In this document: positions 1-52,990 of the stretch, one piece after another | How positions within the stretch are numbered: position 1 is the stretch's first letter | Layout: each line of letters begins with the position of its first letter | Source: Gemmatimonadales bacterium | GTDB taxonomy: Bacteria; Gemmatimonadota; Gemmatimonadetes; Gemmatimonadales; GWC2-71-9 | Length of the DNA: 52,990 nt | NCBI GenBank assembly: GCA_036006105.1 | Contig: DASYPZ010000033.1 | Span: 1-52,990 of the forward strand | Reading direction: 5' to 3' | Program-made: the position numbers and the translations under genes | The notes under the pieces: model-generated | Databases searched by the model: none | What the model saw: only the letters and a program-made list of their open reading frames with translations | What the model was told of the DNA's origin: nothing

Positions 1-1
1 G

Positions 2-352
2 GTGCACACCTTCCATCACGGCACCGTGATCGATGCGCCGCTCACCGGCACCGCCGAGGGTATGGTGGACGGCAAGCGCCGGTCGGTGGAGCTCCGCTTC
101 GAGAAGACCAGCCGGCCCGGCGTGTATGCGGTGAATAATCAGTGGGGAAATCGCGGCCGGTGGGTGCTGGTGATCACGCTGTCGCAATCGGTCCATGGAG
201 ACGACATCGCGCAGGCGGTCGTGACGGTGGCGGAGGATGGAACGGTCGCCTCGGTGAAGGTGCCGACCGAGCCGGGCCGGGAAGGCCCGTTTCCCCGCCG
301 GGCGACGGCCGCCGAAGTGACCGCGGCGCTCGCGCCGAATGCCCGGCCATGA
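2..352 (+). CDS. hypothetical protein, C-terminal part (probably 5'-truncated by the window edge)
   Basis: Frame is open from the window edge to TGA at 350-352. Third positions are G/C-rich. The stop lies in the loop of hairpin 335-366. No family recognised. Confidence 0.5.
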   Translation: MHTFHHGTVIDAPLTGTAEGMVDGKRRSVELRFEKTSRPGVYAVNNQWGNRGRWVLVITLSQSVHGDDIAQAVVTVAEDGTVASVKVPTEPGREGPFPRRATAAEVTAALAPNARP

Positions 353-366
353 GGCCGGGCATTCGG
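335..366. terminator. perfect 14-bp stem / 4-nt loop hairpin between convergent genes (bidirectional terminator candidate)
   Basis: CCGAATGCCCGGCC-atga-GGCCGGGCATTCGG read directly. It sits between the stop of the 2-352 ORF and the stop of 387-599. No clear U-tract. Confidence 0.5.
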
Positions 367-386
367 AGCGAACGTGGACCGCGGGA

Positions 387-599
387 CTAGTTGGGCTTCT
401 TGGTCTTGGTCGAATCCGGCTTGGCCATCTTGTGGCTCTTCTTCTTCTTCGGCGCGGCCTTCTTGGTGGTGTCCGTCGCGGCCGCGGCAACCGCCGGCTT
501 GGTGGGCTTCGGGGCGGCCGGCTTGGCGCCCTGGGCCATGGCTCCGGTGGTCAGGAAGCCGGCGGCGAAGAGGGCGGTCAACAGTTTGGTGCGGTTCAT
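387..599 (-). CDS. 70-aa secreted Lys/Ala/Pro-rich polycationic peptide (hypothetical)
   Basis: ATG at 599 is preceded by GGAG-N7. N-terminus MNRTKLLTALFAAGFLTTGAMA/QG is a canonical signal peptide. The mature 48 aa hold 14 Lys and 2 Asp. Third positions are nearly all G/C. A sigma-54-like promoter lies upstream. Confidence 0.65.
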   Translation of the reverse strand: MNRTKLLTALFAAGFLTTGAMAQGAKPAAPKPTKPAVAAAATDTTKKAAPKKKKSHKMAKPDSTKTKKPN

Positions 600-646
600 G
601 GTGCGTACTCCAGGCTCGGGGAGGGGAAATTCGTACCCCCCCAAGG

Positions 647-662
647 GGCAATCGCCATGCCG
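647..662 (-). promoter_or_regulatory. candidate sigma-54 (-24/-12) promoter
   Basis: Minus strand reads CGGCATGGCGATTGCC, against consensus TGGCACG-N4-TTGC. GG-N10-GC spacing is correct and 9 of 11 conserved positions match. It lies about 50 nt upstream of the ATG at 599. Confidence 0.5.
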
Positions 663-710
663 AGCGGGACGGGCCCTGGCGGCCCATTTGGAGGCCTGGA
701 TTGCGGGTTA

Positions 711-760
711 GTCGACAGAATGTCCGGACAACTTGTCGGGGCGGCGACAACTTGTCGGGG
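711..760. promoter_or_regulatory. candidate enhancer (UAS) for the adjacent NtrC-type activator: repeated dyad sites
   Basis: Two 15-nt direct repeats GACAACTTGTCGGGG (727-741 and 746-760, 19-nt period), each a GACAA-N-TTGTC dyad. There is also a palindrome TGTCCGGACA (721-730) and GTCGACA (711-717). The block lies about 75-125 nt upstream of the predicted -12 element. Confidence 0.45.
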
Positions 761-762
761 AC

Positions 763-2136
763 TCAGCCCGCGGAGATCCCCCAGCGCTGCAGCATCCGGA
801 GCAGGGTCCGGCTGGAAATGCCGAGGATGCGCGCCGCGCCCTCCCGGTTCCCCGCGGTGGCCTTGAGCACGGTCAGCACATGGCGTTTCTCGACCTCCGC
901 CAGGGGGAGGAGGGATGACTCCCCGGCGACCAGCGGATCGGACGGAGCGGCGGCCGCATCGGACCGGAGGTCCATGGGAAGGTGCTCCGGCCCGATGACG
1001 CCCTGCGCGGCGAGCACCATCGCGCGTTCCAGCACGTTCTGGAGCTCCCGCACGTTCCCGGGCCAGGAGTATCCCAGGAGGAGCGATTCGGCTTCGGGGT
1101 CGAGCGCCACCGGCTCGCGCCCGTGGCTGCGGGCCAGGTCCCGGAGAAAATGGTGCGCCAGCAACGGCAGATCCTGCAGCCGTTCCCGCAGCGGCGGAAT
1201 CTTCACCGTCACGACGTTCAGGCGATAGAAGAGATCGCCCCGAAACCGGCCCTGTTTGACCAGGCCTTCCAGATCCTGGTGAGTCGCCGCGACCACCCGC
1301 ACATCCACCTTGACCGGAACGTCGGCGCCCACCGGGGTGATCTCCCGCTCCTGCAGGGCCCGCAGCAGGCGGGACTGCATCGCCGGGGAAATATCCCCGA
1401 TTTCATCCAGGAAAATCGTTCCCCGGTCGGCTTCCCGGAACAACCCGAGCCGGGCCACCGCCGCCCCGGTGAAGGCACCCTTCACGTGCCCGAAGAGCTC
1501 GCTCTCCAGCACCCCCTCCGCCAGCGCGGAACAATTGACCGCGACGAAATGACGAGGGGCGCGGTCGGAATAGGTGTGGATGGCCCGGGCGACCAGCTCC
1601 TTCCCGGTCCCGGTCTCTCCGGTAATCAGGACGGTGGCCTGGCTGGTCGCGACCCGCGCCACCGTCTTCATGACCTCGATGATGCCGGGACTGTGGCCTA
1701 CCACGACCGGACGGCGCAGCTCGGCGCGGCTCTCCACGGCGGGAGCCGGCGCGGGCGTCAGGTGGCGGCGGTCCAGGGCCTGGGTGATCGCGGCGCGCAG
1801 GGTCGGGAGATCGTAAGGCTTGGAAATGAAATCATAGGCGCCGGCCCGGATCGCCTCGCCCGCGGCGTTGGCGTCCCCGAACGCGGTGAGCACGAAGACC
1901 AGTGAACGGGGGTCGCGGCTGCGCACTTCGCGGAGCAGGTCGAGGCCGCTGGCGCCCGGCATGCGCAGGTCGGTGAGCACCGCGTCGAAGGGAGTCGCGC
2001 CATCCAGGGCCCGGAGCGCCTGCTCCACCGTGAGGGCCCGAACCACCGTGTACCCCTCCCGTTCCAGCACCTCCGCCAGGAGGCGGAGCGCCTCCTCGTC
2101 GTCATCCACCACCAGGAGCCGGGCCGCGTCGGTCAT
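763..2136 (-). CDS. sigma-54-dependent Fis-family response regulator (NtrC-type enhancer-binding protein)
   Basis: Receiver domain (LLVVDDDEE...LTDLRMPG). AAA+ sigma-54 interaction domain with Walker A GETGTGKE, GAFTGA loop and ESELFGH. C-terminal HTH. ATG at 2136 overlaps the kinase stop (ATGA). Confidence 0.95.
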   Translation of the reverse strand: MTDAARLLVVDDDEEALRLLAEVLEREGYTVVRALTVEQALRALDGATPFDAVLTDLRMPGASGLDLLREVRSRDPRSLVFVLTAFGDANAAGEAIRAGAYDFISKPYDLPTLRAAITQALDRRHLTPAPAPAVESRAELRRPVVVGHSPGIIEVMKTVARVATSQATVLITGETGTGKELVARAIHTYSDRAPRHFVAVNCSALAEGVLESELFGHVKGAFTGAAVARLGLFREADRGTIFLDEIGDISPAMQSRLLRALQEREITPVGADVPVKVDVRVVAATHQDLEGLVKQGRFRGDLFYRLNVVTVKIPPLRERLQDLPLLAHHFLRDLARSHGREPVALDPEAESLLLGYSWPGNVRELQNVLERAMVLAAQGVIGPEHLPMDLRSDAAAAPSDPLVAGESSLLPLAEVEKRHVLTVLKATAGNREGAARILGISSRTLLRMLQRWGISAG

Positions 2137-3593
2137 GTCGCACCGAGGGCCGGCAGGGTCAGGCGCCAGCGGGTGCCGCTGCCGGCCTCTTCGTGGATCA
2201 GGTCTCCGCCCAGTGCGCGGGCCAGCCGCCGACTCACCGTGAGGCCCAGACCGGTGCCCAGCGGTCCCTTGGTGGTGGCGAAGGGATTGAAGATCTGCTT
2301 CTTGACCTCTTCGCGCATGCCGGGGCCGTCGTCGGAAATGGTGAGCCAGCAGGTGTCTCCCTGCATCCCGGCCCCCAGGGTGATGCGTCCCCCGGGGGGA
2401 AGGGCCTCCACGGCGTTCTTGAGGAGATTGAGCAGGATCTGCTCCACCAGGTCCGGATCGCAGCGGGCCATGACCGGGTGATCCTCCGCTCCATCGATCG
2501 TCGCGGTGACGCGTGCGCCGGCCAGCGAGGGCTCCATGAATTCGAGCATGCGCCTCGCCACCTCGCGGAGATCCACCGGACGCGCCGACGGCTGGGGCCA
2601 CGCCCCGCGGGTGAGCCAGGCGCGGACGATACCCGACACCCGTTCCAATTGTCCCAGGACCAGATCGACCCGCCGGGCCGCGTCTCCCGCGCCGTTGGCG
2701 CTCAGATCCTCGTGCAGCAGCTGGAAATGTCCGTTCAGCGTGTTGAGCGGCGTGCCGATTTCGTGGGCGAAACTGGTCGAAGCCTCGTCGACCAGCGCCA
2801 CCCGCTCCAGGCCGCGGGCCCGCTCCTCCAGCGCGAGGAGCGCCGCGCGGGCGTCGCTTTCCCGCTCGCGCCGCGCCAGCGCGCCCCGGAGCTCGTTGTA
2901 GCGGCGGGCCAGGCTGCGAAACTCCTCCGGCCCCAGCTCCGGAGCCGGGGGACCGCTGCTCGCGCCGGCGTACGCCGCCACCATGGCGCTGCCCAACGCC
3001 TGCAGCGGCGTCCCGATCCAGCGTGAGGTGAGCCAGGCAATGCCGGCACCGAGCACGATGGCCGCGATGCTGGCCAGCAGGTAACTGCGGCGCCGCTCGT
3101 CCCGCGCCCATTCCAGCAGACGGGCGGTGGAAATCCGGAGACTGAGCACACCGGAGAGATGCTTGCGGGGCCCCAGCGGCTCCGCCACGCGCCAGGCCGG
3201 CCGGTCGCCCCGCTCCTGCCAGACGACCTCCTGCCCGCCGGTAAAGGCGCGCTCGTCTTCGGGCGCGAGTCTCGGTGGCGTCAGGGAGTCGGTGGCTCCG
3301 GCCAGCCCGAGGCGTCCGGTTTTTCCCCGTGCGTACACCGTGGCGGAGGTCTGGCGGAGGTGGAGACCGGCCCAGGTCGCCAGCGCCGACTCCAGCGCGG
3401 CCGGATCACCGCTCGGGGCCGCGCGATTGAGATAGTCGGCGAGCGTGGAGGCCACCGCCATCGCTTCCAGCCGGAGATCCTCGAGTCGGGATCGTTCGGA
3501 CAGGGACAGCGACACCTCGGTGACCACGAGCACCAGCGCGATCGCCATACCCGCGGCGAGAATCGCGAGCCGGCGCGAGAGACCCATGGCCAT
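2133..3593 (-). CDS. sensor histidine kinase (two TM segments, periplasmic domain, HAMP, HisKA, HATPase_c)
   Basis: H-box SFAHEIGTPLNTL, N-box LLNLLKNAVEA, G-boxes DDGPGM and GTGLGL. Start chosen at MAMGLSRRLAIL just before TM1; ATG at 3656 is an alternative. Confidence 0.88.
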   Translation of the reverse strand: MAMGLSRRLAILAAGMAIALVLVVTEVSLSLSERSRLEDLRLEAMAVASTLADYLNRAAPSGDPAALESALATWAGLHLRQTSATVYARGKTGRLGLAGATDSLTPPRLAPEDERAFTGGQEVVWQERGDRPAWRVAEPLGPRKHLSGVLSLRISTARLLEWARDERRRSYLLASIAAIVLGAGIAWLTSRWIGTPLQALGSAMVAAYAGASSGPPAPELGPEEFRSLARRYNELRGALARRERESDARAALLALEERARGLERVALVDEASTSFAHEIGTPLNTLNGHFQLLHEDLSANGAGDAARRVDLVLGQLERVSGIVRAWLTRGAWPQPSARPVDLREVARRMLEFMEPSLAGARVTATIDGAEDHPVMARCDPDLVEQILLNLLKNAVEALPPGGRITLGAGMQGDTCWLTISDDGPGMREEVKKQIFNPFATTKGPLGTGLGLTVSRRLARALGGDLIHEEAGSGTRWRLTLPALGAT

Positions 3594-3691
3594 GGTCCAA
3601 TAATACCGCGGAGGTCGTGCCGGGGCCTTCGAACCGGCGGCACACGGCTTGCCCATGTCGGTTCCGGATCACTCTGGGGGAGTACCGCGCG

Positions 3692-4363
3692 ATGATGTCA
3701 GCCGTGCTCTTCGATTTCGGGGGGACCCTGGACGCCGATGGCCGGCGCTGGAGCGAACGGTTTCATCGGGGTTACCGGACCCGGGGCGGGGAGCTGGGCC
3801 CACACACCTTCGAGGCGTTCTTCCGCGCCTCGGACCGACTGCTGCTGGAGCGGTCCGGGGTTTCGGAATTCGGCTTTCATGAGCTGGTCTGGACCCAGGT
3901 CCGGCTTCTGCAGGGGTTGGTTCCGGACGCCTCGTCGGTGGATCCGGTGGCCTGGACCGAGGACTTCGTGTCGGAATCCCGGGACGTGGCGCTGCGCAAC
4001 CTGCCGCTCCTGACGGACTTGGGCCGGCGGTTCGAGCTGGGCGTCATTTCAAATTTTACCGGCAACCTCAGACCCTGTCTGCGTGACCTGGGGATCGAAG
4101 GCTGTTTCTCCGTGGTGTTCGACTCCGGCGTGGTCGGAGTCCGCAAACCGGACCGCCGCCTCTTCCAGGCCGCGTTCGACGCCCTGGGCCTCCCACCCGA
4201 GGAATGCTGGATGGTCGGTGACAACCCGCTGTCCGACATCGCGCCGGCCGCCTCGCTCGGATGCCTGACCTGCTGGCTGGCGCCGCCGGAGCGGCCGCCC
4301 TCGGCCATCACCCCGACCCGACGCATCGCCACCTTGTCCGAGCTGACGACTGTGCTGGCCTGA
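3692..4363 (+). CDS. HAD-superfamily hydrolase (subfamily IA-like, probable phosphatase)
   Basis: Motif I VLFDFGGTLD (the D+2 position is Gly), motif II VISN, motif III RKPD, motif IV VGDNPLSD. GGGGGAG Shine-Dalgarno lies upstream of ATG 3692. Confidence 0.85.
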   Translation: MMSAVLFDFGGTLDADGRRWSERFHRGYRTRGGELGPHTFEAFFRASDRLLLERSGVSEFGFHELVWTQVRLLQGLVPDASSVDPVAWTEDFVSESRDVALRNLPLLTDLGRRFELGVISNFTGNLRPCLRDLGIEGCFSVVFDSGVVGVRKPDRRLFQAAFDALGLPPEECWMVGDNPLSDIAPAASLGCLTCWLAPPERPPSAITPTRRIATLSELTTVLA

Positions 4364-4366
4364 CCG

Positions 4367-5098
4367 GTGCACGCGCTCATTCTGGCCGGCGGCGAGGGTT
4401 CGCGGCTCCGGGCCGACGGGGTGACCACCCCGAAGGCGCTGGTGGAGATCGGGGGACGTCCGCTGGTATTCCGGCTGGTGGAGTCGCTGCGGGAGCTGGG
4501 CTGCGTCACCGTCACCGCGGCGATTCGTCGCAGCGTGCTGGAGGAGGCGGTCACCCTGGCGCGGGACGCGCGCAGCGCCGGGCTCCAGGTGGTCCCCTGC
4601 GACACGCCTTCGTCGCTCCACACCCTGGCGCAAGGACTCGAGGCGGTGGCCCCGGGGCCGATTCTCTGCACCATGGTCGACACGGTGATGCGCGCGGATG
4701 ACTGGCGTCTCCTCTTCCAGCGCGCCGACGGCCTGCTCCAGGACGGCGCCGATGCCTGCGTCGCGGTCACGCCCTTCGTGGACGACGAGACGCCGCTCTG
4801 GGTCACCCGGCGGTCCGACGGGCTGGTCCGGTCGTTCGCATCGAAACCGGTGACGCCCGCGCTGGTCACCGGCGGTGTGTATTTCCTGAGCAGCGGCATT
4901 CGCGAGCTGGCCCCGCGGGTGATCTCGCTCGGGGTGACCCGGATGCGCGGATTCCTCAGCTGGCTGGTCGAGCACGGCTATCACGTGGCCACGGCCGACG
5001 TGGAACGCATTGTGGATCTCGACCGGGGTCGCGATCTGGCCCAGGCGGTGACCTGGCTCGGTGGGATCGCCCCGGCCCTTCCGAAGGCCTCCCTATGA
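4367..5098 (+). CDS. nucleotidyltransferase (NTP_transferase family, sugar/alcohol-phosphate nucleotidylyltransferase)
   Basis: N-terminal LILAGGEGSRL signature. GTG start lies 3 nt after the HAD stop. Confidence 0.85.
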   Translation: MHALILAGGEGSRLRADGVTTPKALVEIGGRPLVFRLVESLRELGCVTVTAAIRRSVLEEAVTLARDARSAGLQVVPCDTPSSLHTLAQGLEAVAPGPILCTMVDTVMRADDWRLLFQRADGLLQDGADACVAVTPFVDDETPLWVTRRSDGLVRSFASKPVTPALVTGGVYFLSSGIRELAPRVISLGVTRMRGFLSWLVEHGYHVATADVERIVDLDRGRDLAQAVTWLGGIAPALPKASL

Positions 5099-5958
5099 TC
5101 TATCAGAAGCGTCGTCACCTGGTGGCGATCTCCCGGAGTCCGGCGTACTCCCCGCTGCAGCACGGGGCCAACGACTCGGCGATTCTCGACGCCACGGTGG
5201 AGGAGCTGGAAGCGCTGGGCTGGTCCGCCCGCCGGGTGACCGAGCAGACGGTGGCCGCCGGCACCCTTCCCGAGGCCGACCTCTATCTCAACATGTGTCA
5301 GGGGCCGGCCGCCTCGCAGACGCTGGTGCCCTACGAGACGATGGGAGTCCGGTTCTTCAACCGTCCCTCGAGTGTGCTGACCTGTCACCGCCATCGCCTG
5401 GTCCCGGCACTCAAGGGCAGCGGCCTCCCCTTTCCGGCCACCGTGCTGCTGCGCACCGACGAGCCGCTCGGCGCCGTCGAATGGGCCGAGCTCCGGGCGC
5501 TGGGGCACGGTCCGGTCTGGCTCAAGCGGGGCGGCGTGCACGCGGAGCGGCCCGAAGACGTCGTGCCGCTCGGCGCAGTCTCCGAGGTTCCCCGCGGTCT
5601 CGCCGAGTTCGCCTCCCGCGGCATCGGTCTCGCCGCGGTCCAGGTCCACGTGCCCGGGTCGGTGGTGAAGTTCTACGCCGTGGCCGATGGAACCCTGTTT
5701 CACGCCTACCTGGCCCAGAGCGGCGCTCCGGTCACCGAGGCCGACGTGGATCTCGCGGCCCTGCGCACCCTGGCCTTCCGGGCCGCCGCGCGGCTGCAGC
5801 TCGACATCTTCGGCGGCGACGTGGTCATCGATGCCGAACGGCGTCCCGTGCTCATCGACCTCAACGACTGGCCCAGCTTCGCGCCCATCCGGGAGCGGGC
5901 CGCCCGCGCGATCGCGGGTCATGTTCACGCCACCCGCCCGCGGGGAGTACCCGCATGA
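5095..5958 (+). CDS. ATP-grasp domain protein
   Basis: ATP-grasp-like organisation: VWLKRGG...VVKFYAV...GGDVVIDAERRPVLIDLNDWPSF. ATGA overlaps with both neighbours. Confidence 0.72.
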   Translation: MIYQKRRHLVAISRSPAYSPLQHGANDSAILDATVEELEALGWSARRVTEQTVAAGTLPEADLYLNMCQGPAASQTLVPYETMGVRFFNRPSSVLTCHRHRLVPALKGSGLPFPATVLLRTDEPLGAVEWAELRALGHGPVWLKRGGVHAERPEDVVPLGAVSEVPRGLAEFASRGIGLAAVQVHVPGSVVKFYAVADGTLFHAYLAQSGAPVTEADVDLAALRTLAFRAAARLQLDIFGGDVVIDAERRPVLIDLNDWPSFAPIRERAARAIAGHVHATRPRGVPA

Positions 5959-7289
5959 CCGACGTCGCCGTGCAGCTCGCCCTGCCGGGTCCGCGATCCG
6001 CCGCGATCTTCGAGGCCGAATCCCGGTTTCTGGCCCCCGGTACCCAGTCCGTGGCCCTGTTCAGCCGCATCGCCTTCGACCGGGGCGAGGGGGCGATGCT
6101 CTGGGACGCCGACGGGAACCGCTACATCGACCTGCTGGCCGGTGTGGGCGTCGCGAGCCTGGGGTACGCCCATCCCCGCTATGTGAAGGCGTTGCAGGAC
6201 CAGGTGGCCCGGCTCCACGTCGGGAGCTTCGCCACCGTCCATCGCGCCGAGCTGGTGAAGCTGCTGGCCTCGGTCGCCCCGGGAGACATAACCCGCACCC
6301 AGTTCTACTCCAGCGGCGCCGAGGCGGTGGAGTCGGCGCTTCGGCTGGCCAAGTCGGTCACCGGCAAGAGCGAGGTGATCGGCTTCTGGGGCGGGTTCCA
6401 CGGCAAGACGTCCGGGGTGCTCCCGCTGCTGGGCTCCAGCTTCAAGCACGGCCTGGGGCCGCTGTACCCGGGGCGCTACAGCACGCCGTACGCCAATTGC
6501 GCCCGCTGCGAATTCGGACTTGCGTTCGAGAGCTGTCAGTGGCACTGCGTCGACTTCCTGGAGCGGAAGCTCGATCGCGAGACCGCCAACGATCTCGCGG
6601 CGATCATCGTGGAGCCGATTCAGGGCACCGCCGGCAACGTGGTGCCGCCGCCGGGCTTTCTGCGCGCCCTGCGCCAGGTCGCGGACCGGCGGGGCGCCCT
6701 GCTGATCGCCGACGAGATGATCACCGGGTTCGGCCGCACCGGAACGATGTTCGCGGTGGAGCACGAGGGCGTCGTGCCGGACATCCTGACGGTGGGCAAG
6801 GGCTTCGGGGCCGGTTTCCCGATGAGCGGGGTGATGGCACGCGAGAGTCTGGCGTTCGCCAAGCCCTGGGCCAATCCCAGCGGCAGCAGCTCCAGTTATG
6901 GCGGCAACCCGCTCGCGGCCGCGGCGGCGCTGGCGTCGCTGCGCATCGTGCTCGACGAGGGTCTGGTGGAGCACAGTCGGCGGCTCGGGGCGCTGATGCT
7001 GGCCGAGATGCAGCGCTGGGAGCGGGAGATCCCCATCGTGCACGACGTGCGGGGCCGCGGGCTCATGATCGGCATGGACCTGGTGCGACCGGGTACCACC
7101 GAGCTGCTCTCCACCCGGGACACCCGCGCCATCTTCGACGGCTGCCTCGCGCGCGGCGTCCTGGCGATGATCTACAACCCGGAAGTCCGGATTAACCCGC
7201 CGCTCGTGATCACCGAGGCCCAGGCCTTCGAAGCCCTCGCGGTCATGGAGGACGTTCTGCGTGACGCTGCCGACCGATTTGGCGCATAA
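5955..7289 (+). CDS. class-III PLP-dependent aminotransferase
   Basis: GFHGKT, EPIQGTAGNV, DEMITGFGRTG and TVGKGFG (PLP lysine) motifs. ATG 5955 overlaps the upstream TGA. Confidence 0.92.
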   Translation: MTDVAVQLALPGPRSAAIFEAESRFLAPGTQSVALFSRIAFDRGEGAMLWDADGNRYIDLLAGVGVASLGYAHPRYVKALQDQVARLHVGSFATVHRAELVKLLASVAPGDITRTQFYSSGAEAVESALRLAKSVTGKSEVIGFWGGFHGKTSGVLPLLGSSFKHGLGPLYPGRYSTPYANCARCEFGLAFESCQWHCVDFLERKLDRETANDLAAIIVEPIQGTAGNVVPPPGFLRALRQVADRRGALLIADEMITGFGRTGTMFAVEHEGVVPDILTVGKGFGAGFPMSGVMARESLAFAKPWANPSGSSSSYGGNPLAAAAALASLRIVLDEGLVEHSRRLGALMLAEMQRWEREIPIVHDVRGRGLMIGMDLVRPGTTELLSTRDTRAIFDGCLARGVLAMIYNPEVRINPPLVITEAQAFEALAVMEDVLRDAADRFGA

Positions 7290-8163
7290 GGGCGACGCGG
7301 TCGAGGAGTGGATCGATCTCCACTTCTTTCGTCCCGCCGGCATGCGGGTGGTGCGGATGCTCGCGCCGACCCGGGTCAGCGCCGATCAGGTCACCGTCGC
7401 TTCGCTGATCGTCGGTCTCCTGGCCGGTCATCTCTTCCTGTATCAAAGCCCGCTCCTCAACCTGACCGGCCTGACCCTGTTCATCGTGTCGGACGTTCTG
7501 GACAGCGCGGACGGCCAGCTGGCGCGAACCCGGGGCAGCTCGACCCGGTTCGGCCGGATTCTCGACGGAATCTCCGATAACGCGCGGTTCGTCAACCTCT
7601 ACGCCCACCTGATGATCCGATTGCTGCTGGCGCACGCCATGGCGCCGCTGGGCGTGGTGGCGCTGACGGTCGCGGCCGGGGTGAGTCATTCCCTCCAATC
7701 GGGCGTGGCCGACTTCATCCGTCAGGTCTACCTCTACATCGCGGGCGGCAGCGGCGAGCTGGACCTGCCCGAGGATCTTCCCGAACAGGCCGCCACCCCG
7801 CTCGGCGGGCTCGGCCTCGCGCTGTATCGGAGCTATGTGACCCGGCAGGCGCACTGGTGCGCCCGGTCGACCGCGCTGGTGCGAATTCTCCGCCGGACCG
7901 GGAGGGTGGCCGGGCTCGCGAACGAATGGGCCATGGAGCAGGCGGTGACGGTGCGCCGCGGAGCGCTGATCGCCCAGAATGTGCGGTTCCTGCTCCTCGC
8001 GCTGACCGCCTGCCGCGGGTGGCCGGCGGGTTTCCTCTGGCTTACCCTGGTTCCGCTCAATCTGGCCCTGATCTGGGTGTTGTGGTCCCATGAGCGCATC
8101 GCGGCCCGGCTCGGATCGATGGCGGCTCCTTCCCGCGACCTGCTCCCGGTGAGCGCGCCGTGA
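7261..8163 (+). CDS. CDP-alcohol phosphotransferase family membrane protein
   Basis: Exact signature DGQLAR-TRGSSTRF-G-RIL-D-GIS-D (DG-x2-AR-x8-G-x3-D-x3-D). Multiple TM helices. GTG 7261 overlaps the upstream gene by 29 nt; ATG 7342 is an alternative start. Confidence 0.87.
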   Translation: MTLPTDLAHKGDAVEEWIDLHFFRPAGMRVVRMLAPTRVSADQVTVASLIVGLLAGHLFLYQSPLLNLTGLTLFIVSDVLDSADGQLARTRGSSTRFGRILDGISDNARFVNLYAHLMIRLLLAHAMAPLGVVALTVAAGVSHSLQSGVADFIRQVYLYIAGGSGELDLPEDLPEQAATPLGGLGLALYRSYVTRQAHWCARSTALVRILRRTGRVAGLANEWAMEQAVTVRRGALIAQNVRFLLLALTACRGWPAGFLWLTLVPLNLALIWVLWSHERIAARLGSMAAPSRDLLPVSAP

Positions 8164-9152
8164 TCGCACCGCAACGGGGGGCCCTGCTTGGCCTCGGCGG
8201 GATCGCGAAGCAATCGCATCTGCCCGGTTTCCTCCGGGGTGAAGGCGTCGCGGAGCGGCTCCGGATCGTCGCGACCGTGGACGATCGCGCGGCGGGGGTG
8301 GAAGGCATTCCGCACTTCCCCGACCGGCACCGCCTCGCCGACCTCGATCTGGATTTCATCGACATCTGCACGCCGACCGCCAGTCATGTCGACCTGACCC
8401 TGTGGGGTCTGGAGTCGGGGTACGATGTGCTCTGCGAGAAGCCGGTGGCGCTGACCGGCCGTGAGGTGGCCCTGATCCGGGCCGCCGCCGGGAGCGGTCG
8501 CATCGTGATGCCGTGTCATCAATACCGCTACAACCCCGCCTGGATCCAGCTGCGGGCCTGGCTCGCGGCCGGCGCCATCGGGGAATGGCACCTGGCCGAG
8601 TTCCACGTATATCGGATGGCCGCCGACGCCGGTGCCGGCCCGACCGCGCAGCCGTGGCGGGGTCGAAGAACCGAGGCCCGGGGCGGCATCCTCCTTGACC
8701 ACGGCACCCATCTGATCTATCAGTTGCTGGACGTGGCCGGGCTGCCGAGACTGGTGCAGTCGTGGAGCGGACGGCTGCGGCACCTGCGGTACGATGTGGA
8801 GGACACCACCCACCTCCTGCTGGAATTCGACGACCGTCTCGCGACTATTTTCCTGACCTGGGCCGCCGATCGGCGGGAAACCCGGATACGTTTCACCGGC
8901 ACGGACGGCAGCATCGAATGGACCGGCGGACAGCTCCGCCTCCAGGGCCGCCACGGCCCGATCGAAATGGACTTCTCGGCCGAGCTGGACAAGTCGAGTT
9001 ATTTTCGCTGGTTCGCACGGCTGTTTCACGAGTTTGGCGACCGGATCGATCATGGTGACGGCACTCTCCCACTGGAGGACATCGCCCGCGTCACACGCGT
9101 GCTCGAAGCCGCGTATGGCGCTCATGCGAACGGCTGCCGCGCGGCCGTCTGA
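8160..9152 (+). CDS. Gfo/Idh/MocA family NAD(P)-dependent oxidoreductase
   Basis: N-terminal Rossmann fold (GLGGIAKQSHLP) and the conserved DFIDICTP...VLCEKP block. GTGA overlap with the upstream gene. Confidence 0.87.
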   Translation: MIAPQRGALLGLGGIAKQSHLPGFLRGEGVAERLRIVATVDDRAAGVEGIPHFPDRHRLADLDLDFIDICTPTASHVDLTLWGLESGYDVLCEKPVALTGREVALIRAAAGSGRIVMPCHQYRYNPAWIQLRAWLAAGAIGEWHLAEFHVYRMAADAGAGPTAQPWRGRRTEARGGILLDHGTHLIYQLLDVAGLPRLVQSWSGRLRHLRYDVEDTTHLLLEFDDRLATIFLTWAADRRETRIRFTGTDGSIEWTGGQLRLQGRHGPIEMDFSAELDKSSYFRWFARLFHEFGDRIDHGDGTLPLEDIARVTRVLEAAYGAHANGCRAAV

Positions 9153-10121
9153 GTGAGCCGGACTCTCCGGCTGATTTTCTTCCTGGTCGGCGCCACGCTG
9201 GTGACGCTGATGGTGTGGCACGCCGGACCCGCCCAGCTCTGGACGGTGTTCCGATCCTCCCTCTGGGTCATTGCCGCACTGATCCCCCTCTGGGCCGCCG
9301 TGTACGTGCTCAACGCCGTGGCCTGGCGGCTGCTTGCCTCGGCCGGGGGAGAGCCCATCCCGCTGCCCCGCGCCTTTCTCATCACGCTGGTGACCTTCGC
9401 GGTCAACTACTCGACGCCGCTCGCCAGCTTCGGGGGCGAGCCGCTCAAGGTGGTGGCTGCCACCAAGTTTCTCGGCAAGCGCCGGGCGGTCGGCTCGGTG
9501 GTGGCCTTCCGGCTGCTGCATGCCCTGGCCCATGTGCTGGCCTGGCTGCTGGCGCTGATCCCGGCCGCCATCCTGCTCCCCCACACCCCGCTCATCCTGG
9601 GCGGCATCCTGGTGACCGGGGCGATCATGACGATCGTGCTGGTCTTCCTCTTCTCGCGCCATCGCGAGGGCCTGGCCATGCACGCGCTGGGCCTGCTGCG
9701 ACGGCTCCCCCTGCTTTCCAGGGTCGCCGCCAAGCTCGAGCCCCGCGCCGCGGCGTTCCACGAGATCGACGAACACGTCACCGCGGTGTATACCGGGAAC
9801 CCCCGCCGATTCTATGCGGCGCTCGGGTTCGAGCTGCTGGGGCGTTTTCTGGCGCTGGCCGAGTACTGGGTGATTCTCTACGGAATGGGCCTGCACGTGA
9901 ACCCGCTGATGGCATTCGTGGTGGGGAGCTTCTCGTCGCTCGTGGTGAACGTCCTGATCTTCCTCCCCTTCGAGCTTGGCGCGAAGGAAGGAGCCCTCTA
10001 CGTGATGTTCGGATGGATCGGGGTCACGCCGGCCCTCGGCATCGCGGCGGCGGCACTCAGCCGAATGCGGGAGCTGATCTGGATCGCGGTCGGGTGGGCG
10101 CTGATCTGGTCGATGGACTGA
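9153..10121 (+). CDS. UPF0104 / lysylphosphatidylglycerol-synthase-TM-region (flippase-like) membrane protein
   Basis: About 8 hydrophobic helices. N-terminus RLIFFLVGATLVTLMVW... is typical of the family. GTG follows directly after the upstream TGA. Confidence 0.78.
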   Translation: MSRTLRLIFFLVGATLVTLMVWHAGPAQLWTVFRSSLWVIAALIPLWAAVYVLNAVAWRLLASAGGEPIPLPRAFLITLVTFAVNYSTPLASFGGEPLKVVAATKFLGKRRAVGSVVAFRLLHALAHVLAWLLALIPAAILLPHTPLILGGILVTGAIMTIVLVFLFSRHREGLAMHALGLLRRLPLLSRVAAKLEPRAAAFHEIDEHVTAVYTGNPRRFYAALGFELLGRFLALAEYWVILYGMGLHVNPLMAFVVGSFSSLVVNVLIFLPFELGAKEGALYVMFGWIGVTPALGIAAAALSRMRELIWIAVGWALIWSMD

Positions 10122-10122
10122 C

Positions 10123-12078
10123 TCAGCCGCCCCGTTTGGCCAACTCCTCCTTGGCGGCGGCGTTGCCGTGGCCCGCGGCCTTCGTGAGCCATGCGAGTCC
10201 GGTCCGTTCGTCCCGGGCAAACCCGCCCTTGCCCTTCAACAGCATCATGCCGATCTGATATTCGGCTTCGGGCTCCTGCTTCTTGGCCGCTTCGGAATAC
10301 CAGTATGTCGATTTCGCTTCGTCCTTCTTGACGCCGCGTCCCTTCTCGAAAGCCGCGCCGAGCCGGGTCATGGCCAAGGCGTCTCCCGCGTCGGCGGCCT
10401 TCTGATACCACTTCACCGCTTCTTTGGGATCCTGGGACAAGCCGTTTCCCTCTTCGAAGCGCCGGGCCACGATGACCCAGATCGCCGGGGTGCTGTCGAG
10501 GTTGGCGGCGAGCAGATATTTTCGCGCGGCCTTGGCCTGATCCAGCGTCACTCCGCGGCCGGTCTCGTAGCGCCGGGCCATCTCGAGCACGGCCACCGGG
10601 TCGAGACTGTCGGCGGCAAAGGTGAAATGCATCGCCGCGAGCCGTTCGTTGCGCTCGACGCCGTGGCCCTCCGCGTAGAGCATGCCCAGGCGGCGCGCGG
10701 CGAGCGGACTGCTGGCCGCCTCTTCCGTACAGCGCGCGAAGGCGACCGTCCAGTTGCTGGCGGTGACCGCGGCTTCGCAGGTGGCAGGCGGCGGCGGCGC
10801 CAGCCCGACGGTGATCGGCGTATCGACGCGCCGGGCCCCGCCGACTTGGCGTTTCGGCGCGGCAACGGTTCTCCGGACCGACTCGGGACGCGTGACGCGG
10901 GTGGACTCCGGTAGCGGGGACGACACGGTTCCCGGGTCCGACGCGAACAGACCGGCCCGGTAGGACGCGAATCCGAGTCCGCCCAGCACTACGATCCAGC
11001 CCAGGGCCACCAGCCAGGGGTGTCGTCCCGCCGGAATGGCGAATTTCGACTCCCGCCGGGTGACGCCGCCCTCGGCCGCGGTCAACAACTCTCCCTTCAG
11101 CGACTTGGCGAACGCATCCATCGAGGCGAAGCGGCGGGCCGGCTCCTTGCGCATGGCCTGATGAATGGTGGAGGACAGGGCCGCGGGAATGTTCGCCACC
11201 AGCCGTGAGAGCGGAATCGGCTCCTCGAGCAGCTGCCGCGCGATCACCTCGCGCACGTTCTCCCCCATGAAGGGGACGCGCCCGGTCAGCATCTGGTATC
11301 CGACAATGGCCAGCGAGTACTGATCGCTCCGGGGATCGGGCGCGCTCTTCCCCATTGCCTGCTCGGGGCTCATGTACTGCGGCGTGCCGATGACCACGCC
11401 GGTGCCGGTGATCGAGTTTTCGACCGAAGAATCCATCGCCTTGGCGATGCCGAAATCCATCAGCAGCACCCGGCCGGTCTTGCCGTCGATCATGAGATTT
11501 TCGGGCTTGATGTCGCGGTGCACCACCCCCGCTTCGTGCGCGGTCTGCAGCGCCTCGGCCGCCTCGAGCAGGATCCGCTGCACCTGCGCCACCGGCAAGC
11601 GCTGCTCCCGGGCCAGCACGCTTTTCAGGGTTTCTCCCTGTACCAGGGGCATCAGCAGCCAGCAGATGCCATCCGCTTCGCCGACATCGTAGATCGGGAC
11701 GATGTGGGTGTTCTGGAGCGCCCCGACCGCTTCCGCCTCGCGACGGAACCGGGTGACCAGCGAGTCGGTGAGAATGAGATCGGGACGGAGCACCTTGAGG
11801 GCCAGCTCGCGCTTGAGGCGCAGATCCCGGACCGCGAATACCTCCGCGTAGCCGCCCCGGCCGATCAGCCGGCCCAGCTGATAGCTGGGCCCGAGCGCCG
11901 CCTGGAGACGATCCGGCGCGAGCTCATAACTGGTGGCGGTGCCGACGGACCCGCGGCTCACGCCGAGGAGCGTGTCACCCAGAATCGGAGATGCGGACGC
12001 GGCGCCGCAGGCGGGACAGAACGCCGCGTCGGCGGGAATGGATTGGTCGCAGCTTGAGCAGGGACGGGTGGGGCCCAA
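10123..12078 (-). CDS. Ser/Thr protein kinase with N-terminal zinc ribbon, one TM segment and C-terminal Sel1 repeats
   Basis: CSSC...CPAC ribbon. Kinase motifs GRGGYAEV, ALKVL, HRDIKPEN, DFGIAK and GTPQYMSPE. Sel1-like repeats (WYQKAADAGD.., WYSEAAKKQE..). TTG start at 12078 is preceded by GGGGAG. The longer ORF to 12534 overlaps the upstream gene. Confidence 0.88.
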   Translation of the reverse strand: MGPTRPCSSCDQSIPADAAFCPACGAASASPILGDTLLGVSRGSVGTATSYELAPDRLQAALGPSYQLGRLIGRGGYAEVFAVRDLRLKRELALKVLRPDLILTDSLVTRFRREAEAVGALQNTHIVPIYDVGEADGICWLLMPLVQGETLKSVLAREQRLPVAQVQRILLEAAEALQTAHEAGVVHRDIKPENLMIDGKTGRVLLMDFGIAKAMDSSVENSITGTGVVIGTPQYMSPEQAMGKSAPDPRSDQYSLAIVGYQMLTGRVPFMGENVREVIARQLLEEPIPLSRLVANIPAALSSTIHQAMRKEPARRFASMDAFAKSLKGELLTAAEGGVTRRESKFAIPAGRHPWLVALGWIVVLGGLGFASYRAGLFASDPGTVSSPLPESTRVTRPESVRRTVAAPKRQVGGARRVDTPITVGLAPPPPATCEAAVTASNWTVAFARCTEEAASSPLAARRLGMLYAEGHGVERNERLAAMHFTFAADSLDPVAVLEMARRYETGRGVTLDQAKAARKYLLAANLDSTPAIWVIVARRFEEGNGLSQDPKEAVKWYQKAADAGDALAMTRLGAAFEKGRGVKKDEAKSTYWYSEAAKKQEPEAEYQIGMMLLKGKGGFARDERTGLAWLTKAAGHGNAAAKEELAKRGG

Positions 12079-12130
12079 GGAAGGCTCCCCTACAGGGAGG
12101 CCGGAGCGAGCACCGGCCGGTGTGAGAGGA

Positions 12131-14206
12131 TCACGGCTTGCGCTTGGCCACCTCTTTCTGCGCCTCCACGTGGCCCAGGTCAGCGGCTTTCTTGAGCCAG
12201 ACATAGCCCAGGGAATCGGATTTCTGGGTCCCCTTCCCGCGGAGATACGCCATGCCGAGCCCGTATTCCGCGTCCCGATTGCCCTTGTCGGCGGCCATGC
12301 GGAACCAGCGCACTCCCTCCGCCTCGTCCCGATCCACGCCTTTGCCGCGAGTGTACATGTCGCCGACCTTGGCCTCGGCAATTTCGTTGCCCTTCTCCGC
12401 CGCCTTGCGATACCAGTACGAGGCGTCCTTGTCGCTCCTCCGGACGCCCAGGCCCTGCTCGTACCGGTCGGCCAGCACCACCCACGCGGGCTGGTAATCC
12501 TTGTCGGCCGCTTCCTTGATCTTCGCGGTGGCATCGACCGGGTTGGCCTCGACCCCCTTGCCGAGACTCAGGAGCTGTCCCAGCCGGAAGAGGGAAGGGA
12601 GGTCCCCGGCGTCGGCCGCCTTCCGATACAGGTTCACCGCTTCGGTGGCGTGGGCCGGAACCTGGCTCTTGTCGTACAACTCGGCCAGCCGGCGCTGTGA
12701 CACCACGTTGCCTTTGTTGGCTTCGTCGGTGCATACCCGGAAGGCGGTATCGCGATCATCTCCCGCCGCCGCGACCGCGCAGGTCACCACGGCGGTTCGC
12801 GACGCGGGACTCGGGGCCGGGGGAGCCGCCGGCCCGGGCTTCGGATTGGCCGTGGTGCCGGACAATTTTTTCTTGGTGTCGGTCGGCGGTGGGGCCGGTG
12901 CCGGCGTGGCGGCAGGCGATGGCGCGGGCGGCGGAGTCACCGTCCCCGTTCCGGTGGTCGTACTCGGCCCCGCCGGAGCGTTGGCCGCGGGCGTTGCGCC
13001 GGCCGGGACCTGGGTCTGCCCGGCGGTATTCGTGGCGGCGGGCGCGCTGTCCGTCACCTTGACCTGGGTCGTGCCGGGACTCCGTGTCAGCGCCACCCCG
13101 GCCGCGACGACCGCGATCGCGGCGACGGCCGCCAGCACCAGCGGCCGGGTCCGGGACTTCCGCGCCGGCGCAGCCGTGGTGATCTGCAGCGGCTTCACCT
13201 CGTCCGCCGACGTTGCCTCCAGTGCCGTGGCGAAGGCCTCGATGGTCGGATAGCGGTCCGAGGGTTCCTTGGCCATTCCCTTCGAGACGGCGGCCATGAG
13301 CGCCTCGGGCACCTCGGGCACCAGCTCCCGCATCGAGCGGGGCGATTCCATCATCTGTTTGAAGAGGATGGCCCGGGTGTTCTCGCCTTCGAACGGTACC
13401 CCGCCGGTCAGCATGTGATAGCCGACGACGGCGAGGGAATAGATATCGGTGCGATGGTCGAGGTGGGGATCGCCGCTGGCCTGCTCGGGACTCATGTAGT
13501 GCGGAGTGCCCACGATGGTCCCGCTCGACGTGAGCGTGCTGTCGCCCGCCGCGTCCATCATCTTGGCGATGCCGAAGTCCATCAGGAGCACCCGGCGCGC
13601 CTTGCCCTCGAGCATGATGTTCTCGGGCTTGATGTCCCGGTGCACCACGCCCGCCTCGTGGGCCGAGCCGAGCGAGCTCGCCGCCTCGAGAAGAATCCGC
13701 CGGGCCTCCGCGATCGGCCGGCGCCCATCCCGGACCAGCAGGCTCTTGAGACTCTCGCCCTTGATGAGCGGCATCAGGATGTACATGATGCCCTCGGCCT
13801 CGCCGATGTCGTAGATCGGGACGATGTTCGGATGGCGGAGCGCCGCGACGGCTTCGGCCTCGCGGCGGAACCGGGCCAGCAGGGTTTCCGACACGGTCAG
13901 GTCGGGCCTTAGGGCCTTGAGGGCGAGGTCCCGCTTGAGCCACATGTCGCGAACCTGGAACACCTCCGCGAAGCCGCCCCGCCCGATCAACCCTTTGAGC
14001 TCATAGTGCTTGCCCAGCGACTCCTGCAGCTTCCGGATCAGATCCGCAGACGCAGTGGGCGAGGGAGCAATGCCATCGGGGATGGAGATTTCACCCGTCA
14101 GCTTGTCGATGGCCGGCGGTGTCGCCGAACCACAGACGTAGCAAAACGCAGCTACTTCCGGTAGCTGGGTATTGCAGGAGGGGCAAAGCCGGGTGGCGGG
14201 AACCAC
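12131..14206 (-). CDS. Ser/Thr protein kinase, paralog of the downstream gene (zinc ribbon, TM, Pro/Thr/Ala linker, Sel1 repeats)
   Basis: CPSC...CYVC ribbon. HRDIKPEN, DFGIAK and GTPHYMSPE. Sel1 repeats (LYRKAADAGD, WYRKAAEKGN, WFRMAADKGN). GTG 14206 was chosen because codons 14207-14320 have atypically low GC3. Confidence 0.86.
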   Translation of the reverse strand: MVPATRLCPSCNTQLPEVAAFCYVCGSATPPAIDKLTGEISIPDGIAPSPTASADLIRKLQESLGKHYELKGLIGRGGFAEVFQVRDMWLKRDLALKALRPDLTVSETLLARFRREAEAVAALRHPNIVPIYDIGEAEGIMYILMPLIKGESLKSLLVRDGRRPIAEARRILLEAASSLGSAHEAGVVHRDIKPENIMLEGKARRVLLMDFGIAKMMDAAGDSTLTSSGTIVGTPHYMSPEQASGDPHLDHRTDIYSLAVVGYHMLTGGVPFEGENTRAILFKQMMESPRSMRELVPEVPEALMAAVSKGMAKEPSDRYPTIEAFATALEATSADEVKPLQITTAAPARKSRTRPLVLAAVAAIAVVAAGVALTRSPGTTQVKVTDSAPAATNTAGQTQVPAGATPAANAPAGPSTTTGTGTVTPPPAPSPAATPAPAPPPTDTKKKLSGTTANPKPGPAAPPAPSPASRTAVVTCAVAAAGDDRDTAFRVCTDEANKGNVVSQRRLAELYDKSQVPAHATEAVNLYRKAADAGDLPSLFRLGQLLSLGKGVEANPVDATAKIKEAADKDYQPAWVVLADRYEQGLGVRRSDKDASYWYRKAAEKGNEIAEAKVGDMYTRGKGVDRDEAEGVRWFRMAADKGNRDAEYGLGMAYLRGKGTQKSDSLGYVWLKKAADLGHVEAQKEVAKRKP

Positions 14207-14240
14207 TACGGGGACTCCAGGGTGCCGAGGAGTGAACGCT

Positions 14241-14267
14241 AACAAATACCCCCTCCGGAAGGGAGGG
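14241..14267 (-). terminator. short GC hairpin plus T-tract in the AT-richer spacer downstream of the aminotransferase gene
   Basis: Minus strand reads CCCTCC-cttcc-GGAGGG followed by GGTATTTGTT. It lies in the 138-nt non-coding spacer 14207-14344. Confidence 0.35.
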
Positions 14268-14344
14268 TCAATGCCCTTCCCGGGATCCGGGCCCAACTGT
14301 TCTATATTGATACACCGCAACGGGTTCCGACGCGAGACCTGGCC

Positions 14345-15499
14345 CTAGGCCAGCAGCGTCCCGAATACCCCCATCGCCTTCTTCATTTCCGCCATCGTTC
14401 CGACCGATACCCGCACCCATGTCGGGAGCGAGGGGAACTGTCGTCCAACCGCCACATTGTGCTTGAGCGCGTCCATCTTGAATTGTTTTGCGTCGCGGCG
14501 GATGTCGACCATCATGAAGTTGGCATCGCTCCGGGCGACCTGATATCCCGCGCTCTCGAAGAAGGTCCGGGTCTTGGCCCGGACGATCCGGTTGCGGCGC
14601 TGCTCGGCGGCGATGTGCTGGGCATCGGCCACCGCGGTGGTGGCGGCCACCAGGCTGAGCTGGCTGATGTTGGAGCCGAGCAGCCAGGCGGCCATTCGGG
14701 CGAGGGTCGCGGGCTGGCCGACCGCGTAGCCGGCCCGGAGCCCCGCCATGCCGAAGACCTTCGAGAAGGTGCGGGTTACCACGACTCGCGGATTGGCCAG
14801 CGCGAGTGGAATGGAGGTGGCGTAGAGCGGGTCGTCGACGTACTCGTGGTAGGCCTCGTCGATCAGGATGGTCGTCTCCGGGGACAGTCGTCCCACCTGG
14901 TCCACAAAGGCGCGCACATCGGCGGCCGAATGCACCGTCGCGGTGGGGTTGTTCGGATTGCAGCAGTACACCAGCCCCGCGCCGCGGGCCGCATCCGCCA
15001 TCGCATCGAGATCGAGCCGCAGCGCCGCATCCACCTTCGGCGCCAGCACCGGCACATTGATGAATTTGGCCCACGAGGCGCAGGCCTCGAAGGTGGGGTC
15101 GGGGGCAACCAGGGCGCGGGATGGCGAGCCGAACGTGGTGACCGCGGCGCGAAGGAGCTCCCCGGAGCCGGAACCCAGGATCACGTTTTCCGGCTGGATC
15201 GAGTGGGTTCGGGCGATGGCCGCCGCCAGATCGTCTTCGCTGCGCACCGGGTAACGGTTGGACTCGTCGAGGTGCCCGCGAATGGCGGCATAGACCCGCT
15301 CGCCGGGCCCGGTGGGATTCTCGTTGCTGTCGATGCGAATGACCCCGGGGCGCGCGGCGAGCAGCCGGTCGGCTCGCCGGGATCCGGCGCTCTGCGCCTG
15401 GAGCGATTCGTGGCCCCGCCAGGTGATGAGCGGCGCGGCAACCACCCCGGCGCCGCCGGCGCCGAGTGCGGTGAAGAAGGAGCGGCGGGAGATGCGCAT
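14345..15499 (-). CDS. class-I/II PLP aminotransferase (histidinol-phosphate aminotransferase-like) with a twin-arginine (Tat) signal peptide
   Basis: MRISRRSFFTALGAGGAGVVAAP matches S-R-R-x-F-F. HisC-like blocks IDSNENP, YCCNPNNPT and TRTFSKVFGMAGLR (PLP lysine). Confidence 0.9.
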   Translation of the reverse strand: MRISRRSFFTALGAGGAGVVAAPLITWRGHESLQAQSAGSRRADRLLAARPGVIRIDSNENPTGPGERVYAAIRGHLDESNRYPVRSEDDLAAAIARTHSIQPENVILGSGSGELLRAAVTTFGSPSRALVAPDPTFEACASWAKFINVPVLAPKVDAALRLDLDAMADAARGAGLVYCCNPNNPTATVHSAADVRAFVDQVGRLSPETTILIDEAYHEYVDDPLYATSIPLALANPRVVVTRTFSKVFGMAGLRAGYAVGQPATLARMAAWLLGSNISQLSLVAATTAVADAQHIAAEQRRNRIVRAKTRTFFESAGYQVARSDANFMMVDIRRDAKQFKMDALKHNVAVGRQFPSLPTWVRVSVGTMAEMKKAMGVFGTLLA

Positions 15500-15574
15500 T
15501 GGGGCCCCCTGCAACGGGATGGGGCGAAGTTAGCGTTCCCGGGTCCGCGGGTCTACGGTGGAGCCCGGATCGGC

Positions 15575-17410
15575 TCACCGATAGCCGGCCGCCTGGAGCT
15601 CGAAGAGCTGCGCATAGCGGCGTCCGGCGGCCAGCAGCTCGTCGTGGGTCCCCAGCTCGGTGACGTGCCCGTCCTCGATGACCGCGATCCGGTCCGCGAT
15701 CCGTACCGTGGAGAAGCGGTGCGAGATGACGATGCCGATCCGCCCCTTCAGATTCTCCTTCAGCTCGGCGAAGATCCCGGCTTCCGCTTCGGGGTCGAGC
15801 GAGGAGGTCGGCTCGTCGAGAATCCAGATGTCGGCGTCGCGGTACATGATCCGGGCCAGCGCGATGCGCTGCCACTCACCGCCCGACAGATCGTGGCCCC
15901 CCTCGAACAGCCGACCCACCTTGGAGTCGAGGCCCTTCGGCATCTTCTTCACCAGCCATTCGCTGCGGGAATCCCGCAACGCCTCCATCACCCGCTCGTC
16001 GTCGACGGCGCCCTCGGGCCGGCCCATGGTGACGTTCTCCCGGACCGACAGCTCGTAGCTGGCATAGTCCTGGAAGAGCACGCCGATCCGGTTGCGCAGG
16101 GTCTCGGGGTTCACCTCTCTCAGGTCGACGCCTCCGACGCGCACCGATCCCTGGTCCGGGTCGTAGAAGCGCAGCAACAACTTCACCAGCGTGCTCTTCC
16201 CGGCACCGTTCTCGCCGACCAGCGCGAGCAGCTCTCCGCTTTTCACCGAGAGGCTCAGCCCCTCCACCGCCGGCTCGGTGCCCCCGGGATACTGGAACGT
16301 CACGTCGTCGAATTCGATCCCCTGGATCGCGCCGGCCGGGAGGGCGCGGGGCGCCGCGGGAAGCGGGACCAGCGGCAGGATGGCCAGGAAAGAGAAGTAA
16401 TCCTCGAGGAAGGTGGTGTGCTGATCCACCGAGACGAAGGTGCTGGAGATCTGGCCCAGAGTGCCCGAGACCGACGTGAATGCGCCGATCACCAGGACCA
16501 CCCCGCCGGGTCCGATGGTCCCCGCGACTCCCTGCACGGCGACGAAGACATAGGCGAGGGCGAGGATCGTCCCGGTGAGCAGCCCGGTCAGCAACGAGGT
16601 TCGGGTGCCCAGCCGGTACATCTGCTCTCGCTGCCGGAAGAGATCTTCCGAGAGGTTCTGGTGCCGTCCCAGCAGATAGTCGGCCAGCACGTAGGCCCGG
16701 ATCTCCTTGGTGTTGCGGGGCTGGACCAGCAAGTCACCGAGATACTCCCGTTCCCGCTCCTCGGGGGTCTCCTTGTAGAAGAACTCGTAGAGGCGCGCCG
16801 TCACCCGGCGCTCCAGCGCCATCGAGAGCACCGCCGATGACAGCGCGAGTACGACCAGCACCCAGTGCAGGCTGGCGAGGAGGGTCGCCATCAGCAGGAT
16901 CGACACGATGTTGCCGGACAGCCCGAGCACCGACCAGGTGAGGTCGCCGGGGCGCCAGGAGATGTCCCGCTTGGCCCGCGCCAGCCGGTCGTACCAGTCG
17001 GAGTTGTCGAAATGCCCGAGGTCGAGCTTGGAGGCCTGGGCCAGCAGGCGGCGCTCCGCCTCCAGCTGGACCCGCCGCACGAACAGATTCCTGCCATAGC
17101 CCATGTAGGCGCCGATGGTTCGCTGGACGCTGGTGGTGATCCACAGACCGAGCACGATGGGGAGCAGATCCTTCAGGGTCAGCGCCTGCACCCGGGCGTC
17201 GGCGATGCGGTTGACCAGCCTGGCGCCCAGCAGCACGGCGATGGGCGGCATGGTCGCGTTCACCATTCCCAGCACGGTGTAACGGACCAGCGCGCGCGGC
17301 GAGGCGGCCCACGCCAGGGACATGCCCTGGCGAAGATTCTTCACTACCCTCTGGGCGCGGCCCTTGGCCGGAGGAGCAGCGTCTTCCACCGCCGATTCTG
17401 ACTGGACCAT
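15575..17410 (-). CDS. ABC transporter, fused permease/ATP-binding exporter (MsbA/ABCB-like)
   Basis: Six TM helices, then Walker A GENGAGKST, signature LSGGEWQRIALAR and Walker B ILDEPTSSLD. Confidence 0.93.
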   Translation of the reverse strand: MVQSESAVEDAAPPAKGRAQRVVKNLRQGMSLAWAASPRALVRYTVLGMVNATMPPIAVLLGARLVNRIADARVQALTLKDLLPIVLGLWITTSVQRTIGAYMGYGRNLFVRRVQLEAERRLLAQASKLDLGHFDNSDWYDRLARAKRDISWRPGDLTWSVLGLSGNIVSILLMATLLASLHWVLVVLALSSAVLSMALERRVTARLYEFFYKETPEEREREYLGDLLVQPRNTKEIRAYVLADYLLGRHQNLSEDLFRQREQMYRLGTRTSLLTGLLTGTILALAYVFVAVQGVAGTIGPGGVVLVIGAFTSVSGTLGQISSTFVSVDQHTTFLEDYFSFLAILPLVPLPAAPRALPAGAIQGIEFDDVTFQYPGGTEPAVEGLSLSVKSGELLALVGENGAGKSTLVKLLLRFYDPDQGSVRVGGVDLREVNPETLRNRIGVLFQDYASYELSVRENVTMGRPEGAVDDERVMEALRDSRSEWLVKKMPKGLDSKVGRLFEGGHDLSGGEWQRIALARIMYRDADIWILDEPTSSLDPEAEAGIFAELKENLKGRIGIVISHRFSTVRIADRIAVIEDGHVTELGTHDELLAAGRRYAQLFELQAAGYR

Positions 17411-17655
17411 GGTCTCCTCAACCTACCGCGTGATTCATCTGTCCGCCGCGCGCAGGACTCGTCGGCCCGCGGGTCCTCAGTCAGCGGGTCCGAGCGACCT
17501 CCCGTCTCACCATATCCCCCCGCTCTGCGCGTCCGCCGTCGCCGGCCATCGGCTCGGCAGGACATGGTCGCGTGATCGCATAATATTTGATTCGGTGATG
17601 AAGTCGCCATGGTCCTGGATGAAGAGAGGCTGGTTACCCAGGTCCCGGGCGCGCC

Positions 17656-18846
17656 TCAGATGTAACGGAGCCAGCCACTCTTGTTCCGGGCCTTGACCTC
17701 CCCGAACCAGCGACATGCGAGATACAGGATCATCACGGCAACCGCCCAGACCAGGTAGAGCAGGGCCAGCGACCAGGTATATCCCTCGGGAGGATCGGGG
17801 TTCATCATCGGATGATTGGTAAACAGCCAGGGATCGACCGCGCCGGTCCGGAGCAGCGATACCAGCAGCGCCAGGCCGTGAATGAGCGGGATGTGCAGGA
17901 CATAGAAGAAGAAGGGAACCCGGCCGAAGGTGACGAGTGCGCCGGCCAGGCGTCCGCGCGCGGCGTCCAGCCCCGGCAGGATCAGCAGCATGGGGCCCAG
18001 CGTCATCAGCAGGAAGAGCAGCGAGGCCGGGTATTTGGTGGTGTTCAGGAACCGCAGCAGCGCGGGCATCGGCGAGTTCGGCCCGCCACTCCAGGGCCGC
18101 GGATCCCCGTAGAGGTTGAAGCCCCGGAGGACCAGGAACGCCGCCACGGCGGCCGCGCCCAGCCGGAGGCAGATGCGCCGGCGCTGTTCGGCCGGCAGCT
18201 CCATCACCGGGCCGAGCCCGTAACCCGCGGCCATCACTCCGACCCACGGCACGATCACGTAGAGCACCGCCAGGGTCGGCCCTCCCTGGCCCAGCTCCAG
18301 CGGCCCGCCGAAATAGAGGATCTGCGCGAGCGCACCCGCGCCAGCGCGCTGCAACATCCCGGCGACGGCGGGCATGATCAGATTGTGCCCCACGATCACC
18401 GCGACGCCGAAGGCACCCACCACCCTGGTGGGCAGGCGTACCAGCAGCGCCATCAGGATCATGCACCACCCGATGACCCAGATGACGCCGGCCAGCATGT
18501 AATGGGCGTAGTCCAGGTTGAAGGTCCACCCCAGGCGGAGCAGGGTGAGCTCGAGGAATACCAGCCAGACGCCGCGGGTCACCAGGTACGTCGACAGTGC
18601 CGCGCGGCCGCCGTGGGACCGGCCGTAGAGGTACGCCCCGGTGCCCGCCAGGAAGATGAAGATCGGCGCGCAGAAGTGAGTCACCCAGCGGGTAAAGAAC
18701 ACCCCGGGAGTGGGGCCGCCCGGCGACACACCGGAGAACACCCGGACGTGGTCGATCGCCATCAACACCATGACGGCGCCACGGACGATGTCGAGCGATG
18801 CGATGCGGGATGTTTGCGGGGCGGCGGGAATGCTGGCGGTGGCCAT
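17656..18846 (-). CDS. DUF1624 / heparan-alpha-glucosaminide N-acetyltransferase-like polytopic membrane protein
   Basis: N-terminal RIASLDIVRGAVMVLMAIDHVR motif. More than 9 hydrophobic helices. Confidence 0.78.
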   Translation of the reverse strand: MATASIPAAPQTSRIASLDIVRGAVMVLMAIDHVRVFSGVSPGGPTPGVFFTRWVTHFCAPIFIFLAGTGAYLYGRSHGGRAALSTYLVTRGVWLVFLELTLLRLGWTFNLDYAHYMLAGVIWVIGWCMILMALLVRLPTRVVGAFGVAVIVGHNLIMPAVAGMLQRAGAGALAQILYFGGPLELGQGGPTLAVLYVIVPWVGVMAAGYGLGPVMELPAEQRRRICLRLGAAAVAAFLVLRGFNLYGDPRPWSGGPNSPMPALLRFLNTTKYPASLLFLLMTLGPMLLILPGLDAARGRLAGALVTFGRVPFFFYVLHIPLIHGLALLVSLLRTGAVDPWLFTNHPMMNPDPPEGYTWSLALLYLVWAVAVMILYLACRWFGEVKARNKSGWLRYI

Positions 18847-19012
18847 GCTGTTCGCTCCGGGTCGCGGGTCGGCCTGGATAACAGTACGTCCAAGATTGCG
18901 GCGTTACGTCAGCGGCGGAGGGTCCGAGGCGCGGGAGTCCGCCGACGGTCGGGCTCGGCCCGCCGGCGGTTGTCGGGCTGCAGCGAGCGGTGAGTGGCTG
19001 GGCGAATTCGGC

Positions 19013-19807
19013 TCAGCGAGAATGGAGCCGGAGTGACGCGGCCAGGCGCTCCCGTCGTCGCCGGCTCACCGGGACCTGGGTACCGTCCAGCAGAATGGCG
19101 ACCGAATCGCCGTCGGAGCCCGCGTGGAGCTCCCGAATCCGATCCAATCGCACCAGCGCGGACCGGTGCACCCGCACGAATTCCGAAGGATCGAGCCGCT
19201 GCTCCAGCGAGGCGAGGGACTCGCGAACCAGGTGTCGCTGTCCCCCCGCGTGAATCCCGGCGTAGTAGTCCCGCGCCTCGATCCAGTCGATTTCCGCCGG
19301 ATCGAGCAGCAGGCGGCCGGTCGCGGTCGGGACCGCGATGCGCCGCTCGCCCGCGCCCGGACCCGGGCGGCCATTCCGTCGACCGGCATCGGCGGAGAGG
19401 AGGGCGGCCAGCCGCGCCGCCAGCTCACTCGCTTCGACCAGGCCGAGACGCTCCCGGACCCGCCGGATCGTGGCGTCGAAGCGGGACTGAGAGAGCGGCT
19501 TCACGAGATAATCGAGCGCGTGGGCCTCGAAGGCCCGGACCGCGAACTCGTCGAAGGCCGTCACGAAGACCAGGAACGGCATCCTTCGACCGGCCCGCTC
19601 CCGCACTACGCCGAAGCCGTCGAGCCCGGGCATCTGGACATCGAGGAAGACCAGGTCGGGCGCCACCGCATCGAAGGCGCGAAGCGCCTCGCGGCCGTTG
19701 CGGCACTCTCCGACCACGACGATGTCGGGGTGGGCCGCGAGCAGCTGACGCACGCCCCGCCGCGCCAGGGGCTCGTCATCGACGATCAGCGCGCGGATCT
19801 CAGCCAT
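19013..19807 (-). CDS. LytR/AlgR-family (LytTR) response regulator
   Basis: Receiver domain (ALIVDDEPLAR...FLDVQMPGLDG) plus a C-terminal LytTR DNA-binding domain. Overlaps the upstream kinase by 8 nt. Confidence 0.93.
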   Translation of the reverse strand: MAEIRALIVDDEPLARRGVRQLLAAHPDIVVVGECRNGREALRAFDAVAPDLVFLDVQMPGLDGFGVVRERAGRRMPFLVFVTAFDEFAVRAFEAHALDYLVKPLSQSRFDATIRRVRERLGLVEASELAARLAALLSADAGRRNGRPGPGAGERRIAVPTATGRLLLDPAEIDWIEARDYYAGIHAGGQRHLVRESLASLEQRLDPSEFVRVHRSALVRLDRIRELHAGSDGDSVAILLDGTQVPVSRRRRERLAASLRLHSR

Positions 19808-20918
19808 CGGCGGCTCGCGAGGTTGATGCGGAGACTTCGTGGAATGGCAGGCGCACCGTCGCGGTCACGCCGCCGCCCGGGCGATCGGCCAGGGTCAAGC
19901 GGCCCCGCTCGCCATACATGGTGGCGAGGCGTTCCCGGGTATTGGAGAGACCCAGGCCCCGGCGCTCCCCGTCCGGTGCGGGGTCGAGCCCGGGCCCGTC
20001 GTTGCTGACTTCGAGGACCAGGTCGTCGCCCTCACGGCGTGCCACGATCACCAGGGAGCCCCCTTCGGTTCGGCGGGCAAGGCCGTGGCGGAGCGCGTTC
20101 TCCACCAGCGGCTGCAGCACGAAGCTCGGCACCGCCGCGGCGAGCACCGCCGGATCGATGGCGAACCGGGCGCGGAGCCGGTCGGAGAATCGCACCTGCT
20201 CGATGGCCAGGTAGCGTTCCAGAAAGCCGATCTCTTCGGCCAGGGGGATCTCGGACGAACGGTCGGTCTGCAGGGCCTGGCGGAGAACCTCGCCGAGCTG
20301 CTCCAGCATCCGGGACGCGGTACCGGTGTCCTGGTCGCGCACCAGCACCGTGATCGCGTTGAGACTGTTGAAGAGGAAGTGGGGGTTGAGCTGCGACCGC
20401 AGCGCACCGAGCCGCGCCTCCGCGAGCTGGGAGGCGAGCCGGGCCGCGTGGACTTCGCGCTCCCGCGCCTCGGCGTAGTAGACCGTCGCATGCTCCACCC
20501 CGAGGACCGCGAAGTACACCGCGACGCCGAAGGGGAGTGTGATCAGGAACCAGCCCTCCATCGCCCGAAGCGGCGAGCCCATCGGTTCCAGGCCGAGCAG
20601 GTGCCGGTAGATGAGGCCGGCCCCGGCCCACATGACGCAGAGCAGCAGCGCGGCCGCGAAGTGAATCGGGATGTTGCGCGCGAGATGCCCCCGCCGGAGC
20701 GGAAGCCGCCGGGCCAGCAGGAAGACCAGCGGAGTGAGTGCGCCGTAGAGGAGCCAGTCGCCCCCCTCCCACAGCAACGTCTTGAGATTGGTCGGCTCGC
20801 GCCACCCGATCTTTCCCTGGAGCCAGGCGGCGAGCGCCGCCAGGAGCGCCGGCCCGACCCACGCCGCGGAAATGAGCGCCCAGGGGCGCAGCGCTCGGGG
20901 CTTCCGGGGATCGTGCAT
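19800..20918 (-). CDS. LytS-type sensor histidine kinase (His_kinase + HATPase_c)
   Basis: TM helices, then LRSQLNPHFLFNSLN (phospho-acceptor His region) and a GHKL ATPase (LVENALRHG, NDGPGL). Start at MHDPRKP (ATG 20918). Confidence 0.88.
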   Translation of the reverse strand: MHDPRKPRALRPWALISAAWVGPALLAALAAWLQGKIGWREPTNLKTLLWEGGDWLLYGALTPLVFLLARRLPLRRGHLARNIPIHFAAALLLCVMWAGAGLIYRHLLGLEPMGSPLRAMEGWFLITLPFGVAVYFAVLGVEHATVYYAEAREREVHAARLASQLAEARLGALRSQLNPHFLFNSLNAITVLVRDQDTGTASRMLEQLGEVLRQALQTDRSSEIPLAEEIGFLERYLAIEQVRFSDRLRARFAIDPAVLAAAVPSFVLQPLVENALRHGLARRTEGGSLVIVARREGDDLVLEVSNDGPGLDPAPDGERRGLGLSNTRERLATMYGERGRLTLADRPGGGVTATVRLPFHEVSASTSRAADG

Positions 20919-21051
20919 GCCCGAACTTAGAGTACGCTGAGGAGCCCGGCCACCGCGGTCCGGAGCCTCCACCCGCCCGCCCGTCCCCCGGCTGGGCCCG
21001 TTCGTCCAGGGGCGGTTTGCCTGCGCGACGATCCCGCATAGACTCCGTCCC

Positions 21052-22176
21052 ATGGTCCGCGACTCTCCCCAGGATGCCTGGACCGATCGCTGGTCGCCGG
21101 GACGGATGACCCTCGCCGTCATGGCGGTGGTCCTCGTGCTCGGGCTGCTCCGGTTCGGGGAGTTCTACTTCGACGACCTGACCCGCGGCTTGCAGGGGAC
21201 CTTCCTGAGCCGCGTCCTGGAAGAAGCAACCGGCAACGCGACCGCCCTGATCGTTGTTCCCGCCATCATCTGGCTCTGCCTTCACTTTCCGCTCCGGAAG
21301 AGCAACTGGAAGCTGCGGGTGCCGCTCTACCTGGTCGCGGCGGTTCTCCTCTCGCTCATTCACACCACGCTCAACTGGCGCCTCCGTCTGCTGACGTTCT
21401 CGCTCGCGGGACTCGGCCACTACGACTACGGCATCATGCCGCTCCGATATCTCATGGAGCTGCAGCACGCGATCGTGATGTTCTGGCTCCTGGTCGGGAT
21501 CGTCCATGGTTTTCTCTGGTACCGCGAGAGCCAGGCCCGCGCGATCCGGACCTCGCAGCTCGAAGCCCGGCTGGCTCAGGCCCAGCTGGCCGGGCTGCGC
21601 TCTCAGCTTCAGCCTCATTTCCTCTTCAATACCCTGAACACCATCGCGGCCGCCGTGTGGGAGGAGCCCGCCAAGGCCGATGGGCTGCTGACCCGGCTGT
21701 CGGAGCTGCTGCGAGTGGCACTCCAAGGTGCCCCTTCCCATGAGACCTCGCTGGGGGAGGAGGTGCGGGTCGCGGAGCTCTATACCGGTCTGATGCAGGC
21801 CCGCTTCGAGGATCGCCTGGCCATCCGGATGGACATCGATCCGGCCGCGATGACGGCCGCGGTTCCCCAGCTGGTGCTGCAGCCGCTGATCGAAAACGCC
21901 ATCCGCCATGGCGGCGATGCCGCGACCGGCCACATCGCGCTCGAAGTGCGCTGCTCGAGGAACAACGGCACGGTGGAACTGGCGGTCCGGGATCATGGCA
22001 AGGGATTTCCCGAGCCGCCCGCGACGGCGCTGGGGCGGGGCGTGGGACTCGGCAACACCGCCGAGCGGCTCCGGCGGCTGTATGGAGACCAGGCCAGCCT
22101 GCTGCTGGAGAACCCGGGCGGCGGCGGGGCCCAGGTGACCGTGAAGATTCCCTGGCGTGAGGTGCAGCAGGCGTGA
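21052..22176 (+). CDS. LytS-type sensor histidine kinase (paralog, divergent)
   Basis: LRSQLQPHFLFNTLN, LIENAIRHG, DHGKGF. TM helices at the N-terminus. Confidence 0.88.
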   Translation: MVRDSPQDAWTDRWSPGRMTLAVMAVVLVLGLLRFGEFYFDDLTRGLQGTFLSRVLEEATGNATALIVVPAIIWLCLHFPLRKSNWKLRVPLYLVAAVLLSLIHTTLNWRLRLLTFSLAGLGHYDYGIMPLRYLMELQHAIVMFWLLVGIVHGFLWYRESQARAIRTSQLEARLAQAQLAGLRSQLQPHFLFNTLNTIAAAVWEEPAKADGLLTRLSELLRVALQGAPSHETSLGEEVRVAELYTGLMQARFEDRLAIRMDIDPAAMTAAVPQLVLQPLIENAIRHGGDAATGHIALEVRCSRNNGTVELAVRDHGKGFPEPPATALGRGVGLGNTAERLRRLYGDQASLLLENPGGGGAQVTVKIPWREVQQA

Positions 22177-22940
22177 GTGATCTCCGGGCCCTGCTGGTGG
22201 ATGACGAACGCCCGGCCCGGCAGCGGCTCCGGCGTCTCCTCGATGCCCAGCGTGGCGTCGAGATCGTGGGCGAGGCAGCCGACGGACCCACGGCAGTCGC
22301 CGCGGTCCGCGAGCTCCAGCCCGACCTGGTGTTCCTCGACGTGCAAATGCCGGGTCTCGACGGTTTCGGAGTCGTCGCCGCGCTTCCCGATCCGCTTCCC
22401 CACATCGTCTTCGTCACTGCGTTCGACGAATACGCCGTCAAGGCCTTCGAAATCCACGCCCTCGACTACCTGCTCAAACCCGTGGCGCCGGAGCGGCTTG
22501 CGCGAGTGTTCGAACGGGTCGGCGGAGCTCGCGACGGAACCCAACCGTCGACGCTGGCTTCGAAGCTCGACCGGCTGCTCGAGGCGCTCGACCGGCGACC
22601 CCGGTACCTGGAACGGATCCTGATAACCAAAGGAGAGCGCTCCTCCTTCCTGTCGCTGGATCGGGTGACCCATGCCGAAGCTGCACGCAACTATGTGATC
22701 CTCCACGAGCCACCGGCAACCCACATGATTCGGGGCAGCCTCGGAACCCTGCTGGGGCGGCTCGACCCCGCCCGCTGGGTTCAAGTGAATCGCTCCACCA
22801 TCGTGCGGATCGAGGCGATCGCCCAGGTGGAGCCCTGGTTTCACGGGGAATACCACCTGACCCTCGGTGGCGGCGCCAAGGTGATCTGGAGCCGACGGTT
22901 TCTCTCCCGCGCCGACGAGGTGCTCGGCCGGAAGCTGTAG
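22173..22940 (+). CDS. LytR/AlgR-family (LytTR) response regulator (paralog)
   Basis: Receiver plus LytTR domains. GTGA overlap with the kinase. Confidence 0.93.
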   Translation: MSDLRALLVDDERPARQRLRRLLDAQRGVEIVGEAADGPTAVAAVRELQPDLVFLDVQMPGLDGFGVVAALPDPLPHIVFVTAFDEYAVKAFEIHALDYLLKPVAPERLARVFERVGGARDGTQPSTLASKLDRLLEALDRRPRYLERILITKGERSSFLSLDRVTHAEAARNYVILHEPPATHMIRGSLGTLLGRLDPARWVQVNRSTIVRIEAIAQVEPWFHGEYHLTLGGGAKVIWSRRFLSRADEVLGRKL

Positions 22941-22968
22941 GACGAGGGCGGTGCAATGGTGTTCGTCC
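22938..22968 (+). terminator. weak hairpin immediately after the response-regulator stop
   Basis: AGGACGA-N17-TCGTCCT followed by TCCC. The stem is only 7 bp. Confidence 0.3.
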
Positions 22969-23032
22969 TTCCCGCAGGCCCGCCCGTCCCGCCGAGGTGG
23001 CGACGATCTTCGACCAATCGCATTCTGAACCC

Positions 23033-24970
23033 ATGAAAAATCTCCTCGTGGTATCCATGGTCGTCCTCGCGGCGGGTTCGGCCGCCGCCCAGACTACTCC
23101 CGCCGGCGAGTGGCCGGCCTATGGCCGCGACCGGGGCGGGGAGCGTTTCTCGCCGCTCGACCGGATCAATCGCGCCAATGTGTCCCGGCTGACCGTGGCC
23201 TGGGAGTATTCCACGGGTGAGGCGGCGAGCATGACCGACAACAGCACATCGTTCGAGGCGACGCCGCTGGTGGTCGCGGGCGTGATGTACTTGAGCACGC
23301 CGCTGGGCAAGGTGGTGGCGCTGGACGCCGAAACCGGCAAGGAAAAATGGGCCGCCGACCTCAAGGTGCTGCCGATCGGGTTCGGGGATTTTACGACGCG
23401 AGGGGTCTCGCTCTGGGCGGATCCGGGCGCGCGGCCCGGCACGTCATGCGCGCTCCGCGTCATCGTCGCCACGGTGGACGGACGGCTGCATGAGCTCGAC
23501 GCCGCGAATGGACGCCCCTGCGCCGGCTTCGCGGCCGGTGGCAGCGTGAACTTGCGCCAGGGCCTCCGGAATCCACCCTACGAAGAGGAGGAATACGAGG
23601 TCACCTCGCCTCCGGCCATCGTCGCCGGGCTGATCGTGGTGGGTTCGGCCGTCGCCGACAACAACCGAGCCGCGGCGGCGAGCGGCGAGGTGCGCGCGTT
23701 CGACGTCCGGACCGGAGTCCTCCGCTGGACCTGGGATGCTGTCACCCAGAATCCCGCCGATCCCGCCTGGAAGACCTGGATCGGTCCCGATGCCCACCAC
23801 ACCGGCGCGGCGAACGCGTGGTCGGTCATCGCGGTGGATTCGGCGCGCGGCATGGTCTTCATTCCGACCGGCAGCGCCAGCCCGGACTATTTCGGCGGGG
23901 AACGCAAGGGACAAAATCTCTACGCGAATTCGATCGTGGCGCTTCGCGCCGGCACCGGGAAGATGGTCTGGCATTTCCAGACCGTGCATCACGATCTCTG
24001 GGACTACGACAACGCGTCCCCACCGGCGCTCACCACCATCACCAGAAACGGCCGCCGGATTCCGGTGGTGATTCAGACCACCAAGACCGGGATGATGTAC
24101 GTGCTCGATCGCGACACCGGCGTTCCGGTGTTTCCGGTCGAGGAGCGGCCGGTGCCGGCCAGCACCGTCCCGGGCGAGGCGGCCTGGCCCACGCAACCGT
24201 TTACCACCGGGATCGCTCCGCTCAGTCCCCACCGTCTCACCGCGGCGGATGCCTGGGGCCCGACGCCTGAGGATCAGGCCGCCTGCCGAACCAAACTGGC
24301 GTCGCTCCGGAACGACGGCATCTTCACGCCGCCCAGCCTGGAGGGCACGCTGGCGGTGCCCTCCAACATCGGCGGTGCCCACTGGGGCGGGTTGGCAGTT
24401 GACCCGGTGCGGCAGCTCGCCATCGTGCCGGTGAACCGGATCGCGGCGGCGGTGCAGCTCATTCCCCGGGAGGAATACCATCGCCGGCATCACGAGCCGG
24501 GGTACCGTCTCAAGGGCTCGCAGTACACCGACATGAGCGGCACACCCTATGTGATGCGCCGGGAAATCCTGTTCGGTCCCAGCGGTGCGCTCTGTACCGC
24601 GCCCCCGTTCGGCTCCTTGATCGCGATCGATCTCAAGACCGGCGCGCGCAGGTGGGAGGTCCCGCTGGGGACGGTCATGCCGGATCCGCCTGCCGGCGCC
24701 GAACACTGGGGCAGCCCCACGCTGGGAGGACCGATCGTGACCGCGGGCGGGCTGGTGTTCATCGCCGCCACGCTCGACCGGAAGATCCGGGCGTACGATA
24801 TCGAGACCGGCCAGGAGCTCTGGAGCGCTCCACTCCCGGCGGGGGGCAAGGCGACCCCGATGACCTATCTGGGCGCGGATGGCAGGCAGTATGTGGTGAT
24901 CGCCGCGGGAGGGGACGGAGATCGATTCGGGAAGAGTGACCGGGTGGTGGCGTTTGCTATAGGGCGCTAA
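23033..24970 (+). CDS. PQQ-dependent (quinoprotein) dehydrogenase, soluble periplasmic beta-propeller type
   Basis: Signal peptide MKNLLVVSMVVLAAGSAAAQ. Repeated W-containing propeller motifs and glucose/sugar dehydrogenase-like blocks (GANAWS, HHDLWDYD, GGAHWGG). Confidence 0.88.
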   Translation: MKNLLVVSMVVLAAGSAAAQTTPAGEWPAYGRDRGGERFSPLDRINRANVSRLTVAWEYSTGEAASMTDNSTSFEATPLVVAGVMYLSTPLGKVVALDAETGKEKWAADLKVLPIGFGDFTTRGVSLWADPGARPGTSCALRVIVATVDGRLHELDAANGRPCAGFAAGGSVNLRQGLRNPPYEEEEYEVTSPPAIVAGLIVVGSAVADNNRAAAASGEVRAFDVRTGVLRWTWDAVTQNPADPAWKTWIGPDAHHTGAANAWSVIAVDSARGMVFIPTGSASPDYFGGERKGQNLYANSIVALRAGTGKMVWHFQTVHHDLWDYDNASPPALTTITRNGRRIPVVIQTTKTGMMYVLDRDTGVPVFPVEERPVPASTVPGEAAWPTQPFTTGIAPLSPHRLTAADAWGPTPEDQAACRTKLASLRNDGIFTPPSLEGTLAVPSNIGGAHWGGLAVDPVRQLAIVPVNRIAAAVQLIPREEYHRRHHEPGYRLKGSQYTDMSGTPYVMRREILFGPSGALCTAPPFGSLIAIDLKTGARRWEVPLGTVMPDPPAGAEHWGSPTLGGPIVTAGGLVFIAATLDRKIRAYDIETGQELWSAPLPAGGKATPMTYLGADGRQYVVIAAGGDGDRFGKSDRVVAFAIGR

Positions 24971-24973
24971 GAC

Positions 24974-25048
24974 GCTAGGACGCTAAGAGGCTAGGAGGCT
25001 CCATGCGGATCGGACTCTCCGAGCCTCTTTGCGTCGTAGCGTCCTAGC
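24974..25048. terminator. long composite inverted repeat between convergent genes
   Basis: 12-bp perfect outer stem GCTAGGACGCTA (24974-24985) / TAGCGTCCTAGC (25037-25048). Inner 7-bp stem AGAGGCT / AGCCTCT. It fills the whole gap between stops at 24970 and 25050. Confidence 0.5.
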
Positions 25049-25049
25049 C

Positions 25050-27791
25050 TCATCGATTCAACCAGAAATTCGCCTTCACCAGAAAGATGTTGTTCGCCTT
25101 CGCGCCGAACAGCCGGTCCGCGTCTCGCGAGAAATCAAAGTCTCCGACGCGCGAGGCGACGTCCTGGCTGCTCCGGGTCCATACGAAGAAGAGGGTCGAG
25201 CCGGGCCGGTATTCCCAGCGCAGCACCGCGTTGCCCCGGAGCGAACGGAAATTGAAGTCCGGGTTGTCGAAGGTGATCGGCGCCGCCGGCCCGGCCCCGT
25301 CGGGATCGATGGTGTAGGTCGAGGCTCGACCATCGGCGTCGTTCTGCCGGGTGATGGTCCCGACATCCTGGCCGAATACCCGGAGCGCCCCGCTCCGCGG
25401 CGCGGCGAATTCCTTGAACCGGGTGTAGTGCACGCTGGAAATGAATGGCTGGGCAAACAGCTCGAAGGTGAGCGTGGGCGTGAAGGTGATGTTCATCCGG
25501 GTATCGAAACCCACCGTCTTCTGCAGCAGATTCGACATGATGTACCGGGTCCCGTAGAACGCCGTCGCGGTCGGGTCCGCCACGGCCGTCACGTACTGCA
25601 CCGACGAAGTGTTGTGATTGTACGAGGGTGAGACCGAGAGCGACACGTTGGACGCCGCCCGGATGTTCATGCCGACCCTGAGGCTCGGGTCGGTGTTTCC
25701 AAAGTCTCCGCGGGCGAAGCTCGGGTTCAAGGTCAGGCTGATGCGCTTCCGGCTGTCGGTCTGCAGATTGACGTTGTAGAACCAGAAGCCGGGACGCCGC
25801 ACCACCGGACCCCCGCGGAGCAGGGCGTCGTCGTAGGTGTCGGTGCGTCGGATCGCGAAGAAATTCAGCTGCCAATAGTTGAGCAACTGGCCGAAGGCCC
25901 CGGTGTGGAACTGGGTGTCGGTCCGATCACCGTCGAAATTGTATTGGCGCTGCGAGCCCAGGATCAGGAAATAATTCCGGTACCACTTGGTGGGCCGGCT
26001 CAGCGAGAGCGCCAGGTTGGTGTTCATCCAGAAGTAGTCGGCCCGGGTATTGAAGGCGAGATCATTGGCCTCGAAGCCCGGGGTCCGCCAGTTCACCGCG
26101 GATTCGAACAACCACTTGCCCCCCTCCTTGGCTATCCTGCTGTAGCCTCCCAGTCCCCGGAGCGAGGTCGCATTCGGATCATACCGGTCGGAAAGAAACC
26201 CGTTGCCGCCGGATTGCCGGTCCGGGCGCTGGAAATAGCGGGCGCTGGAATTCTGCAGCAGCTGAATCGCGCTGGGAGTCCCCGTGTTGTTGGTGAGCGC
26301 GAGGTTACCCACCCAGGAATAGCTCCGGTTCTTCCACCGCGCGTTCCAGTCGAAGCCGAGCGCCTCGGAGTGGGAGTTGAGCTCGCTCTTGAGGAGCGGG
26401 TCGCTCAGGTCGCGGTAGACCGACGTGGCCATCCCGCCGAGGACCAGGTCGCCGCCCTTGAAATCCTTCTTGAGGCGGCCCACGAAGTAGTTGGTGAGCG
26501 GCTCGACCTGCTGGGTGAGCCGGGTCCCCGAGAGGTCTACCGCGGCATTCTCCCGTGCCGTCATGGCGTCGAGCATCCCGATGGTAAAGCCCTTCCCGGT
26601 ACGGCCGGTCACCTTGGCCGCCCCCAGGATAGTGGAGGCATCGGGAACGTGCGCGAAGGTGGCGCCGTCGGGCAGCGATCCCTGGGGATGCCGGCCGATG
26701 CGACGGCTGTAGAACAGCGAAAGCGTCGAGACATTGCTGCAGAAGTAACAACTGAACCCGCCGAATCCGAACGTGCCGCTGCCTTCGACGAAGAAGGGAC
26801 GCTGCTCCGGAAAAAACGTTTCGAAGGCCGAGAGGTTGACCACCGCGGGATCCACCTCGACCTGGCCGAAGTCGGGATTGATGGTGGCATCCAGGGTGAC
26901 GTTCGACGTCAGCAGATATTTGAGATCGGCGCCGAAGCGGGAATCGGCGTGGTTGGGCCGGTAGAATGGATCGGTCGTGTCGCCGTCCTGGAGGCGCTGA
27001 TACCGACCCACGACGTAGGGCAACACCTCGAGGCGTCGCTTGGCTCCTCGTCCCGGCGCGAGGCCGTCGATGTGTCCGAAACGGGCCGGGCCGCCGGTCT
27101 CCTCGGGTCCCCAGAACGACCACATCGAGATCTCGTTGAGCCGGGCCTCGGTCCGCCACACCTGCATCCCCCACGATTGCACCGAGTCGCGGGCGAAGCG
27201 GAGCTGCGAGAACGGGATCCGGAACTCCGCGGTCCAACCCAGCGAGTCGACGTGGGTCTTGACCTCCCAGATGGGATCCCAGGACGGATCGGCGAATTCG
27301 GTGGCCTGGCCGGCATCCTGCCGCGAGCCCGAGGGCGCCACGGTGAAGACCGTGCGACCGATGTGATTGTGGTAGGTGTCGAACACGAGCTGCACGATGT
27401 CGCTGTTGCTGGTTTCCTGATCCCGGCGCACCAGCTGGCTCCGGACACCCGCCGAGCCATGATCGTCGAACATGCGCGCGCCCACGTAGAGCGCATCATC
27501 GTCGTACAGGATCCGAACTTCGGTGCGCTGGGTTGCCGGCTCTCCCACCTTGGGCTGGGCCTGCCGGAAATCGGTGGCGGCCTGCGCCTGGACCCAGATC
27601 GGCTCGTCGAGGCGTCCGTCCACCGTGATCGGGGTACTCCGTTGCAGGGCGCGCACCGAGGGCGACGGGAGCGCGTGCGGCGCGGCGGCGTGCGGGATCG
27701 CGGTTCCTTCGTGCGCCTGGGCCTGGGCGCTCAATGCGCCGGCCATCGCGAGCGAACACAGGGGGAGGCCCAAATGGTAAACCAGCCGCAT
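25050..27791 (-). CDS. DUF5916 / CBM9-like domain outer-membrane protein
   Basis: Signal peptide. N-terminal ITVDGRLDEPIW...DFRQ..P carbohydrate-binding-family-9-like module. Long beta-rich C-terminus ending in an aromatic-rich strand (KANFWLNR). Confidence 0.78.
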   Translation of the reverse strand: MRLVYHLGLPLCSLAMAGALSAQAQAHEGTAIPHAAAPHALPSPSVRALQRSTPITVDGRLDEPIWVQAQAATDFRQAQPKVGEPATQRTEVRILYDDDALYVGARMFDDHGSAGVRSQLVRRDQETSNSDIVQLVFDTYHNHIGRTVFTVAPSGSRQDAGQATEFADPSWDPIWEVKTHVDSLGWTAEFRIPFSQLRFARDSVQSWGMQVWRTEARLNEISMWSFWGPEETGGPARFGHIDGLAPGRGAKRRLEVLPYVVGRYQRLQDGDTTDPFYRPNHADSRFGADLKYLLTSNVTLDATINPDFGQVEVDPAVVNLSAFETFFPEQRPFFVEGSGTFGFGGFSCYFCSNVSTLSLFYSRRIGRHPQGSLPDGATFAHVPDASTILGAAKVTGRTGKGFTIGMLDAMTARENAAVDLSGTRLTQQVEPLTNYFVGRLKKDFKGGDLVLGGMATSVYRDLSDPLLKSELNSHSEALGFDWNARWKNRSYSWVGNLALTNNTGTPSAIQLLQNSSARYFQRPDRQSGGNGFLSDRYDPNATSLRGLGGYSRIAKEGGKWLFESAVNWRTPGFEANDLAFNTRADYFWMNTNLALSLSRPTKWYRNYFLILGSQRQYNFDGDRTDTQFHTGAFGQLLNYWQLNFFAIRRTDTYDDALLRGGPVVRRPGFWFYNVNLQTDSRKRISLTLNPSFARGDFGNTDPSLRVGMNIRAASNVSLSVSPSYNHNTSSVQYVTAVADPTATAFYGTRYIMSNLLQKTVGFDTRMNITFTPTLTFELFAQPFISSVHYTRFKEFAAPRSGALRVFGQDVGTITRQNDADGRASTYTIDPDGAGPAAPITFDNPDFNFRSLRGNAVLRWEYRPGSTLFFVWTRSSQDVASRVGDFDFSRDADRLFGAKANNIFLVKANFWLNR

Positions 27792-28066
27792 TGATGACCC
27801 CGCGATGGACGATGTCGGACGAATCGGCCTCAGAGAGACCTACGGCACTTCGATGCGAAAAGTCTCGGAACCGTTGCCCGGCGCCGGTCCAGGGTCGCCG
27901 GCCACTCCCCCCGCCGCCCCCGCCACAACCCGCCCTATACCTCGGGCTGGAATCATCGGGGCAGTGGGGTTATCTTGCTTAGCTGTTTGGAGTTATGGGT
28001 TTTGCCGAACGGGGACAAGTCGGCAGTTCCCGGTCCCCTTGTCACCGTTCACGGGTCAAAGTTTTT

Positions 28067-28633
28067 ATGGGCATCATCGCAAGCGATATGCGGCGCGGAA
28101 TGGCCATCATGTTCAATGGCGAGCCCTGCCGGGTCCTCGAGTTCCATCACCACACGCCGGGGAACCTCCGGGCCATGGTGCAGGCCAAGCTCCGGAAACT
28201 GCGGACCGGAACCCAGCTGGAACACCGGTTCCGTTCCACCGACACGGTGGAAATCGCGGCGCTGGAGACCCACGAACTGGACTTCATGTACAAGGCGGGC
28301 GAGACCTACCACTTCATGAATGCCGAGAATTACGACCAGCTCGAAGTGGATGAGGAGACCCTGGGCGAGACGGCCAAGTGGATGGCCGAGGGCATGCGGA
28401 TCATTGCCGAATTCTACGAGGGGCGGCCGATCGGCATTCAGATGCCCAGCAGCCTCACCCTGGAGGTGGCCGACACCACGCCCGTGATGAAGACGGCGAC
28501 CAAGACCGCGTCCACCAAGCCGGCCCGTCTCAGCAACGGGGTCACGGTCAACGTGCCGGAGTTCATCCAGACCGGCGAGCGCATCCGGGTGAATCCCGAG
28601 ACCGGCGAATACCTGGACCGCGCCAAGGACTAG
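28067..28633 (+). CDS. efp: translation elongation factor P
   Basis: Aligns without gaps to E. coli EF-P across domain I and the rest (NGEP..., FRSTD, YHFMN.E.YDQ, KPA.LSNG..V.VP.F...GE.I.V....GEY..R). Confidence 0.95.
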   Translation: MGIIASDMRRGMAIMFNGEPCRVLEFHHHTPGNLRAMVQAKLRKLRTGTQLEHRFRSTDTVEIAALETHELDFMYKAGETYHFMNAENYDQLEVDEETLGETAKWMAEGMRIIAEFYEGRPIGIQMPSSLTLEVADTTPVMKTATKTASTKPARLSNGVTVNVPEFIQTGERIRVNPETGEYLDRAKD

Positions 28634-28640
28634 GCGCCGC

Positions 28641-29780
28641 TCAGACCCGGAACATCAGGCCGCGGCGTTCCAGGATTCGAAGCAGGAAATACCAGAAGGC
28701 CACGAAACAGACCGCATAGCCCAGCGACGCATCGCGGGGCGCGAGCCACGACGCGAACGCGCCCCGATAGAGCCATTGCTGCAGTGATACGCTCTCTCCT
28801 CCCATACGCAGATGCGCCATGCCCAGCAGGCGCGCCATCAGACCCGATCCGATGAACGCGATCATGGGATTCTTGCCGTAGGTCACGAAGGGCGCGGCCC
28901 AGCGGGCCCGGCCTCGCACATCGATGAGCCAGGCGCAGGTGGCCAGCGTCAGACTCGCCAGCCCGGCCGTGAACAGCACGTACGAGCTGGTCCACAGGTT
29001 CTTGTTGATCGGGAACACCCAATTCCACATCAGGCCGGCCGTCGCGGCGATCGCTCCGGCGGCAAAGAGGCCGTTCAACCGGTCGGGCAGGGGTCGTTGC
29101 CCGGACAGCCAGCGCCCCGCGAGGACACCCAACAGACAGGTTCCGATCGCGGGGAGCGTGGACAGCAGGCCCTCGGGGTCCCAGGTCTGCGACTGCTTCC
29201 AGAGGTGGACTCCGAATACCGTCCGGTCGATCCACGCGCTGAGGGTATCCTGCGGAACATCGAGGGTCGGCGCCGCGACGCCGGGCGGAGCAATCAGCGC
29301 CTGCAGGGCCCAGTAGCCGAGCAGGAGGAGCGCGACGAGCGCCGACACCGCCCGATTGCCGCGGTGCCGGGAGAGCAAGGCCGCGGCGATGTAGCAGACG
29401 CCGATGCGCTGGAGCACGCCGGGAAAGCGCAGCTGGGTGATCCGCTCGAGGGGGAAGTAGGGGAAGGCCTGGAGCAGGAGGCCGAACAGCACGATCAGGC
29501 CGCCCCGCCGGAGAATCTGCAGCGTGACGGTCCGGTCGGCGTCGCCCCGGGCCCGGCGCGCGGCGAGCGAGAGGTGGGTGGTGATGCCCACCACGAACAC
29601 GAAGAAGGGAAAGATCAGGTCGGTCGGGGTCCAGCCGTGCCATGGCGCATGCTCGAGCGGCGGATAGATCGCGTCCCAGGTGCCGGGATTGTTGACCAGC
29701 AACATCCCGGCGATGGTGATGCCCCGGAAGGCGTCGAGCGCCGCGATGCGCTCCGGCCGTGTGTTAGTGGCGGTCGCCAT
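28641..29780 (-). CDS. DUF5009 / heparan-alpha-glucosaminide N-acetyltransferase-like membrane protein
   Basis: RIAALDAFRGITIAGMLLVNNPG...W.GWT.TDLIFPFF motif. Polytopic. Confidence 0.8.
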   Translation of the reverse strand: MATATNTRPERIAALDAFRGITIAGMLLVNNPGTWDAIYPPLEHAPWHGWTPTDLIFPFFVFVVGITTHLSLAARRARGDADRTVTLQILRRGGLIVLFGLLLQAFPYFPLERITQLRFPGVLQRIGVCYIAAALLSRHRGNRAVSALVALLLLGYWALQALIAPPGVAAPTLDVPQDTLSAWIDRTVFGVHLWKQSQTWDPEGLLSTLPAIGTCLLGVLAGRWLSGQRPLPDRLNGLFAAGAIAATAGLMWNWVFPINKNLWTSSYVLFTAGLASLTLATCAWLIDVRGRARWAAPFVTYGKNPMIAFIGSGLMARLLGMAHLRMGGESVSLQQWLYRGAFASWLAPRDASLGYAVCFVAFWYFLLRILERRGLMFRV

Positions 29781-29848
29781 CGTCTCCTTCCCAATCCCGG
29801 GGTATCTTCATCGGTCGGCTGGTTCCTGAATGTCTTCCTGGAGCATCC

Positions 29849-30556
29849 ATGCGCGCAGCATCCGTTACCCCGCTCCTGCTGGTCCTGTCGGCCGTCAGCG
29901 CACCGCTGGCCGCCCAACGGCGGGAGCTCGCGGTCATCGCCGGCGGCAATTACTCGAGCGCGTCCGGCGGACGGATCGACCACGCCGAAGCCCACCTGGG
30001 CTTCCAGGGCGGCCTGAGTCTTCGCCTGCCGCGCAGCCCGATGCTGTCATTCCAGATCGATTTCCTGCTGGTCCAGCGACGTTTCTTTGCCGCCCGCGCC
30101 CCGAGTACGCTGCCTTCCTCGCAGGTGGGACCCCGGTCCGACGCGCCCAATCTCCTGTTTGCCCAGGTCCCGCTGCTCCTCCGCTTTCAGAAGGGGTACA
30201 GCACCGAACGGCCGATACGCCCCTACTTCGTGGCGGGCCCGTTCTTCGCTTTCCGGCTCCATTGCCGGCGCACCCTGACCGAGGCCAGCGGAGGCGTGAG
30301 CCATCCCGACTGCAGCGTCGCCCCGGTCGATCGCCCGGTCAGCACCGATCCGTTCTTTCCCGCGCTCTTCGAGGACCTCGACGTCGGCGTGCTGGGCGAA
30401 GTGGGTGTCCAGATCAAGCGGTTCTCGCTCGGACTCCGGGGCGAGAAGAGCATCCGGAACCTCGTCGATCAGGGATCCCTGCCGACATCCCCACTGGACC
30501 GCTCCAAGCTCTGGAGCGCCTCGATTTCGGTCGGTTACCTCGTCCGGGTTCTCTAA
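29849..30556 (+). CDS. outer-membrane beta-barrel protein (porin-family/OmpW-like, hypothetical)
   Basis: Signal peptide ...APLAAQ. Alternating amphipathic strands. C-terminus ISVGYLVRVL. No specific family recognised. Confidence 0.55.
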   Translation: MRAASVTPLLLVLSAVSAPLAAQRRELAVIAGGNYSSASGGRIDHAEAHLGFQGGLSLRLPRSPMLSFQIDFLLVQRRFFAARAPSTLPSSQVGPRSDAPNLLFAQVPLLLRFQKGYSTERPIRPYFVAGPFFAFRLHCRRTLTEASGGVSHPDCSVAPVDRPVSTDPFFPALFEDLDVGVLGEVGVQIKRFSLGLRGEKSIRNLVDQGSLPTSPLDRSKLWSASISVGYLVRVL

Positions 30557-30719
30557 GGAGGTCGGCCGCCTGCCCCTCGGCGGTCCGGCCGGAGGAAGAT
30601 ACCGCCCGGACAGCCGGTCCGGGTCCGCAGCGATCCCCCTCGCCCATTCGTAGGTCGTGACGGGGCGCGGACCGCCGGAAACATCCCCCGCGTGGTCCGC
30701 GTCGGTTCTATAGGCTCCC

Positions 30720-33014
30720 ATGGAACGAACGCTCGACGCCATCCTCACCTTTCTCCTCAAATACCCGCCGCGGCTGTACCAGCGGGGCGACTTGTCGCTG
30801 GCGCCGAGTTTTCCTCCCCGGCTGATCGCGATCGCCCTCGGCGTTGCGCTGGTTCTGCTGGTCCTGACCCTCCGCCGGGTGCGAACGCCGGCACCCATCA
30901 GGGACCGGCTGGTGCTCGGCGGGCTCCGGGCGGCGTTGTTCGGGCTGCTGGGGTTCTGCCTGTTGCGACCGGTCCTGTTGCTGTCGAGCGCGGTACCGCA
31001 GCGCAACGTGCTGGGCATCCTGCTGGACGATTCGCGCAGCATGCGCCTCACCGACATCGATGGCGGATCGCGGCTCGACGCGGTGCGGCGAGTGTTCGGC
31101 GATTCGGCCGCGATCACCGCCCGGCTGAGCGACCGGTTCGTGCTCCGGTTCTTCCGCTTTGCCGCGGATGCCGGACCGCTCTCCGGCGCCACGGCGCTCA
31201 AGGGCTCGGGGACCCGTACCGATCTCGCGGCCGCGCTCGATGCCGCGCGGCAGGAGCTGGGTGGGGTTCCCCTGGCCGGGCTGGTGGTGGTGAGCGATGG
31301 GGCCGACAACGTCGGGACCGATCTGACCGCGCCGCTCCTGGCCCTCAAGGGGCGACGAGTGCCGGTGTACACCGTGGGAGTCGGGCAGGAACGCTTCGCG
31401 CGCGACCTGGCCATCGAGCGGGTGTCGCTGCCGTCGAGTGCGCTGGCCGGTGCCGGAGTGCTGGCCGAGGTGGTGCTTCGGGTCCGGGGACTGCGCGGAC
31501 AGAGTGTGACCGTCACCGCCGAGGACGAGGGCCGGGTCGTGGCCCAGCGCGACGTACCGCTGCCCGACGCCGGCGACGTCGCGGTGACGCGGCTCTCTCT
31601 CCCGCCGCTTCCGGCGGGATCCCGGCGTCTCACCTTCAGGGTGCGCCCCGCTCCCGACGAAATCGTCACCGAAAACAACGAGCTCAGAACGGTGCTCCGG
31701 GTCCGTCCCGGTCCGGAGCGGGTGCTCTATCTCGAGGGCGAGCCCCGCCCCGAGTTCGCGTTTCTGCGTCGGGCCGTCTCGGCGGACAGCGCGCTCCAGG
31801 TCGTTGGACTGCTGCAGAGCGCGAAGGGAAAATTTCTCCGGCTCGGTGTCCAGGACAGCATCGAGCTGGCGGGCGGCTTTCCGACCCGGCGCGAGGATCT
31901 GTTCCGTTACCGCGCCCTCATCCTCGGGAGCATGCCGGCCTCCTTCTTTACCGGAGACCAGCTGCGGATGCTGGCCGACTTCGTGAGCCGGCGGGGCGGA
32001 GGACTGATCGTGCTGGGAGGCCGCGAGTCGCTGGTCGAAGGAGGCTTCGCCGGCACGCCGCTGGCGGAAGTGCTGCCGGTCGGCCTCGACGCGATGATAC
32101 CGGCCGGCGCGGGCGCTCCCGCCACCGAGCTCTCCGTCCGGGTGACTCCTCCGGGACTGGTCCATCCGGCGCTGCAACTGGGGAGCACCGAAACCGCCGG
32201 TGCCCGCTGGGATTCCCTCCCGCCGCTGACGTCGGTGAACCATTTCGGATCCCTCAAGCCCGGCGCCACCGCACTCCTGGTGGGTCGGCCCAGCGGGGGA
32301 GGACCCGAAGTCCCGGTCCTGGCGGTTCAGCGATTCGGCAAGGGGACCGTCGCGCTGGTCGGAGTCCAGGATACCTGGCTCTGGAAGATGAGTGCGAGCA
32401 TTCCGCTGGAGGATCAGACCCATGCGATGCTCTGGAAGCAACTGATCCGATGGTCGCTGGCCGGGGTGCCGGATCGGGTGGAGGTGGTCGCCTCGCCCAG
32501 CCGGGTCGGCCCGGGCGAGGCCGTGGTGCTGAACGCGCGGGTCTCCGATGAAGCGTATCTCGAATCCAACGATGCGGTCGTGGTGGCCAAGGTGACCTCG
32601 CCCCTGGGCCGGACCCAGGAAGTGCCGCTCACCTGGACCCTCAAGGAAGACGGCGCCTATCAGGGGCGGTTCGTTACCGAAGAGGAAGGGATGTATCTGG
32701 TGGAAGCGGAGGCACGCCGGGGCGCCGACACCATCCGCGCCGCGCCAGCCGCCCTCCTGGCGGACAACCACGGCGCCGACGTGGAGCAGGCGGAGCTGCG
32801 CTCCCCCCTCCTCAAACGCATCGCCAAGGAAACCGGCGGGCGCTACTACCCGCTGGCCGACGCCGCTCGGCTCACCGATGACGTCGAATTCACCGAGAGT
32901 GGAGTGACGGTCCGGGAATCCCGCGATCTCTGGGACATGCCGGCGGTGTTTCTCCTTCTCGTCCTATTGCTCGGAACCGAATGGGGCTATCGTCGCTGGC
33001 GGGGGCTCGCATGA
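30720..33014 (+). CDS. membrane-anchored VWA (MIDAS) protein with a class-I glutamine-amidotransferase-like domain and a C-terminal TM anchor
   Basis: Two N-terminal TM helices. MIDAS residues LLDDSRSM, GTRTD and VSDGADN. GATase1-like block (VLYLEGEPRPEF...RALILGS...GGGLIVLGG). Terminal hydrophobic helix. Confidence 0.8.
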   Translation: MERTLDAILTFLLKYPPRLYQRGDLSLAPSFPPRLIAIALGVALVLLVLTLRRVRTPAPIRDRLVLGGLRAALFGLLGFCLLRPVLLLSSAVPQRNVLGILLDDSRSMRLTDIDGGSRLDAVRRVFGDSAAITARLSDRFVLRFFRFAADAGPLSGATALKGSGTRTDLAAALDAARQELGGVPLAGLVVVSDGADNVGTDLTAPLLALKGRRVPVYTVGVGQERFARDLAIERVSLPSSALAGAGVLAEVVLRVRGLRGQSVTVTAEDEGRVVAQRDVPLPDAGDVAVTRLSLPPLPAGSRRLTFRVRPAPDEIVTENNELRTVLRVRPGPERVLYLEGEPRPEFAFLRRAVSADSALQVVGLLQSAKGKFLRLGVQDSIELAGGFPTRREDLFRYRALILGSMPASFFTGDQLRMLADFVSRRGGGLIVLGGRESLVEGGFAGTPLAEVLPVGLDAMIPAGAGAPATELSVRVTPPGLVHPALQLGSTETAGARWDSLPPLTSVNHFGSLKPGATALLVGRPSGGGPEVPVLAVQRFGKGTVALVGVQDTWLWKMSASIPLEDQTHAMLWKQLIRWSLAGVPDRVEVVASPSRVGPGEAVVLNARVSDEAYLESNDAVVVAKVTSPLGRTQEVPLTWTLKEDGAYQGRFVTEEEGMYLVEAEARRGADTIRAAPAALLADNHGADVEQAELRSPLLKRIAKETGGRYYPLADAARLTDDVEFTESGVTVRESRDLWDMPAVFLLLVLLLGTEWGYRRWRGLA

Positions 33015-33997
33015 GACGGTCAGGCTTTGCCCTGGTGCTGGCGGCGCTCGTGCCGGCCGCCCGGCAATCCGCGCCGGGGAGCACCCATGTCCTGCTGATC
33101 ACGGGACTTTCCGGTGAGCCCCGATTCGCGGCCGCGTTCCACAGCGAGGCGGCCTCGATCTACGATGCGGCCAAGGCGCGCTGGGTTCGCTCCGATTCGA
33201 GTCTGATGTATCTGGCCGAGGACCCGGCCCAGGATCCGGCGCGGATCACGGGACGGGCAACCCGGGATGGTGTGGCCACGGCGATCGCCAGGCTCGCCGC
33301 CCGCTCGACGCCCGGCGACATCCTGTTGATCGTCCTCATCGGACATGGCAGTGGGCAGGGCCCCGACTCGCGGCTCAATCTTCCCGGTCCCGACGCCACC
33401 GCCGCCGACTTCGCCACCTGGCTCGCGCCGCTCGCTGGGAGAATCGTGGTCCTGGTGAATGCCTCGAGCGCCAGCGGCGATTTCGTCCCGGTGCTTTCCG
33501 CCAAGGAGCGGGTGATCGTGACGGCCACCAAGAGCGCCATGGAGCGGAACGAGACCACGTTCGGAGAGTACTTCGCCAGGGCCCTCGCGTCCGAATCCGC
33601 CGACGCCGATCGCGATGGCCGGGTGACGCTGCTCGAGGCGTTCGACTATGCTCGCCGGGAGGTGGCCCGGGGATACGAGACCAGGAACCTGCTCGCGACC
33701 GAACACGCGCTGCTGGATGACGACGGCGACGGCAAGGGGAGTACCGCGCCGGGTGGCGCGCAGGGAGACGGGGCGGTCGCGCGCACGGTCGGGTTCGGAA
33801 TCACGGCACCGTCCACCGATCCGCGGGTCGCCGCGCTGGTCCTGGAGCGCCGCGCGCTCGAGGGCCAGGTCGATGCGCTCCGGCGACGCAAGGCCGGCAT
33901 GGACTCCACGGCGTACGAGCGGGAGCTGGAGCGGTTGCTGCTGGAGATCGCCACCAAGTCCGCGGCCATTCGTGCTGCGACCGGGCAGAAGCCATGA
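33011..33997 (+). CDS. secreted caspase/legumain-fold (clan CD, C13-like) protein lacking any cysteine, with a C-terminal coiled coil
   Basis: Signal peptide. The HVLLITG...DILLIVLIGHGSG...IVVLVNASSASG...DRDGRVTLLEAFDYA pattern is typical of clan CD. There is no Cys in the whole ORF. ATGA overlaps on both sides. Confidence 0.6.
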   Translation: MRRSGFALVLAALVPAARQSAPGSTHVLLITGLSGEPRFAAAFHSEAASIYDAAKARWVRSDSSLMYLAEDPAQDPARITGRATRDGVATAIARLAARSTPGDILLIVLIGHGSGQGPDSRLNLPGPDATAADFATWLAPLAGRIVVLVNASSASGDFVPVLSAKERVIVTATKSAMERNETTFGEYFARALASESADADRDGRVTLLEAFDYARREVARGYETRNLLATEHALLDDDGDGKGSTAPGGAQGDGAVARTVGFGITAPSTDPRVAALVLERRALEGQVDALRRRKAGMDSTAYERELERLLLEIATKSAAIRAATGQKP

Positions 33998-36483
33998 CCC
34001 GGCTCATGGCATGGGCGCCGCTGGTGCTGCTGGGATTCGTCGCCGGCCGGGTGCAGGACGACGGCCTGGCCGCGCGCCGTCGGGTTCGAGCGCTCGCCGA
34101 ATCGGGACATCTGTCCGAGGCGGAGGATGCCGCCCGCCGCGGCGGCGCGGCGGTTCTCGTGCCGCTCGGCGAGGTCCTGGCCCTCACCGGCCGGCTGGCC
34201 GCCGCCGACTCGGTTTTCCGGATCGCAGTGGAACGGAGCGTACCCGACTGGCGGAACGCCGAGGCCTCCCGTGCCGAGCTCGCGGCGCGCCGGGGTAGCG
34301 CCGGCGCGGCGCGGCAGCTGGCCCTGAGCCTGGCCACGGCCTATGAACGCGACGGTGCCCGCTGGACCGCGGACGACCGGGTGGCGGCCGGGCGCGCCTA
34401 CGTGGTGCTGGGCCGGGACGATGCGCTGGGACTCCGGAACGCGCTCCGCGCCTTCGACGCCGCCGTCGCAGCCGATTCGAGCCTGGTCGAAGCGCGCATC
34501 CGTCTCGGCGATCTCTTTCTCGACAAATACAACGCGCCCGATGCCAGGACCAGCTACACCGAAGCGCTCCGACTGTCTCCCCGGCAACCGCGCGCGCTGC
34601 TCGGGATGGCGCGGGTCCTCGCGTTCCAGGGCAGCCCCGATGCCACCCAGGGCGTACGCGCCAGCCTGAGTGCCAACCCGTCGCTGGCGCCGGCGCAGGC
34701 CCTGCTGGCCCAGCTGCATCTGGACGCGGAGCAGTACGACTCCGCGGCGGCCTCCGCGGGCCGCGCGCTGGCGGCCGACTCCTCCGCCGCCGATGCGTGG
34801 GCCATGCTCGGCGCCACCGCGTGGCTGCGGGACGACTCCGCCGGGTTTGCAAGGGCCCGGGCCGGCGCCGCGCGGGTGAACCCGCGGCCGTCCGATTTTT
34901 ACAGCGAAGTGGCGGAAGCGGTGGCGCGGCACCGCCGCTATGCCGAGGCGGAACAATTCGGCCGCGAGGCAGTGGCACTGGACTCGCTGTCCTCGCGGGC
35001 CCTCGGCGGACTGGGCATCAATGAGCTCCGGCTGGGCCACATCGAAGCCGGGAGCGCGCACCTGACCCGCGCCTTCGCGCGGGACCCGTTCCACATCTGG
35101 TACAAGAACACGCTCGACCTGCTGGATGAGATGAAGACCTTCCGCACCGTGGCGACCCGGCGCTTCCGGATCGTCGCGCCGGCCGCCGAGGCGGATCTGC
35201 TGGCGCTCTATCTGGGTCCGCTGCTCGAGGAGGCCTACGATTCCCTGGCCGCCCGCTACGAGTATCGTCCTCCGACGCCGATCCGAATCGAGCTGTACCG
35301 TCGCCACGCCGATTTCTCGGTCCGCACCGTGGGGCTGGCGGGGCTGGGCGCGCTGGGCGTGAGCTTCGGAACCGTGCTGGTGATGGACGCGCCGTCGGCA
35401 CGCAGTCCCGGCGAGTTCAACTGGGGGAGCACCGCGTGGCACGAGCTCACCCACACCTTTACCCTCGGTCGCTCGGCCCACCGGGTGCCCCGCTGGTTCT
35501 CCGAGGGTCTGTCGGTGCTGGAAGAGCGCCGGGCCCGTCCGGCCTGGGGCGCCGGGCCGACTCCGGAATTCCTGGCCGCGTTCAAGGCCGGCCGCCTGCT
35601 TCCGCTGACCCGGCTGAACGACGGATTCGTGCGGCCCAGCTATCCCGCCGAGCTGGGGTTCAGCTACTACCAGGCCTCGCTGGTGTGCGAGATGATCGAG
35701 GGCCGCTGGGGCCGCGCGGCGCTGGTGAGCATGCTGGCAGGATACCGCGACGGACTCGATACCCGAGGCGTATTCACCGGGGTGCTGCACCAGACTCCGG
35801 AGGCGCTGGCCGTGCTGTTCGATGCCTGGCTGCGGCAGAAGTTTGCCGGACCCCTGACGCATGTGGCGGCCTGGGACGGGAAGGGACCGGCCACCGGAGA
35901 ATTCGTCACCGCGCTCGCGTCGGCCGAGACGCTGGTGGAGCAGAAGCATCCCGCCGAGGCCCGCGCCGCGTTCGAGCGCGCCGAGGCCATGTTTCCGATG
36001 TACATCGGACCCGATGCCCCCGCGCTGGGCCTGGCGCGTCTCGCATTGGAGCGCAACGACAAGCCCGCCGCCGTCGCGGCGCTGGCCCGATTCACCGCCC
36101 TCGACGAATCGGCCCTGGAGGCGAATCGCCGCGAGGCCTCCCTCCGTCAGGATCTGGGGGACTGGGCCGGCGCGGCCGCGGCGCTCCAGCGCACCCTGTG
36201 GATCTTTCCGTACGATCCCGCGGCGCATGCCCGGCTCGCCGAAGTGGCCGAGCGGCTCTCCGATCCGGCCCGAGCGCTCCGTGAGCGCCGCGCCGTGGTC
36301 GCGCTGGCACCGGCCGACCTCCTGGAGGCGCGTTACCAGCTGGCCCGGGCGCTGGCCCTGGCCGGAGACTCCGCCGCGGCGCGGCACGAGGTCCTGCAGG
36401 TGCTGGAGGGCGCGCCCGGATTCGAAAAGGCCCAGACGCTCCTGCTGGATCTCCGGAAGAAGCCGGAAGGGAGGGTGCCGTGA
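33994..36483 (+). CDS. TPR-repeat protein with an embedded peptidase-MA-like zinc metalloprotease domain
   Basis: Signal/anchor at the N-terminus. TPR-like Ala/Leu/Arg-rich helices flank WHELTHTF...RWFSEGLSVLEE (HExxH plus a downstream Glu ligand). Confidence 0.8.
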   Translation: MTRLMAWAPLVLLGFVAGRVQDDGLAARRRVRALAESGHLSEAEDAARRGGAAVLVPLGEVLALTGRLAAADSVFRIAVERSVPDWRNAEASRAELAARRGSAGAARQLALSLATAYERDGARWTADDRVAAGRAYVVLGRDDALGLRNALRAFDAAVAADSSLVEARIRLGDLFLDKYNAPDARTSYTEALRLSPRQPRALLGMARVLAFQGSPDATQGVRASLSANPSLAPAQALLAQLHLDAEQYDSAAASAGRALAADSSAADAWAMLGATAWLRDDSAGFARARAGAARVNPRPSDFYSEVAEAVARHRRYAEAEQFGREAVALDSLSSRALGGLGINELRLGHIEAGSAHLTRAFARDPFHIWYKNTLDLLDEMKTFRTVATRRFRIVAPAAEADLLALYLGPLLEEAYDSLAARYEYRPPTPIRIELYRRHADFSVRTVGLAGLGALGVSFGTVLVMDAPSARSPGEFNWGSTAWHELTHTFTLGRSAHRVPRWFSEGLSVLEERRARPAWGAGPTPEFLAAFKAGRLLPLTRLNDGFVRPSYPAELGFSYYQASLVCEMIEGRWGRAALVSMLAGYRDGLDTRGVFTGVLHQTPEALAVLFDAWLRQKFAGPLTHVAAWDGKGPATGEFVTALASAETLVEQKHPAEARAAFERAEAMFPMYIGPDAPALGLARLALERNDKPAAVAALARFTALDESALEANRREASLRQDLGDWAGAAAALQRTLWIFPYDPAAHARLAEVAERLSDPARALRERRAVVALAPADLLEARYQLARALALAGDSAAARHEVLQVLEGAPGFEKAQTLLLDLRKKPEGRVP

Positions 36484-37244
36484 AGCGTTACGTTCTGGCC
36501 GCCGCGGTCCTGCTGCTGATCGCGGTTCCCCTGCTGGTCCGCGCCCAGCGGGGCTGCAACGGATGCGAGGCGCTGGTGGCGCCGCCCAATCCGAAATACG
36601 ACGGGCGGTTCACCTACGCGCGCATCAAGTTCACCATTCTGGGCGGGGATTTCGGCGGCCGGTTCCAGGACATCAAGTGGGGGCACGACTATCCCCAGGC
36701 CGATCATCACTTCCCCAAGATCATCCAGGAGCTGACCACGGTCGAGACCCGCACCGAGGAGAGCGTCATCCTCGCGCTGGACGATCCCGAGCTGTTCAAG
36801 TTCCCGTTCGCGTACATGTGCGAGCCGGGGTACTGGCTCCCCAGCGACAAGGAAGTGGCGGGCCTCCGGAATTACCTGCTCAAGGGCGGATTCCTCATCA
36901 TCGACGACTTCGTCGGTCCGCACTGGAACAATTTCGAGACCCAGATGCGGAAGGTGCTGCCCGGGGCGCGCATGATCCCGCTCACCGCCGACATGCCGAT
37001 CTTCGATTCGTTCTACCGGATCCCGTCCCTGGACTTCGATCATCCCTATTACGGGGTGAGGGCCCAGTTCTACGGGATCTTCGAGGACAACGATCCCACC
37101 AAGCGGATGATGGCGATCGTCAACTACGACTACGACGTCAGCGAATACTGGGAATTCTCCGATACCGGCCTGTTTCCCATCGACCTCTCGAACGAGGCCT
37201 ACAAGCTCGGCGTCAATTACCTGATCTACGCTTTTTCCCATTGA
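36480..37244 (+). CDS. DUF4159 domain-containing secreted protein
   Basis: Signal peptide. Family-typical blocks: FTYARIKF, W.HDYP.AD, DDPELFKFPFAYM.EPG, YLLKGGFLIIDDF. Confidence 0.85.
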   Translation: MKRYVLAAAVLLLIAVPLLVRAQRGCNGCEALVAPPNPKYDGRFTYARIKFTILGGDFGGRFQDIKWGHDYPQADHHFPKIIQELTTVETRTEESVILALDDPELFKFPFAYMCEPGYWLPSDKEVAGLRNYLLKGGFLIIDDFVGPHWNNFETQMRKVLPGARMIPLTADMPIFDSFYRIPSLDFDHPYYGVRAQFYGIFEDNDPTKRMMAIVNYDYDVSEYWEFSDTGLFPIDLSNEAYKLGVNYLIYAFSH

Positions 37245-37260
37245 TCGAAAGGACCGGAGC

Positions 37261-38295
<1,035 letters not shown>

Positions 38296-38300
38296 CGACG

Positions 38301-39197
38301 ATGACCGCGCCGTCCGGCTTCCTCGACCCCGCCCTCCTCGCCCGCATCGGGGATCTCTCGCTGCTGGCGCGCAACGTGGTCGATGGCTTCATGCACGGGC
38401 TGCACCGGTCCCGCCGGGTCGGATTGTCGCTCGATTTTGCCGAGCACCGCTCCTATCAGCCGGGCGACGACATTCGCCGGATCGACTGGCGGGTCTATGG
38501 CCGCACCGACCGGTATTACGTCAAGGAATACGAGGCCGACACCAACGCCGCGGTGACGTTCGCGCTGGATGCCTCGGGCTCGATGGATTTCGGGAGCGGC
38601 GCGGTCACCAAGTTCGATTACGGCCGGTTCCTGGTGGCGTCGCTCGCCTGGCTGTCGCAGCACCAGGGAGACCGGGTCGGGCTGGTGACCTTCTCCGGGG
38701 ATCTGCTCGAGGTGGTGCCGCCCTCGACCCGGCATCTCCGCCTGATCCTCCACACCCTGGGTCGGGCGAGTGCGCGCGGCGCGGGACGGCTTACGCCGGT
38801 CCTGGAGCGCGCCGCGCGGCTGTCCAGCCGCGCCGGGATCGTGGTGATCGTGTCGGACTGCTATGAAGATCCCGCCCAGCTGCAGCTCGGCATCGGCTCA
38901 CTCCGGGTCCGGGGTCATGACGTGATTCTCTTTCACGTCCTGGATCCGGCCGAACGGGATCTCCCCGGTGAAGGAGCCGCGACGTTCGAAGACGCGGAAA
39001 CCGGCGAGCGCCTGCCGCTCCGCCCGGAGGAGCTGCGGGAGCGCTACCTGCACGAGATGAGCGCCCACCGCGCCGAGCTCTCCCGCCGCCTGGGCGCGGA
39101 TCGAGCGGACTATGTGCCACTCACCACCGACCAGCCACTCGATGGGGCGCTCTATGCCTATCTCGAGCACCGTCTCGCGGCGAGCCGGGTGCGCTGA
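38301..39197 (+). CDS. DUF58 domain-containing protein (VWA-like, MoxR partner)
   Basis: HRS...G.S.DFAEHR.Y.PGDD.RRIDWRV..RTD..YVKEYE motif, then MIDAS LDASGSM. Confidence 0.9.
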   Translation: MTAPSGFLDPALLARIGDLSLLARNVVDGFMHGLHRSRRVGLSLDFAEHRSYQPGDDIRRIDWRVYGRTDRYYVKEYEADTNAAVTFALDASGSMDFGSGAVTKFDYGRFLVASLAWLSQHQGDRVGLVTFSGDLLEVVPPSTRHLRLILHTLGRASARGAGRLTPVLERAARLSSRAGIVVIVSDCYEDPAQLQLGIGSLRVRGHDVILFHVLDPAERDLPGEGAATFEDAETGERLPLRPEELRERYLHEMSAHRAELSRRLGADRADYVPLTTDQPLDGALYAYLEHRLAASRVR

Positions 39198-41263
39198 TGG
39201 GAGCCCTGGGATTCCTGGTGCCGGCGTTCCTGGCGGGATTGGCGGCGCTCGCGCTGCCGGTCCTGTTTCATCTCCGGCACCGGGAACGGGACCGGGCCCA
39301 TCGATTTCCCTCGCTGATGTTCCTGCGCCGTATTCCGATTCGCACCGCCCAGCGCCGCCGGATTACCGATTGGCTGCTGTTGCTGCTGCGGGCGGGGGTC
39401 GTGGCCCTGCTGGTGGCGGCCTTTGCCCGTCCGTTCCTGGGCCGCTCCACTCCGGCGGCATCCGCGGTGCCCATCCGCACGGTGGTGCTCCTGCTGGATC
39501 GTTCGCTCAGCATGGGTCACGGCGCCGTGTGGCCCGCCGCGCTGGATTCCTCGCGGCGGATCGTGGCGTCACTCGGGGCGGGTGCCCGGGTGGCGGTGGT
39601 GCTGTTCGATGAAGAGGCCCAGGTGGCGCAGGCCTTCACGCAGGACCACGGGCTGGCCACCGCGGCGATCAATGCCGCCCGCCCGTCGGCCCGGGGGACT
39701 CGCTACGCCGCGGCGCTTCGCGCCGCGCGGCGTCTGGTGGCCGATGCGCACGCCGGCGCCGCCGAGGTTTTTGTGGTGACCGACCTTCAGCGAACCGGCC
39801 TCGATGGCCTCGCGGGGCTCGAGCTGCCCCCCGAGCTCGATGTCCGCGCGGTGTCGGTGGTCCCGGCCCGCCGGCCCGACGCCGCGGTCGCCGGCGCGGA
39901 GGTCCAGCGGGTCTCCGACGGGGACCGCAGCCGGCTCCTGGTCTCGGCCCGGATCACCCTGCGAGATCGGCCCGCTCCGGTCCGCGGCCGGCTCTCGCTG
40001 GCGGTGAACGGCCGGGTTGCGACCACTCGTGATCTCACCCTTCCCGCGGATGGCGCCCTCTCGGTCGCCTTCGACCCGGTGCCGCTTCCCCGCGGCCGCG
40101 CCACCGCCGCCGTCTTCCTGGAACCCGATGCGCTGCCCGCCAACGACTCGCTCCGCTTCGTGGTCCCGGCGGAGGAGGCGCTTCGCGTGCTGCTGGTCGT
40201 CCCCGCGGACGCCACCCCGGAAGAGACGCTCTTCCTGGAGCGCGCGTTAGGAATCGGACGCGCGCCTTCGTTGACCGTGGAGCGCCGCCGCGCCGGCGCG
40301 CTCGATGCCCGTGCGCTGCAGGGTGCGGCGGTGGTGCTGCTGTTCGACAGCCCGATCCCTTCCGGCGCGGCGTTCGATGGCTGGGTCAGACGTGGAGGCG
40401 GCCTCATCGTGGCGGCGGGGCGCCGGCTGTCGACCCGACCCACCGGTTCCCCGCTCCTCCCCGGCACCATTCGCGGGGCGGTGGAGCGGATGAACGATCG
40501 CGGTGGTGCCTTCGGCGAAGTGTCGCTCGACCATCCGATTTTCTCGCCGTTCCGGGGCGGCGGCGCCGCGGCGCTGGGTGCCGCGCGATTCCTCCGCTAT
40601 GCGCGAGTCAGCGCCGATTCCGGTGCCGAGGTCCTGGCCCGATTCGACGATGGCAATCCCGCCCTGGTCGAGCGGGCCGCCGGCGCCGGACGGACGCTGC
40701 TGCTCGCGGCGCCGCTCGACGCCGTCTCGGGAGACTTTCCCCTCCAGCCGGCGTTTCTGCCGTTTCTTCGCCGGCTGGCGCTCTACGCGGTCGGCTACGA
40801 GCCGCCGCCGCTCTGGCACACGACCGGCGAGACCGTCTTCACGCCGCGATCGCTGGGGAATCCGGTGGTCGCGACGCCGACTGGCGCGCTGCGGCGGCCG
40901 GCCGGCGACTCGGGAGCCCGCGCAATGGCGCTCCCGGAAGCCGGCTTCTACGATGTATATGATGGACGGGCCGCCGGGGAGCCCGCGATGGTGCTGGCCG
41001 CCAACCCCCCGGCCGCGGAATCCGACCTGACCGTGTCCGATCCGCGGGAGCTGCTGCTGGGTGTCCATCGGAGTGATTCGGTGCGGGTCGAACCGGCCGG
41101 ACCCGAAGCGCCGGCCCAGCGTGAGGGACGCCAGCGCCTCTGGCGTCTCCTGCTGACCGGCGCCGCGCTGCTGCTGTTGGTCGAGACCGTCCTGGCGAAT
41201 CGTGGCTGGCGCGCCACTTCCGCTGTCGTCCTGCCGGCGCCGCCCGAAAGGAGCACATCATGA
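39197..41263 (+). CDS. BatA-N-terminal (double-TM) domain VWA protein
   Basis: N-terminus FLAGLAALALPVLFHLR...R..FPSLMFLR (aerotolerance-regulator N-terminal motif). MIDAS LLLDRSLSM, GTRY and VVTDLQ. TGATG overlap upstream. Confidence 0.88.
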   Translation: MGALGFLVPAFLAGLAALALPVLFHLRHRERDRAHRFPSLMFLRRIPIRTAQRRRITDWLLLLLRAGVVALLVAAFARPFLGRSTPAASAVPIRTVVLLLDRSLSMGHGAVWPAALDSSRRIVASLGAGARVAVVLFDEEAQVAQAFTQDHGLATAAINAARPSARGTRYAAALRAARRLVADAHAGAAEVFVVTDLQRTGLDGLAGLELPPELDVRAVSVVPARRPDAAVAGAEVQRVSDGDRSRLLVSARITLRDRPAPVRGRLSLAVNGRVATTRDLTLPADGALSVAFDPVPLPRGRATAAVFLEPDALPANDSLRFVVPAEEALRVLLVVPADATPEETLFLERALGIGRAPSLTVERRRAGALDARALQGAAVVLLFDSPIPSGAAFDGWVRRGGGLIVAAGRRLSTRPTGSPLLPGTIRGAVERMNDRGGAFGEVSLDHPIFSPFRGGGAAALGAARFLRYARVSADSGAEVLARFDDGNPALVERAAGAGRTLLLAAPLDAVSGDFPLQPAFLPFLRRLALYAVGYEPPPLWHTTGETVFTPRSLGNPVVATPTGALRRPAGDSGARAMALPEAGFYDVYDGRAAGEPAMVLAANPPAAESDLTVSDPRELLLGVHRSDSVRVEPAGPEAPAQREGRQRLWRLLLTGAALLLLVETVLANRGWRATSAVVLPAPPERSTS

Positions 41264-44200
41264 GTCCCTACGCCGATCGGAACGAAGCCGAGCGCGAGCT
41301 CGCGATGGCGGTGCGCCGGCTCCGGCGGGGATGGCGCCTCCGCGTGCTGGCGGAAGGCGCGGCTCGCGTCGCGGTGGCCGCGCTGCTGGCCCTGCTGGCG
41401 GGCGCGGCGCTGGCCGGCATTCTCGGAGCGGGCTCCGCGGCGGTAGTCACCATGCGGGTGCTGGGCTACCTGCTCATCGCGGCGGCGGTGCTGCGCTACC
41501 TGCTGATTCCGGGTCTCCGCCGTGCCGATGATGCGAAGCTCGCGCTCTATGTCGAAGAGCGTGCTCCGGAGCTCCGTCAGACGCTGCTCAGCGCGGTCCA
41601 CGAGCTTCAGGTCGCTCCGGACGCGCGCCCGTCTCCGGCGCTCTCGGCGCGCGTGATGCAGCAGGCGCTGGCGGAGGTGCGCCGGATCGAAGCCGGCCCC
41701 GGCCTGGAACGCTCCAGGGTGGGTCGCGCCGGCGCGCTGCTGGCCGCGGTGGGCGTGGCGGCGGCGCTGCTGCTGGCCGTGGGTCCCGCGGTCCTCAAGG
41801 ACGCCGCCAAGGTCCTCTTCATTCCCTGGTCCGAGGCGGAGGCCGCGCCGGTATTCGCGGTGACCGTCCTGCCGGGCGACGCCCAGGTGCCCAAGGGCGG
41901 CGCCGTGGAGCTCAAGGCCTCACTCCGCGGATTTGCTGCATTGTCCGCCGAGCTGGTGCTGAAGACGGATACCGCTACCGAATGGGTCCGGATTCCGATG
42001 CTGCGAGATTCCGCCGCCGCGGGATTCTCCAGCCGGCTCTTCGACCTGACCCGCACGACCGAATACTACGTCGAGGCCGACGGCGTGCGATCGCGCGCCT
42101 TCCATCTCACCGTGGTGGACTTGCCGGCAGTCGAGCGGCTCTCGCTCGAGCTGCGATTCCCGGCGTACACCGGGCTCCCCCCGGAGCGGATCGAGAGTGG
42201 CGGCGACGTGGCCGCGGTTCGCGGAACCACGGTCACCGTGCGCGCCCGCATCACCAAGCCGGTGAAGGGCGGCTCCATCCGGCTGGACGACCGGACCACC
42301 GTGCCGCTTCGTGCCGATTCGTCGGGACGCCTGGTCGGCTCCTTCCGGGTGTCCCGCAATGGGTTCTATCGCGTCGACCTCATCGCCGCGGACGGGACGC
42401 CCGTGCCGGGCACGCTGCAGTATGTCATCGAGGCGCTCGACGATCACGGACCGACGGTGCGCATCGAGCAGCCGGGCCGGGATACCAAGGTCACTTCGGT
42501 GGAAGAGGTGGCCGTCGCCGTGCACGCCTCGGACGACTACGGCGTGGAGGCGCTGGAGCTGCGCTACCGCGTGAACGGGGGCGCCGAGCAGCGGATCGCC
42601 CTGACCGATTCGGCCGGTCACGCCACTCAGGAAACCCGGGCGGCCCACACGCTCTTCCTCGAAGAACTCGGCCTCAAACCGGGAGACCTGGTGTCCTACT
42701 TTGCCGCCGCCAGGGACGGCGCCGGCAACTCCTCCTCGAGCGACATCTACTTTCTCGAGGTTCGGCCGTTTGGACGCGACTACAAGCAGGCGGAAGCGGG
42801 CGGTGGTGGCGGGGGCGGCGGAGAGCAGAGCCCGGAAGGGCTTTCGGCACGGCAACGGGAAATCGTGGCCGGAACCTTCAACTGGCTCCGCGACAGCGCC
42901 CGGACGGCCGAGCGCGAGCGCCGCGAGAATCTCACCACGCTGGCCATTTCCCAGGGACAGCTCAAGACCGATGTGGGCGAGCTGGTGCGCCGCCTGGTCG
43001 AACGCAACATTCTCGCCGCCGACACCACCTTCAAGCTGATTCACGCCGCGCTCGACTCGGCCGGCAAGGAAATGCAGGCCGCCGAGGAGCGGCTTGGGCT
43101 GGGAGACCCCGAGGGCTCATTGCCGCGAGAACAGCGCGCCCTCCAGCTGGTCCAGCGCGCCGAAGCCGCGTACCGCGAGGTACAGGTTCAGCTCGGCCAA
43201 CAGGGCGGCGGCGGCGGCGGGGGCGCGAAGCAGAGCGCCGAAGACTTGGCCGACCTGTTCGACCTGGAAACCGACAAGCTGCAGAATCAGTACGAGTCGG
43301 TGCAGCAGGAACAGCAGCAGAGCGCGCAACAGGAGCTGGATGAGACCGCCGAGCGGCTCAAACGGCTGGCCAGCCGGCAGCAACAGGAAAACGAGCGGAT
43401 GCAGCGGATGGCTGATGCGCTCAAGGACCGCATGGGACAGCAAGGCGGTGGCGGCGGGGGCGGGGGACAGCAGCGCCAGCTCGCCAAGGAAGCCGAGGAG
43501 GAAGCCCACCGGCTGGAGCGCCTGGCGCGGGAGAAGAACTCTCCCGAGCTGGCGCAGGCGGCCCGCCGGATGCAGGAGGCCGCCGATGCGATGAAGCGGG
43601 CGGCCGCCGATTCGCCCAATGCGCCGTCCCAGGGTGGCACCGCGCTGGATCGGCTCAAGGGCGCCAGCAAGGATCTGGAGAACGCCCGCACCGAAGGACA
43701 GAGCGAGAGCGTGCGGGACCTGCAACGCCGGGCCGGAGACCTCGGCAATCGTCAGCGCGAGATCGCCGGAGGCGTCAAGGAGCTGGCCGGCGCAAGTGGA
43801 GCCGACCGGGCGGAGAAGATGCGCCGCCTGGGCGAGCGCAAGGATGGCCTCGCCTCGGACGTCGAGCGGCTCCAGGCGGACGCCGAGCGCCTCGCCCGGG
43901 AAACCCGGCGGGATCAACCGGGTGCGGCGGGAAAGATCGACAATGCGGCCACCACTATCCGGGACAGCCGGATCCACGACAAGGTGCTCTATTCCAAGGA
44001 CGTGATGCGAACCGGCTCTCCCGAGCTGTCCGACCGGATCGAGGGTCAGATCACCGAGAATCTGGACGACGTGGCCGGGAAGCTGCGCCAGGCGGCCGGC
44101 GCGCTGACCGAATCCGAGGACGCGCGGCGCGAGCGAGCGCTGGACCGGGCCCGTGAGCTGGTTCAGGGTCTCGAGTCTCTCAAGGATCGGATCGGGGCAA

Positions 44201-44739
44201 AGCAGGGGCAGGGCGGGCAGAGTGGGAAGGAGGGTCAGGAAGGACAGCAGAACGGGGCGGGCAAGCAGGGCCAGGGGCAAGGTCAGGGGCAAGGGCAAGG
44301 GCAAGGCCAACAACCGGGAGGCCAGCAGAATGGTCAGGGCGGCGGGCAGAGGCCCGGCGGCACTCCGGGTGGTGATCCGATCTCCGGCGGCGATGCCCGC
44401 CAGTTCGCGCGGGAGTTTCGGCTCCGCCGAGAGGCCGCCGAGAGTCTGAGCCGCGAGCTGGCCGGGAAGAACCTGGACGTCGCTGATCTCGAGAAGGCCA
44501 TTGGTGATCTCAAGCGGCTCGAATCGGGTCGTGCCTTCGGCGATCCGAAGCACCTGGAGCAGCTGCAGCAGGATGTCATCGAAGGATTGAAGAACTGGGA
44601 ATTCCGTCTCTGGCGGACGCTGGGGCAGACCGGCGGCGACCGTCCCGCGATGGGCGCGCCGGCGGCGGCCCCGCCCGAGTACCGCACGCTGGTCGAGGAA
44701 TACTACCGGTCCCTGGCGAGGAAGAAGCCGCCCCAATGA
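41260..44739 (+). CDS. large membrane-anchored coiled-coil/low-complexity protein (DUF4175-like, tentative)
   Basis: N-terminal TM helices, a beta-rich middle region, then about 600 aa rich in Glu/Gln/Arg/Ala heptads. This region is interrupted by three poly-Gly tracts and a (GQ)n tract. ATGA overlap with the upstream gene. Confidence 0.75.
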   Translation: MSPYADRNEAERELAMAVRRLRRGWRLRVLAEGAARVAVAALLALLAGAALAGILGAGSAAVVTMRVLGYLLIAAAVLRYLLIPGLRRADDAKLALYVEERAPELRQTLLSAVHELQVAPDARPSPALSARVMQQALAEVRRIEAGPGLERSRVGRAGALLAAVGVAAALLLAVGPAVLKDAAKVLFIPWSEAEAAPVFAVTVLPGDAQVPKGGAVELKASLRGFAALSAELVLKTDTATEWVRIPMLRDSAAAGFSSRLFDLTRTTEYYVEADGVRSRAFHLTVVDLPAVERLSLELRFPAYTGLPPERIESGGDVAAVRGTTVTVRARITKPVKGGSIRLDDRTTVPLRADSSGRLVGSFRVSRNGFYRVDLIAADGTPVPGTLQYVIEALDDHGPTVRIEQPGRDTKVTSVEEVAVAVHASDDYGVEALELRYRVNGGAEQRIALTDSAGHATQETRAAHTLFLEELGLKPGDLVSYFAAARDGAGNSSSSDIYFLEVRPFGRDYKQAEAGGGGGGGGEQSPEGLSARQREIVAGTFNWLRDSARTAERERRENLTTLAISQGQLKTDVGELVRRLVERNILAADTTFKLIHAALDSAGKEMQAAEERLGLGDPEGSLPREQRALQLVQRAEAAYREVQVQLGQQGGGGGGGAKQSAEDLADLFDLETDKLQNQYESVQQEQQQSAQQELDETAERLKRLASRQQQENERMQRMADALKDRMGQQGGGGGGGGQQRQLAKEAEEEAHRLERLAREKNSPELAQAARRMQEAADAMKRAAADSPNAPSQGGTALDRLKGASKDLENARTEGQSESVRDLQRRAGDLGNRQREIAGGVKELAGASGADRAEKMRRLGERKDGLASDVERLQADAERLARETRRDQPGAAGKIDNAATTIRDSRIHDKVLYSKDVMRTGSPELSDRIEGQITENLDDVAGKLRQAAGALTESEDARRERALDRARELVQGLESLKDRIGAKQGQGGQSGKEGQEGQQNGAGKQGQGQGQGQGQGQGQQPGGQQNGQGGGQRPGGTPGGDPISGGDARQFAREFRLRREAAESLSRELAGKNLDVADLEKAIGDLKRLESGRAFGDPKHLEQLQQDVIEGLKNWEFRLWRTLGQTGGDRPAMGAPAAAPPEYRTLVEEYYRSLARKKPPQ
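44269..44310 (+). repeat. in-frame hexanucleotide (GGN-CAR)x7 microsatellite encoding (GQ)7
   Basis: ggccaggggcaaggtcaggggcaagggcaagggcaaggccaa read directly. It lies inside CDS 41260-44739. Confidence 0.9.
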
Positions 44740-44743
44740 CCCA

Positions 44744-45160
44744 ATGACCGATCTTCACATCCTGATTGGTACCCTGGGGTTCGAGGCCCGGTTCGAGCGG
44801 GCGCGCGCGCCACTCAGCTGCGCCGCGTTCGAAGCACTCCTGCCCTTCGAACATCCGGCCATCCAGGCGCGCTGGAGCGGCCAGGCGGCCTTCGTGCCGC
44901 TTGGCCTCGCCGCGCTGAGCCTGCCCGCCGAAAATGCTACCCGCTTCCCGGCCCCCGGCGAGCTGCTGCTGTATCCCGGCGGCATCAGCGAAGTGGAGGT
45001 GCTGATCCCCTACGGTCCCACCGCGTTCGCCAGCAAGGCGGGTCCGCTGGCCGGGAACCACTTCCTGACCATCGTCTCGGGGAACGAACAGCTGGAGGAG
45101 CTGGGCCGCAGGGTCTTGTGGGAGGGAGCCCAACAGGTGCGCATTCGGCGCGCGAACTGA
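44744..45160 (+). CDS. DUF3830-family (cyclophilin-like fold) protein
   Basis: The blocks LLYPGGISEVE...YG...FASK.G.LAGNHFLTIV and VLWEGAQ match my recollection of this family. Starts 4 nt after the upstream stop. Confidence 0.6.
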   Translation: MTDLHILIGTLGFEARFERARAPLSCAAFEALLPFEHPAIQARWSGQAAFVPLGLAALSLPAENATRFPAPGELLLYPGGISEVEVLIPYGPTAFASKAGPLAGNHFLTIVSGNEQLEELGRRVLWEGAQQVRIRRAN

Positions 45161-45180
45161 CGCATTCCCGGAAAGCTTCC

Positions 45181-45543
45181 ATGACCATCACCCGTATTGG
45201 AATCACCGATCCCGTCAACGGCATGCCGGTCATGAGCCGCGCCGTCGTGCGAGGCGACACCGTGTATCTCTGCGGGGTCGTCCCCGATCCCGCCGGCGAC
45301 ATCGCCACCCAGACCCGGCAGGTCCTCGAGAAGATCGACCAGATGCTGACCGGTGCGGGGAGCGACAAGTCCAGGCTCCTGACCGCCCAGATCTGGCTCG
45401 CCGACATGGGTCATTTCGCGGCGATGAACGCGGTGTGGAATGCCTGGGTGGATCCGAAGAATCCTCCGGTGCGGGCGTGCGTGCGCGCGGATCTCTACCG
45501 CCCTGAAGTGCTGGTCGAAATCATGGTCACCGCGGCCCGATAA
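45181..45543 (+). CDS. RidA/YjgF-family reactive-intermediate deaminase
   Basis: Length is about 120 aa. Motifs: G..VYL.G....D......Q...VL..ID..L...G.....LL...IWL.D, and R.CV.A.L.....VEI. Confidence 0.85.
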   Translation: MTITRIGITDPVNGMPVMSRAVVRGDTVYLCGVVPDPAGDIATQTRQVLEKIDQMLTGAGSDKSRLLTAQIWLADMGHFAAMNAVWNAWVDPKNPPVRACVRADLYRPEVLVEIMVTAAR

Positions 45544-45592
45544 TCGGCGCTAGATTCCCCGATCATCGAAACACCAACCGGGGAAGCCCACC

Positions 45593-46480
45593 ATGACCGC
45601 TGAAATCCGCGGCGCGCGCCGCGCCATGCCACCAATGCTCCTGGCCCTTTGCCTGGCGGCCGCTCTCTCTGCTCCGGTCCACGCCCAGGATGAGCCATCC
45701 GGCCCCCGGGTGGACAGCACTCGGCAGGGTCAGCGCTTCGATACCGACGGCAATCATGCCGCCGCGCGCGCGATCTTTCTCCAGCTCATCGAGACCGCTC
45801 CCGATCCGGCCGCGAAGGCAGCGGCCCAGCGCCGGATGGCGATTTCCTACGGATTCGAAGGCAACTGCGCCAAGGCCGTCGGCTATGAGGAGCTGGTCCT
45901 CGGGTACTGGGCGACCCGCGAATCGGCCGAACCGCAGAACGCCTTCTTCCAGGAGGGCGAGACGGCGAACGAGGCGGCTCGGCTCTGTATCGACGCCGGA
46001 GACCTCGCAACCGCCGAGCGAATGTACCGGCGGGGAAATGAAATGGCACTCAAGGAGCCGGAGCCGAAAACCCATCCGCGAAGCCTGTGGGACTACCGGC
46101 TCGCCCACGCGATGGCGCGTCTCGCCGCTCGCCGGGGCAACGCCGCGGAAGCGCAGCGTCAGGTGGACCAGGCCCGCAAGATCCTGGCGTCCGATTCCGC
46201 CATGGCCGCGGGCCAGGCCCGCTACCTGCCGTATCTGGTCGGCTACGTGGCGCTGTACACCAATGATTTCACGACCGCAGAGACCGAGCTGACCAAGGCT
46301 ACCGAGCTCAACAAGAACGATCCTTTCATGCAGGTACTTCTCGCGATGACCTACGAAAAGACGGGACGGAAGGATTTGGCGATGGAGCGGTACCGCAAGG
46401 CGTATGACCTGGCCACGGGGCATACCCCGCCCGCGGCCTTCGCCCGGCCTTATGCGGCCAGGAAGCTGGGTGCGCCATGA
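45593..46480 (+). CDS. secreted TPR-like repeat protein
   Basis: Signal peptide ...LSAPVHAQ. Helical repeats rich in Ala/Tyr/Leu. Later Met codons are possible alternative starts. Confidence 0.6.
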   Translation: MTAEIRGARRAMPPMLLALCLAAALSAPVHAQDEPSGPRVDSTRQGQRFDTDGNHAAARAIFLQLIETAPDPAAKAAAQRRMAISYGFEGNCAKAVGYEELVLGYWATRESAEPQNAFFQEGETANEAARLCIDAGDLATAERMYRRGNEMALKEPEPKTHPRSLWDYRLAHAMARLAARRGNAAEAQRQVDQARKILASDSAMAAGQARYLPYLVGYVALYTNDFTTAETELTKATELNKNDPFMQVLLAMTYEKTGRKDLAMERYRKAYDLATGHTPPAAFARPYAARKLGAP

Positions 46481-47901
46481 CCTCGTGGAGGAAAGGGCTC
46501 GCCTCGGTATTGCTCGGCATCCTTGCAGGGCCGGTCGCGGCGCAGCGTCCCGCGGTCTCGCTCAACGTGCGCCAATACGTCAGCGTCGATACCGCGATCG
46601 TGGCCCTGACCCATGTCCGCGTCATCGACGGCACCGGCGCGCCTCCGCTCGAGAATCAGACCCTGATCATTCAGGGCGGCAACATCGCCGAGCTGGGGAA
46701 TGCGGCAGCGGTCACGGTGCCGGCCGGCGCCCAGGTCATCGACCTCTCGGGGAAGTCGGTGATCCCCGGTCTGGTGATGCTGCACGAGCATCTGTTCTAT
46801 CCCACCGGCCCGGGCGTCTACGGCAACCTCACGGAGAGCTTCTCGCGCCTGTATCTGGCCGGGGGCGTCACCTCGATGCGCACCGGCGGCAACATGAACG
46901 GATACGGGGAGATCGGCCTGGCCCGCTCGATCGACCGGGGGGAAAAGCCGGGACCGTGGATCGACGCCACCGCGCCGTACCTCGAGGGCCCCGGATTGCC
47001 GCTCGGCCAGGTCCACGAGCTCAAGGACGCGGACGACGCGCGGCGGATGGTGAAATTCTGGGCCGATGCGGGGGCCACCTCGTTCAAGGCCTACATGCAC
47101 ATAACCCGCGCCGAGCTGGGCGCCGCGGTGGAAGAGGCCCACAAGCGCGGACTCAAGGTGACCGGACATCTCTGCTCGGTCACTTATCACGAGGCCGCCG
47201 CGCTGGGCATCGACGACCTGGAGCACGGTTTCCTGGCGAGCACCGACTTCGTCACGGACAAGAAGCCCGACCTCTGTCCGCCCCAGACCGGCACCCAGGC
47301 GCTCGGCGCCCTGGACCCCGCCGGGCCCGAGATCGGCGGATTGATCGACGATCTCGTCAAACACCGCGTGGCCATGACCTCCACGCTGACGGTCTTCGAG
47401 ACCTTTACTCCTGGCCAGCCGATGCCCCCCGGCCAGGACATGCTCGAGCCCTCGCTCAAGCAGCAGTTCGAAGAGCGCTATGCCGCCACCCAGAAGAACA
47501 CCCGCTCGGTGTATCCCAAGCTGTTCGCCAATGACCGCGCCATGGAGTTGCGGTTCTTTCGCGCCGGCGGGCTGCTGGTGGCGGGGACCGATCCGACCGG
47601 TGGAGGCGGGGTGATCGCGGGATTCTCCGACCAACGCCAGGTCGAGCTGCTGGTGGAGGGCGGCTTCACGCCGCTCGAGGCGATCAAGGTCTGCACCCTG
47701 AACGGGGCGACCTACCTCGGCAAGGCCGCCCGGATCGGATCGCTGCTCAAGGGGAAGCAGGCCGACCTGGTGGTGATCGGCGGCGATCCATCCGTCACCA
47801 TCTCCGATATCCGGAATGTGGAGCTCGTCTTCAAGCAAGGAGTCGGGTACGACCCCGCCAAGCTCATCGCCTCGGTGAAAGGTAAGGTCGGGCTCTGGTA
47901 G
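46477..47901 (+). CDS. secreted amidohydrolase-family metallohydrolase
   Basis: Signal peptide. IPGLVMLHEHLFY (HxH metal ligands), SFKAYMH, and HLCSVT...H ligands. ATGA overlap upstream. Confidence 0.87.
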   Translation: MTSWRKGLASVLLGILAGPVAAQRPAVSLNVRQYVSVDTAIVALTHVRVIDGTGAPPLENQTLIIQGGNIAELGNAAAVTVPAGAQVIDLSGKSVIPGLVMLHEHLFYPTGPGVYGNLTESFSRLYLAGGVTSMRTGGNMNGYGEIGLARSIDRGEKPGPWIDATAPYLEGPGLPLGQVHELKDADDARRMVKFWADAGATSFKAYMHITRAELGAAVEEAHKRGLKVTGHLCSVTYHEAAALGIDDLEHGFLASTDFVTDKKPDLCPPQTGTQALGALDPAGPEIGGLIDDLVKHRVAMTSTLTVFETFTPGQPMPPGQDMLEPSLKQQFEERYAATQKNTRSVYPKLFANDRAMELRFFRAGGLLVAGTDPTGGGGVIAGFSDQRQVELLVEGGFTPLEAIKVCTLNGATYLGKAARIGSLLKGKQADLVVIGGDPSVTISDIRNVELVFKQGVGYDPAKLIASVKGKVGLW

Positions 47902-47908
47902 CCTCGGG

Positions 47909-50515
47909 TTAACGCCAGCGCGCCCGGATCCGCACCGTCCGCGTGAGCTCGTCGGCGGTTTGCAGGACCTTCTGCCGAAGATCCACGGGCAGCGCCGGGT
48001 GATCCGCGAGGTAGGCGTGCACCACATCCAGCGCCGGCTGGCTGGTCTGCCCCCCGAGAAACGCGCCGAGCCAGGACCCCAGATAAAAAATCCGGCGGTT
48101 GGCCTGGATGAACGCGAGCGAGTCGAGCGCCGGCCGGAGGTATGGCAGGGTCAGGGACTCATGCTCGATCGCATTGAACCCTCCAAGACTGCCGCTGGCC
48201 CAGTCCTCGTTGAGGCTTCGGTCGGCAAAGTATCGTCTGAAATATTCGGCCTTGCTGTCCGCGCTCTTGCGCGCGGCCCCCGATGTGAAGGCGTGGCGCC
48301 TGCCGTCCGGAGTGGTGTCCCGGGCAGTCTGCGCGCTCAGCGCCTGCGCCGCGGAGGGATCGTCGAGCACCAGGAGCCGGTCGACCACGCTCCACCGGGT
48401 CGGGTCCCGCACCGGTTCGCCAGCGGCCGAGTCGGCGACGAGCAGCGAGCGTAACTTGCCGATCCCGTCCGGTGTCGCCGCCACGGCGATGAATGCGTCG
48501 AGATGGCCGCGCCGGATCCCGTACGGTCTGCTCCCGTCGCGGGCCCCGTCCCAGAGGACGCGTTCCGCGTCGGCGCGCAGCCCGGCCGCCGCGTCGGGGG
48601 AGAGATAGGCCCGGAGGCTCCGTTCCAGCCGGCCCAGGAGTGCCGGCACGATCTGCTCATCCCGCTCGGCGGGGAGCTCCCGCAGCACCAGCTTCGCGAA
48701 ACGCGCCGGGTCCATTCTGGTGTCCCGGACTTGATCCCAGAGCGAACCCCAGAGCATCGCCCGAAGGAATGGGTCCCCCACCTGGCCGATGGCGCCGGCC
48801 TCCAGCGCCGCCACGCTGGCGGAATCGAGCGTCGTCAGGAAGTAGCCGTAGTCATCGGCGTTGGGAAACACGAATCGCGGTGCCGCCCGGCCGCGCGCCG
48901 CGGTCACTTCGGTGACAGCGGAGGTGAGGGTAACCGGAATCTTCACCGGTGCGAGGCTGTCGTAGTCGAGCAGCACTTCGGTCCGCATCGGCCATGGCCC
49001 CGTACCCGAGACCGACGCCTGGGCCGGGCGCTGGACCAGCTCGAGCCGGGCGATTTTTCCATCGCGCAACGCCAGCCTGGTCTCCACGACCGGCATCCCG
49101 GGCCGCAGCATGAAATTCCGGCCGAAGTCGCCGAGGGGCCGGCCCGCCGCATGCCCGATCGAGCCCAGCAGATCCTGCCAGGTGGCGTTGGCATAGGCAT
49201 GTGCGGTCAGAAACGCCCGCACCCCCGTCTGGAAGGCGGTATCTCCCACCAGGTAGTTGAGCTGCTTGAGCACACTGGGCGCCTTGTTGTACACGATGGC
49301 GCCGTAGGCGCTCTTCGCCTTGTCGAGATTGCTCATCGTTTGCCAGAGCGGGGTGGTCCCGGTGGTCTGGTCCACGCCGTAGGCTACCGGTTTGTTCGAC
49401 TGATAGAAGGTCTTCCACGCGCCGCTGGCGGAATCGAGGTCGGCCAGACCCTTGGCCCCCATGTAGGTGGCAAATCCCTCCTTGAGCCACAGGTCGTCGA
49501 ACCAGCGCATGGTGACGAGGTCGCCGAACCACTGGTGCGCGGTCTCGTGCAGGATGGTGGAGAACCGCCCAAGTCGGCGCGAGAGCGTCGGGCGCTCCCG
49601 AAAGATGAATCGATCCTCATTGTACATGATCACACCGGGGTGCTCCATGCCCCCGAAGGGAAACGCCGGCGCCAGCAGCATGTCGAACTTCTCGAACGGA
49701 TACTTGCTCCCGAAATACCGCTCCATCCAATCCAGCGAGCGCTGCTGCAACGCAAGCAGCGTATCGGCATCGGCCTCCCCGGCGCGCGAGTGCCGCAGAA
49801 AGAGGTTGACGGTGCGCCCGTGCACGGTGGAGGAGACCCGGGACCAGGGCCCGGCGGCAAACGCGATCAGGTAGGTGGGAAGGGGACGGGTCTCGGTCAA
49901 GCGGCTGGTCACCCGCTCGCCACCGGTATCGGCTCGCTGGACCGAGCCGTTGCCGAGGACGGTCCAGGCTTTCGGCGTCACCAGCGTGAGGGTGACCCGC
50001 GCCTTGAGGTCGGGCTGATCGAAACAGGGGAAGAGCTGATTCGCGTCGGCAGGCACCAGCAGGGTGTAGAGGTAATCGCTTCGGTCGGCCGGATCGTGCA
50101 CCCGGATGATGCTGGCACCCGAGGGCGCGATGTCGGAGACGAATGCGATCTCCACGGTGTTCGAGCCGGGTTTCAGCAGTCCGGCGGGGATGCGCAGGTG
50201 GTTTCCGTTGAATGCCGCGGCGCCGAGCGGGGAACCGTTGACGGTGATCGCGCCCAGCCGCCGGCCCCGAAAGTCGAGAATCGCATCCTGGATACCGGTG
50301 CGCACAAAACGGACCGTCACCCGGCCCACCGCGCTGTCGGGGGCGGTGACATCGAGGCTCAAGTCATAGCGCACATCGCGCACCGTGCGGGCGCGCCAGG
50401 TCGCGAGCTCATGGGAGATCCCATGTCCCAGGTAGGGAGCGGGAACTGATTGTGCGGAGAGTGGCGTTACCGGAGCGAGCAACAGTGCGGCGACGACGGG
50501 AGAATAAGGGCGCAT
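47909..50515 (-). CDS. M1-family aminopeptidase (aminopeptidase N-like), secreted
   Basis: Signal peptide. GGMEHPG exopeptidase motif. [26 protein letters not shown] (HExxH-X18-E). ATG at 50515. Confidence 0.92.
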   Translation of the reverse strand: [868 protein letters not shown]

Positions 50516-50566
50516 TCGGAAAAGATAGCGAACCCCTGCGTCGATCCTGCCCCCGTCCAAGAACAA

Positions 50567-50586
50567 GGGGCGCCGCTCGACGCCCC
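50567..50586 (-). terminator. intrinsic terminator candidate downstream of ahcY
   Basis: Minus strand reads GGGGCG-tcgagcgg-CGCCCC followed by TTGTTCTT. Confidence 0.5.
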
Positions 50587-50592
50587 CTCACC

Positions 50593-50628
50593 CCTGAATC
50601 CTGAATCCTGACCCCTAGTACCTGACCC

Positions 50629-50634
<6 letters not shown>
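50593..50634. repeat. short tandem repeats at the ahcY 3' end
   Basis: CCTGAAT x2 followed by CCTGACCCCTAGTA x2. The last copy contains the ahcY stop codon (50629-50631). Confidence 0.85.
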
Positions 50635-52112
<1,478 letters not shown>

Positions 52113-52116
<4 letters not shown>

Positions 52117-52990
52117 ACGCGGAACTCCGGTTCAGTGAGCGGTGAACGGCTGGGGGAAAGCGGCAGGCGCCTGGCGATCCCCGTCGCCGCAAAAAGTGCG
52201 GGTCCCTTGGCTTCCGTATCGGAGGGCAGGCGGATGAATCGGACCCCGCCGAATCCGGCCTCCTCCATCCAGCCGCGGATCTGTTCCTCGCTGAATCCCA
52301 GCCACTGATGACCCATCTGGTCCCGATAGTCGGCGTTGTCGTGGGGCAGCATGTCGACCGTCAGGAGCTTGCCCCCGGTGCCGAGACAGCGGCGGGCATC
52401 GGCCAGCACCCGCACCGGATCGATGGTGTGATGCAGCACCAGCACCAGCAGGGCGGCGTCCAATTCGCCCTGGGCCACCGGGAGCGCTTCCAGGGTGCCC
52501 TGCCGGAGCTGAACATTGGGCAGATCCCGAGCCCGCTGGGCGGCGCTCTTGAGCATGGCCGGCGATTCATCGACCGCCACCACCCGGCGCACGAACGGAG
52601 CGAGCGCCGCGGCAAGGTGACCGGTGCCGCAACCCAGGTCTCCGACGGTCCAGTCCTCGTCGAGGAGCCCGAGGAGCGCCTGCAGCTCGGGCCGTTCCCC
52701 GAACAGCTCCCGGCGAAGCTTGTCCCACTGGCCGGCGGTGGAGGCAAAGAATCGCTGCGAAGTCAGGTGGCGCTCGGTCAGAATCTGCCGAAGGCGCTCG
52801 GCATCCCTTTCGGCGGCCGCGGAGCTGGCCACCTCGTCTCGCACGGCCTGCCAGAGGCGCCGGGCGGCGGCCGGGAAATCCCGGGTAGGCATCCGGTACC
52901 AGTTGCTGGTACCCTCGCTCCTCTGGAACACTAACCCCAGGTCCGCCAACACTTTGAGATGCCGACTCACGGTAGACTGGGGCAGCCGAA
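52113..52990 (-). CDS. ArsR-family HTH fused to a SAM-dependent-methyltransferase-like domain (SahR-like regulator); N-terminus beyond the window edge
   Basis: The frame stays open to the window end and reads ...[19 protein letters not shown] (ArsR recognition helix). Methyltransferase motif [13 protein letters not shown]. The stop overlaps the ahcY ATG (ATGA). Confidence 0.85.

Follow-up and report, generated by a model that had tools for sequence, protein, structure and literature searches.

What product is made by an operon that joins CDP-alcohol chemistry to oxidation, transamination and a flippase-like protein? We analysed such an operon in a 52,990-nucleotide stretch of DNA (hereafter the window) from a soil Gemmatimonadales bacterium. 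On balance, we think it somewhat probable that the operon encodes a CDP-inositol (Kennedy-type) head-group pathway extended by oxidation and transamination, yielding an inosamine-phosphate lipid for outward flipping. The product would most likely be an aminated phospholipid or phosphosphingolipid with an inositol-derived head group. Such a pathway would be an uncharacterised, extended version of the alternative inositol-lipid pathway previously proposed for gut Bacteroidetes only. A full-text literature search returned no description of an inosamine membrane lipid. None of the operon's enzymes reached a curated NCBIfam equivalog cut-off, so we infer all substrates, and likewise inositol as the substrate here, the use of CTP, the sequence of steps, the point at which amination takes place and the lipid acceptor.

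A conserved seven-gene operon

The ORF coordinates bore out the original prediction of seven same-strand genes (3692-10121, + strand), with zero internal stops. In order, they encode a HAD-IA family hydrolase (3692-4363, 223 aa; PF00702, 2.4e-16), an NTP transferase (4367-5098, 243 aa; PF12804, 4.6e-17), an ATP-grasp protein (5095-5958, 287 aa; PF14397, 1.7e-4, below the cut-off and called on structure), a class-III PLP aminotransferase (5955-7289, 444 aa; PF00202, 1.7e-95), a CDP-alcohol phosphotransferase (7261-8163, 300 aa; PF01066, 9.4e-11), a Gfo/Idh/MocA NAD(P)-dependent dehydrogenase (8160-9152, 330 aa; PF22725, 2e-21; PF01408, 3e-10; PF02894) and an LPG_synthase_TM/UPF0104 flippase-like protein (9153-10121, 322 aa; PF03706, 6.5e-31). 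The predicted families held for all seven genes, six through Pfam and the ATP-grasp protein through AF2/Foldseek, and the motifs quoted for three of them were all present (FDFGGTLD...GDNPLSD, LILAGGEGSRL and DG-x2-AR-x8-G-x3-D-x3-D). Five of the proteins are soluble, the exceptions being the CDP-alcohol transferase and the flippase-like protein, which lie in the membrane.

The intergenic junctions were +3, -4 (ATGA), -4 (ATGA), -29, -4 (GTGA) and 0 nt. Five of the six therefore match the ATGA/GTGA overlaps or 0-3 nt spacing that had been predicted throughout; the exception is a 29-nt overlap between the aminotransferase and CDP-alcohol transferase genes (transferase start GTG 7261). An identical overlap is called in relatives.

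Gene order and strand were the same for all seven genes in each locus of adequate length from 80 Gemmatimonadota genomes, with protein identities down to 35-50%. This arrangement is far beyond chance. The expected co-localised module, with CDP-alcohol chemistry, a flippase-like protein and a pair for oxidation and transamination, was upheld. The flanks of the operon vary by genome, with trp genes and LexA in one case (L081) and cupredoxin and sigma-70 genes in another (L084). These comparisons support the operon as a self-contained, conserved module.

Related clusters and the link to inositol

Outside the 80 Gemmatimonadota genomes, the comparison set consisted of eight loci. Four have an NCBI phylum or order label on some member of their cluster (Elusimicrobiota, Planctomycetota, Thermoanaerobaculia and Bacteroidales; the Elusimicrobiota, Planctomycetota and Bacteroidales labels belong to MAGs), and the others are unlabelled. 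The operon functions recur in these loci, often fused. HAD was present in all eight, and the NTP transferase, ATP-grasp and CDP-alcohol transferase functions were present in seven. The exception was L089, where the string containing the aminotransferase (AT3) was seen at its dehydrogenase (GFO) end only and the other gene set had no separate NTP transferase gene. An LPG_synthase_TM gene was found in six of the eight clusters examined outside the Gemmatimonadales loci, and the aminotransferase and dehydrogenase pair in five of the eight.

A gene for myo-inositol-phosphate synthase (MIPS) lies on the same strand in 5/8 outside loci. It falls within the gene string of L086 and of one contig without an L number; on that contig, its overlap with the transferase gene is 4 nt. 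As originally noted, the window holds no such gene: MIPS was not found in its 53 kb, nor within 10 kb of 83 Gemmatimonadales loci. The original prediction had left the alcohol substrate unnamed; because MIPS lies within or next to the operon in related clusters, it is now probably myo-inositol phosphate.

If the aminotransferase and dehydrogenase are set aside, the gene set corresponds to a putative cluster, the "alternative inositol lipid cluster", which Heaver et al. (2022, PMC9246714) proposed for Bacteroides vulgatus and Prevotella. Two outside loci (L088 and L090) correspond to that cluster, with MIPS, NTP transferase, CDP-alcohol transferase and HAD genes, plus LPG-synthase-like and DUF5686 genes. 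The earlier statement that no characterised pathway has this gene set stands insofar as the relative is itself uncharacterised; a published, putative relative does exist.

Activation of the alcohol and the role of the ATP-grasp protein

We propose that the ATP-grasp, HAD, NTP transferase and CDP-alcohol phosphotransferase proteins form a core that would take myo-inositol phosphate, adjust its phosphorylation state and activate it with CTP to a CDP-alcohol. The core would then pass the phospho-alcohol to diacylglycerol or ceramide in the membrane, as in the Kennedy pathway.

The HAD protein also matched PF13419 and PF13242, reached no NCBIfam equivalog and has no transmembrane segments. Its motif I was D-[FY]-G-G-T-L-D in 71/71 homologues. 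This retains the nucleophile Asp but has Gly in place of Asp+2, the general acid typical of HAD phosphatases, a point against our reading. We presume that the protein is the phosphatase or phosphotransferase of the pathway. The NTP transferase also matched PF00483 (3e-8) and carries a G-x-G-S-R-L...P-K motif. Its AF2 model (pLDDT 90.9) gave GMPPB, GlmU, MurU, RmlA, PntC and LicC as top Foldseek matches, which do not discriminate between substrates. It is presumably a CTP:inositol(-amine)-phosphate cytidylyltransferase.

The ATP-grasp call was weak by sequence and was confirmed structurally (AF2 pLDDT 90.6; Foldseek matches to Ddl, LysX and RimK at TM about 0.7, E about 1e-15). Residues K144, D242, D255 and N257 are invariant. 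The protein belongs to an unnamed family (1233 representatives at 50% identity, E<=1e-3) and could be either an inositol phosphate kinase or an ATP-dependent ligase. Ligases are nearest by structure, whereas ITPKs are only marginally nearer by profile (against PDB sequences: ITPK4 2.5e-7, PsnB 4.5e-7, RimK 5e-4, ITPK1 7e-4).

A ligase in the same inositol module would link a carboxylate, such as an amino acid, to the head group as an ester or amide. This would yield an inositol or inosamine lipid that is aminoacylated or N-acylated, comparable to the lysyl-phosphatidylglycerol of MprF but made with ATP, and handled by the neighbouring MprF-type flippase-like protein. We regard this alternative as unlikely. 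It is consistent with the nearest structures, which are carboxylate-amine ligases (Ddl, LysX/ArgX, RimK), with PsnB and RimK profile matches comparable to those of ITPKs, with the weak Pfam matches among 45 family members (ATPgrasp_ST 7, TTL 5, RimK 5, R2K_3 4, Ins134_P3_kin 4) and with an LPG_synthase_TM gene in or adjoining the cluster in most loci. However, the Mg site reads D-x-N-x-[WF]-P-S-F, the ITPK form, and not E-x-N. The family is also present in three clusters without aminotransferase or dehydrogenase (L088, L090 and L092), which rules out the amine as a target for the family as a whole. The suggested N-acylation of the new amine is unlikely for the same reason. In addition, the Bacteroides vulgatus and Prevotella that have the alternative cluster make plain inositol phosphoceramide (Heaver et al., PMC9246714).

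The gene fusions also argue against a ligase. An NTP transferase-ATP-grasp fusion occurs in seven 50%-identity clusters, one labelled Planctomycetota and one Thermoanaerobaculia. Other fusions are HAD-NTP transferase-ATP-grasp, ATP-grasp-CDP-alcohol transferase and ATP-grasp-HAD, and the fused parts share one reading frame. Fusion with the NTP transferase and HAD fits consecutive steps on a small phosphorylated molecule. Because the family occurs in clusters without the amination pair and is fused to core enzymes, its sequence context suggests that it belongs to the core inositol-activation module and is not an amination add-on. This context leads us to favour a kinase role.

Lipid acceptor, amination and regulation

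The polytopic CDP-alcohol transferase has a conserved C-terminal extension and the full signature D81-x2-D84-G-x2-A-R-x8-G98-x3-D102-x3-D106, the residues of which were invariant in 16 homologues. Its NCBIfam scores were 51 bits for archaetidylinositol-P synthase, 41.5 for IPCT/DIPPS, 36 for PIPS, 28 for PgsA and 26 for PssA, all below cut-offs. The best PDB match was AF2299 (5e-11), and the protein aligned with the L088 and L090 transferases, both from MIPS-linked clusters, over 240-285 residues. By these matches, it is not a housekeeping PgsA or PssA, as predicted; inositol-phosphate-using members match best, below their cut-offs. One relative has a separate Psd and CDP-OH_P_transf pair elsewhere.

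We observed sphingolipid-type genes beside the operon in some relatives. In 23 Gemmatimonadales loci, it continues into a small PIPS-like CDP-alcohol transferase gene, followed by four facing genes: PAP2_3 (AUR1-type), SDR, a GNAT-like ORF and a serine-palmitoyltransferase-like (Spt) gene (NF047600, 537 bits). SDR, the GNAT-like ORF and Spt adjoin the seven genes in a different arrangement in L047, L052 and L060, and the neighbours of the cluster in the Bacteroidales locus L090 include Spt and the same GNAT-like ORF in two copies. Against our reading, one polar-lipid description of a cultured Gemmatimonas names PE, cardiolipin and an unidentified "aminolipid", and not an aminophospholipid (PMC7844134).

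The sphingolipid-type neighbours bear on whether the product is a lipid at all. A soluble osmolyte of the di-myo-inositol-phosphate type, such as di-inosamine phosphate or glycero-phospho-inosamine, could arise by the IPCT/DIPPS logic, through a cytidylyltransferase, a CDP-alcohol transferase in the membrane and a phosphatase, and protect against desiccation or salt stress. The trio of NTP transferase, CDP-alcohol transferase and HAD genes follows that logic, the transferase's best matches include IPCT/DIPPS and AF2299, and induction through sigma-54 in the window's clade would be apt for a solute needed under stress. A solute is nevertheless less likely than a lipid, and we consider it quite improbable: the transferase reached just 41.5 bits with the IPCT/DIPPS model, whose cut-off is 580, the unit includes a conserved flippase-like membrane protein, an extra MMPL lipid-transporter gene is inserted in L091, Spt, ceramide-type and PAP2_3 neighbours occur in Gemmatimonadales and Bacteroidales, and Bacteroidetes relatives make inositol lipids (PMC9246714).

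In the favoured lipid pathway, the flippase-like protein would move the finished lipid to the outer leaflet. It shows several hydrophobic segments and scored 51 bits against the TIGR00374 "flippase-like domain" (cut-off 43). Its best named NCBIfam relative was HpnL, at 69 bits far under the cut-off of 196. HpnL raises the prospect that the acceptor of the phospho-(amino)cyclitol is a hopanoid side chain or a capsule/LPS glycan and not a glycerolipid or ceramide. The two module copies of L089 lie beside shc, hpnH, hpnG, hpnA-like and squalene-synthase genes, dxs and ispH; dxs and ispH are also upstream in the contig without an L number; and, according to Heaver et al. (PMC9246714), inositol metabolism is linked to the capsule in Bacteroides thetaiotaomicron. 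We find such an acceptor very doubtful, as the hopanoid neighbourhood was seen in just one lineage and neither the window nor any of the 83 Gemmatimonadales loci has a hopanoid, glycosyltransferase or polymerase gene beside the operon.

The lipid would carry an inosamine-type zwitterionic head group if the dehydrogenase and aminotransferase convert one ring hydroxyl to a ketone and then to an amine. PDB relatives of the Gfo/Idh/MocA protein are sugar and cyclitol dehydrogenases (for example DgpA, scyllo-inositol DH and inositol 2-DH), and it is presumed to oxidise the ring hydroxyl. Its gene adjoins or is near the aminotransferase gene in L086, L087, L091 and one contig without an L number, and is in the same gene string in L089. 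The aminotransferase, which presumably transaminates the oxidised inositol ring, had GabT as its best PDB match (4ffc, 7e-78) and reached no NCBIfam equivalog cut-off. Enzymes of class III mostly use terminal amines or aldehydes as substrates, and the familiar inosose aminotransferases are DegT-family members; both points weigh against our reading. Aminotransferase identity was 69-92% within Gemmatimonadales and 51-55% to the copies in L086, L087, L089 and L091 (four of the five pair-bearing outside loci), to which the other operon proteins were 26-48% identical. Across lineages, the aminated variant keeps its gene order.

The reading with the least chance is that the Gemmatimonadales alcohol is another polyol or amino-alcohol phosphate (serinol-derived, glycerol-derived or a sugar alcohol) and the module is re-used for a different head group: the lack of MIPS within 10 kb of the Gemmatimonadales loci, a GabT-like enzyme of a class that usually handles terminal carbonyls and the unreached inositol-specific equivalog thresholds are in its favour, but these identities, to loci of which L086 includes MIPS in its string, and the shared gene order argue against it, and MIPS linkage is not required, with free inositol offered by soil.

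We also assessed the region upstream of the operon. A histidine kinase (2133-3656, - strand; HATPase_c) and a sigma-54-dependent response regulator (763-2133, - strand; Response_reg, Sigma54_activat and HTH_8) are encoded divergently from the operon, and the pair is conserved directly upstream in L001, L002, L004, L006 and L007; it is absent from other locus types. A sigma-54-type -24/-12 element (GGCAC-N5-TTGC; 3639..3652, + strand) lies about 40 nt 5' of the first start codon. This was the single match in the window, and at least one match occurred in 36 of 100 shuffles, so the element is weak taken alone. The motif is equally placed in the same five loci, which are exactly those that keep the kinase/activator pair. 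The pair probably controls the operon in the window's sub-clade only, where it would turn the operon on through the sigma-54 promoter.

Layout, regulation and conservation of the operon

We observed seven ORFs without internal stops on the + strand, contiguous and overlapping across 3692-10121, in a window with a GC content of ~69% whose proteins are most closely related to those of Gemmatimonadales MAGs. The operon opens with a HAD hydrolase (3692-4363), which is followed after 3 nt by an NTP transferase (4367-5098). An ATP-grasp protein (5095-5958) and a class-III aminotransferase (5955-7289) come next, each entered through a 4-nt ATGA overlap. The CDP-alcohol phosphotransferase (7261-8163; hereafter the transferase) overlaps the aminotransferase by 29 nt, the Gfo/Idh/MocA dehydrogenase (8160-9152) begins at a 4-nt GTGA overlap, and the flippase-like LPG_synthase_TM (UPF0104) protein (9153-10121) follows with no gap. 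The original prediction had described every junction as a gap of 0-3 nt or an ATGA/GTGA overlap. This was correct for five of the six junctions but not for the aminotransferase/transferase junction, where gene callers also call the 29-nt overlap in relatives.

The sequence motifs quoted in the original prediction were all present in the operon proteins, and Pfam strongly supported six of the seven families it had named; the ATP-grasp assignment was weak by sequence and solid by structure. Hydrophobic segments were absent from five of the seven proteins, and the transferase and the UPF0104 protein were polytopic. None of the operon proteins reached a curated NCBIfam equivalog threshold, so their substrates cannot be read by homology. 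Scans of the window for Rfam families, tRNAs and terminators yielded no RNA element tied to the operon. Directly downstream of the operon and convergent with it are two tandem Ser/Thr protein kinases with C-terminal Sel1 repeats (10123-14320, − strand), the first of which keeps its position in three related Gemmatimonadota loci (L001-L003).

Upstream of the operon, a sigma-54 −24/−12 motif, GGCAC-N5-TTGC (GGCACACGGCTTGC), was located at 3639-3652 (+ strand), ~40 nt before the first ATG. This was the sole match in the window and is weak alone, as 36% of shuffles gave at least one match. A histidine kinase and an NtrC-type sigma-54 activator are encoded divergently from the operon (763-3656, − strand). 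The motif recurred at the equal position in L001, L002, L004, L006 and L007, which are exactly the Gemmatimonadota loci that keep the regulator pair; other clades had neither motif nor pair. In the sub-clade of the window, the operon is probably an inducible member of a sigma-54 regulon.

We scanned one genome per species and obtained 357 loci encoding a protein related to the transferase; the 80 top-ranking ones, all from Gemmatimonadota, were compared. The gene-neighbourhood comparison proposed in the original prediction showed the seven genes in the same order and orientation in every long-enough locus of these 80. Protein identities across the Gemmatimonadota loci fell to 35-50%, with the aminotransferase at 69-92%. 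The window operon is flanked by a two-component system and Ser/Thr kinases, that of L081 by trp genes and LexA, and that of L084 by cupredoxin and sigma-70 genes. These differing flanks show that the seven genes are a self-contained unit. All-against-all clustering of flanking ORFs did not reveal an eighth universal gene, and the extra genes were clade-specific. The cluster is common in soil Gemmatimonadales, being held by at least 80 species-level genomes.

Four arrangements were observed. Type A consists of the seven genes alone (the window, L001-L007 and L081). Type B adds a 147-aa ORF and a small PIPS-like CDP-alcohol transferase, both co-directional (about 20 loci). In type C, a type B set faces a PAP2_3 (AUR1-type) gene, an SDR gene, a 333-aa ORF and an Spt-like gene (23 loci, among them L084 at 15073-20343, L011 and L014-L025). 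In type D, the seven genes adjoin the SDR gene, the 333-aa ORF and Spt only (L047, L052 and L060).

Bacterial ceramide genes comprise Spt, an N-acyltransferase and an NDUFA9-like reductase (PMC11087976). None of Spt, the N-acyltransferase or an NDUFA9/SDR-type reductase was found in the window, and Spt, a GNAT-like ORF and an SDR gene lie beside the operon in 26 related loci (types C and D). The 401-aa alpha-oxoamine synthase of type C scored best as a serine palmitoyltransferase (NF047600, 537 bits against a cut-off of 640; BioF, 403 bits), and the 333-aa ORF gave a borderline GNAT match. We infer that the 333-aa ORF and the SDR protein correspond to bCerS and CerR. The type C gene set thus predicts sphingolipid synthesis in Gemmatimonadales. 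Our literature search returned no relevant paper on sphingolipids or on myo-inositol-phosphate synthase (MIPS) in Gemmatimonadetes.

Families of the operon proteins

The first protein belongs to the HAD fold family PF00702. In the 71 homologues from L001-L092, which span Bacteroidales- to Planctomycetota-labelled loci, motif I always read D-[FY]-G-G-T-L-D. The nucleophilic Asp is kept, the general acid/base at Asp+2 is replaced by Gly, and the phosphatase motif D-x-D-x-T is absent. Because of this replacement, the HAD protein may not be an ordinary phosphomonoesterase; it may instead be an atypical phosphatase or a phosphotransferase/mutase.

The ATP-grasp protein had only a weak sequence match (PF14397, 1.7e-4). 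Its AlphaFold model (pLDDT 90.6) matched D-Ala-D-Ala ligases (Ddl), LysX/ArgX and RimK in Foldseek (TM ~0.7, E ~1e-15). The protein has the three-domain ATP-grasp fold, and K144, D242, D255 and N257, corresponding to the ATP-binding Lys and the Mg-binding acidic/Asn triad, did not vary among 45 diverse members. No Pfam model exists for this large family; a profile search recovered 1233 representatives at 50% identity, 436 of them at E ≤ 1e-30.

Two readings of this enzyme were weighed. Profile matches to the PDB were best for the inositol-phosphate kinase ITPK4 (2.5e-7), followed by PsnB (4.5e-7) and RimK (5e-4). Like ITPK1 and ITPK4, which are kinases of the ATP-grasp fold, the protein has a KFY strand and the Mg-site motif D-[LI]-N-x-[WFL]-P-[SG]-F; its sequence likeness to them is limited to the C-terminal half, and the ligases RimK and PsnB score similarly. 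The ITPK4 match, the KFY strand and Mg site, and the many basic residues invariant in the family argue for a kinase, as do the occurrence of the family in clusters without an amine to acylate and its fusions to cytidylyltransferase and HAD domains. Against a kinase stand the ligase structural neighbours, the nearly equal PsnB and RimK scores, and the weak Pfam matches of the 45 members, which are scattered across ligase and kinase families. The window protein had no PF05770 match, and four of the 45 members matched PF05770 weakly (best, 0.0036). We consider the chances about even that the enzyme is an inositol-phosphate kinase. That it is a ligase is a tentative but serious variant, under which the product would be an aminoacylated head group analogous to lysyl-phosphatidylglycerol. 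A third candidate, a bacterial ceramide kinase, was rejected, as Caulobacter CpgB is an LCB5/DAG-kinase-type enzyme.

ATP-grasp domains were repeatedly fused to other operon families, with the fused parts in one reading frame. NTP transferase-ATP-grasp fusions occurred in seven clusters, of which one was labelled Planctomycetota and another Thermoanaerobaculia; a HAD-NTP transferase-ATP-grasp fusion was labelled Elusimicrobiota. ATP-grasp-CDP-alcohol transferase and ATP-grasp-HAD fusions were also found. Among the loci outside the Gemmatimonadota set, such Rosetta-stone fusions with HAD, NTP transferase and CDP-alcohol transferase domains lie in L086 (10001-12409), L087 (10001-11488), L088 (10001-11713) and L089 (10001-12103). 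Where a locus matches the inositol cluster of the Bacteroidetes type, the gene annotated as a HAD hydrolase can encode ATP-grasp and HAD domains fused together.

The transferase is a polytopic PF01066 membrane protein with the signature D-x2-D-G-x2-A-R-x7-8-G-x3-D-x3-D, in which D81, D84, G85, A88, R89, G98, D102 and D106 were invariant (16 homologues). Its best NCBIfam matches were inositol-phosphate-using members, which ranked above PgsA and PssA, all of them far below the cut-offs: archaetidylinositol-P synthase (AIPS; 51 bits, cut-off 180), IPCT/DIPPS (41.5 bits, cut-off 580), PIPS (36 bits, cut-off 170), PgsA (28 bits, cut-off 109) and PssA (26 bits, cut-off 107). The BT_1523-type model gave 15.7 bits (cut-off 350). 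AF2299 was the closest solved relative. One relative carries a separate pair of Psd and a small CDP-OH_P_transf protein elsewhere, presumably the housekeeping route.

The aminotransferase matched PF00202 (1.7e-95, residues 39-435) and is GabT-like, with its best equivalogs below cut-off (PRK05769, 366 against 552 bits; GabT, 293 against 507 bits). As judged by sequence, its membership of class III is certain and its substrate is not. The dehydrogenase matched PF01408, PF02894 and PF22725, as expected of a Gfo/Idh/MocA protein with an N-terminal Rossmann and a C-terminal alpha/beta domain. It fell short of the IolG equivalog (39.7 bits against 355) and weakly matched models of UDP-GlcNAc 3-dehydrogenase and inositol 2-dehydrogenase; its PDB relatives were sugar and cyclitol dehydrogenases. 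Gfo/Idh/MocA enzymes and aminotransferases are known to convert C-OH to C-NH2 in pairs, such as UDP-GlcNAc 3-dehydrogenase with its aminotransferase and, in aminocyclitol pathways, inositol dehydrogenase with inosose aminotransferase. In most known pairs the aminotransferase is of the DegT family. We propose this two-step chemistry for the window pair as well, whose aminotransferase is of class III and not DegT.

For the NTP transferase, Foldseek with the AF2 model (pLDDT 90.9) returned generic sugar-phosphate nucleotidylyltransferases and no preference for inositol-phosphate cytidylyltransferase. The last protein matched PF03706 (6.5e-31) and passed the NCBIfam "flippase-like domain" model; its nearest named subfamily was HpnL, far under the cut-off.

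Related clusters and linkage to inositol-phosphate synthase

We compared the operon with eight gene neighbourhoods outside the Gemmatimonadota set, picked for long contigs. Taxon labels were taken from MAG annotations, and several loci had none. The dehydrogenase/aminotransferase pair occurs in the Gemmatimonadota loci and in five of the outside ones. L086 (Elusimicrobiota) carries the pair with MIPS, a flippase-like gene, the HAD-NTP transferase-ATP-grasp fusion and a CDP-alcohol transferase. The same set was found on an unlabelled contig whose protein cluster has a Thermoanaerobaculia-labelled member; MIPS is present there with a 4-nt overlap, and dxs and ispH lie directly upstream. L087 (Planctomycetota), L091 and L089 (both without label) have the pair and no MIPS. 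L087 holds the full set. L091 (1551-10913) holds the full set with an MMPL (RND-type lipid) transporter between the pair and the HAD-NTP transferase-ATP-grasp-transferase genes. L089 (1-18969) holds two partial modules beside dxs, ispH and a hopanoid cluster (squalene-hopene cyclase, HpnH-type radical SAM, PNP_UDP_1, HpnA-like epimerase and SQS_PSY). The window aminotransferase shared 51-55% identity with its counterparts in L086, L087, L089 and L091; the L091 counterpart is a 472-aa gene without a precomputed Pfam entry (51%).

The other three outside loci have MIPS and no amination pair. L088 (no label) encodes an ATP-grasp-HAD fusion, DUF5686, an NTP transferase and a transferase. L090 (Bacteroidales; GC 40%) has the full core with a flippase-like gene and DUF5686; upstream of this core lie Spt and the 333-aa ORF, the latter in two copies. 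L092 (no label) is a compact five-gene core. The window transferase aligned with those of L088 and L090 across 240-285 residues, whereas its match to those of L086 and L087 was restricted to the motif region.

The original prediction had noted the lack of an inositol-phosphate synthase in the window, and indeed no PF07994 or PF01658 protein was found there. A tblastn search with the four MIPS proteins of L086, L088, L090 and L092 gave no MIPS in the window or within 10 kb of 83 Gemmatimonadales loci.

The closest published system is a putative alternative inositol lipid cluster of MIPS, NTP transferase, CDP-alcohol phosphatidyltransferase and HAD genes, near which lie an LPG-synthase-like (BT_1521-type) gene and a carboxypeptidase-regulatory-like gene (Heaver et al. 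2022; PMC9246714). It is known from Bacteroides vulgatus and Prevotella, both producers of inositol phosphoceramide, and a Kennedy-type route via CDP-inositol has been proposed for it (PMC9246714). This Bacteroidetes pathway is itself putative and unproven. L088, L090 and L092 have the composition of this cluster and also carry the ATP-grasp family of the window. The window operon has four of its seven genes in common with the cluster: the NTP transferase, the DX2DGX2AR...GX3DX3D transferase, the HAD gene and the nearby LPG-synthase-like gene. Unlike the cluster, the window has no linked MIPS, and it adds the class-III aminotransferase and the Gfo/Idh/MocA dehydrogenase. The addition of an amination pair to a CDP-inositol-type cluster appears to be new, as we found no description of it in the literature, and no relevant paper was found on inosamine lipids. 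An ATP-grasp protein is not mentioned by Heaver et al. 2022 (PMC9246714), and the unnamed ATP-grasp family and the Asp+2-less HAD appear unreported there as constant cluster members.

Other systems resembled the operon in part. The PIPS-type route (mycobacterial type; BT_1522, BT_1523, BT_1525 and BT_1526 of B. thetaiotaomicron) resembles the proposed pathway in that a CDP-alcohol-family enzyme installs the inositol phosphate head group and a dephosphorylation follows. It is tied to sphingolipid synthesis and an LPG-synthase-like gene. Unlike the window, it uses CDP-diacylglycerol and inositol phosphate without a soluble NTP transferase. Gemmatimonadales types B and C resemble it in their extra small PIPS-like transferase, and type C also has a PAP2_3 gene. 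The eukaryotic Kennedy pathway, which includes ceramide phosphoethanolamine synthase, consists of a kinase, a cytidylyltransferase and a CDP-alcohol:lipid phosphotransferase. Its logic is similar, with an alcohol phosphate converted to a CDP-alcohol and passed to diacylglycerol or ceramide by a PF01066 enzyme, but the alcohol and the kinase family differ, and our comparison showed homology only at the level of the PF01066 and nucleotidyltransferase superfamilies. With the Caulobacter CpgD (CDP-glycerate) sphingolipid system, only the idea of a nucleotidyltransferase in head-group synthesis was common, and it was rejected as a relative. The Campylobacter capsule system combines an ATP-grasp enzyme, an aminotransferase and a HAD protein in serinol-phosphate amidation; this model was set aside, as ATP-grasp and HAD genes occur without the aminotransferase in MIPS-linked clusters.

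Proposed head-group pathway and other genes of the window

From family membership, gene neighbourhood and fusions, we propose two functional layers. The core layer would comprise the ATP-grasp, HAD, NTP transferase and CDP-alcohol transferase proteins, usually with the flippase-like protein. It is linked to MIPS in five of the eight outside loci, and its components are repeatedly fused. This linkage and these fusions suggest consecutive steps that convert a small phosphorylated inositol to a CDP-activated donor and pass it to a lipid. The nucleotide would be CTP, to judge from the CDP-alcohol family of the transferase. A kinase and a phosphatase beside MIPS could serve to relocate the phosphate from position 3 to 1 ahead of activation; alternatively, a second phosphate could be carried and removed after transfer, as in the PIPS route. 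In the add-on layer, the dehydrogenase and the aminotransferase would convert a hydroxyl to a ketone and then to an amine.

The most parsimonious product would be a diacylglycerol or ceramide lipid that bears an inosamine-phosphate head group and is moved to the outer side by the UPF0104 protein. The order of steps, the stage of amination (inositol phosphate, CDP-alcohol or finished lipid) and the acceptor lipid are provisional parts of this scheme. The full proposal, an undescribed class of zwitterionic aminocyclitol lipid (inosamine-phosphoryl glycerolipid or ceramide) made with a new bacterial inositol-phosphate kinase distant from eukaryotic ITPKs, is possible but somewhat unlikely. If it is true, the ATP-grasp protein would be the missing enzyme of the alternative inositol-lipid pathway in gut Bacteroides and Prevotella.

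The absence of MIPS within 10 kb of every Gemmatimonadales locus would fit a non-inositol alcohol in this order. Transfer of the phospho-alcohol to a hopanoid or glycan is suggested only by the L089 neighbourhood and the weak HpnL similarity. A soluble solute of the di-myo-inositol phosphate type would fit the NTP transferase, transferase and HAD trio: the IPCT/DIPPS system of hyperthermophiles also has a CDP-inositol cytidylyltransferase, a membrane CDP-alcohol transferase and a final phosphatase, and IPCT/DIPPS and AF2299 are among the closest relatives of the window transferase. However, that system makes a soluble osmolyte and has no flippase-like protein, ATP-grasp protein, dehydrogenase or aminotransferase, and the flippase-like protein, the MMPL insertion and the sphingolipid neighbours do not fit a soluble product.

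Gemmatimonadota rank with the most abundant phyla in soil, and almost nothing is known of their membrane chemistry. The polar lipids described for one cultured Gemmatimonas are PE, an aminolipid and cardiolipin (PMC7844134). The universally syntenic operon predicts a new head group, an amino-inositol phosphate that would be zwitterionic like phosphatidylethanolamine, bulky and hydroxyl-rich. Lipids carrying it could be used as biomarkers and could matter for tolerance to desiccation or antimicrobial peptides. The comparison connects the operon with inositol and sphingolipid genes. It also places the module in Elusimicrobiota-, Planctomycetota- and Bacteroidales-labelled MAGs, with the aminated type in the first two and fused forms also in Thermoanaerobaculia-labelled ones. 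The ATP-grasp protein and the Asp+2-less HAD are candidates for the gut Bacteroidetes pathway, which is relevant to host-microbe interaction.

We also observed several other features elsewhere in the window. Two HGSNAT_cat/Acyl_transf_3-type membrane acyltransferases are encoded at 17656-18846 and 28641-29780 (both − strand). Two LytTR-type two-component pairs (His_kinase/HATPase_c and Response_reg/LytTR) lie back to back at 19013-22940. A PQQ-dependent dehydrogenase (22997-24970, + strand; PF01011, 1e-228) is located in a lower-GC stretch (about 0.655-0.68), and its ORF was missed by GC3-based gene calling. A Bat/MoxR 'aerotolerance'-type operon (36480-44739, + strand) encodes DUF4159, a MoxR AAA_3 ATPase, DUF58, BatA/VWA and a DUF4175 protein, and is preceded by large proteins without Pfam matches (30720-33997) and a TPR protein.

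Follow-up and report, generated by a model that had tools for sequence, protein, structure and literature searches.

An eight-gene MoxR-DUF58-VWA locus of Gemmatimonadota is an elaborated relative of the Bat/Cmd envelope systems

We found that an eight-gene locus (g1 to g8) on contig DASYPZ010000033.1 of a Gemmatimonadales bacterium belongs, as a more elaborate relative, with the poorly understood Bat/Cmd envelope systems. Judging from their order across genomes, its genes are a real operon, conserved among soil bacteria from two phyla or more. Support is good for the individual parts and for their linkage; the mechanism given below is an inference. Tentatively, we regard g1 to g8 as one conserved multi-protein Bat/Cmd-type envelope system, in which the MoxR-DUF58 pair may act on a periplasmic scaffold.

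Results

The window, which means the whole analysed stretch of 52,990 nucleotides (GC 69%), carries eight open reading frames at 30720-44739, all on the plus strand, in which adjoining genes overlap by 4 nt or 1 nt or otherwise are separated by gaps of 16 nt or less:

30557-30719, plus strand: 163-nt spacer 5' of g1, presumed promoter region
30720-33014, plus strand: g1, 764 aa, VWA membrane protein, divergent g7 paralog
33011/33014, plus strand: g1/g2 junction, ATGA overlap
33011-33997, plus strand: g2, 328 aa, legumain/caspase fold plus a C-terminal helical hairpin, predicted secreted
33994/33997, plus strand: g2/g3 junction, ATGA overlap
33994-36483, plus strand: g3, 829 aa, signal peptide followed by a Peptidase_MA_2 gluzincin core between two TPR arrays
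36480/36483, plus strand: g3/g4 junction, GTGA overlap
36480-37244, plus strand: g4, 254 aa, predicted secreted single-domain DUF4159 protein
g4/g5 junction, plus strand: 16-nt gap
37261-38295, plus strand: g5, 344 aa, MoxR-type AAA+ ATPase, predicted cytoplasmic
g5/g6 junction, plus strand: 5-nt gap
38301-39197, plus strand: g6, 298 aa, DUF58 protein (VWA-like), predicted cytoplasmic
39195-39199, plus strand: g6/g7 junction, TGATG overlap
39197-41263, plus strand: g7, 688 aa, BatA_N-VWA membrane protein
41260/41263, plus strand: g7/g8 junction, ATGA overlap
41260-44739, plus strand: g8, 1159 aa, DUF4175 protein, three TM helices and a Gln/Gly-rich tail with heptads

This tight packing behind the spacer had been described in an earlier note on this DNA, and the junctions were confirmed. 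Third-position GC is 0.83-0.89 in all eight genes, as in real genes, and an independent gene caller gave matching lengths (254, 344, 298, 688 and 1159 aa) on an ENA contig with the identical MoxR protein. The upstream neighbour, an OMP_b-brl_2 gene, ends at 30556. A sigma-70 scan found no promoter in the spacer, promoter-like or terminator-like sites above chance were found neither within 30720-44739 nor at the cluster edges, and a GC-rich hairpin (30560-30590) is no more stable than its shuffled counterparts (z = -0.32). A DUF3830 gene (44744-45160, plus strand), which lies outside the conserved cluster, starts 4 nt past the g8 stop, so the transcript may extend beyond g8.

The eight-gene order is identical in all sufficiently long Gemmatimonadota loci, including that of the cultured Gemmatirosa kalamazoonensis, while reduced, expanded and permuted versions occur in Acidobacteriota and on unassigned metagenome contigs; four of our loci (L134, L148, L150 and L170) have the order g3-DUF4159-MoxR-DUF58-BatA-g8-g1. 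Among the 47 complete loci, i.e. those including both cluster ends, g1 accompanies g5 to g8 in every one, even when it has moved beyond g8, g2 is present in 40 and g3 in 35, and each of the latter two is also found without the other. By gene content, the constant core is g1, g4 and g5 to g8, with g2 and g3 as accessories that are common but can be dispensed with. Several DUF4159 paralogs stand alone, and a Longimicrobiales locus retains g1 to g4 and MoxR with no clear DUF58, BatA or DUF4175 gene adjoining. The genes flanking the cluster are not conserved alongside it, and synteny with DUF5916, EF-P and HGSNAT genes is shared even between genomes with g2 proteins of just 63% identity. Since the linkage outlasts rearrangement and the flanks are not conserved, the eight genes are not chance neighbours, a possibility that the earlier note had left to gene-order comparison, and its proposal of a single unit holds well.

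Profile searches assigned MoxR, DUF58, BatA_N, VWA, DUF4159, DUF4175 and TPR/Peptidase_MA_2 among the eight proteins; signal peptides and topology were predicted by eye and hydropathy. The MoxR protein g5 matches AAA_3 (3.6e-61) and AAA_lid_2 (2.3e-15), and its Walker A (GVPGLAKT, 37441-37464) and Walker B (DE, 37642-37647) motifs are invariant in 74 orthologs. Its neighbour g6 matches DUF58 (2.9e-49) and VWA_2 (1.1e-8) and has a MIDAS motif (DASGS, 38568-38582) whose D-x-S-x-S pattern is invariant in 66 orthologs. We found no TM segment or signal peptide in g5 and no TM segment or export signal in g6.

The two VWA membrane proteins are paralogous. Profiles of g1 and g7 align over 508 columns (hhalign, probability 99.1, E 8e-19), and this similarity begins at TM2 of the collinear proteins. 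In the AF2 model of g1 (pLDDT 84.6), two N-terminal TM helices are followed by a VWA domain, a CARDB-like beta-sandwich, a GATase1_like alpha/beta domain (PF07090, which many g1 orthologs carry), an Ig-like sandwich and a C-terminal TM helix. Similarly, g7 has a BatA_N double-TM hairpin (39206-39433), VWA domain, beta-sandwich, GATase-like domain and C-terminal TM helix (predicted TM segments at residues 6-24, 59-77 and 648-666), with matches to BatA_N (1.1e-17), TIGR02226 (8.6e-21) and VWA_2 (5.5e-14). The BatA-type N-terminus formerly ascribed to both proteins stands for g7; g1 does have two N-terminal TM helices but does not match the BatA_N model. The MIDAS motif is DDSRS in g1 (31026-31040; D-D-S-x-S invariant in 56 orthologs) and DRSLS in g7 (39497-39511; invariant in 54), so that all three MIDAS strings reported previously were found. 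The bulk of both proteins is predicted to be periplasmic, clamped between the N- and C-terminal TM helices; their VWA domains would lie beyond the direct reach of a cytoplasmic ATPase.

The last protein, g8, had been described as a membrane-anchored coiled-coil protein. It has three predicted TM segments (residues 37-55, 67-85 and 160-178, within 41368-41793) and 26 heptad-like windows, where shuffled sequences average 0.5. Between them the TM helices hold a conserved loop, some 75 aa long, for which a cytoplasmic location is predicted, and they are followed by a DUF4175/Ig-like region and a 650-aa helical region rich in Gln, Gly, Glu and Arg with heptad segments, so that about 980 residues are predicted to be periplasmic. 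The DUF4175 match (1.2e-14, 53.8 bits against a cut-off of 27.3) covers only profile positions 193-385, and TIGR02302 was not matched; conservation is even over the full length.

The predicted secreted protein g4 matches DUF4159 (PF13709; 2e-45, 155 bits) behind a hydrophobic N-terminal segment (residues 4-22), and its PDB relative is 4i66_A (9e-10). DUF4159 was placed in the Pfam GATase clan on structural grounds. No Cys or His is among its invariant residues, that is, the class-I-GATase-like fold lacks the catalytic triad, which suggests a non-catalytic module. Such GATase-like or DUF4159 modules number three (in g1, g7 and g4) rather than the two counted before.

On the other hand, g3 appears to be the one clearly catalytic component of the locus. 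It matches TPR families and Peptidase_MA_2, the latter being matched by 21 of 21 orthologous cores (best 2.6e-21). Its HELTH motif (35440-35454) and the third-ligand Glu in a WFSEG motif (35503-35505) are intact, and the H, E, H and WxxEG Glu residues are invariant in 62 orthologs. The Walker A and B motifs, the three MIDAS sites and this HExxH...E site, invariant in 54-74 orthologs, appear to be functional sites under selection.

The g2 model (AF2, pLDDT 90.9) resembles legumain and GPI8 (family C13, clan CD): the top 27 Foldseek hits in the PDB were legumains or related asparaginyl ligases, followed by GPI transamidase and metacaspases (probability 1.00, E-values starting at 5e-8, target-normalised TM-scores reaching about 0.6). 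A His-Gly motif follows the equivalent strand (GHG, 33341-33349; His in 60 of 60 orthologs). In contrast to those enzymes, the catalytic Cys position is occupied by Ser153 (SASG, 33467-33478), by Ser in 54 and Thr in 6 close orthologs, and by Ser, Thr or Pro in distant ones; Cys was found there in none of about 77 orthologs examined, and the whole protein has no Cys. Moreover, the Peptidase_C13 score is weak (17.9 bits, below the Pfam cut-off of 22.8), and where legumain has its LSAM prodomain, g2 has a C-terminal helical hairpin. Probably g2 is not a cysteine protease. Of the two protease-fold proteins with signal peptides noted earlier, g2 has the fold but not the catalytic cysteine.

Discussion

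The core of the locus is Bat-like, as previously recognized from its MoxR, DUF58 and BatA genes. Like the Bat cluster of Bacteroides fragilis, Leptospira and Borrelia, it encodes MoxR, DUF58, a TPR protein and a BatA_N-VWA protein that has three TM helices and carries its VWA domain in the periplasm. This topology was experimentally shown for the BatA-type protein BB0173 (PMC5700661), in which residues 310-328 form the last TM helix. On the other hand, BatD and SH3 (BatE) models are matched by none of the eight proteins, in line with the earlier failure to recognise these partners; g1 and g7 exceed BB0173 in size and carry a beta-sandwich and a GATase-like domain, the constant set of genes includes DUF4159 and DUF4175, and the TPR protein is a metallopeptidase. 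A periplasmic complex was proposed for the Bat cluster, whose molecular function is still unknown. Leptospira Bat mutants showed no morphology, growth or oxidative-stress phenotype, so phenotypes of this system class are not uniform.

The cmd operon reportedly comprises four genes, for MoxR, DUF58 and two transmembrane proteins. Mutants of Rhizobium leguminosarum cmdA-D (RL3499-RL3502), a MoxR-DUF58 operon, have envelope-integrity and cell-shape defects, cmdA-D shows a genetic interaction with TtpA, a periplasmic TPR protein, and the Brucella operon is predicted as bab1_1573-1576. The gene order is MoxR (MRP subfamily), then DUF58 and membrane proteins, which are comparable to ours by description only; the TPR protein here sits inside the operon, and the cmd operon is not reported to include a DUF4159, legumain-fold or peptidase gene. 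The earlier note stated that no function was shown for the extended architecture. Indeed, our literature search found no paper treating DUF4159, DUF4175, BatA_N or GATase1_like jointly with MoxR, but by analogy the cmdA-D phenotype already points to envelope homeostasis for MoxR-DUF58 relatives.

MoxR proteins generally mature specific complexes together with a VWA cofactor, as in RavA-ViaA, CbbQ-CbbO and NorQ-NorD. The locus shares with such chaperone pairs an AAA+ MoxR with intact Walker motifs beside a MIDAS-bearing VWA-type partner. Those pairs have an identified soluble or membrane enzyme client, whereas our locus is linked to no enzyme client and encodes partners that, for the most part, have a predicted periplasmic location. 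From these precedents, an ATP-driven, metal-dependent assembly or remodelling machine, as suggested earlier, can reasonably be inferred. Its predicted layout spans the inner membrane and periplasm, as also proposed before: g5 and g6 lack export signals, g1, g7 and g8 would be membrane proteins (from TM predictions and charge distribution, for g1 also the AF2 model), and g2, g3 and g4 have N-terminal export-type hydrophobic segments. The g5 hexamer would use ATP as in other MoxR-VWA pairs, and the g6 MIDAS may grip an acidic residue of the client. The only cytoplasmic handles encoded by the locus would be the conserved BatA_N loop of g7, a short loop of g1, and the N-terminus and 75-residue loop of g8, so the motor may assemble or remodel an inner-membrane complex. 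The g1 and g7 MIDAS sites would make up the periplasmic scaffold together with g8, which is long and helical, and with the GATase-like and DUF4159 modules, which would serve for interaction rather than catalysis. This scaffold may carry the accessory periplasmic proteins g2 to g4 and bring the g3 metallopeptidase to its substrates in the envelope, either cell-wall peptides or proteins, and in this way envelope integrity would be maintained.

An alternative, rather unlikely in our judgement, is periplasmic proteolytic maturation or sorting: g3 and g2 (the latter with Ser or another nucleophile) would cleave or join proteins of the envelope, with the VWA proteins as substrate receptors and MoxR as a regulator. 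The intact, invariant g3 active site is consistent with this, as are the high-confidence legumain fold of g2, whose relatives include transpeptidases, its invariant His and conserved S-A-S-G-D pocket, and its translational coupling to the adjoining g3. However, g2 is absent from 7 and g3 from 12 of the 47 complete loci, the nucleophile position varies, and no cluster-linked substrate gene with a recognisable sorting signal was found. It is quite unlikely that the locus is a plain Bacteroides aerotolerance operon, i.e. a periplasmic redox or oxidative-stress complex with lineage-specific decorations. MoxR, DUF58 and BatA_N-VWA do stand in the canonical order, and g1 could replace BatB and the TPR-bearing g3 BatC/BatE; against this are the missing BatD (PF13584) and SH3 matches, the additional domains of the roughly 700-aa g1 and g7, the constancy of DUF4159 and DUF4175, and an aerotolerance role unconfirmed in Leptospira. 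Cultured Gemmatimonadota are aerobes, which we also counted against it. No cysteine is present in g7 and g8, as in g2.

That the locus works like the MoxR-VWA ternary systems, as a conflict or anti-phage system whose effector is caspase-like, seems extremely improbable. A secondary g5 match to bpMoxR (6.9e-10) and the caspase-fold g2 would fit, but that match is far weaker than the AAA_3 match, g2, besides being a predicted secreted protein, has no catalytic Cys, none of the eight proteins matched a PADLOC model, and the conserved chromosomal synteny and phylum-wide occurrence are the behaviour of core genes. It is also very unlikely that g1 to g3 serve a separate function and merely share a promoter with the MoxR core, as the variable presence of g2 and g3 and the Longimicrobiales locus might suggest. 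Against this, g1 keeps company with g5 to g8 in all two-ended loci and is paralogous to g7, and g3 is still found beside DUF4159 and MoxR in permuted loci.

A conserved eight-gene cluster

The eight plus-strand genes at window positions 30720-44739 (g1 to g8) form a distinct conserved architecture of MoxR/VWA envelope systems, present in Gemmatimonadota and Acidobacteriota. As predicted from the protein sequences, the conserved set comprises a cytoplasmic AAA+/VWA-like pair (g5, MoxR; g6, DUF58), three inner-membrane proteins much of which is predicted to lie in the periplasm (g1; g7, BatA_N-VWA; g8, DUF4175) and three predicted periplasmic proteins (g2, legumain-fold; g3, TPR-HExxH peptidase; g4, DUF4159). 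All eight ORFs show the high third-position GC typical of genuine genes, in a window of about 69% GC, and an independent gene caller gave identical product lengths on another contig with an identical MoxR protein. By the names of its closest database homologs, the window belongs to Gemmatimonadales. The tight packing described in an earlier note on this DNA (ATGA/GTGA/TGATG overlaps or gaps of 16 nt or less) was reproduced at every junction: ATGA overlaps at g1/g2, g2/g3 and g7/g8, GTGA at g3/g4, TGATG at g6/g7, and gaps of 16 nt at g4/g5 and 5 nt at g5/g6. A 163-nt spacer separates g1 from the preceding outer-membrane beta-barrel gene. Consensus scans of the cluster gave no above-chance promoter or terminator, a GC-rich hairpin upstream of g1 was not significant, and Rfam detected no RNA family within the window.

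Related loci (labelled L001 and so on) were collected by a genome scan with a DUF4159 alignment (one genome per species, 10-kb flanks) and by a metagenome scan seeded with a distant DUF4159 subfamily, an extra paralog immediately before g1; the window proteins served as queries against the ORFs of all loci. The order g1-g2-g3-g4-g5-g6-g7-g8 is kept in every sufficiently long Gemmatimonadota locus, some of which have a further DUF4159 copy ahead of g1, behind g4 or behind g8. Vicinamibacterales (L090 among them, by exact-sequence cluster look-up of its MoxR) and other Acidobacteriota possess all eight genes, or lack g3, or lack both g2 and g3. A divergent second DUF4159 subfamily with the motifs FYFTRA and GGFLVVDDF adjoins g1 upstream in many genomes, and a third copy follows g8 in some loci; the window has one copy only, g4. 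The metagenome scan brought to light additional arrangements, among them a permuted seven-gene form without g2. It runs g3-DUF4159-MoxR-DUF58-BatA-g8-g1, its last two genes being g8-like and g1-like, and precomputed Pfam labels back this order in L170.

Variant forms among the related loci
Second DUF4159 upstream of g1: L039, L043, L059, L066, L068, L070, L078, L089-L091, L096, L118 and others
Permuted form: L134, L148, L150, L155, L170 (metagenome contigs, GC 52-64%)

Among the 47 loci with g1 and g5-g8, g2 is found in 40 and g3 in 35. Since every locus was retrieved through DUF4159, the sampling itself contributes to the constancy of g4, and solitary DUF4159 genes exist; this seeding does not explain why g1 is constant or why g2 and g3 are frequent. 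A diverse DUF4159 alignment used as a search profile again matched mostly Gemmatimonadota and Vicinamibacterales. Cultured Gemmatimonadota carry the cluster: it is complete in Gemmatirosa kalamazoonensis, on a 1.1-Mb replicon (at about 735.5-750.6 kb of NZ_CP007129.1), and a Gemmatimonas phototrophica genome has a close match. In tblastn searches of PLSDB plasmids with g4, g7 and g8, aimed at annotated alphaproteobacterial forms, only Gemmatirosa and one weak Corynebacterium DUF4159 match were obtained. One Longimicrobiales locus (L084, DASVCS010000059.1) has g1-g2-g3-g4-MoxR together and no clear DUF58, BatA or DUF4175 match after MoxR, so that either the cluster is split there or the assembly is damaged. 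In the long contig of L001 (ERZ25039538 contig_51607), the cluster is present with fused or fragmented gene calls, such as TPR and MoxR as one 1132-aa product, which suggests indel errors.

The linkage thus outlasts both rearrangement and phylum boundaries, which argues strongly against a fortuitous neighbourhood. The proposal that the genes form one conserved multi-gene unit and not chance neighbours is upheld by the gene order kept across Gemmatimonadota and its variants in Acidobacteriota.

The MoxR-DUF58 pair and the membrane proteins

The g5 protein is a MoxR AAA_3 ATPase (AAA_3 match, 3.6e-61) and g6 matches DUF58 (2.9e-49). Walker A (GVPGLAKT) and Walker B (DE) of MoxR and the DxSxS MIDAS of DUF58 are invariant in 66-74 orthologs; over the whole cluster, 54-74 orthologs showed no variation at Walker A and B, at the three MIDAS motifs or at the HExxH...E site. 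Two features of a MoxR-VWA pair, intact Walker motifs in g5 and a MIDAS in the adjacent VWA-type partner, are present. Neither g5 nor g6 has hydrophobic segments, and both are predicted to be cytoplasmic.

The g7 protein matches BatA (1.1e-17), TIGR02226 (8.6e-21) and VWA_2 (5.5e-14) and has a DRSLS MIDAS motif. Of the two BatA-type double-TM N-termini claimed in the earlier note, that of g7 stands by its BatA_N match, whereas g1 has two N-terminal TM helices but leaves the BatA_N model unmatched. For g1 itself, Pfam gave no match above threshold; PF07090 GATase1_like is present in many g1 orthologs. The AF2 model of g1 (pLDDT 84.6) has two TM helices at the N-terminus and one at the C-terminus; between them lie, in this order, a VWA-like alpha/beta domain, a CARDB-like sandwich, another alpha/beta domain and an Ig-like sandwich. 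A profile-profile alignment over 508 columns (probability 99.1, E 8e-19) shows g1 and g7 to be paralogs.

Apart from a CARDB domain and 7oci chain G, the whole-protein Foldseek matches of g1 were all to multi-domain beta-sandwich proteins, with low TM-scores (GH2, complement C3, PorU). The alpha/beta-sandwich-TM portion of g1 matched 7oci chain G of yeast oligosaccharyltransferase with a Foldseek probability of 1.00 and a TM-score of 0.35 relative to the target. This chain is presumably Wbp1/OST48, which has a GIFT-type GATase-like fold that also occurs in GldG and IFT52. The structural match is a possible clue that the g1 domain may serve as a scaffold. In PDB sequence searches, g1 matched 3soz marginally, and g2, g3, g7 and g8 returned nothing apart from TPR and VWA.

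In g8, three TM helices surround a conserved loop some 75 residues long; next come an Ig-like region and a 650-residue region rich in Gln, Gly, Glu and Arg, in which heptad-like segments are far above shuffles. The protein matches DUF4175 (PF13779) at 53.8 bits (cut-off 27.3), aligned only over profile positions 193-385 of 825. TIGR02302 gave no match to g8; the g8 layout of two or three TM helices and a Gln/Gly-rich tail resembles the TIGR02302 description as we understand it. AdvA of Acinetobacter, labelled 'DUF4175', was rejected as a functional guide to g8, since its match is the TM-proximal N-terminus and not the profile stretch matched by g8.

Topology was derived from hydropathy and positive-inside arguments, with no dedicated predictor. 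The TM1-TM2 loop of g7 is strongly basic, and therefore the bulk from the VWA to the GATase-like domain would lie in the periplasm and the C-terminal tail in the cytoplasm; a like topology is predicted for g1. This layout agrees with the experimentally determined topology of BB0173, a BatA-type protein of Borrelia (PMC5700661). For g8, the N-terminus and loop would be cytoplasmic and about 980 residues outside. Signal-peptide-like N-terminal segments are found in g2, g3 and g4.

Fold-only domains and one complete peptidase site

The caspase fold that had been claimed for g2 is present, whereas the catalytic dyad that would go with it is not. The AF2 model of g2 (pLDDT 90.9) shows a legumain/GPI8/metacaspase-like domain followed by a helical hairpin, and its Foldseek matches to legumain, GPI8 and metacaspase all have a probability of 1.00, indicating a caspase-hemoglobinase fold. 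His112 of the GHG motif is invariant among orthologs. The position of the clan-CD Cys (the residue after the next strand), assigned by strand order in the AF2 model and not by superposition, holds Ser in the majority of orthologs and Thr or Pro in the remainder, never Cys. The g2 protein has no cysteines at all, so the His-Cys dyad of Peptidase C13/clan CD is absent, and its Pfam C13 score of 17.9 bits is under the 22.8 gathering cut-off.

In g3, two TPR arrays flank a Peptidase_MA_2 core. Its HELTH motif and the glutamate ligand in WFSEG do not vary among 62 orthologs. Against the Peptidase_MA_2 model, the window copy reaches 22-25 bits, below the 32.4 cut-off, and all 21 orthologous g3 cores matched the model (best 2.6e-21). 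By its motifs, g3 is the sole predicted periplasmic protein of the cluster with a complete catalytic site.

DUF4159 (PF13709) matches g4 at 155.2 bits (cut-off 25.9), and a PDB sequence search matched g4 to 4i66. Where the earlier note had two GATase-like or DUF4159-type modules, we count three (g1, g7 and g4). The class I glutamine amidotransferase Cys-His-Glu triad was not found in g4 or in the g1 and g7 domains, whose relation to these enzymes is one of fold only, and g7 contains no cysteine. We take the three modules as non-catalytic, because DUF4159 has no invariant or near-invariant Cys or His (16-49 sequences) and because Pfam put it in the class-I amidotransferase clan by structure alone.

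Relation to known systems and possible function

MoxR-DUF58-BatA clusters are widespread in bacteria. The Bat operon was reportedly described in Bacteroides in 1999, and the mechanism of such clusters has been unclear ever since; the periplasmic 'MUL' complex of Akkermansia, which has no part in our conclusions, reportedly contains Bat-like genes. The present cluster is related to the Bat and Cmd systems and would work like them. With Bat it shares a MoxR AAA_3 gene followed by DUF58, and in g7 the BatA_N double-TM hairpin and a VWA domain with MIDAS. With cmdA-D (RL3499-RL3502) of Rhizobium leguminosarum, the comparison is limited to MoxR, of the MRP subfamily, and DUF58, encoded in one operon. 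Mutants of cmdA-D are detergent-sensitive and misshapen, and cmdA-D interacts genetically with the periplasmic TPR protein TtpA; by analogy, the TPR protein encoded inside our cluster, g3, may represent a similar link.

In spite of the shared core, a plain Bat aerotolerance operon is unlikely. BatD (oxygen-tolerance domain) and the SH3 domain of BatE (TPR plus SH3) had no Pfam match among the eight proteins at E <= 0.01, bearing out the earlier remark that BatD and BatE are not recognisable here. Moreover, the VWA proteins of the cluster are much larger, DUF4159 and DUF4175 are constant in it, and the aerotolerance or oxidative-stress phenotype of Bat was itself not reproduced in Leptospira. 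Two observations contradict a division into separate functions for g1-g3 and g4-g8: g1 and g7 are paralogs, and the permuted form still contains g1 and g3. A pathway devoted mainly to proteolysis or ligation is conceivable, but it loses weight because g2 and g3 are the dispensable members and the residue at the nucleophile position of g2 varies. A defence or conflict MoxR-VWA system was rejected: PADLOC gave no matches for the eight proteins, the cluster lies in core-genome synteny, and the caspase-fold protein is predicted to be secreted and lacks Cys.

One functional system of g1-g8 with the layout described here is thus very probable. How it would work is tentative, and we consider the following chain of steps somewhat less likely than not. 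By analogy with other MoxR-VWA pairs, g5 and g6 may act as an ATP-driven remodelling module. No enzyme client gene is linked to the cluster, and the candidate clients encoded by the locus, placed by TM prediction, would be only the BatA_N loop of g7, the short g1 loop and those segments of g8 that face the cytoplasm. In the periplasm, the MIDAS sites, the long tail of g8 and the DUF4159 and GATase-like modules would build a scaffold, with g3 acting on envelope substrates and g2 as its putative non-catalytic partner. Envelope homeostasis is suggested as the functional direction because of the cmdA-D operon phenotype. Layout and mechanism taken together, which we consider the best overall explanation, fall a little short of an even chance.

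A bolder and quite improbable extension would be a trans-envelope machine of a distinct multi-phylum class. In it, the MoxR-DUF58 motor would signal via the BatA_N and DUF4175 hairpins and switch a periplasmic scaffold (the paralogous VWA/GATase-like pair, DUF4159 and the long helical protein), which would gate the TPR-gluzincin peptidase and its nucleophile-swapped legumain-fold partner. Proteolysis or ligation in the periplasm, regulated by ATP, would then serve the homeostasis of cell wall and outer membrane. Should this hold, the Bat/Cmd family would have a first mechanism.

The cluster alone reveals no new principle. It has a fixed, apparently co-inherited parts list (the paralogous VWA/GATase-like membrane pair, DUF4159 and DUF4175), to which most genomes add a legumain-fold pseudo-enzyme and a metallopeptidase whose active site is intact. 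Our literature search returned no paper treating DUF4159, DUF4175, BatA_N or GATase1_like functionally, and three 'domain of unknown function' families now gain a genomic context. Gemmatimonadota are abundant, little-studied soil bacteria. The cluster is useful because of its richer, partly enzymatic parts list and its cultured hosts, and it offers concrete testable partners and one assayable enzyme.

Flanking genes

The genes next to the cluster are as follows.

25050-29780: DUF5916/CBM9 protein, EF-P and HGSNAT-like acyltransferase
29849-30556: OMP_b-brl_2 gene, directly before the cluster
44744-45160, plus strand: DUF3830 gene, starting 4 nt past the g8 stop
45118-45543, plus strand: ORF of a RidA/L-PSP protein, overlapping the DUF3830 gene as called
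45593-46480, plus strand: TPR protein, downstream of g8
46477-47901, plus strand: amidohydrolase, downstream of g8

Since the DUF3830 gene starts so close to the g8 stop, transcription may run on, and in this genome the cluster and the four plus-strand genes at 44744-47901 may share a transcript. None of the four accompanies the cluster in the other genomes compared, and no OMP_b-brl_2 gene was found near the cluster in L001-L083. Further downstream, 3 kb away, the minus strand at 47909-50566 encodes an 885-aa M1-family aminopeptidase (Peptidase_M1 and ERAP1_C) of the HExxH...E class, as in the g3 core, with no synteny tie to the cluster.

The upstream synteny (25050-29780) is common to positions 1-7539 of L002, a Gemmatimonadales genome in which g2 shares only 63% protein identity with that of the window. 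The minus strand at 12131-14320 encodes a 729-aa Ser/Thr protein kinase with fused Sel1 repeats, and L002 has a protein kinase gene similarly placed upstream of the cluster. A plus-strand gene run at 3617-10121 resembles a polar-lipid head-group pathway, with a HAD hydrolase, a MobA-like nucleotidyltransferase, a 287-aa protein without assignment, a CDP-alcohol phosphatidyltransferase, a GFO/IDH/MocA oxidoreductase and an LPG_synthase_TM protein.
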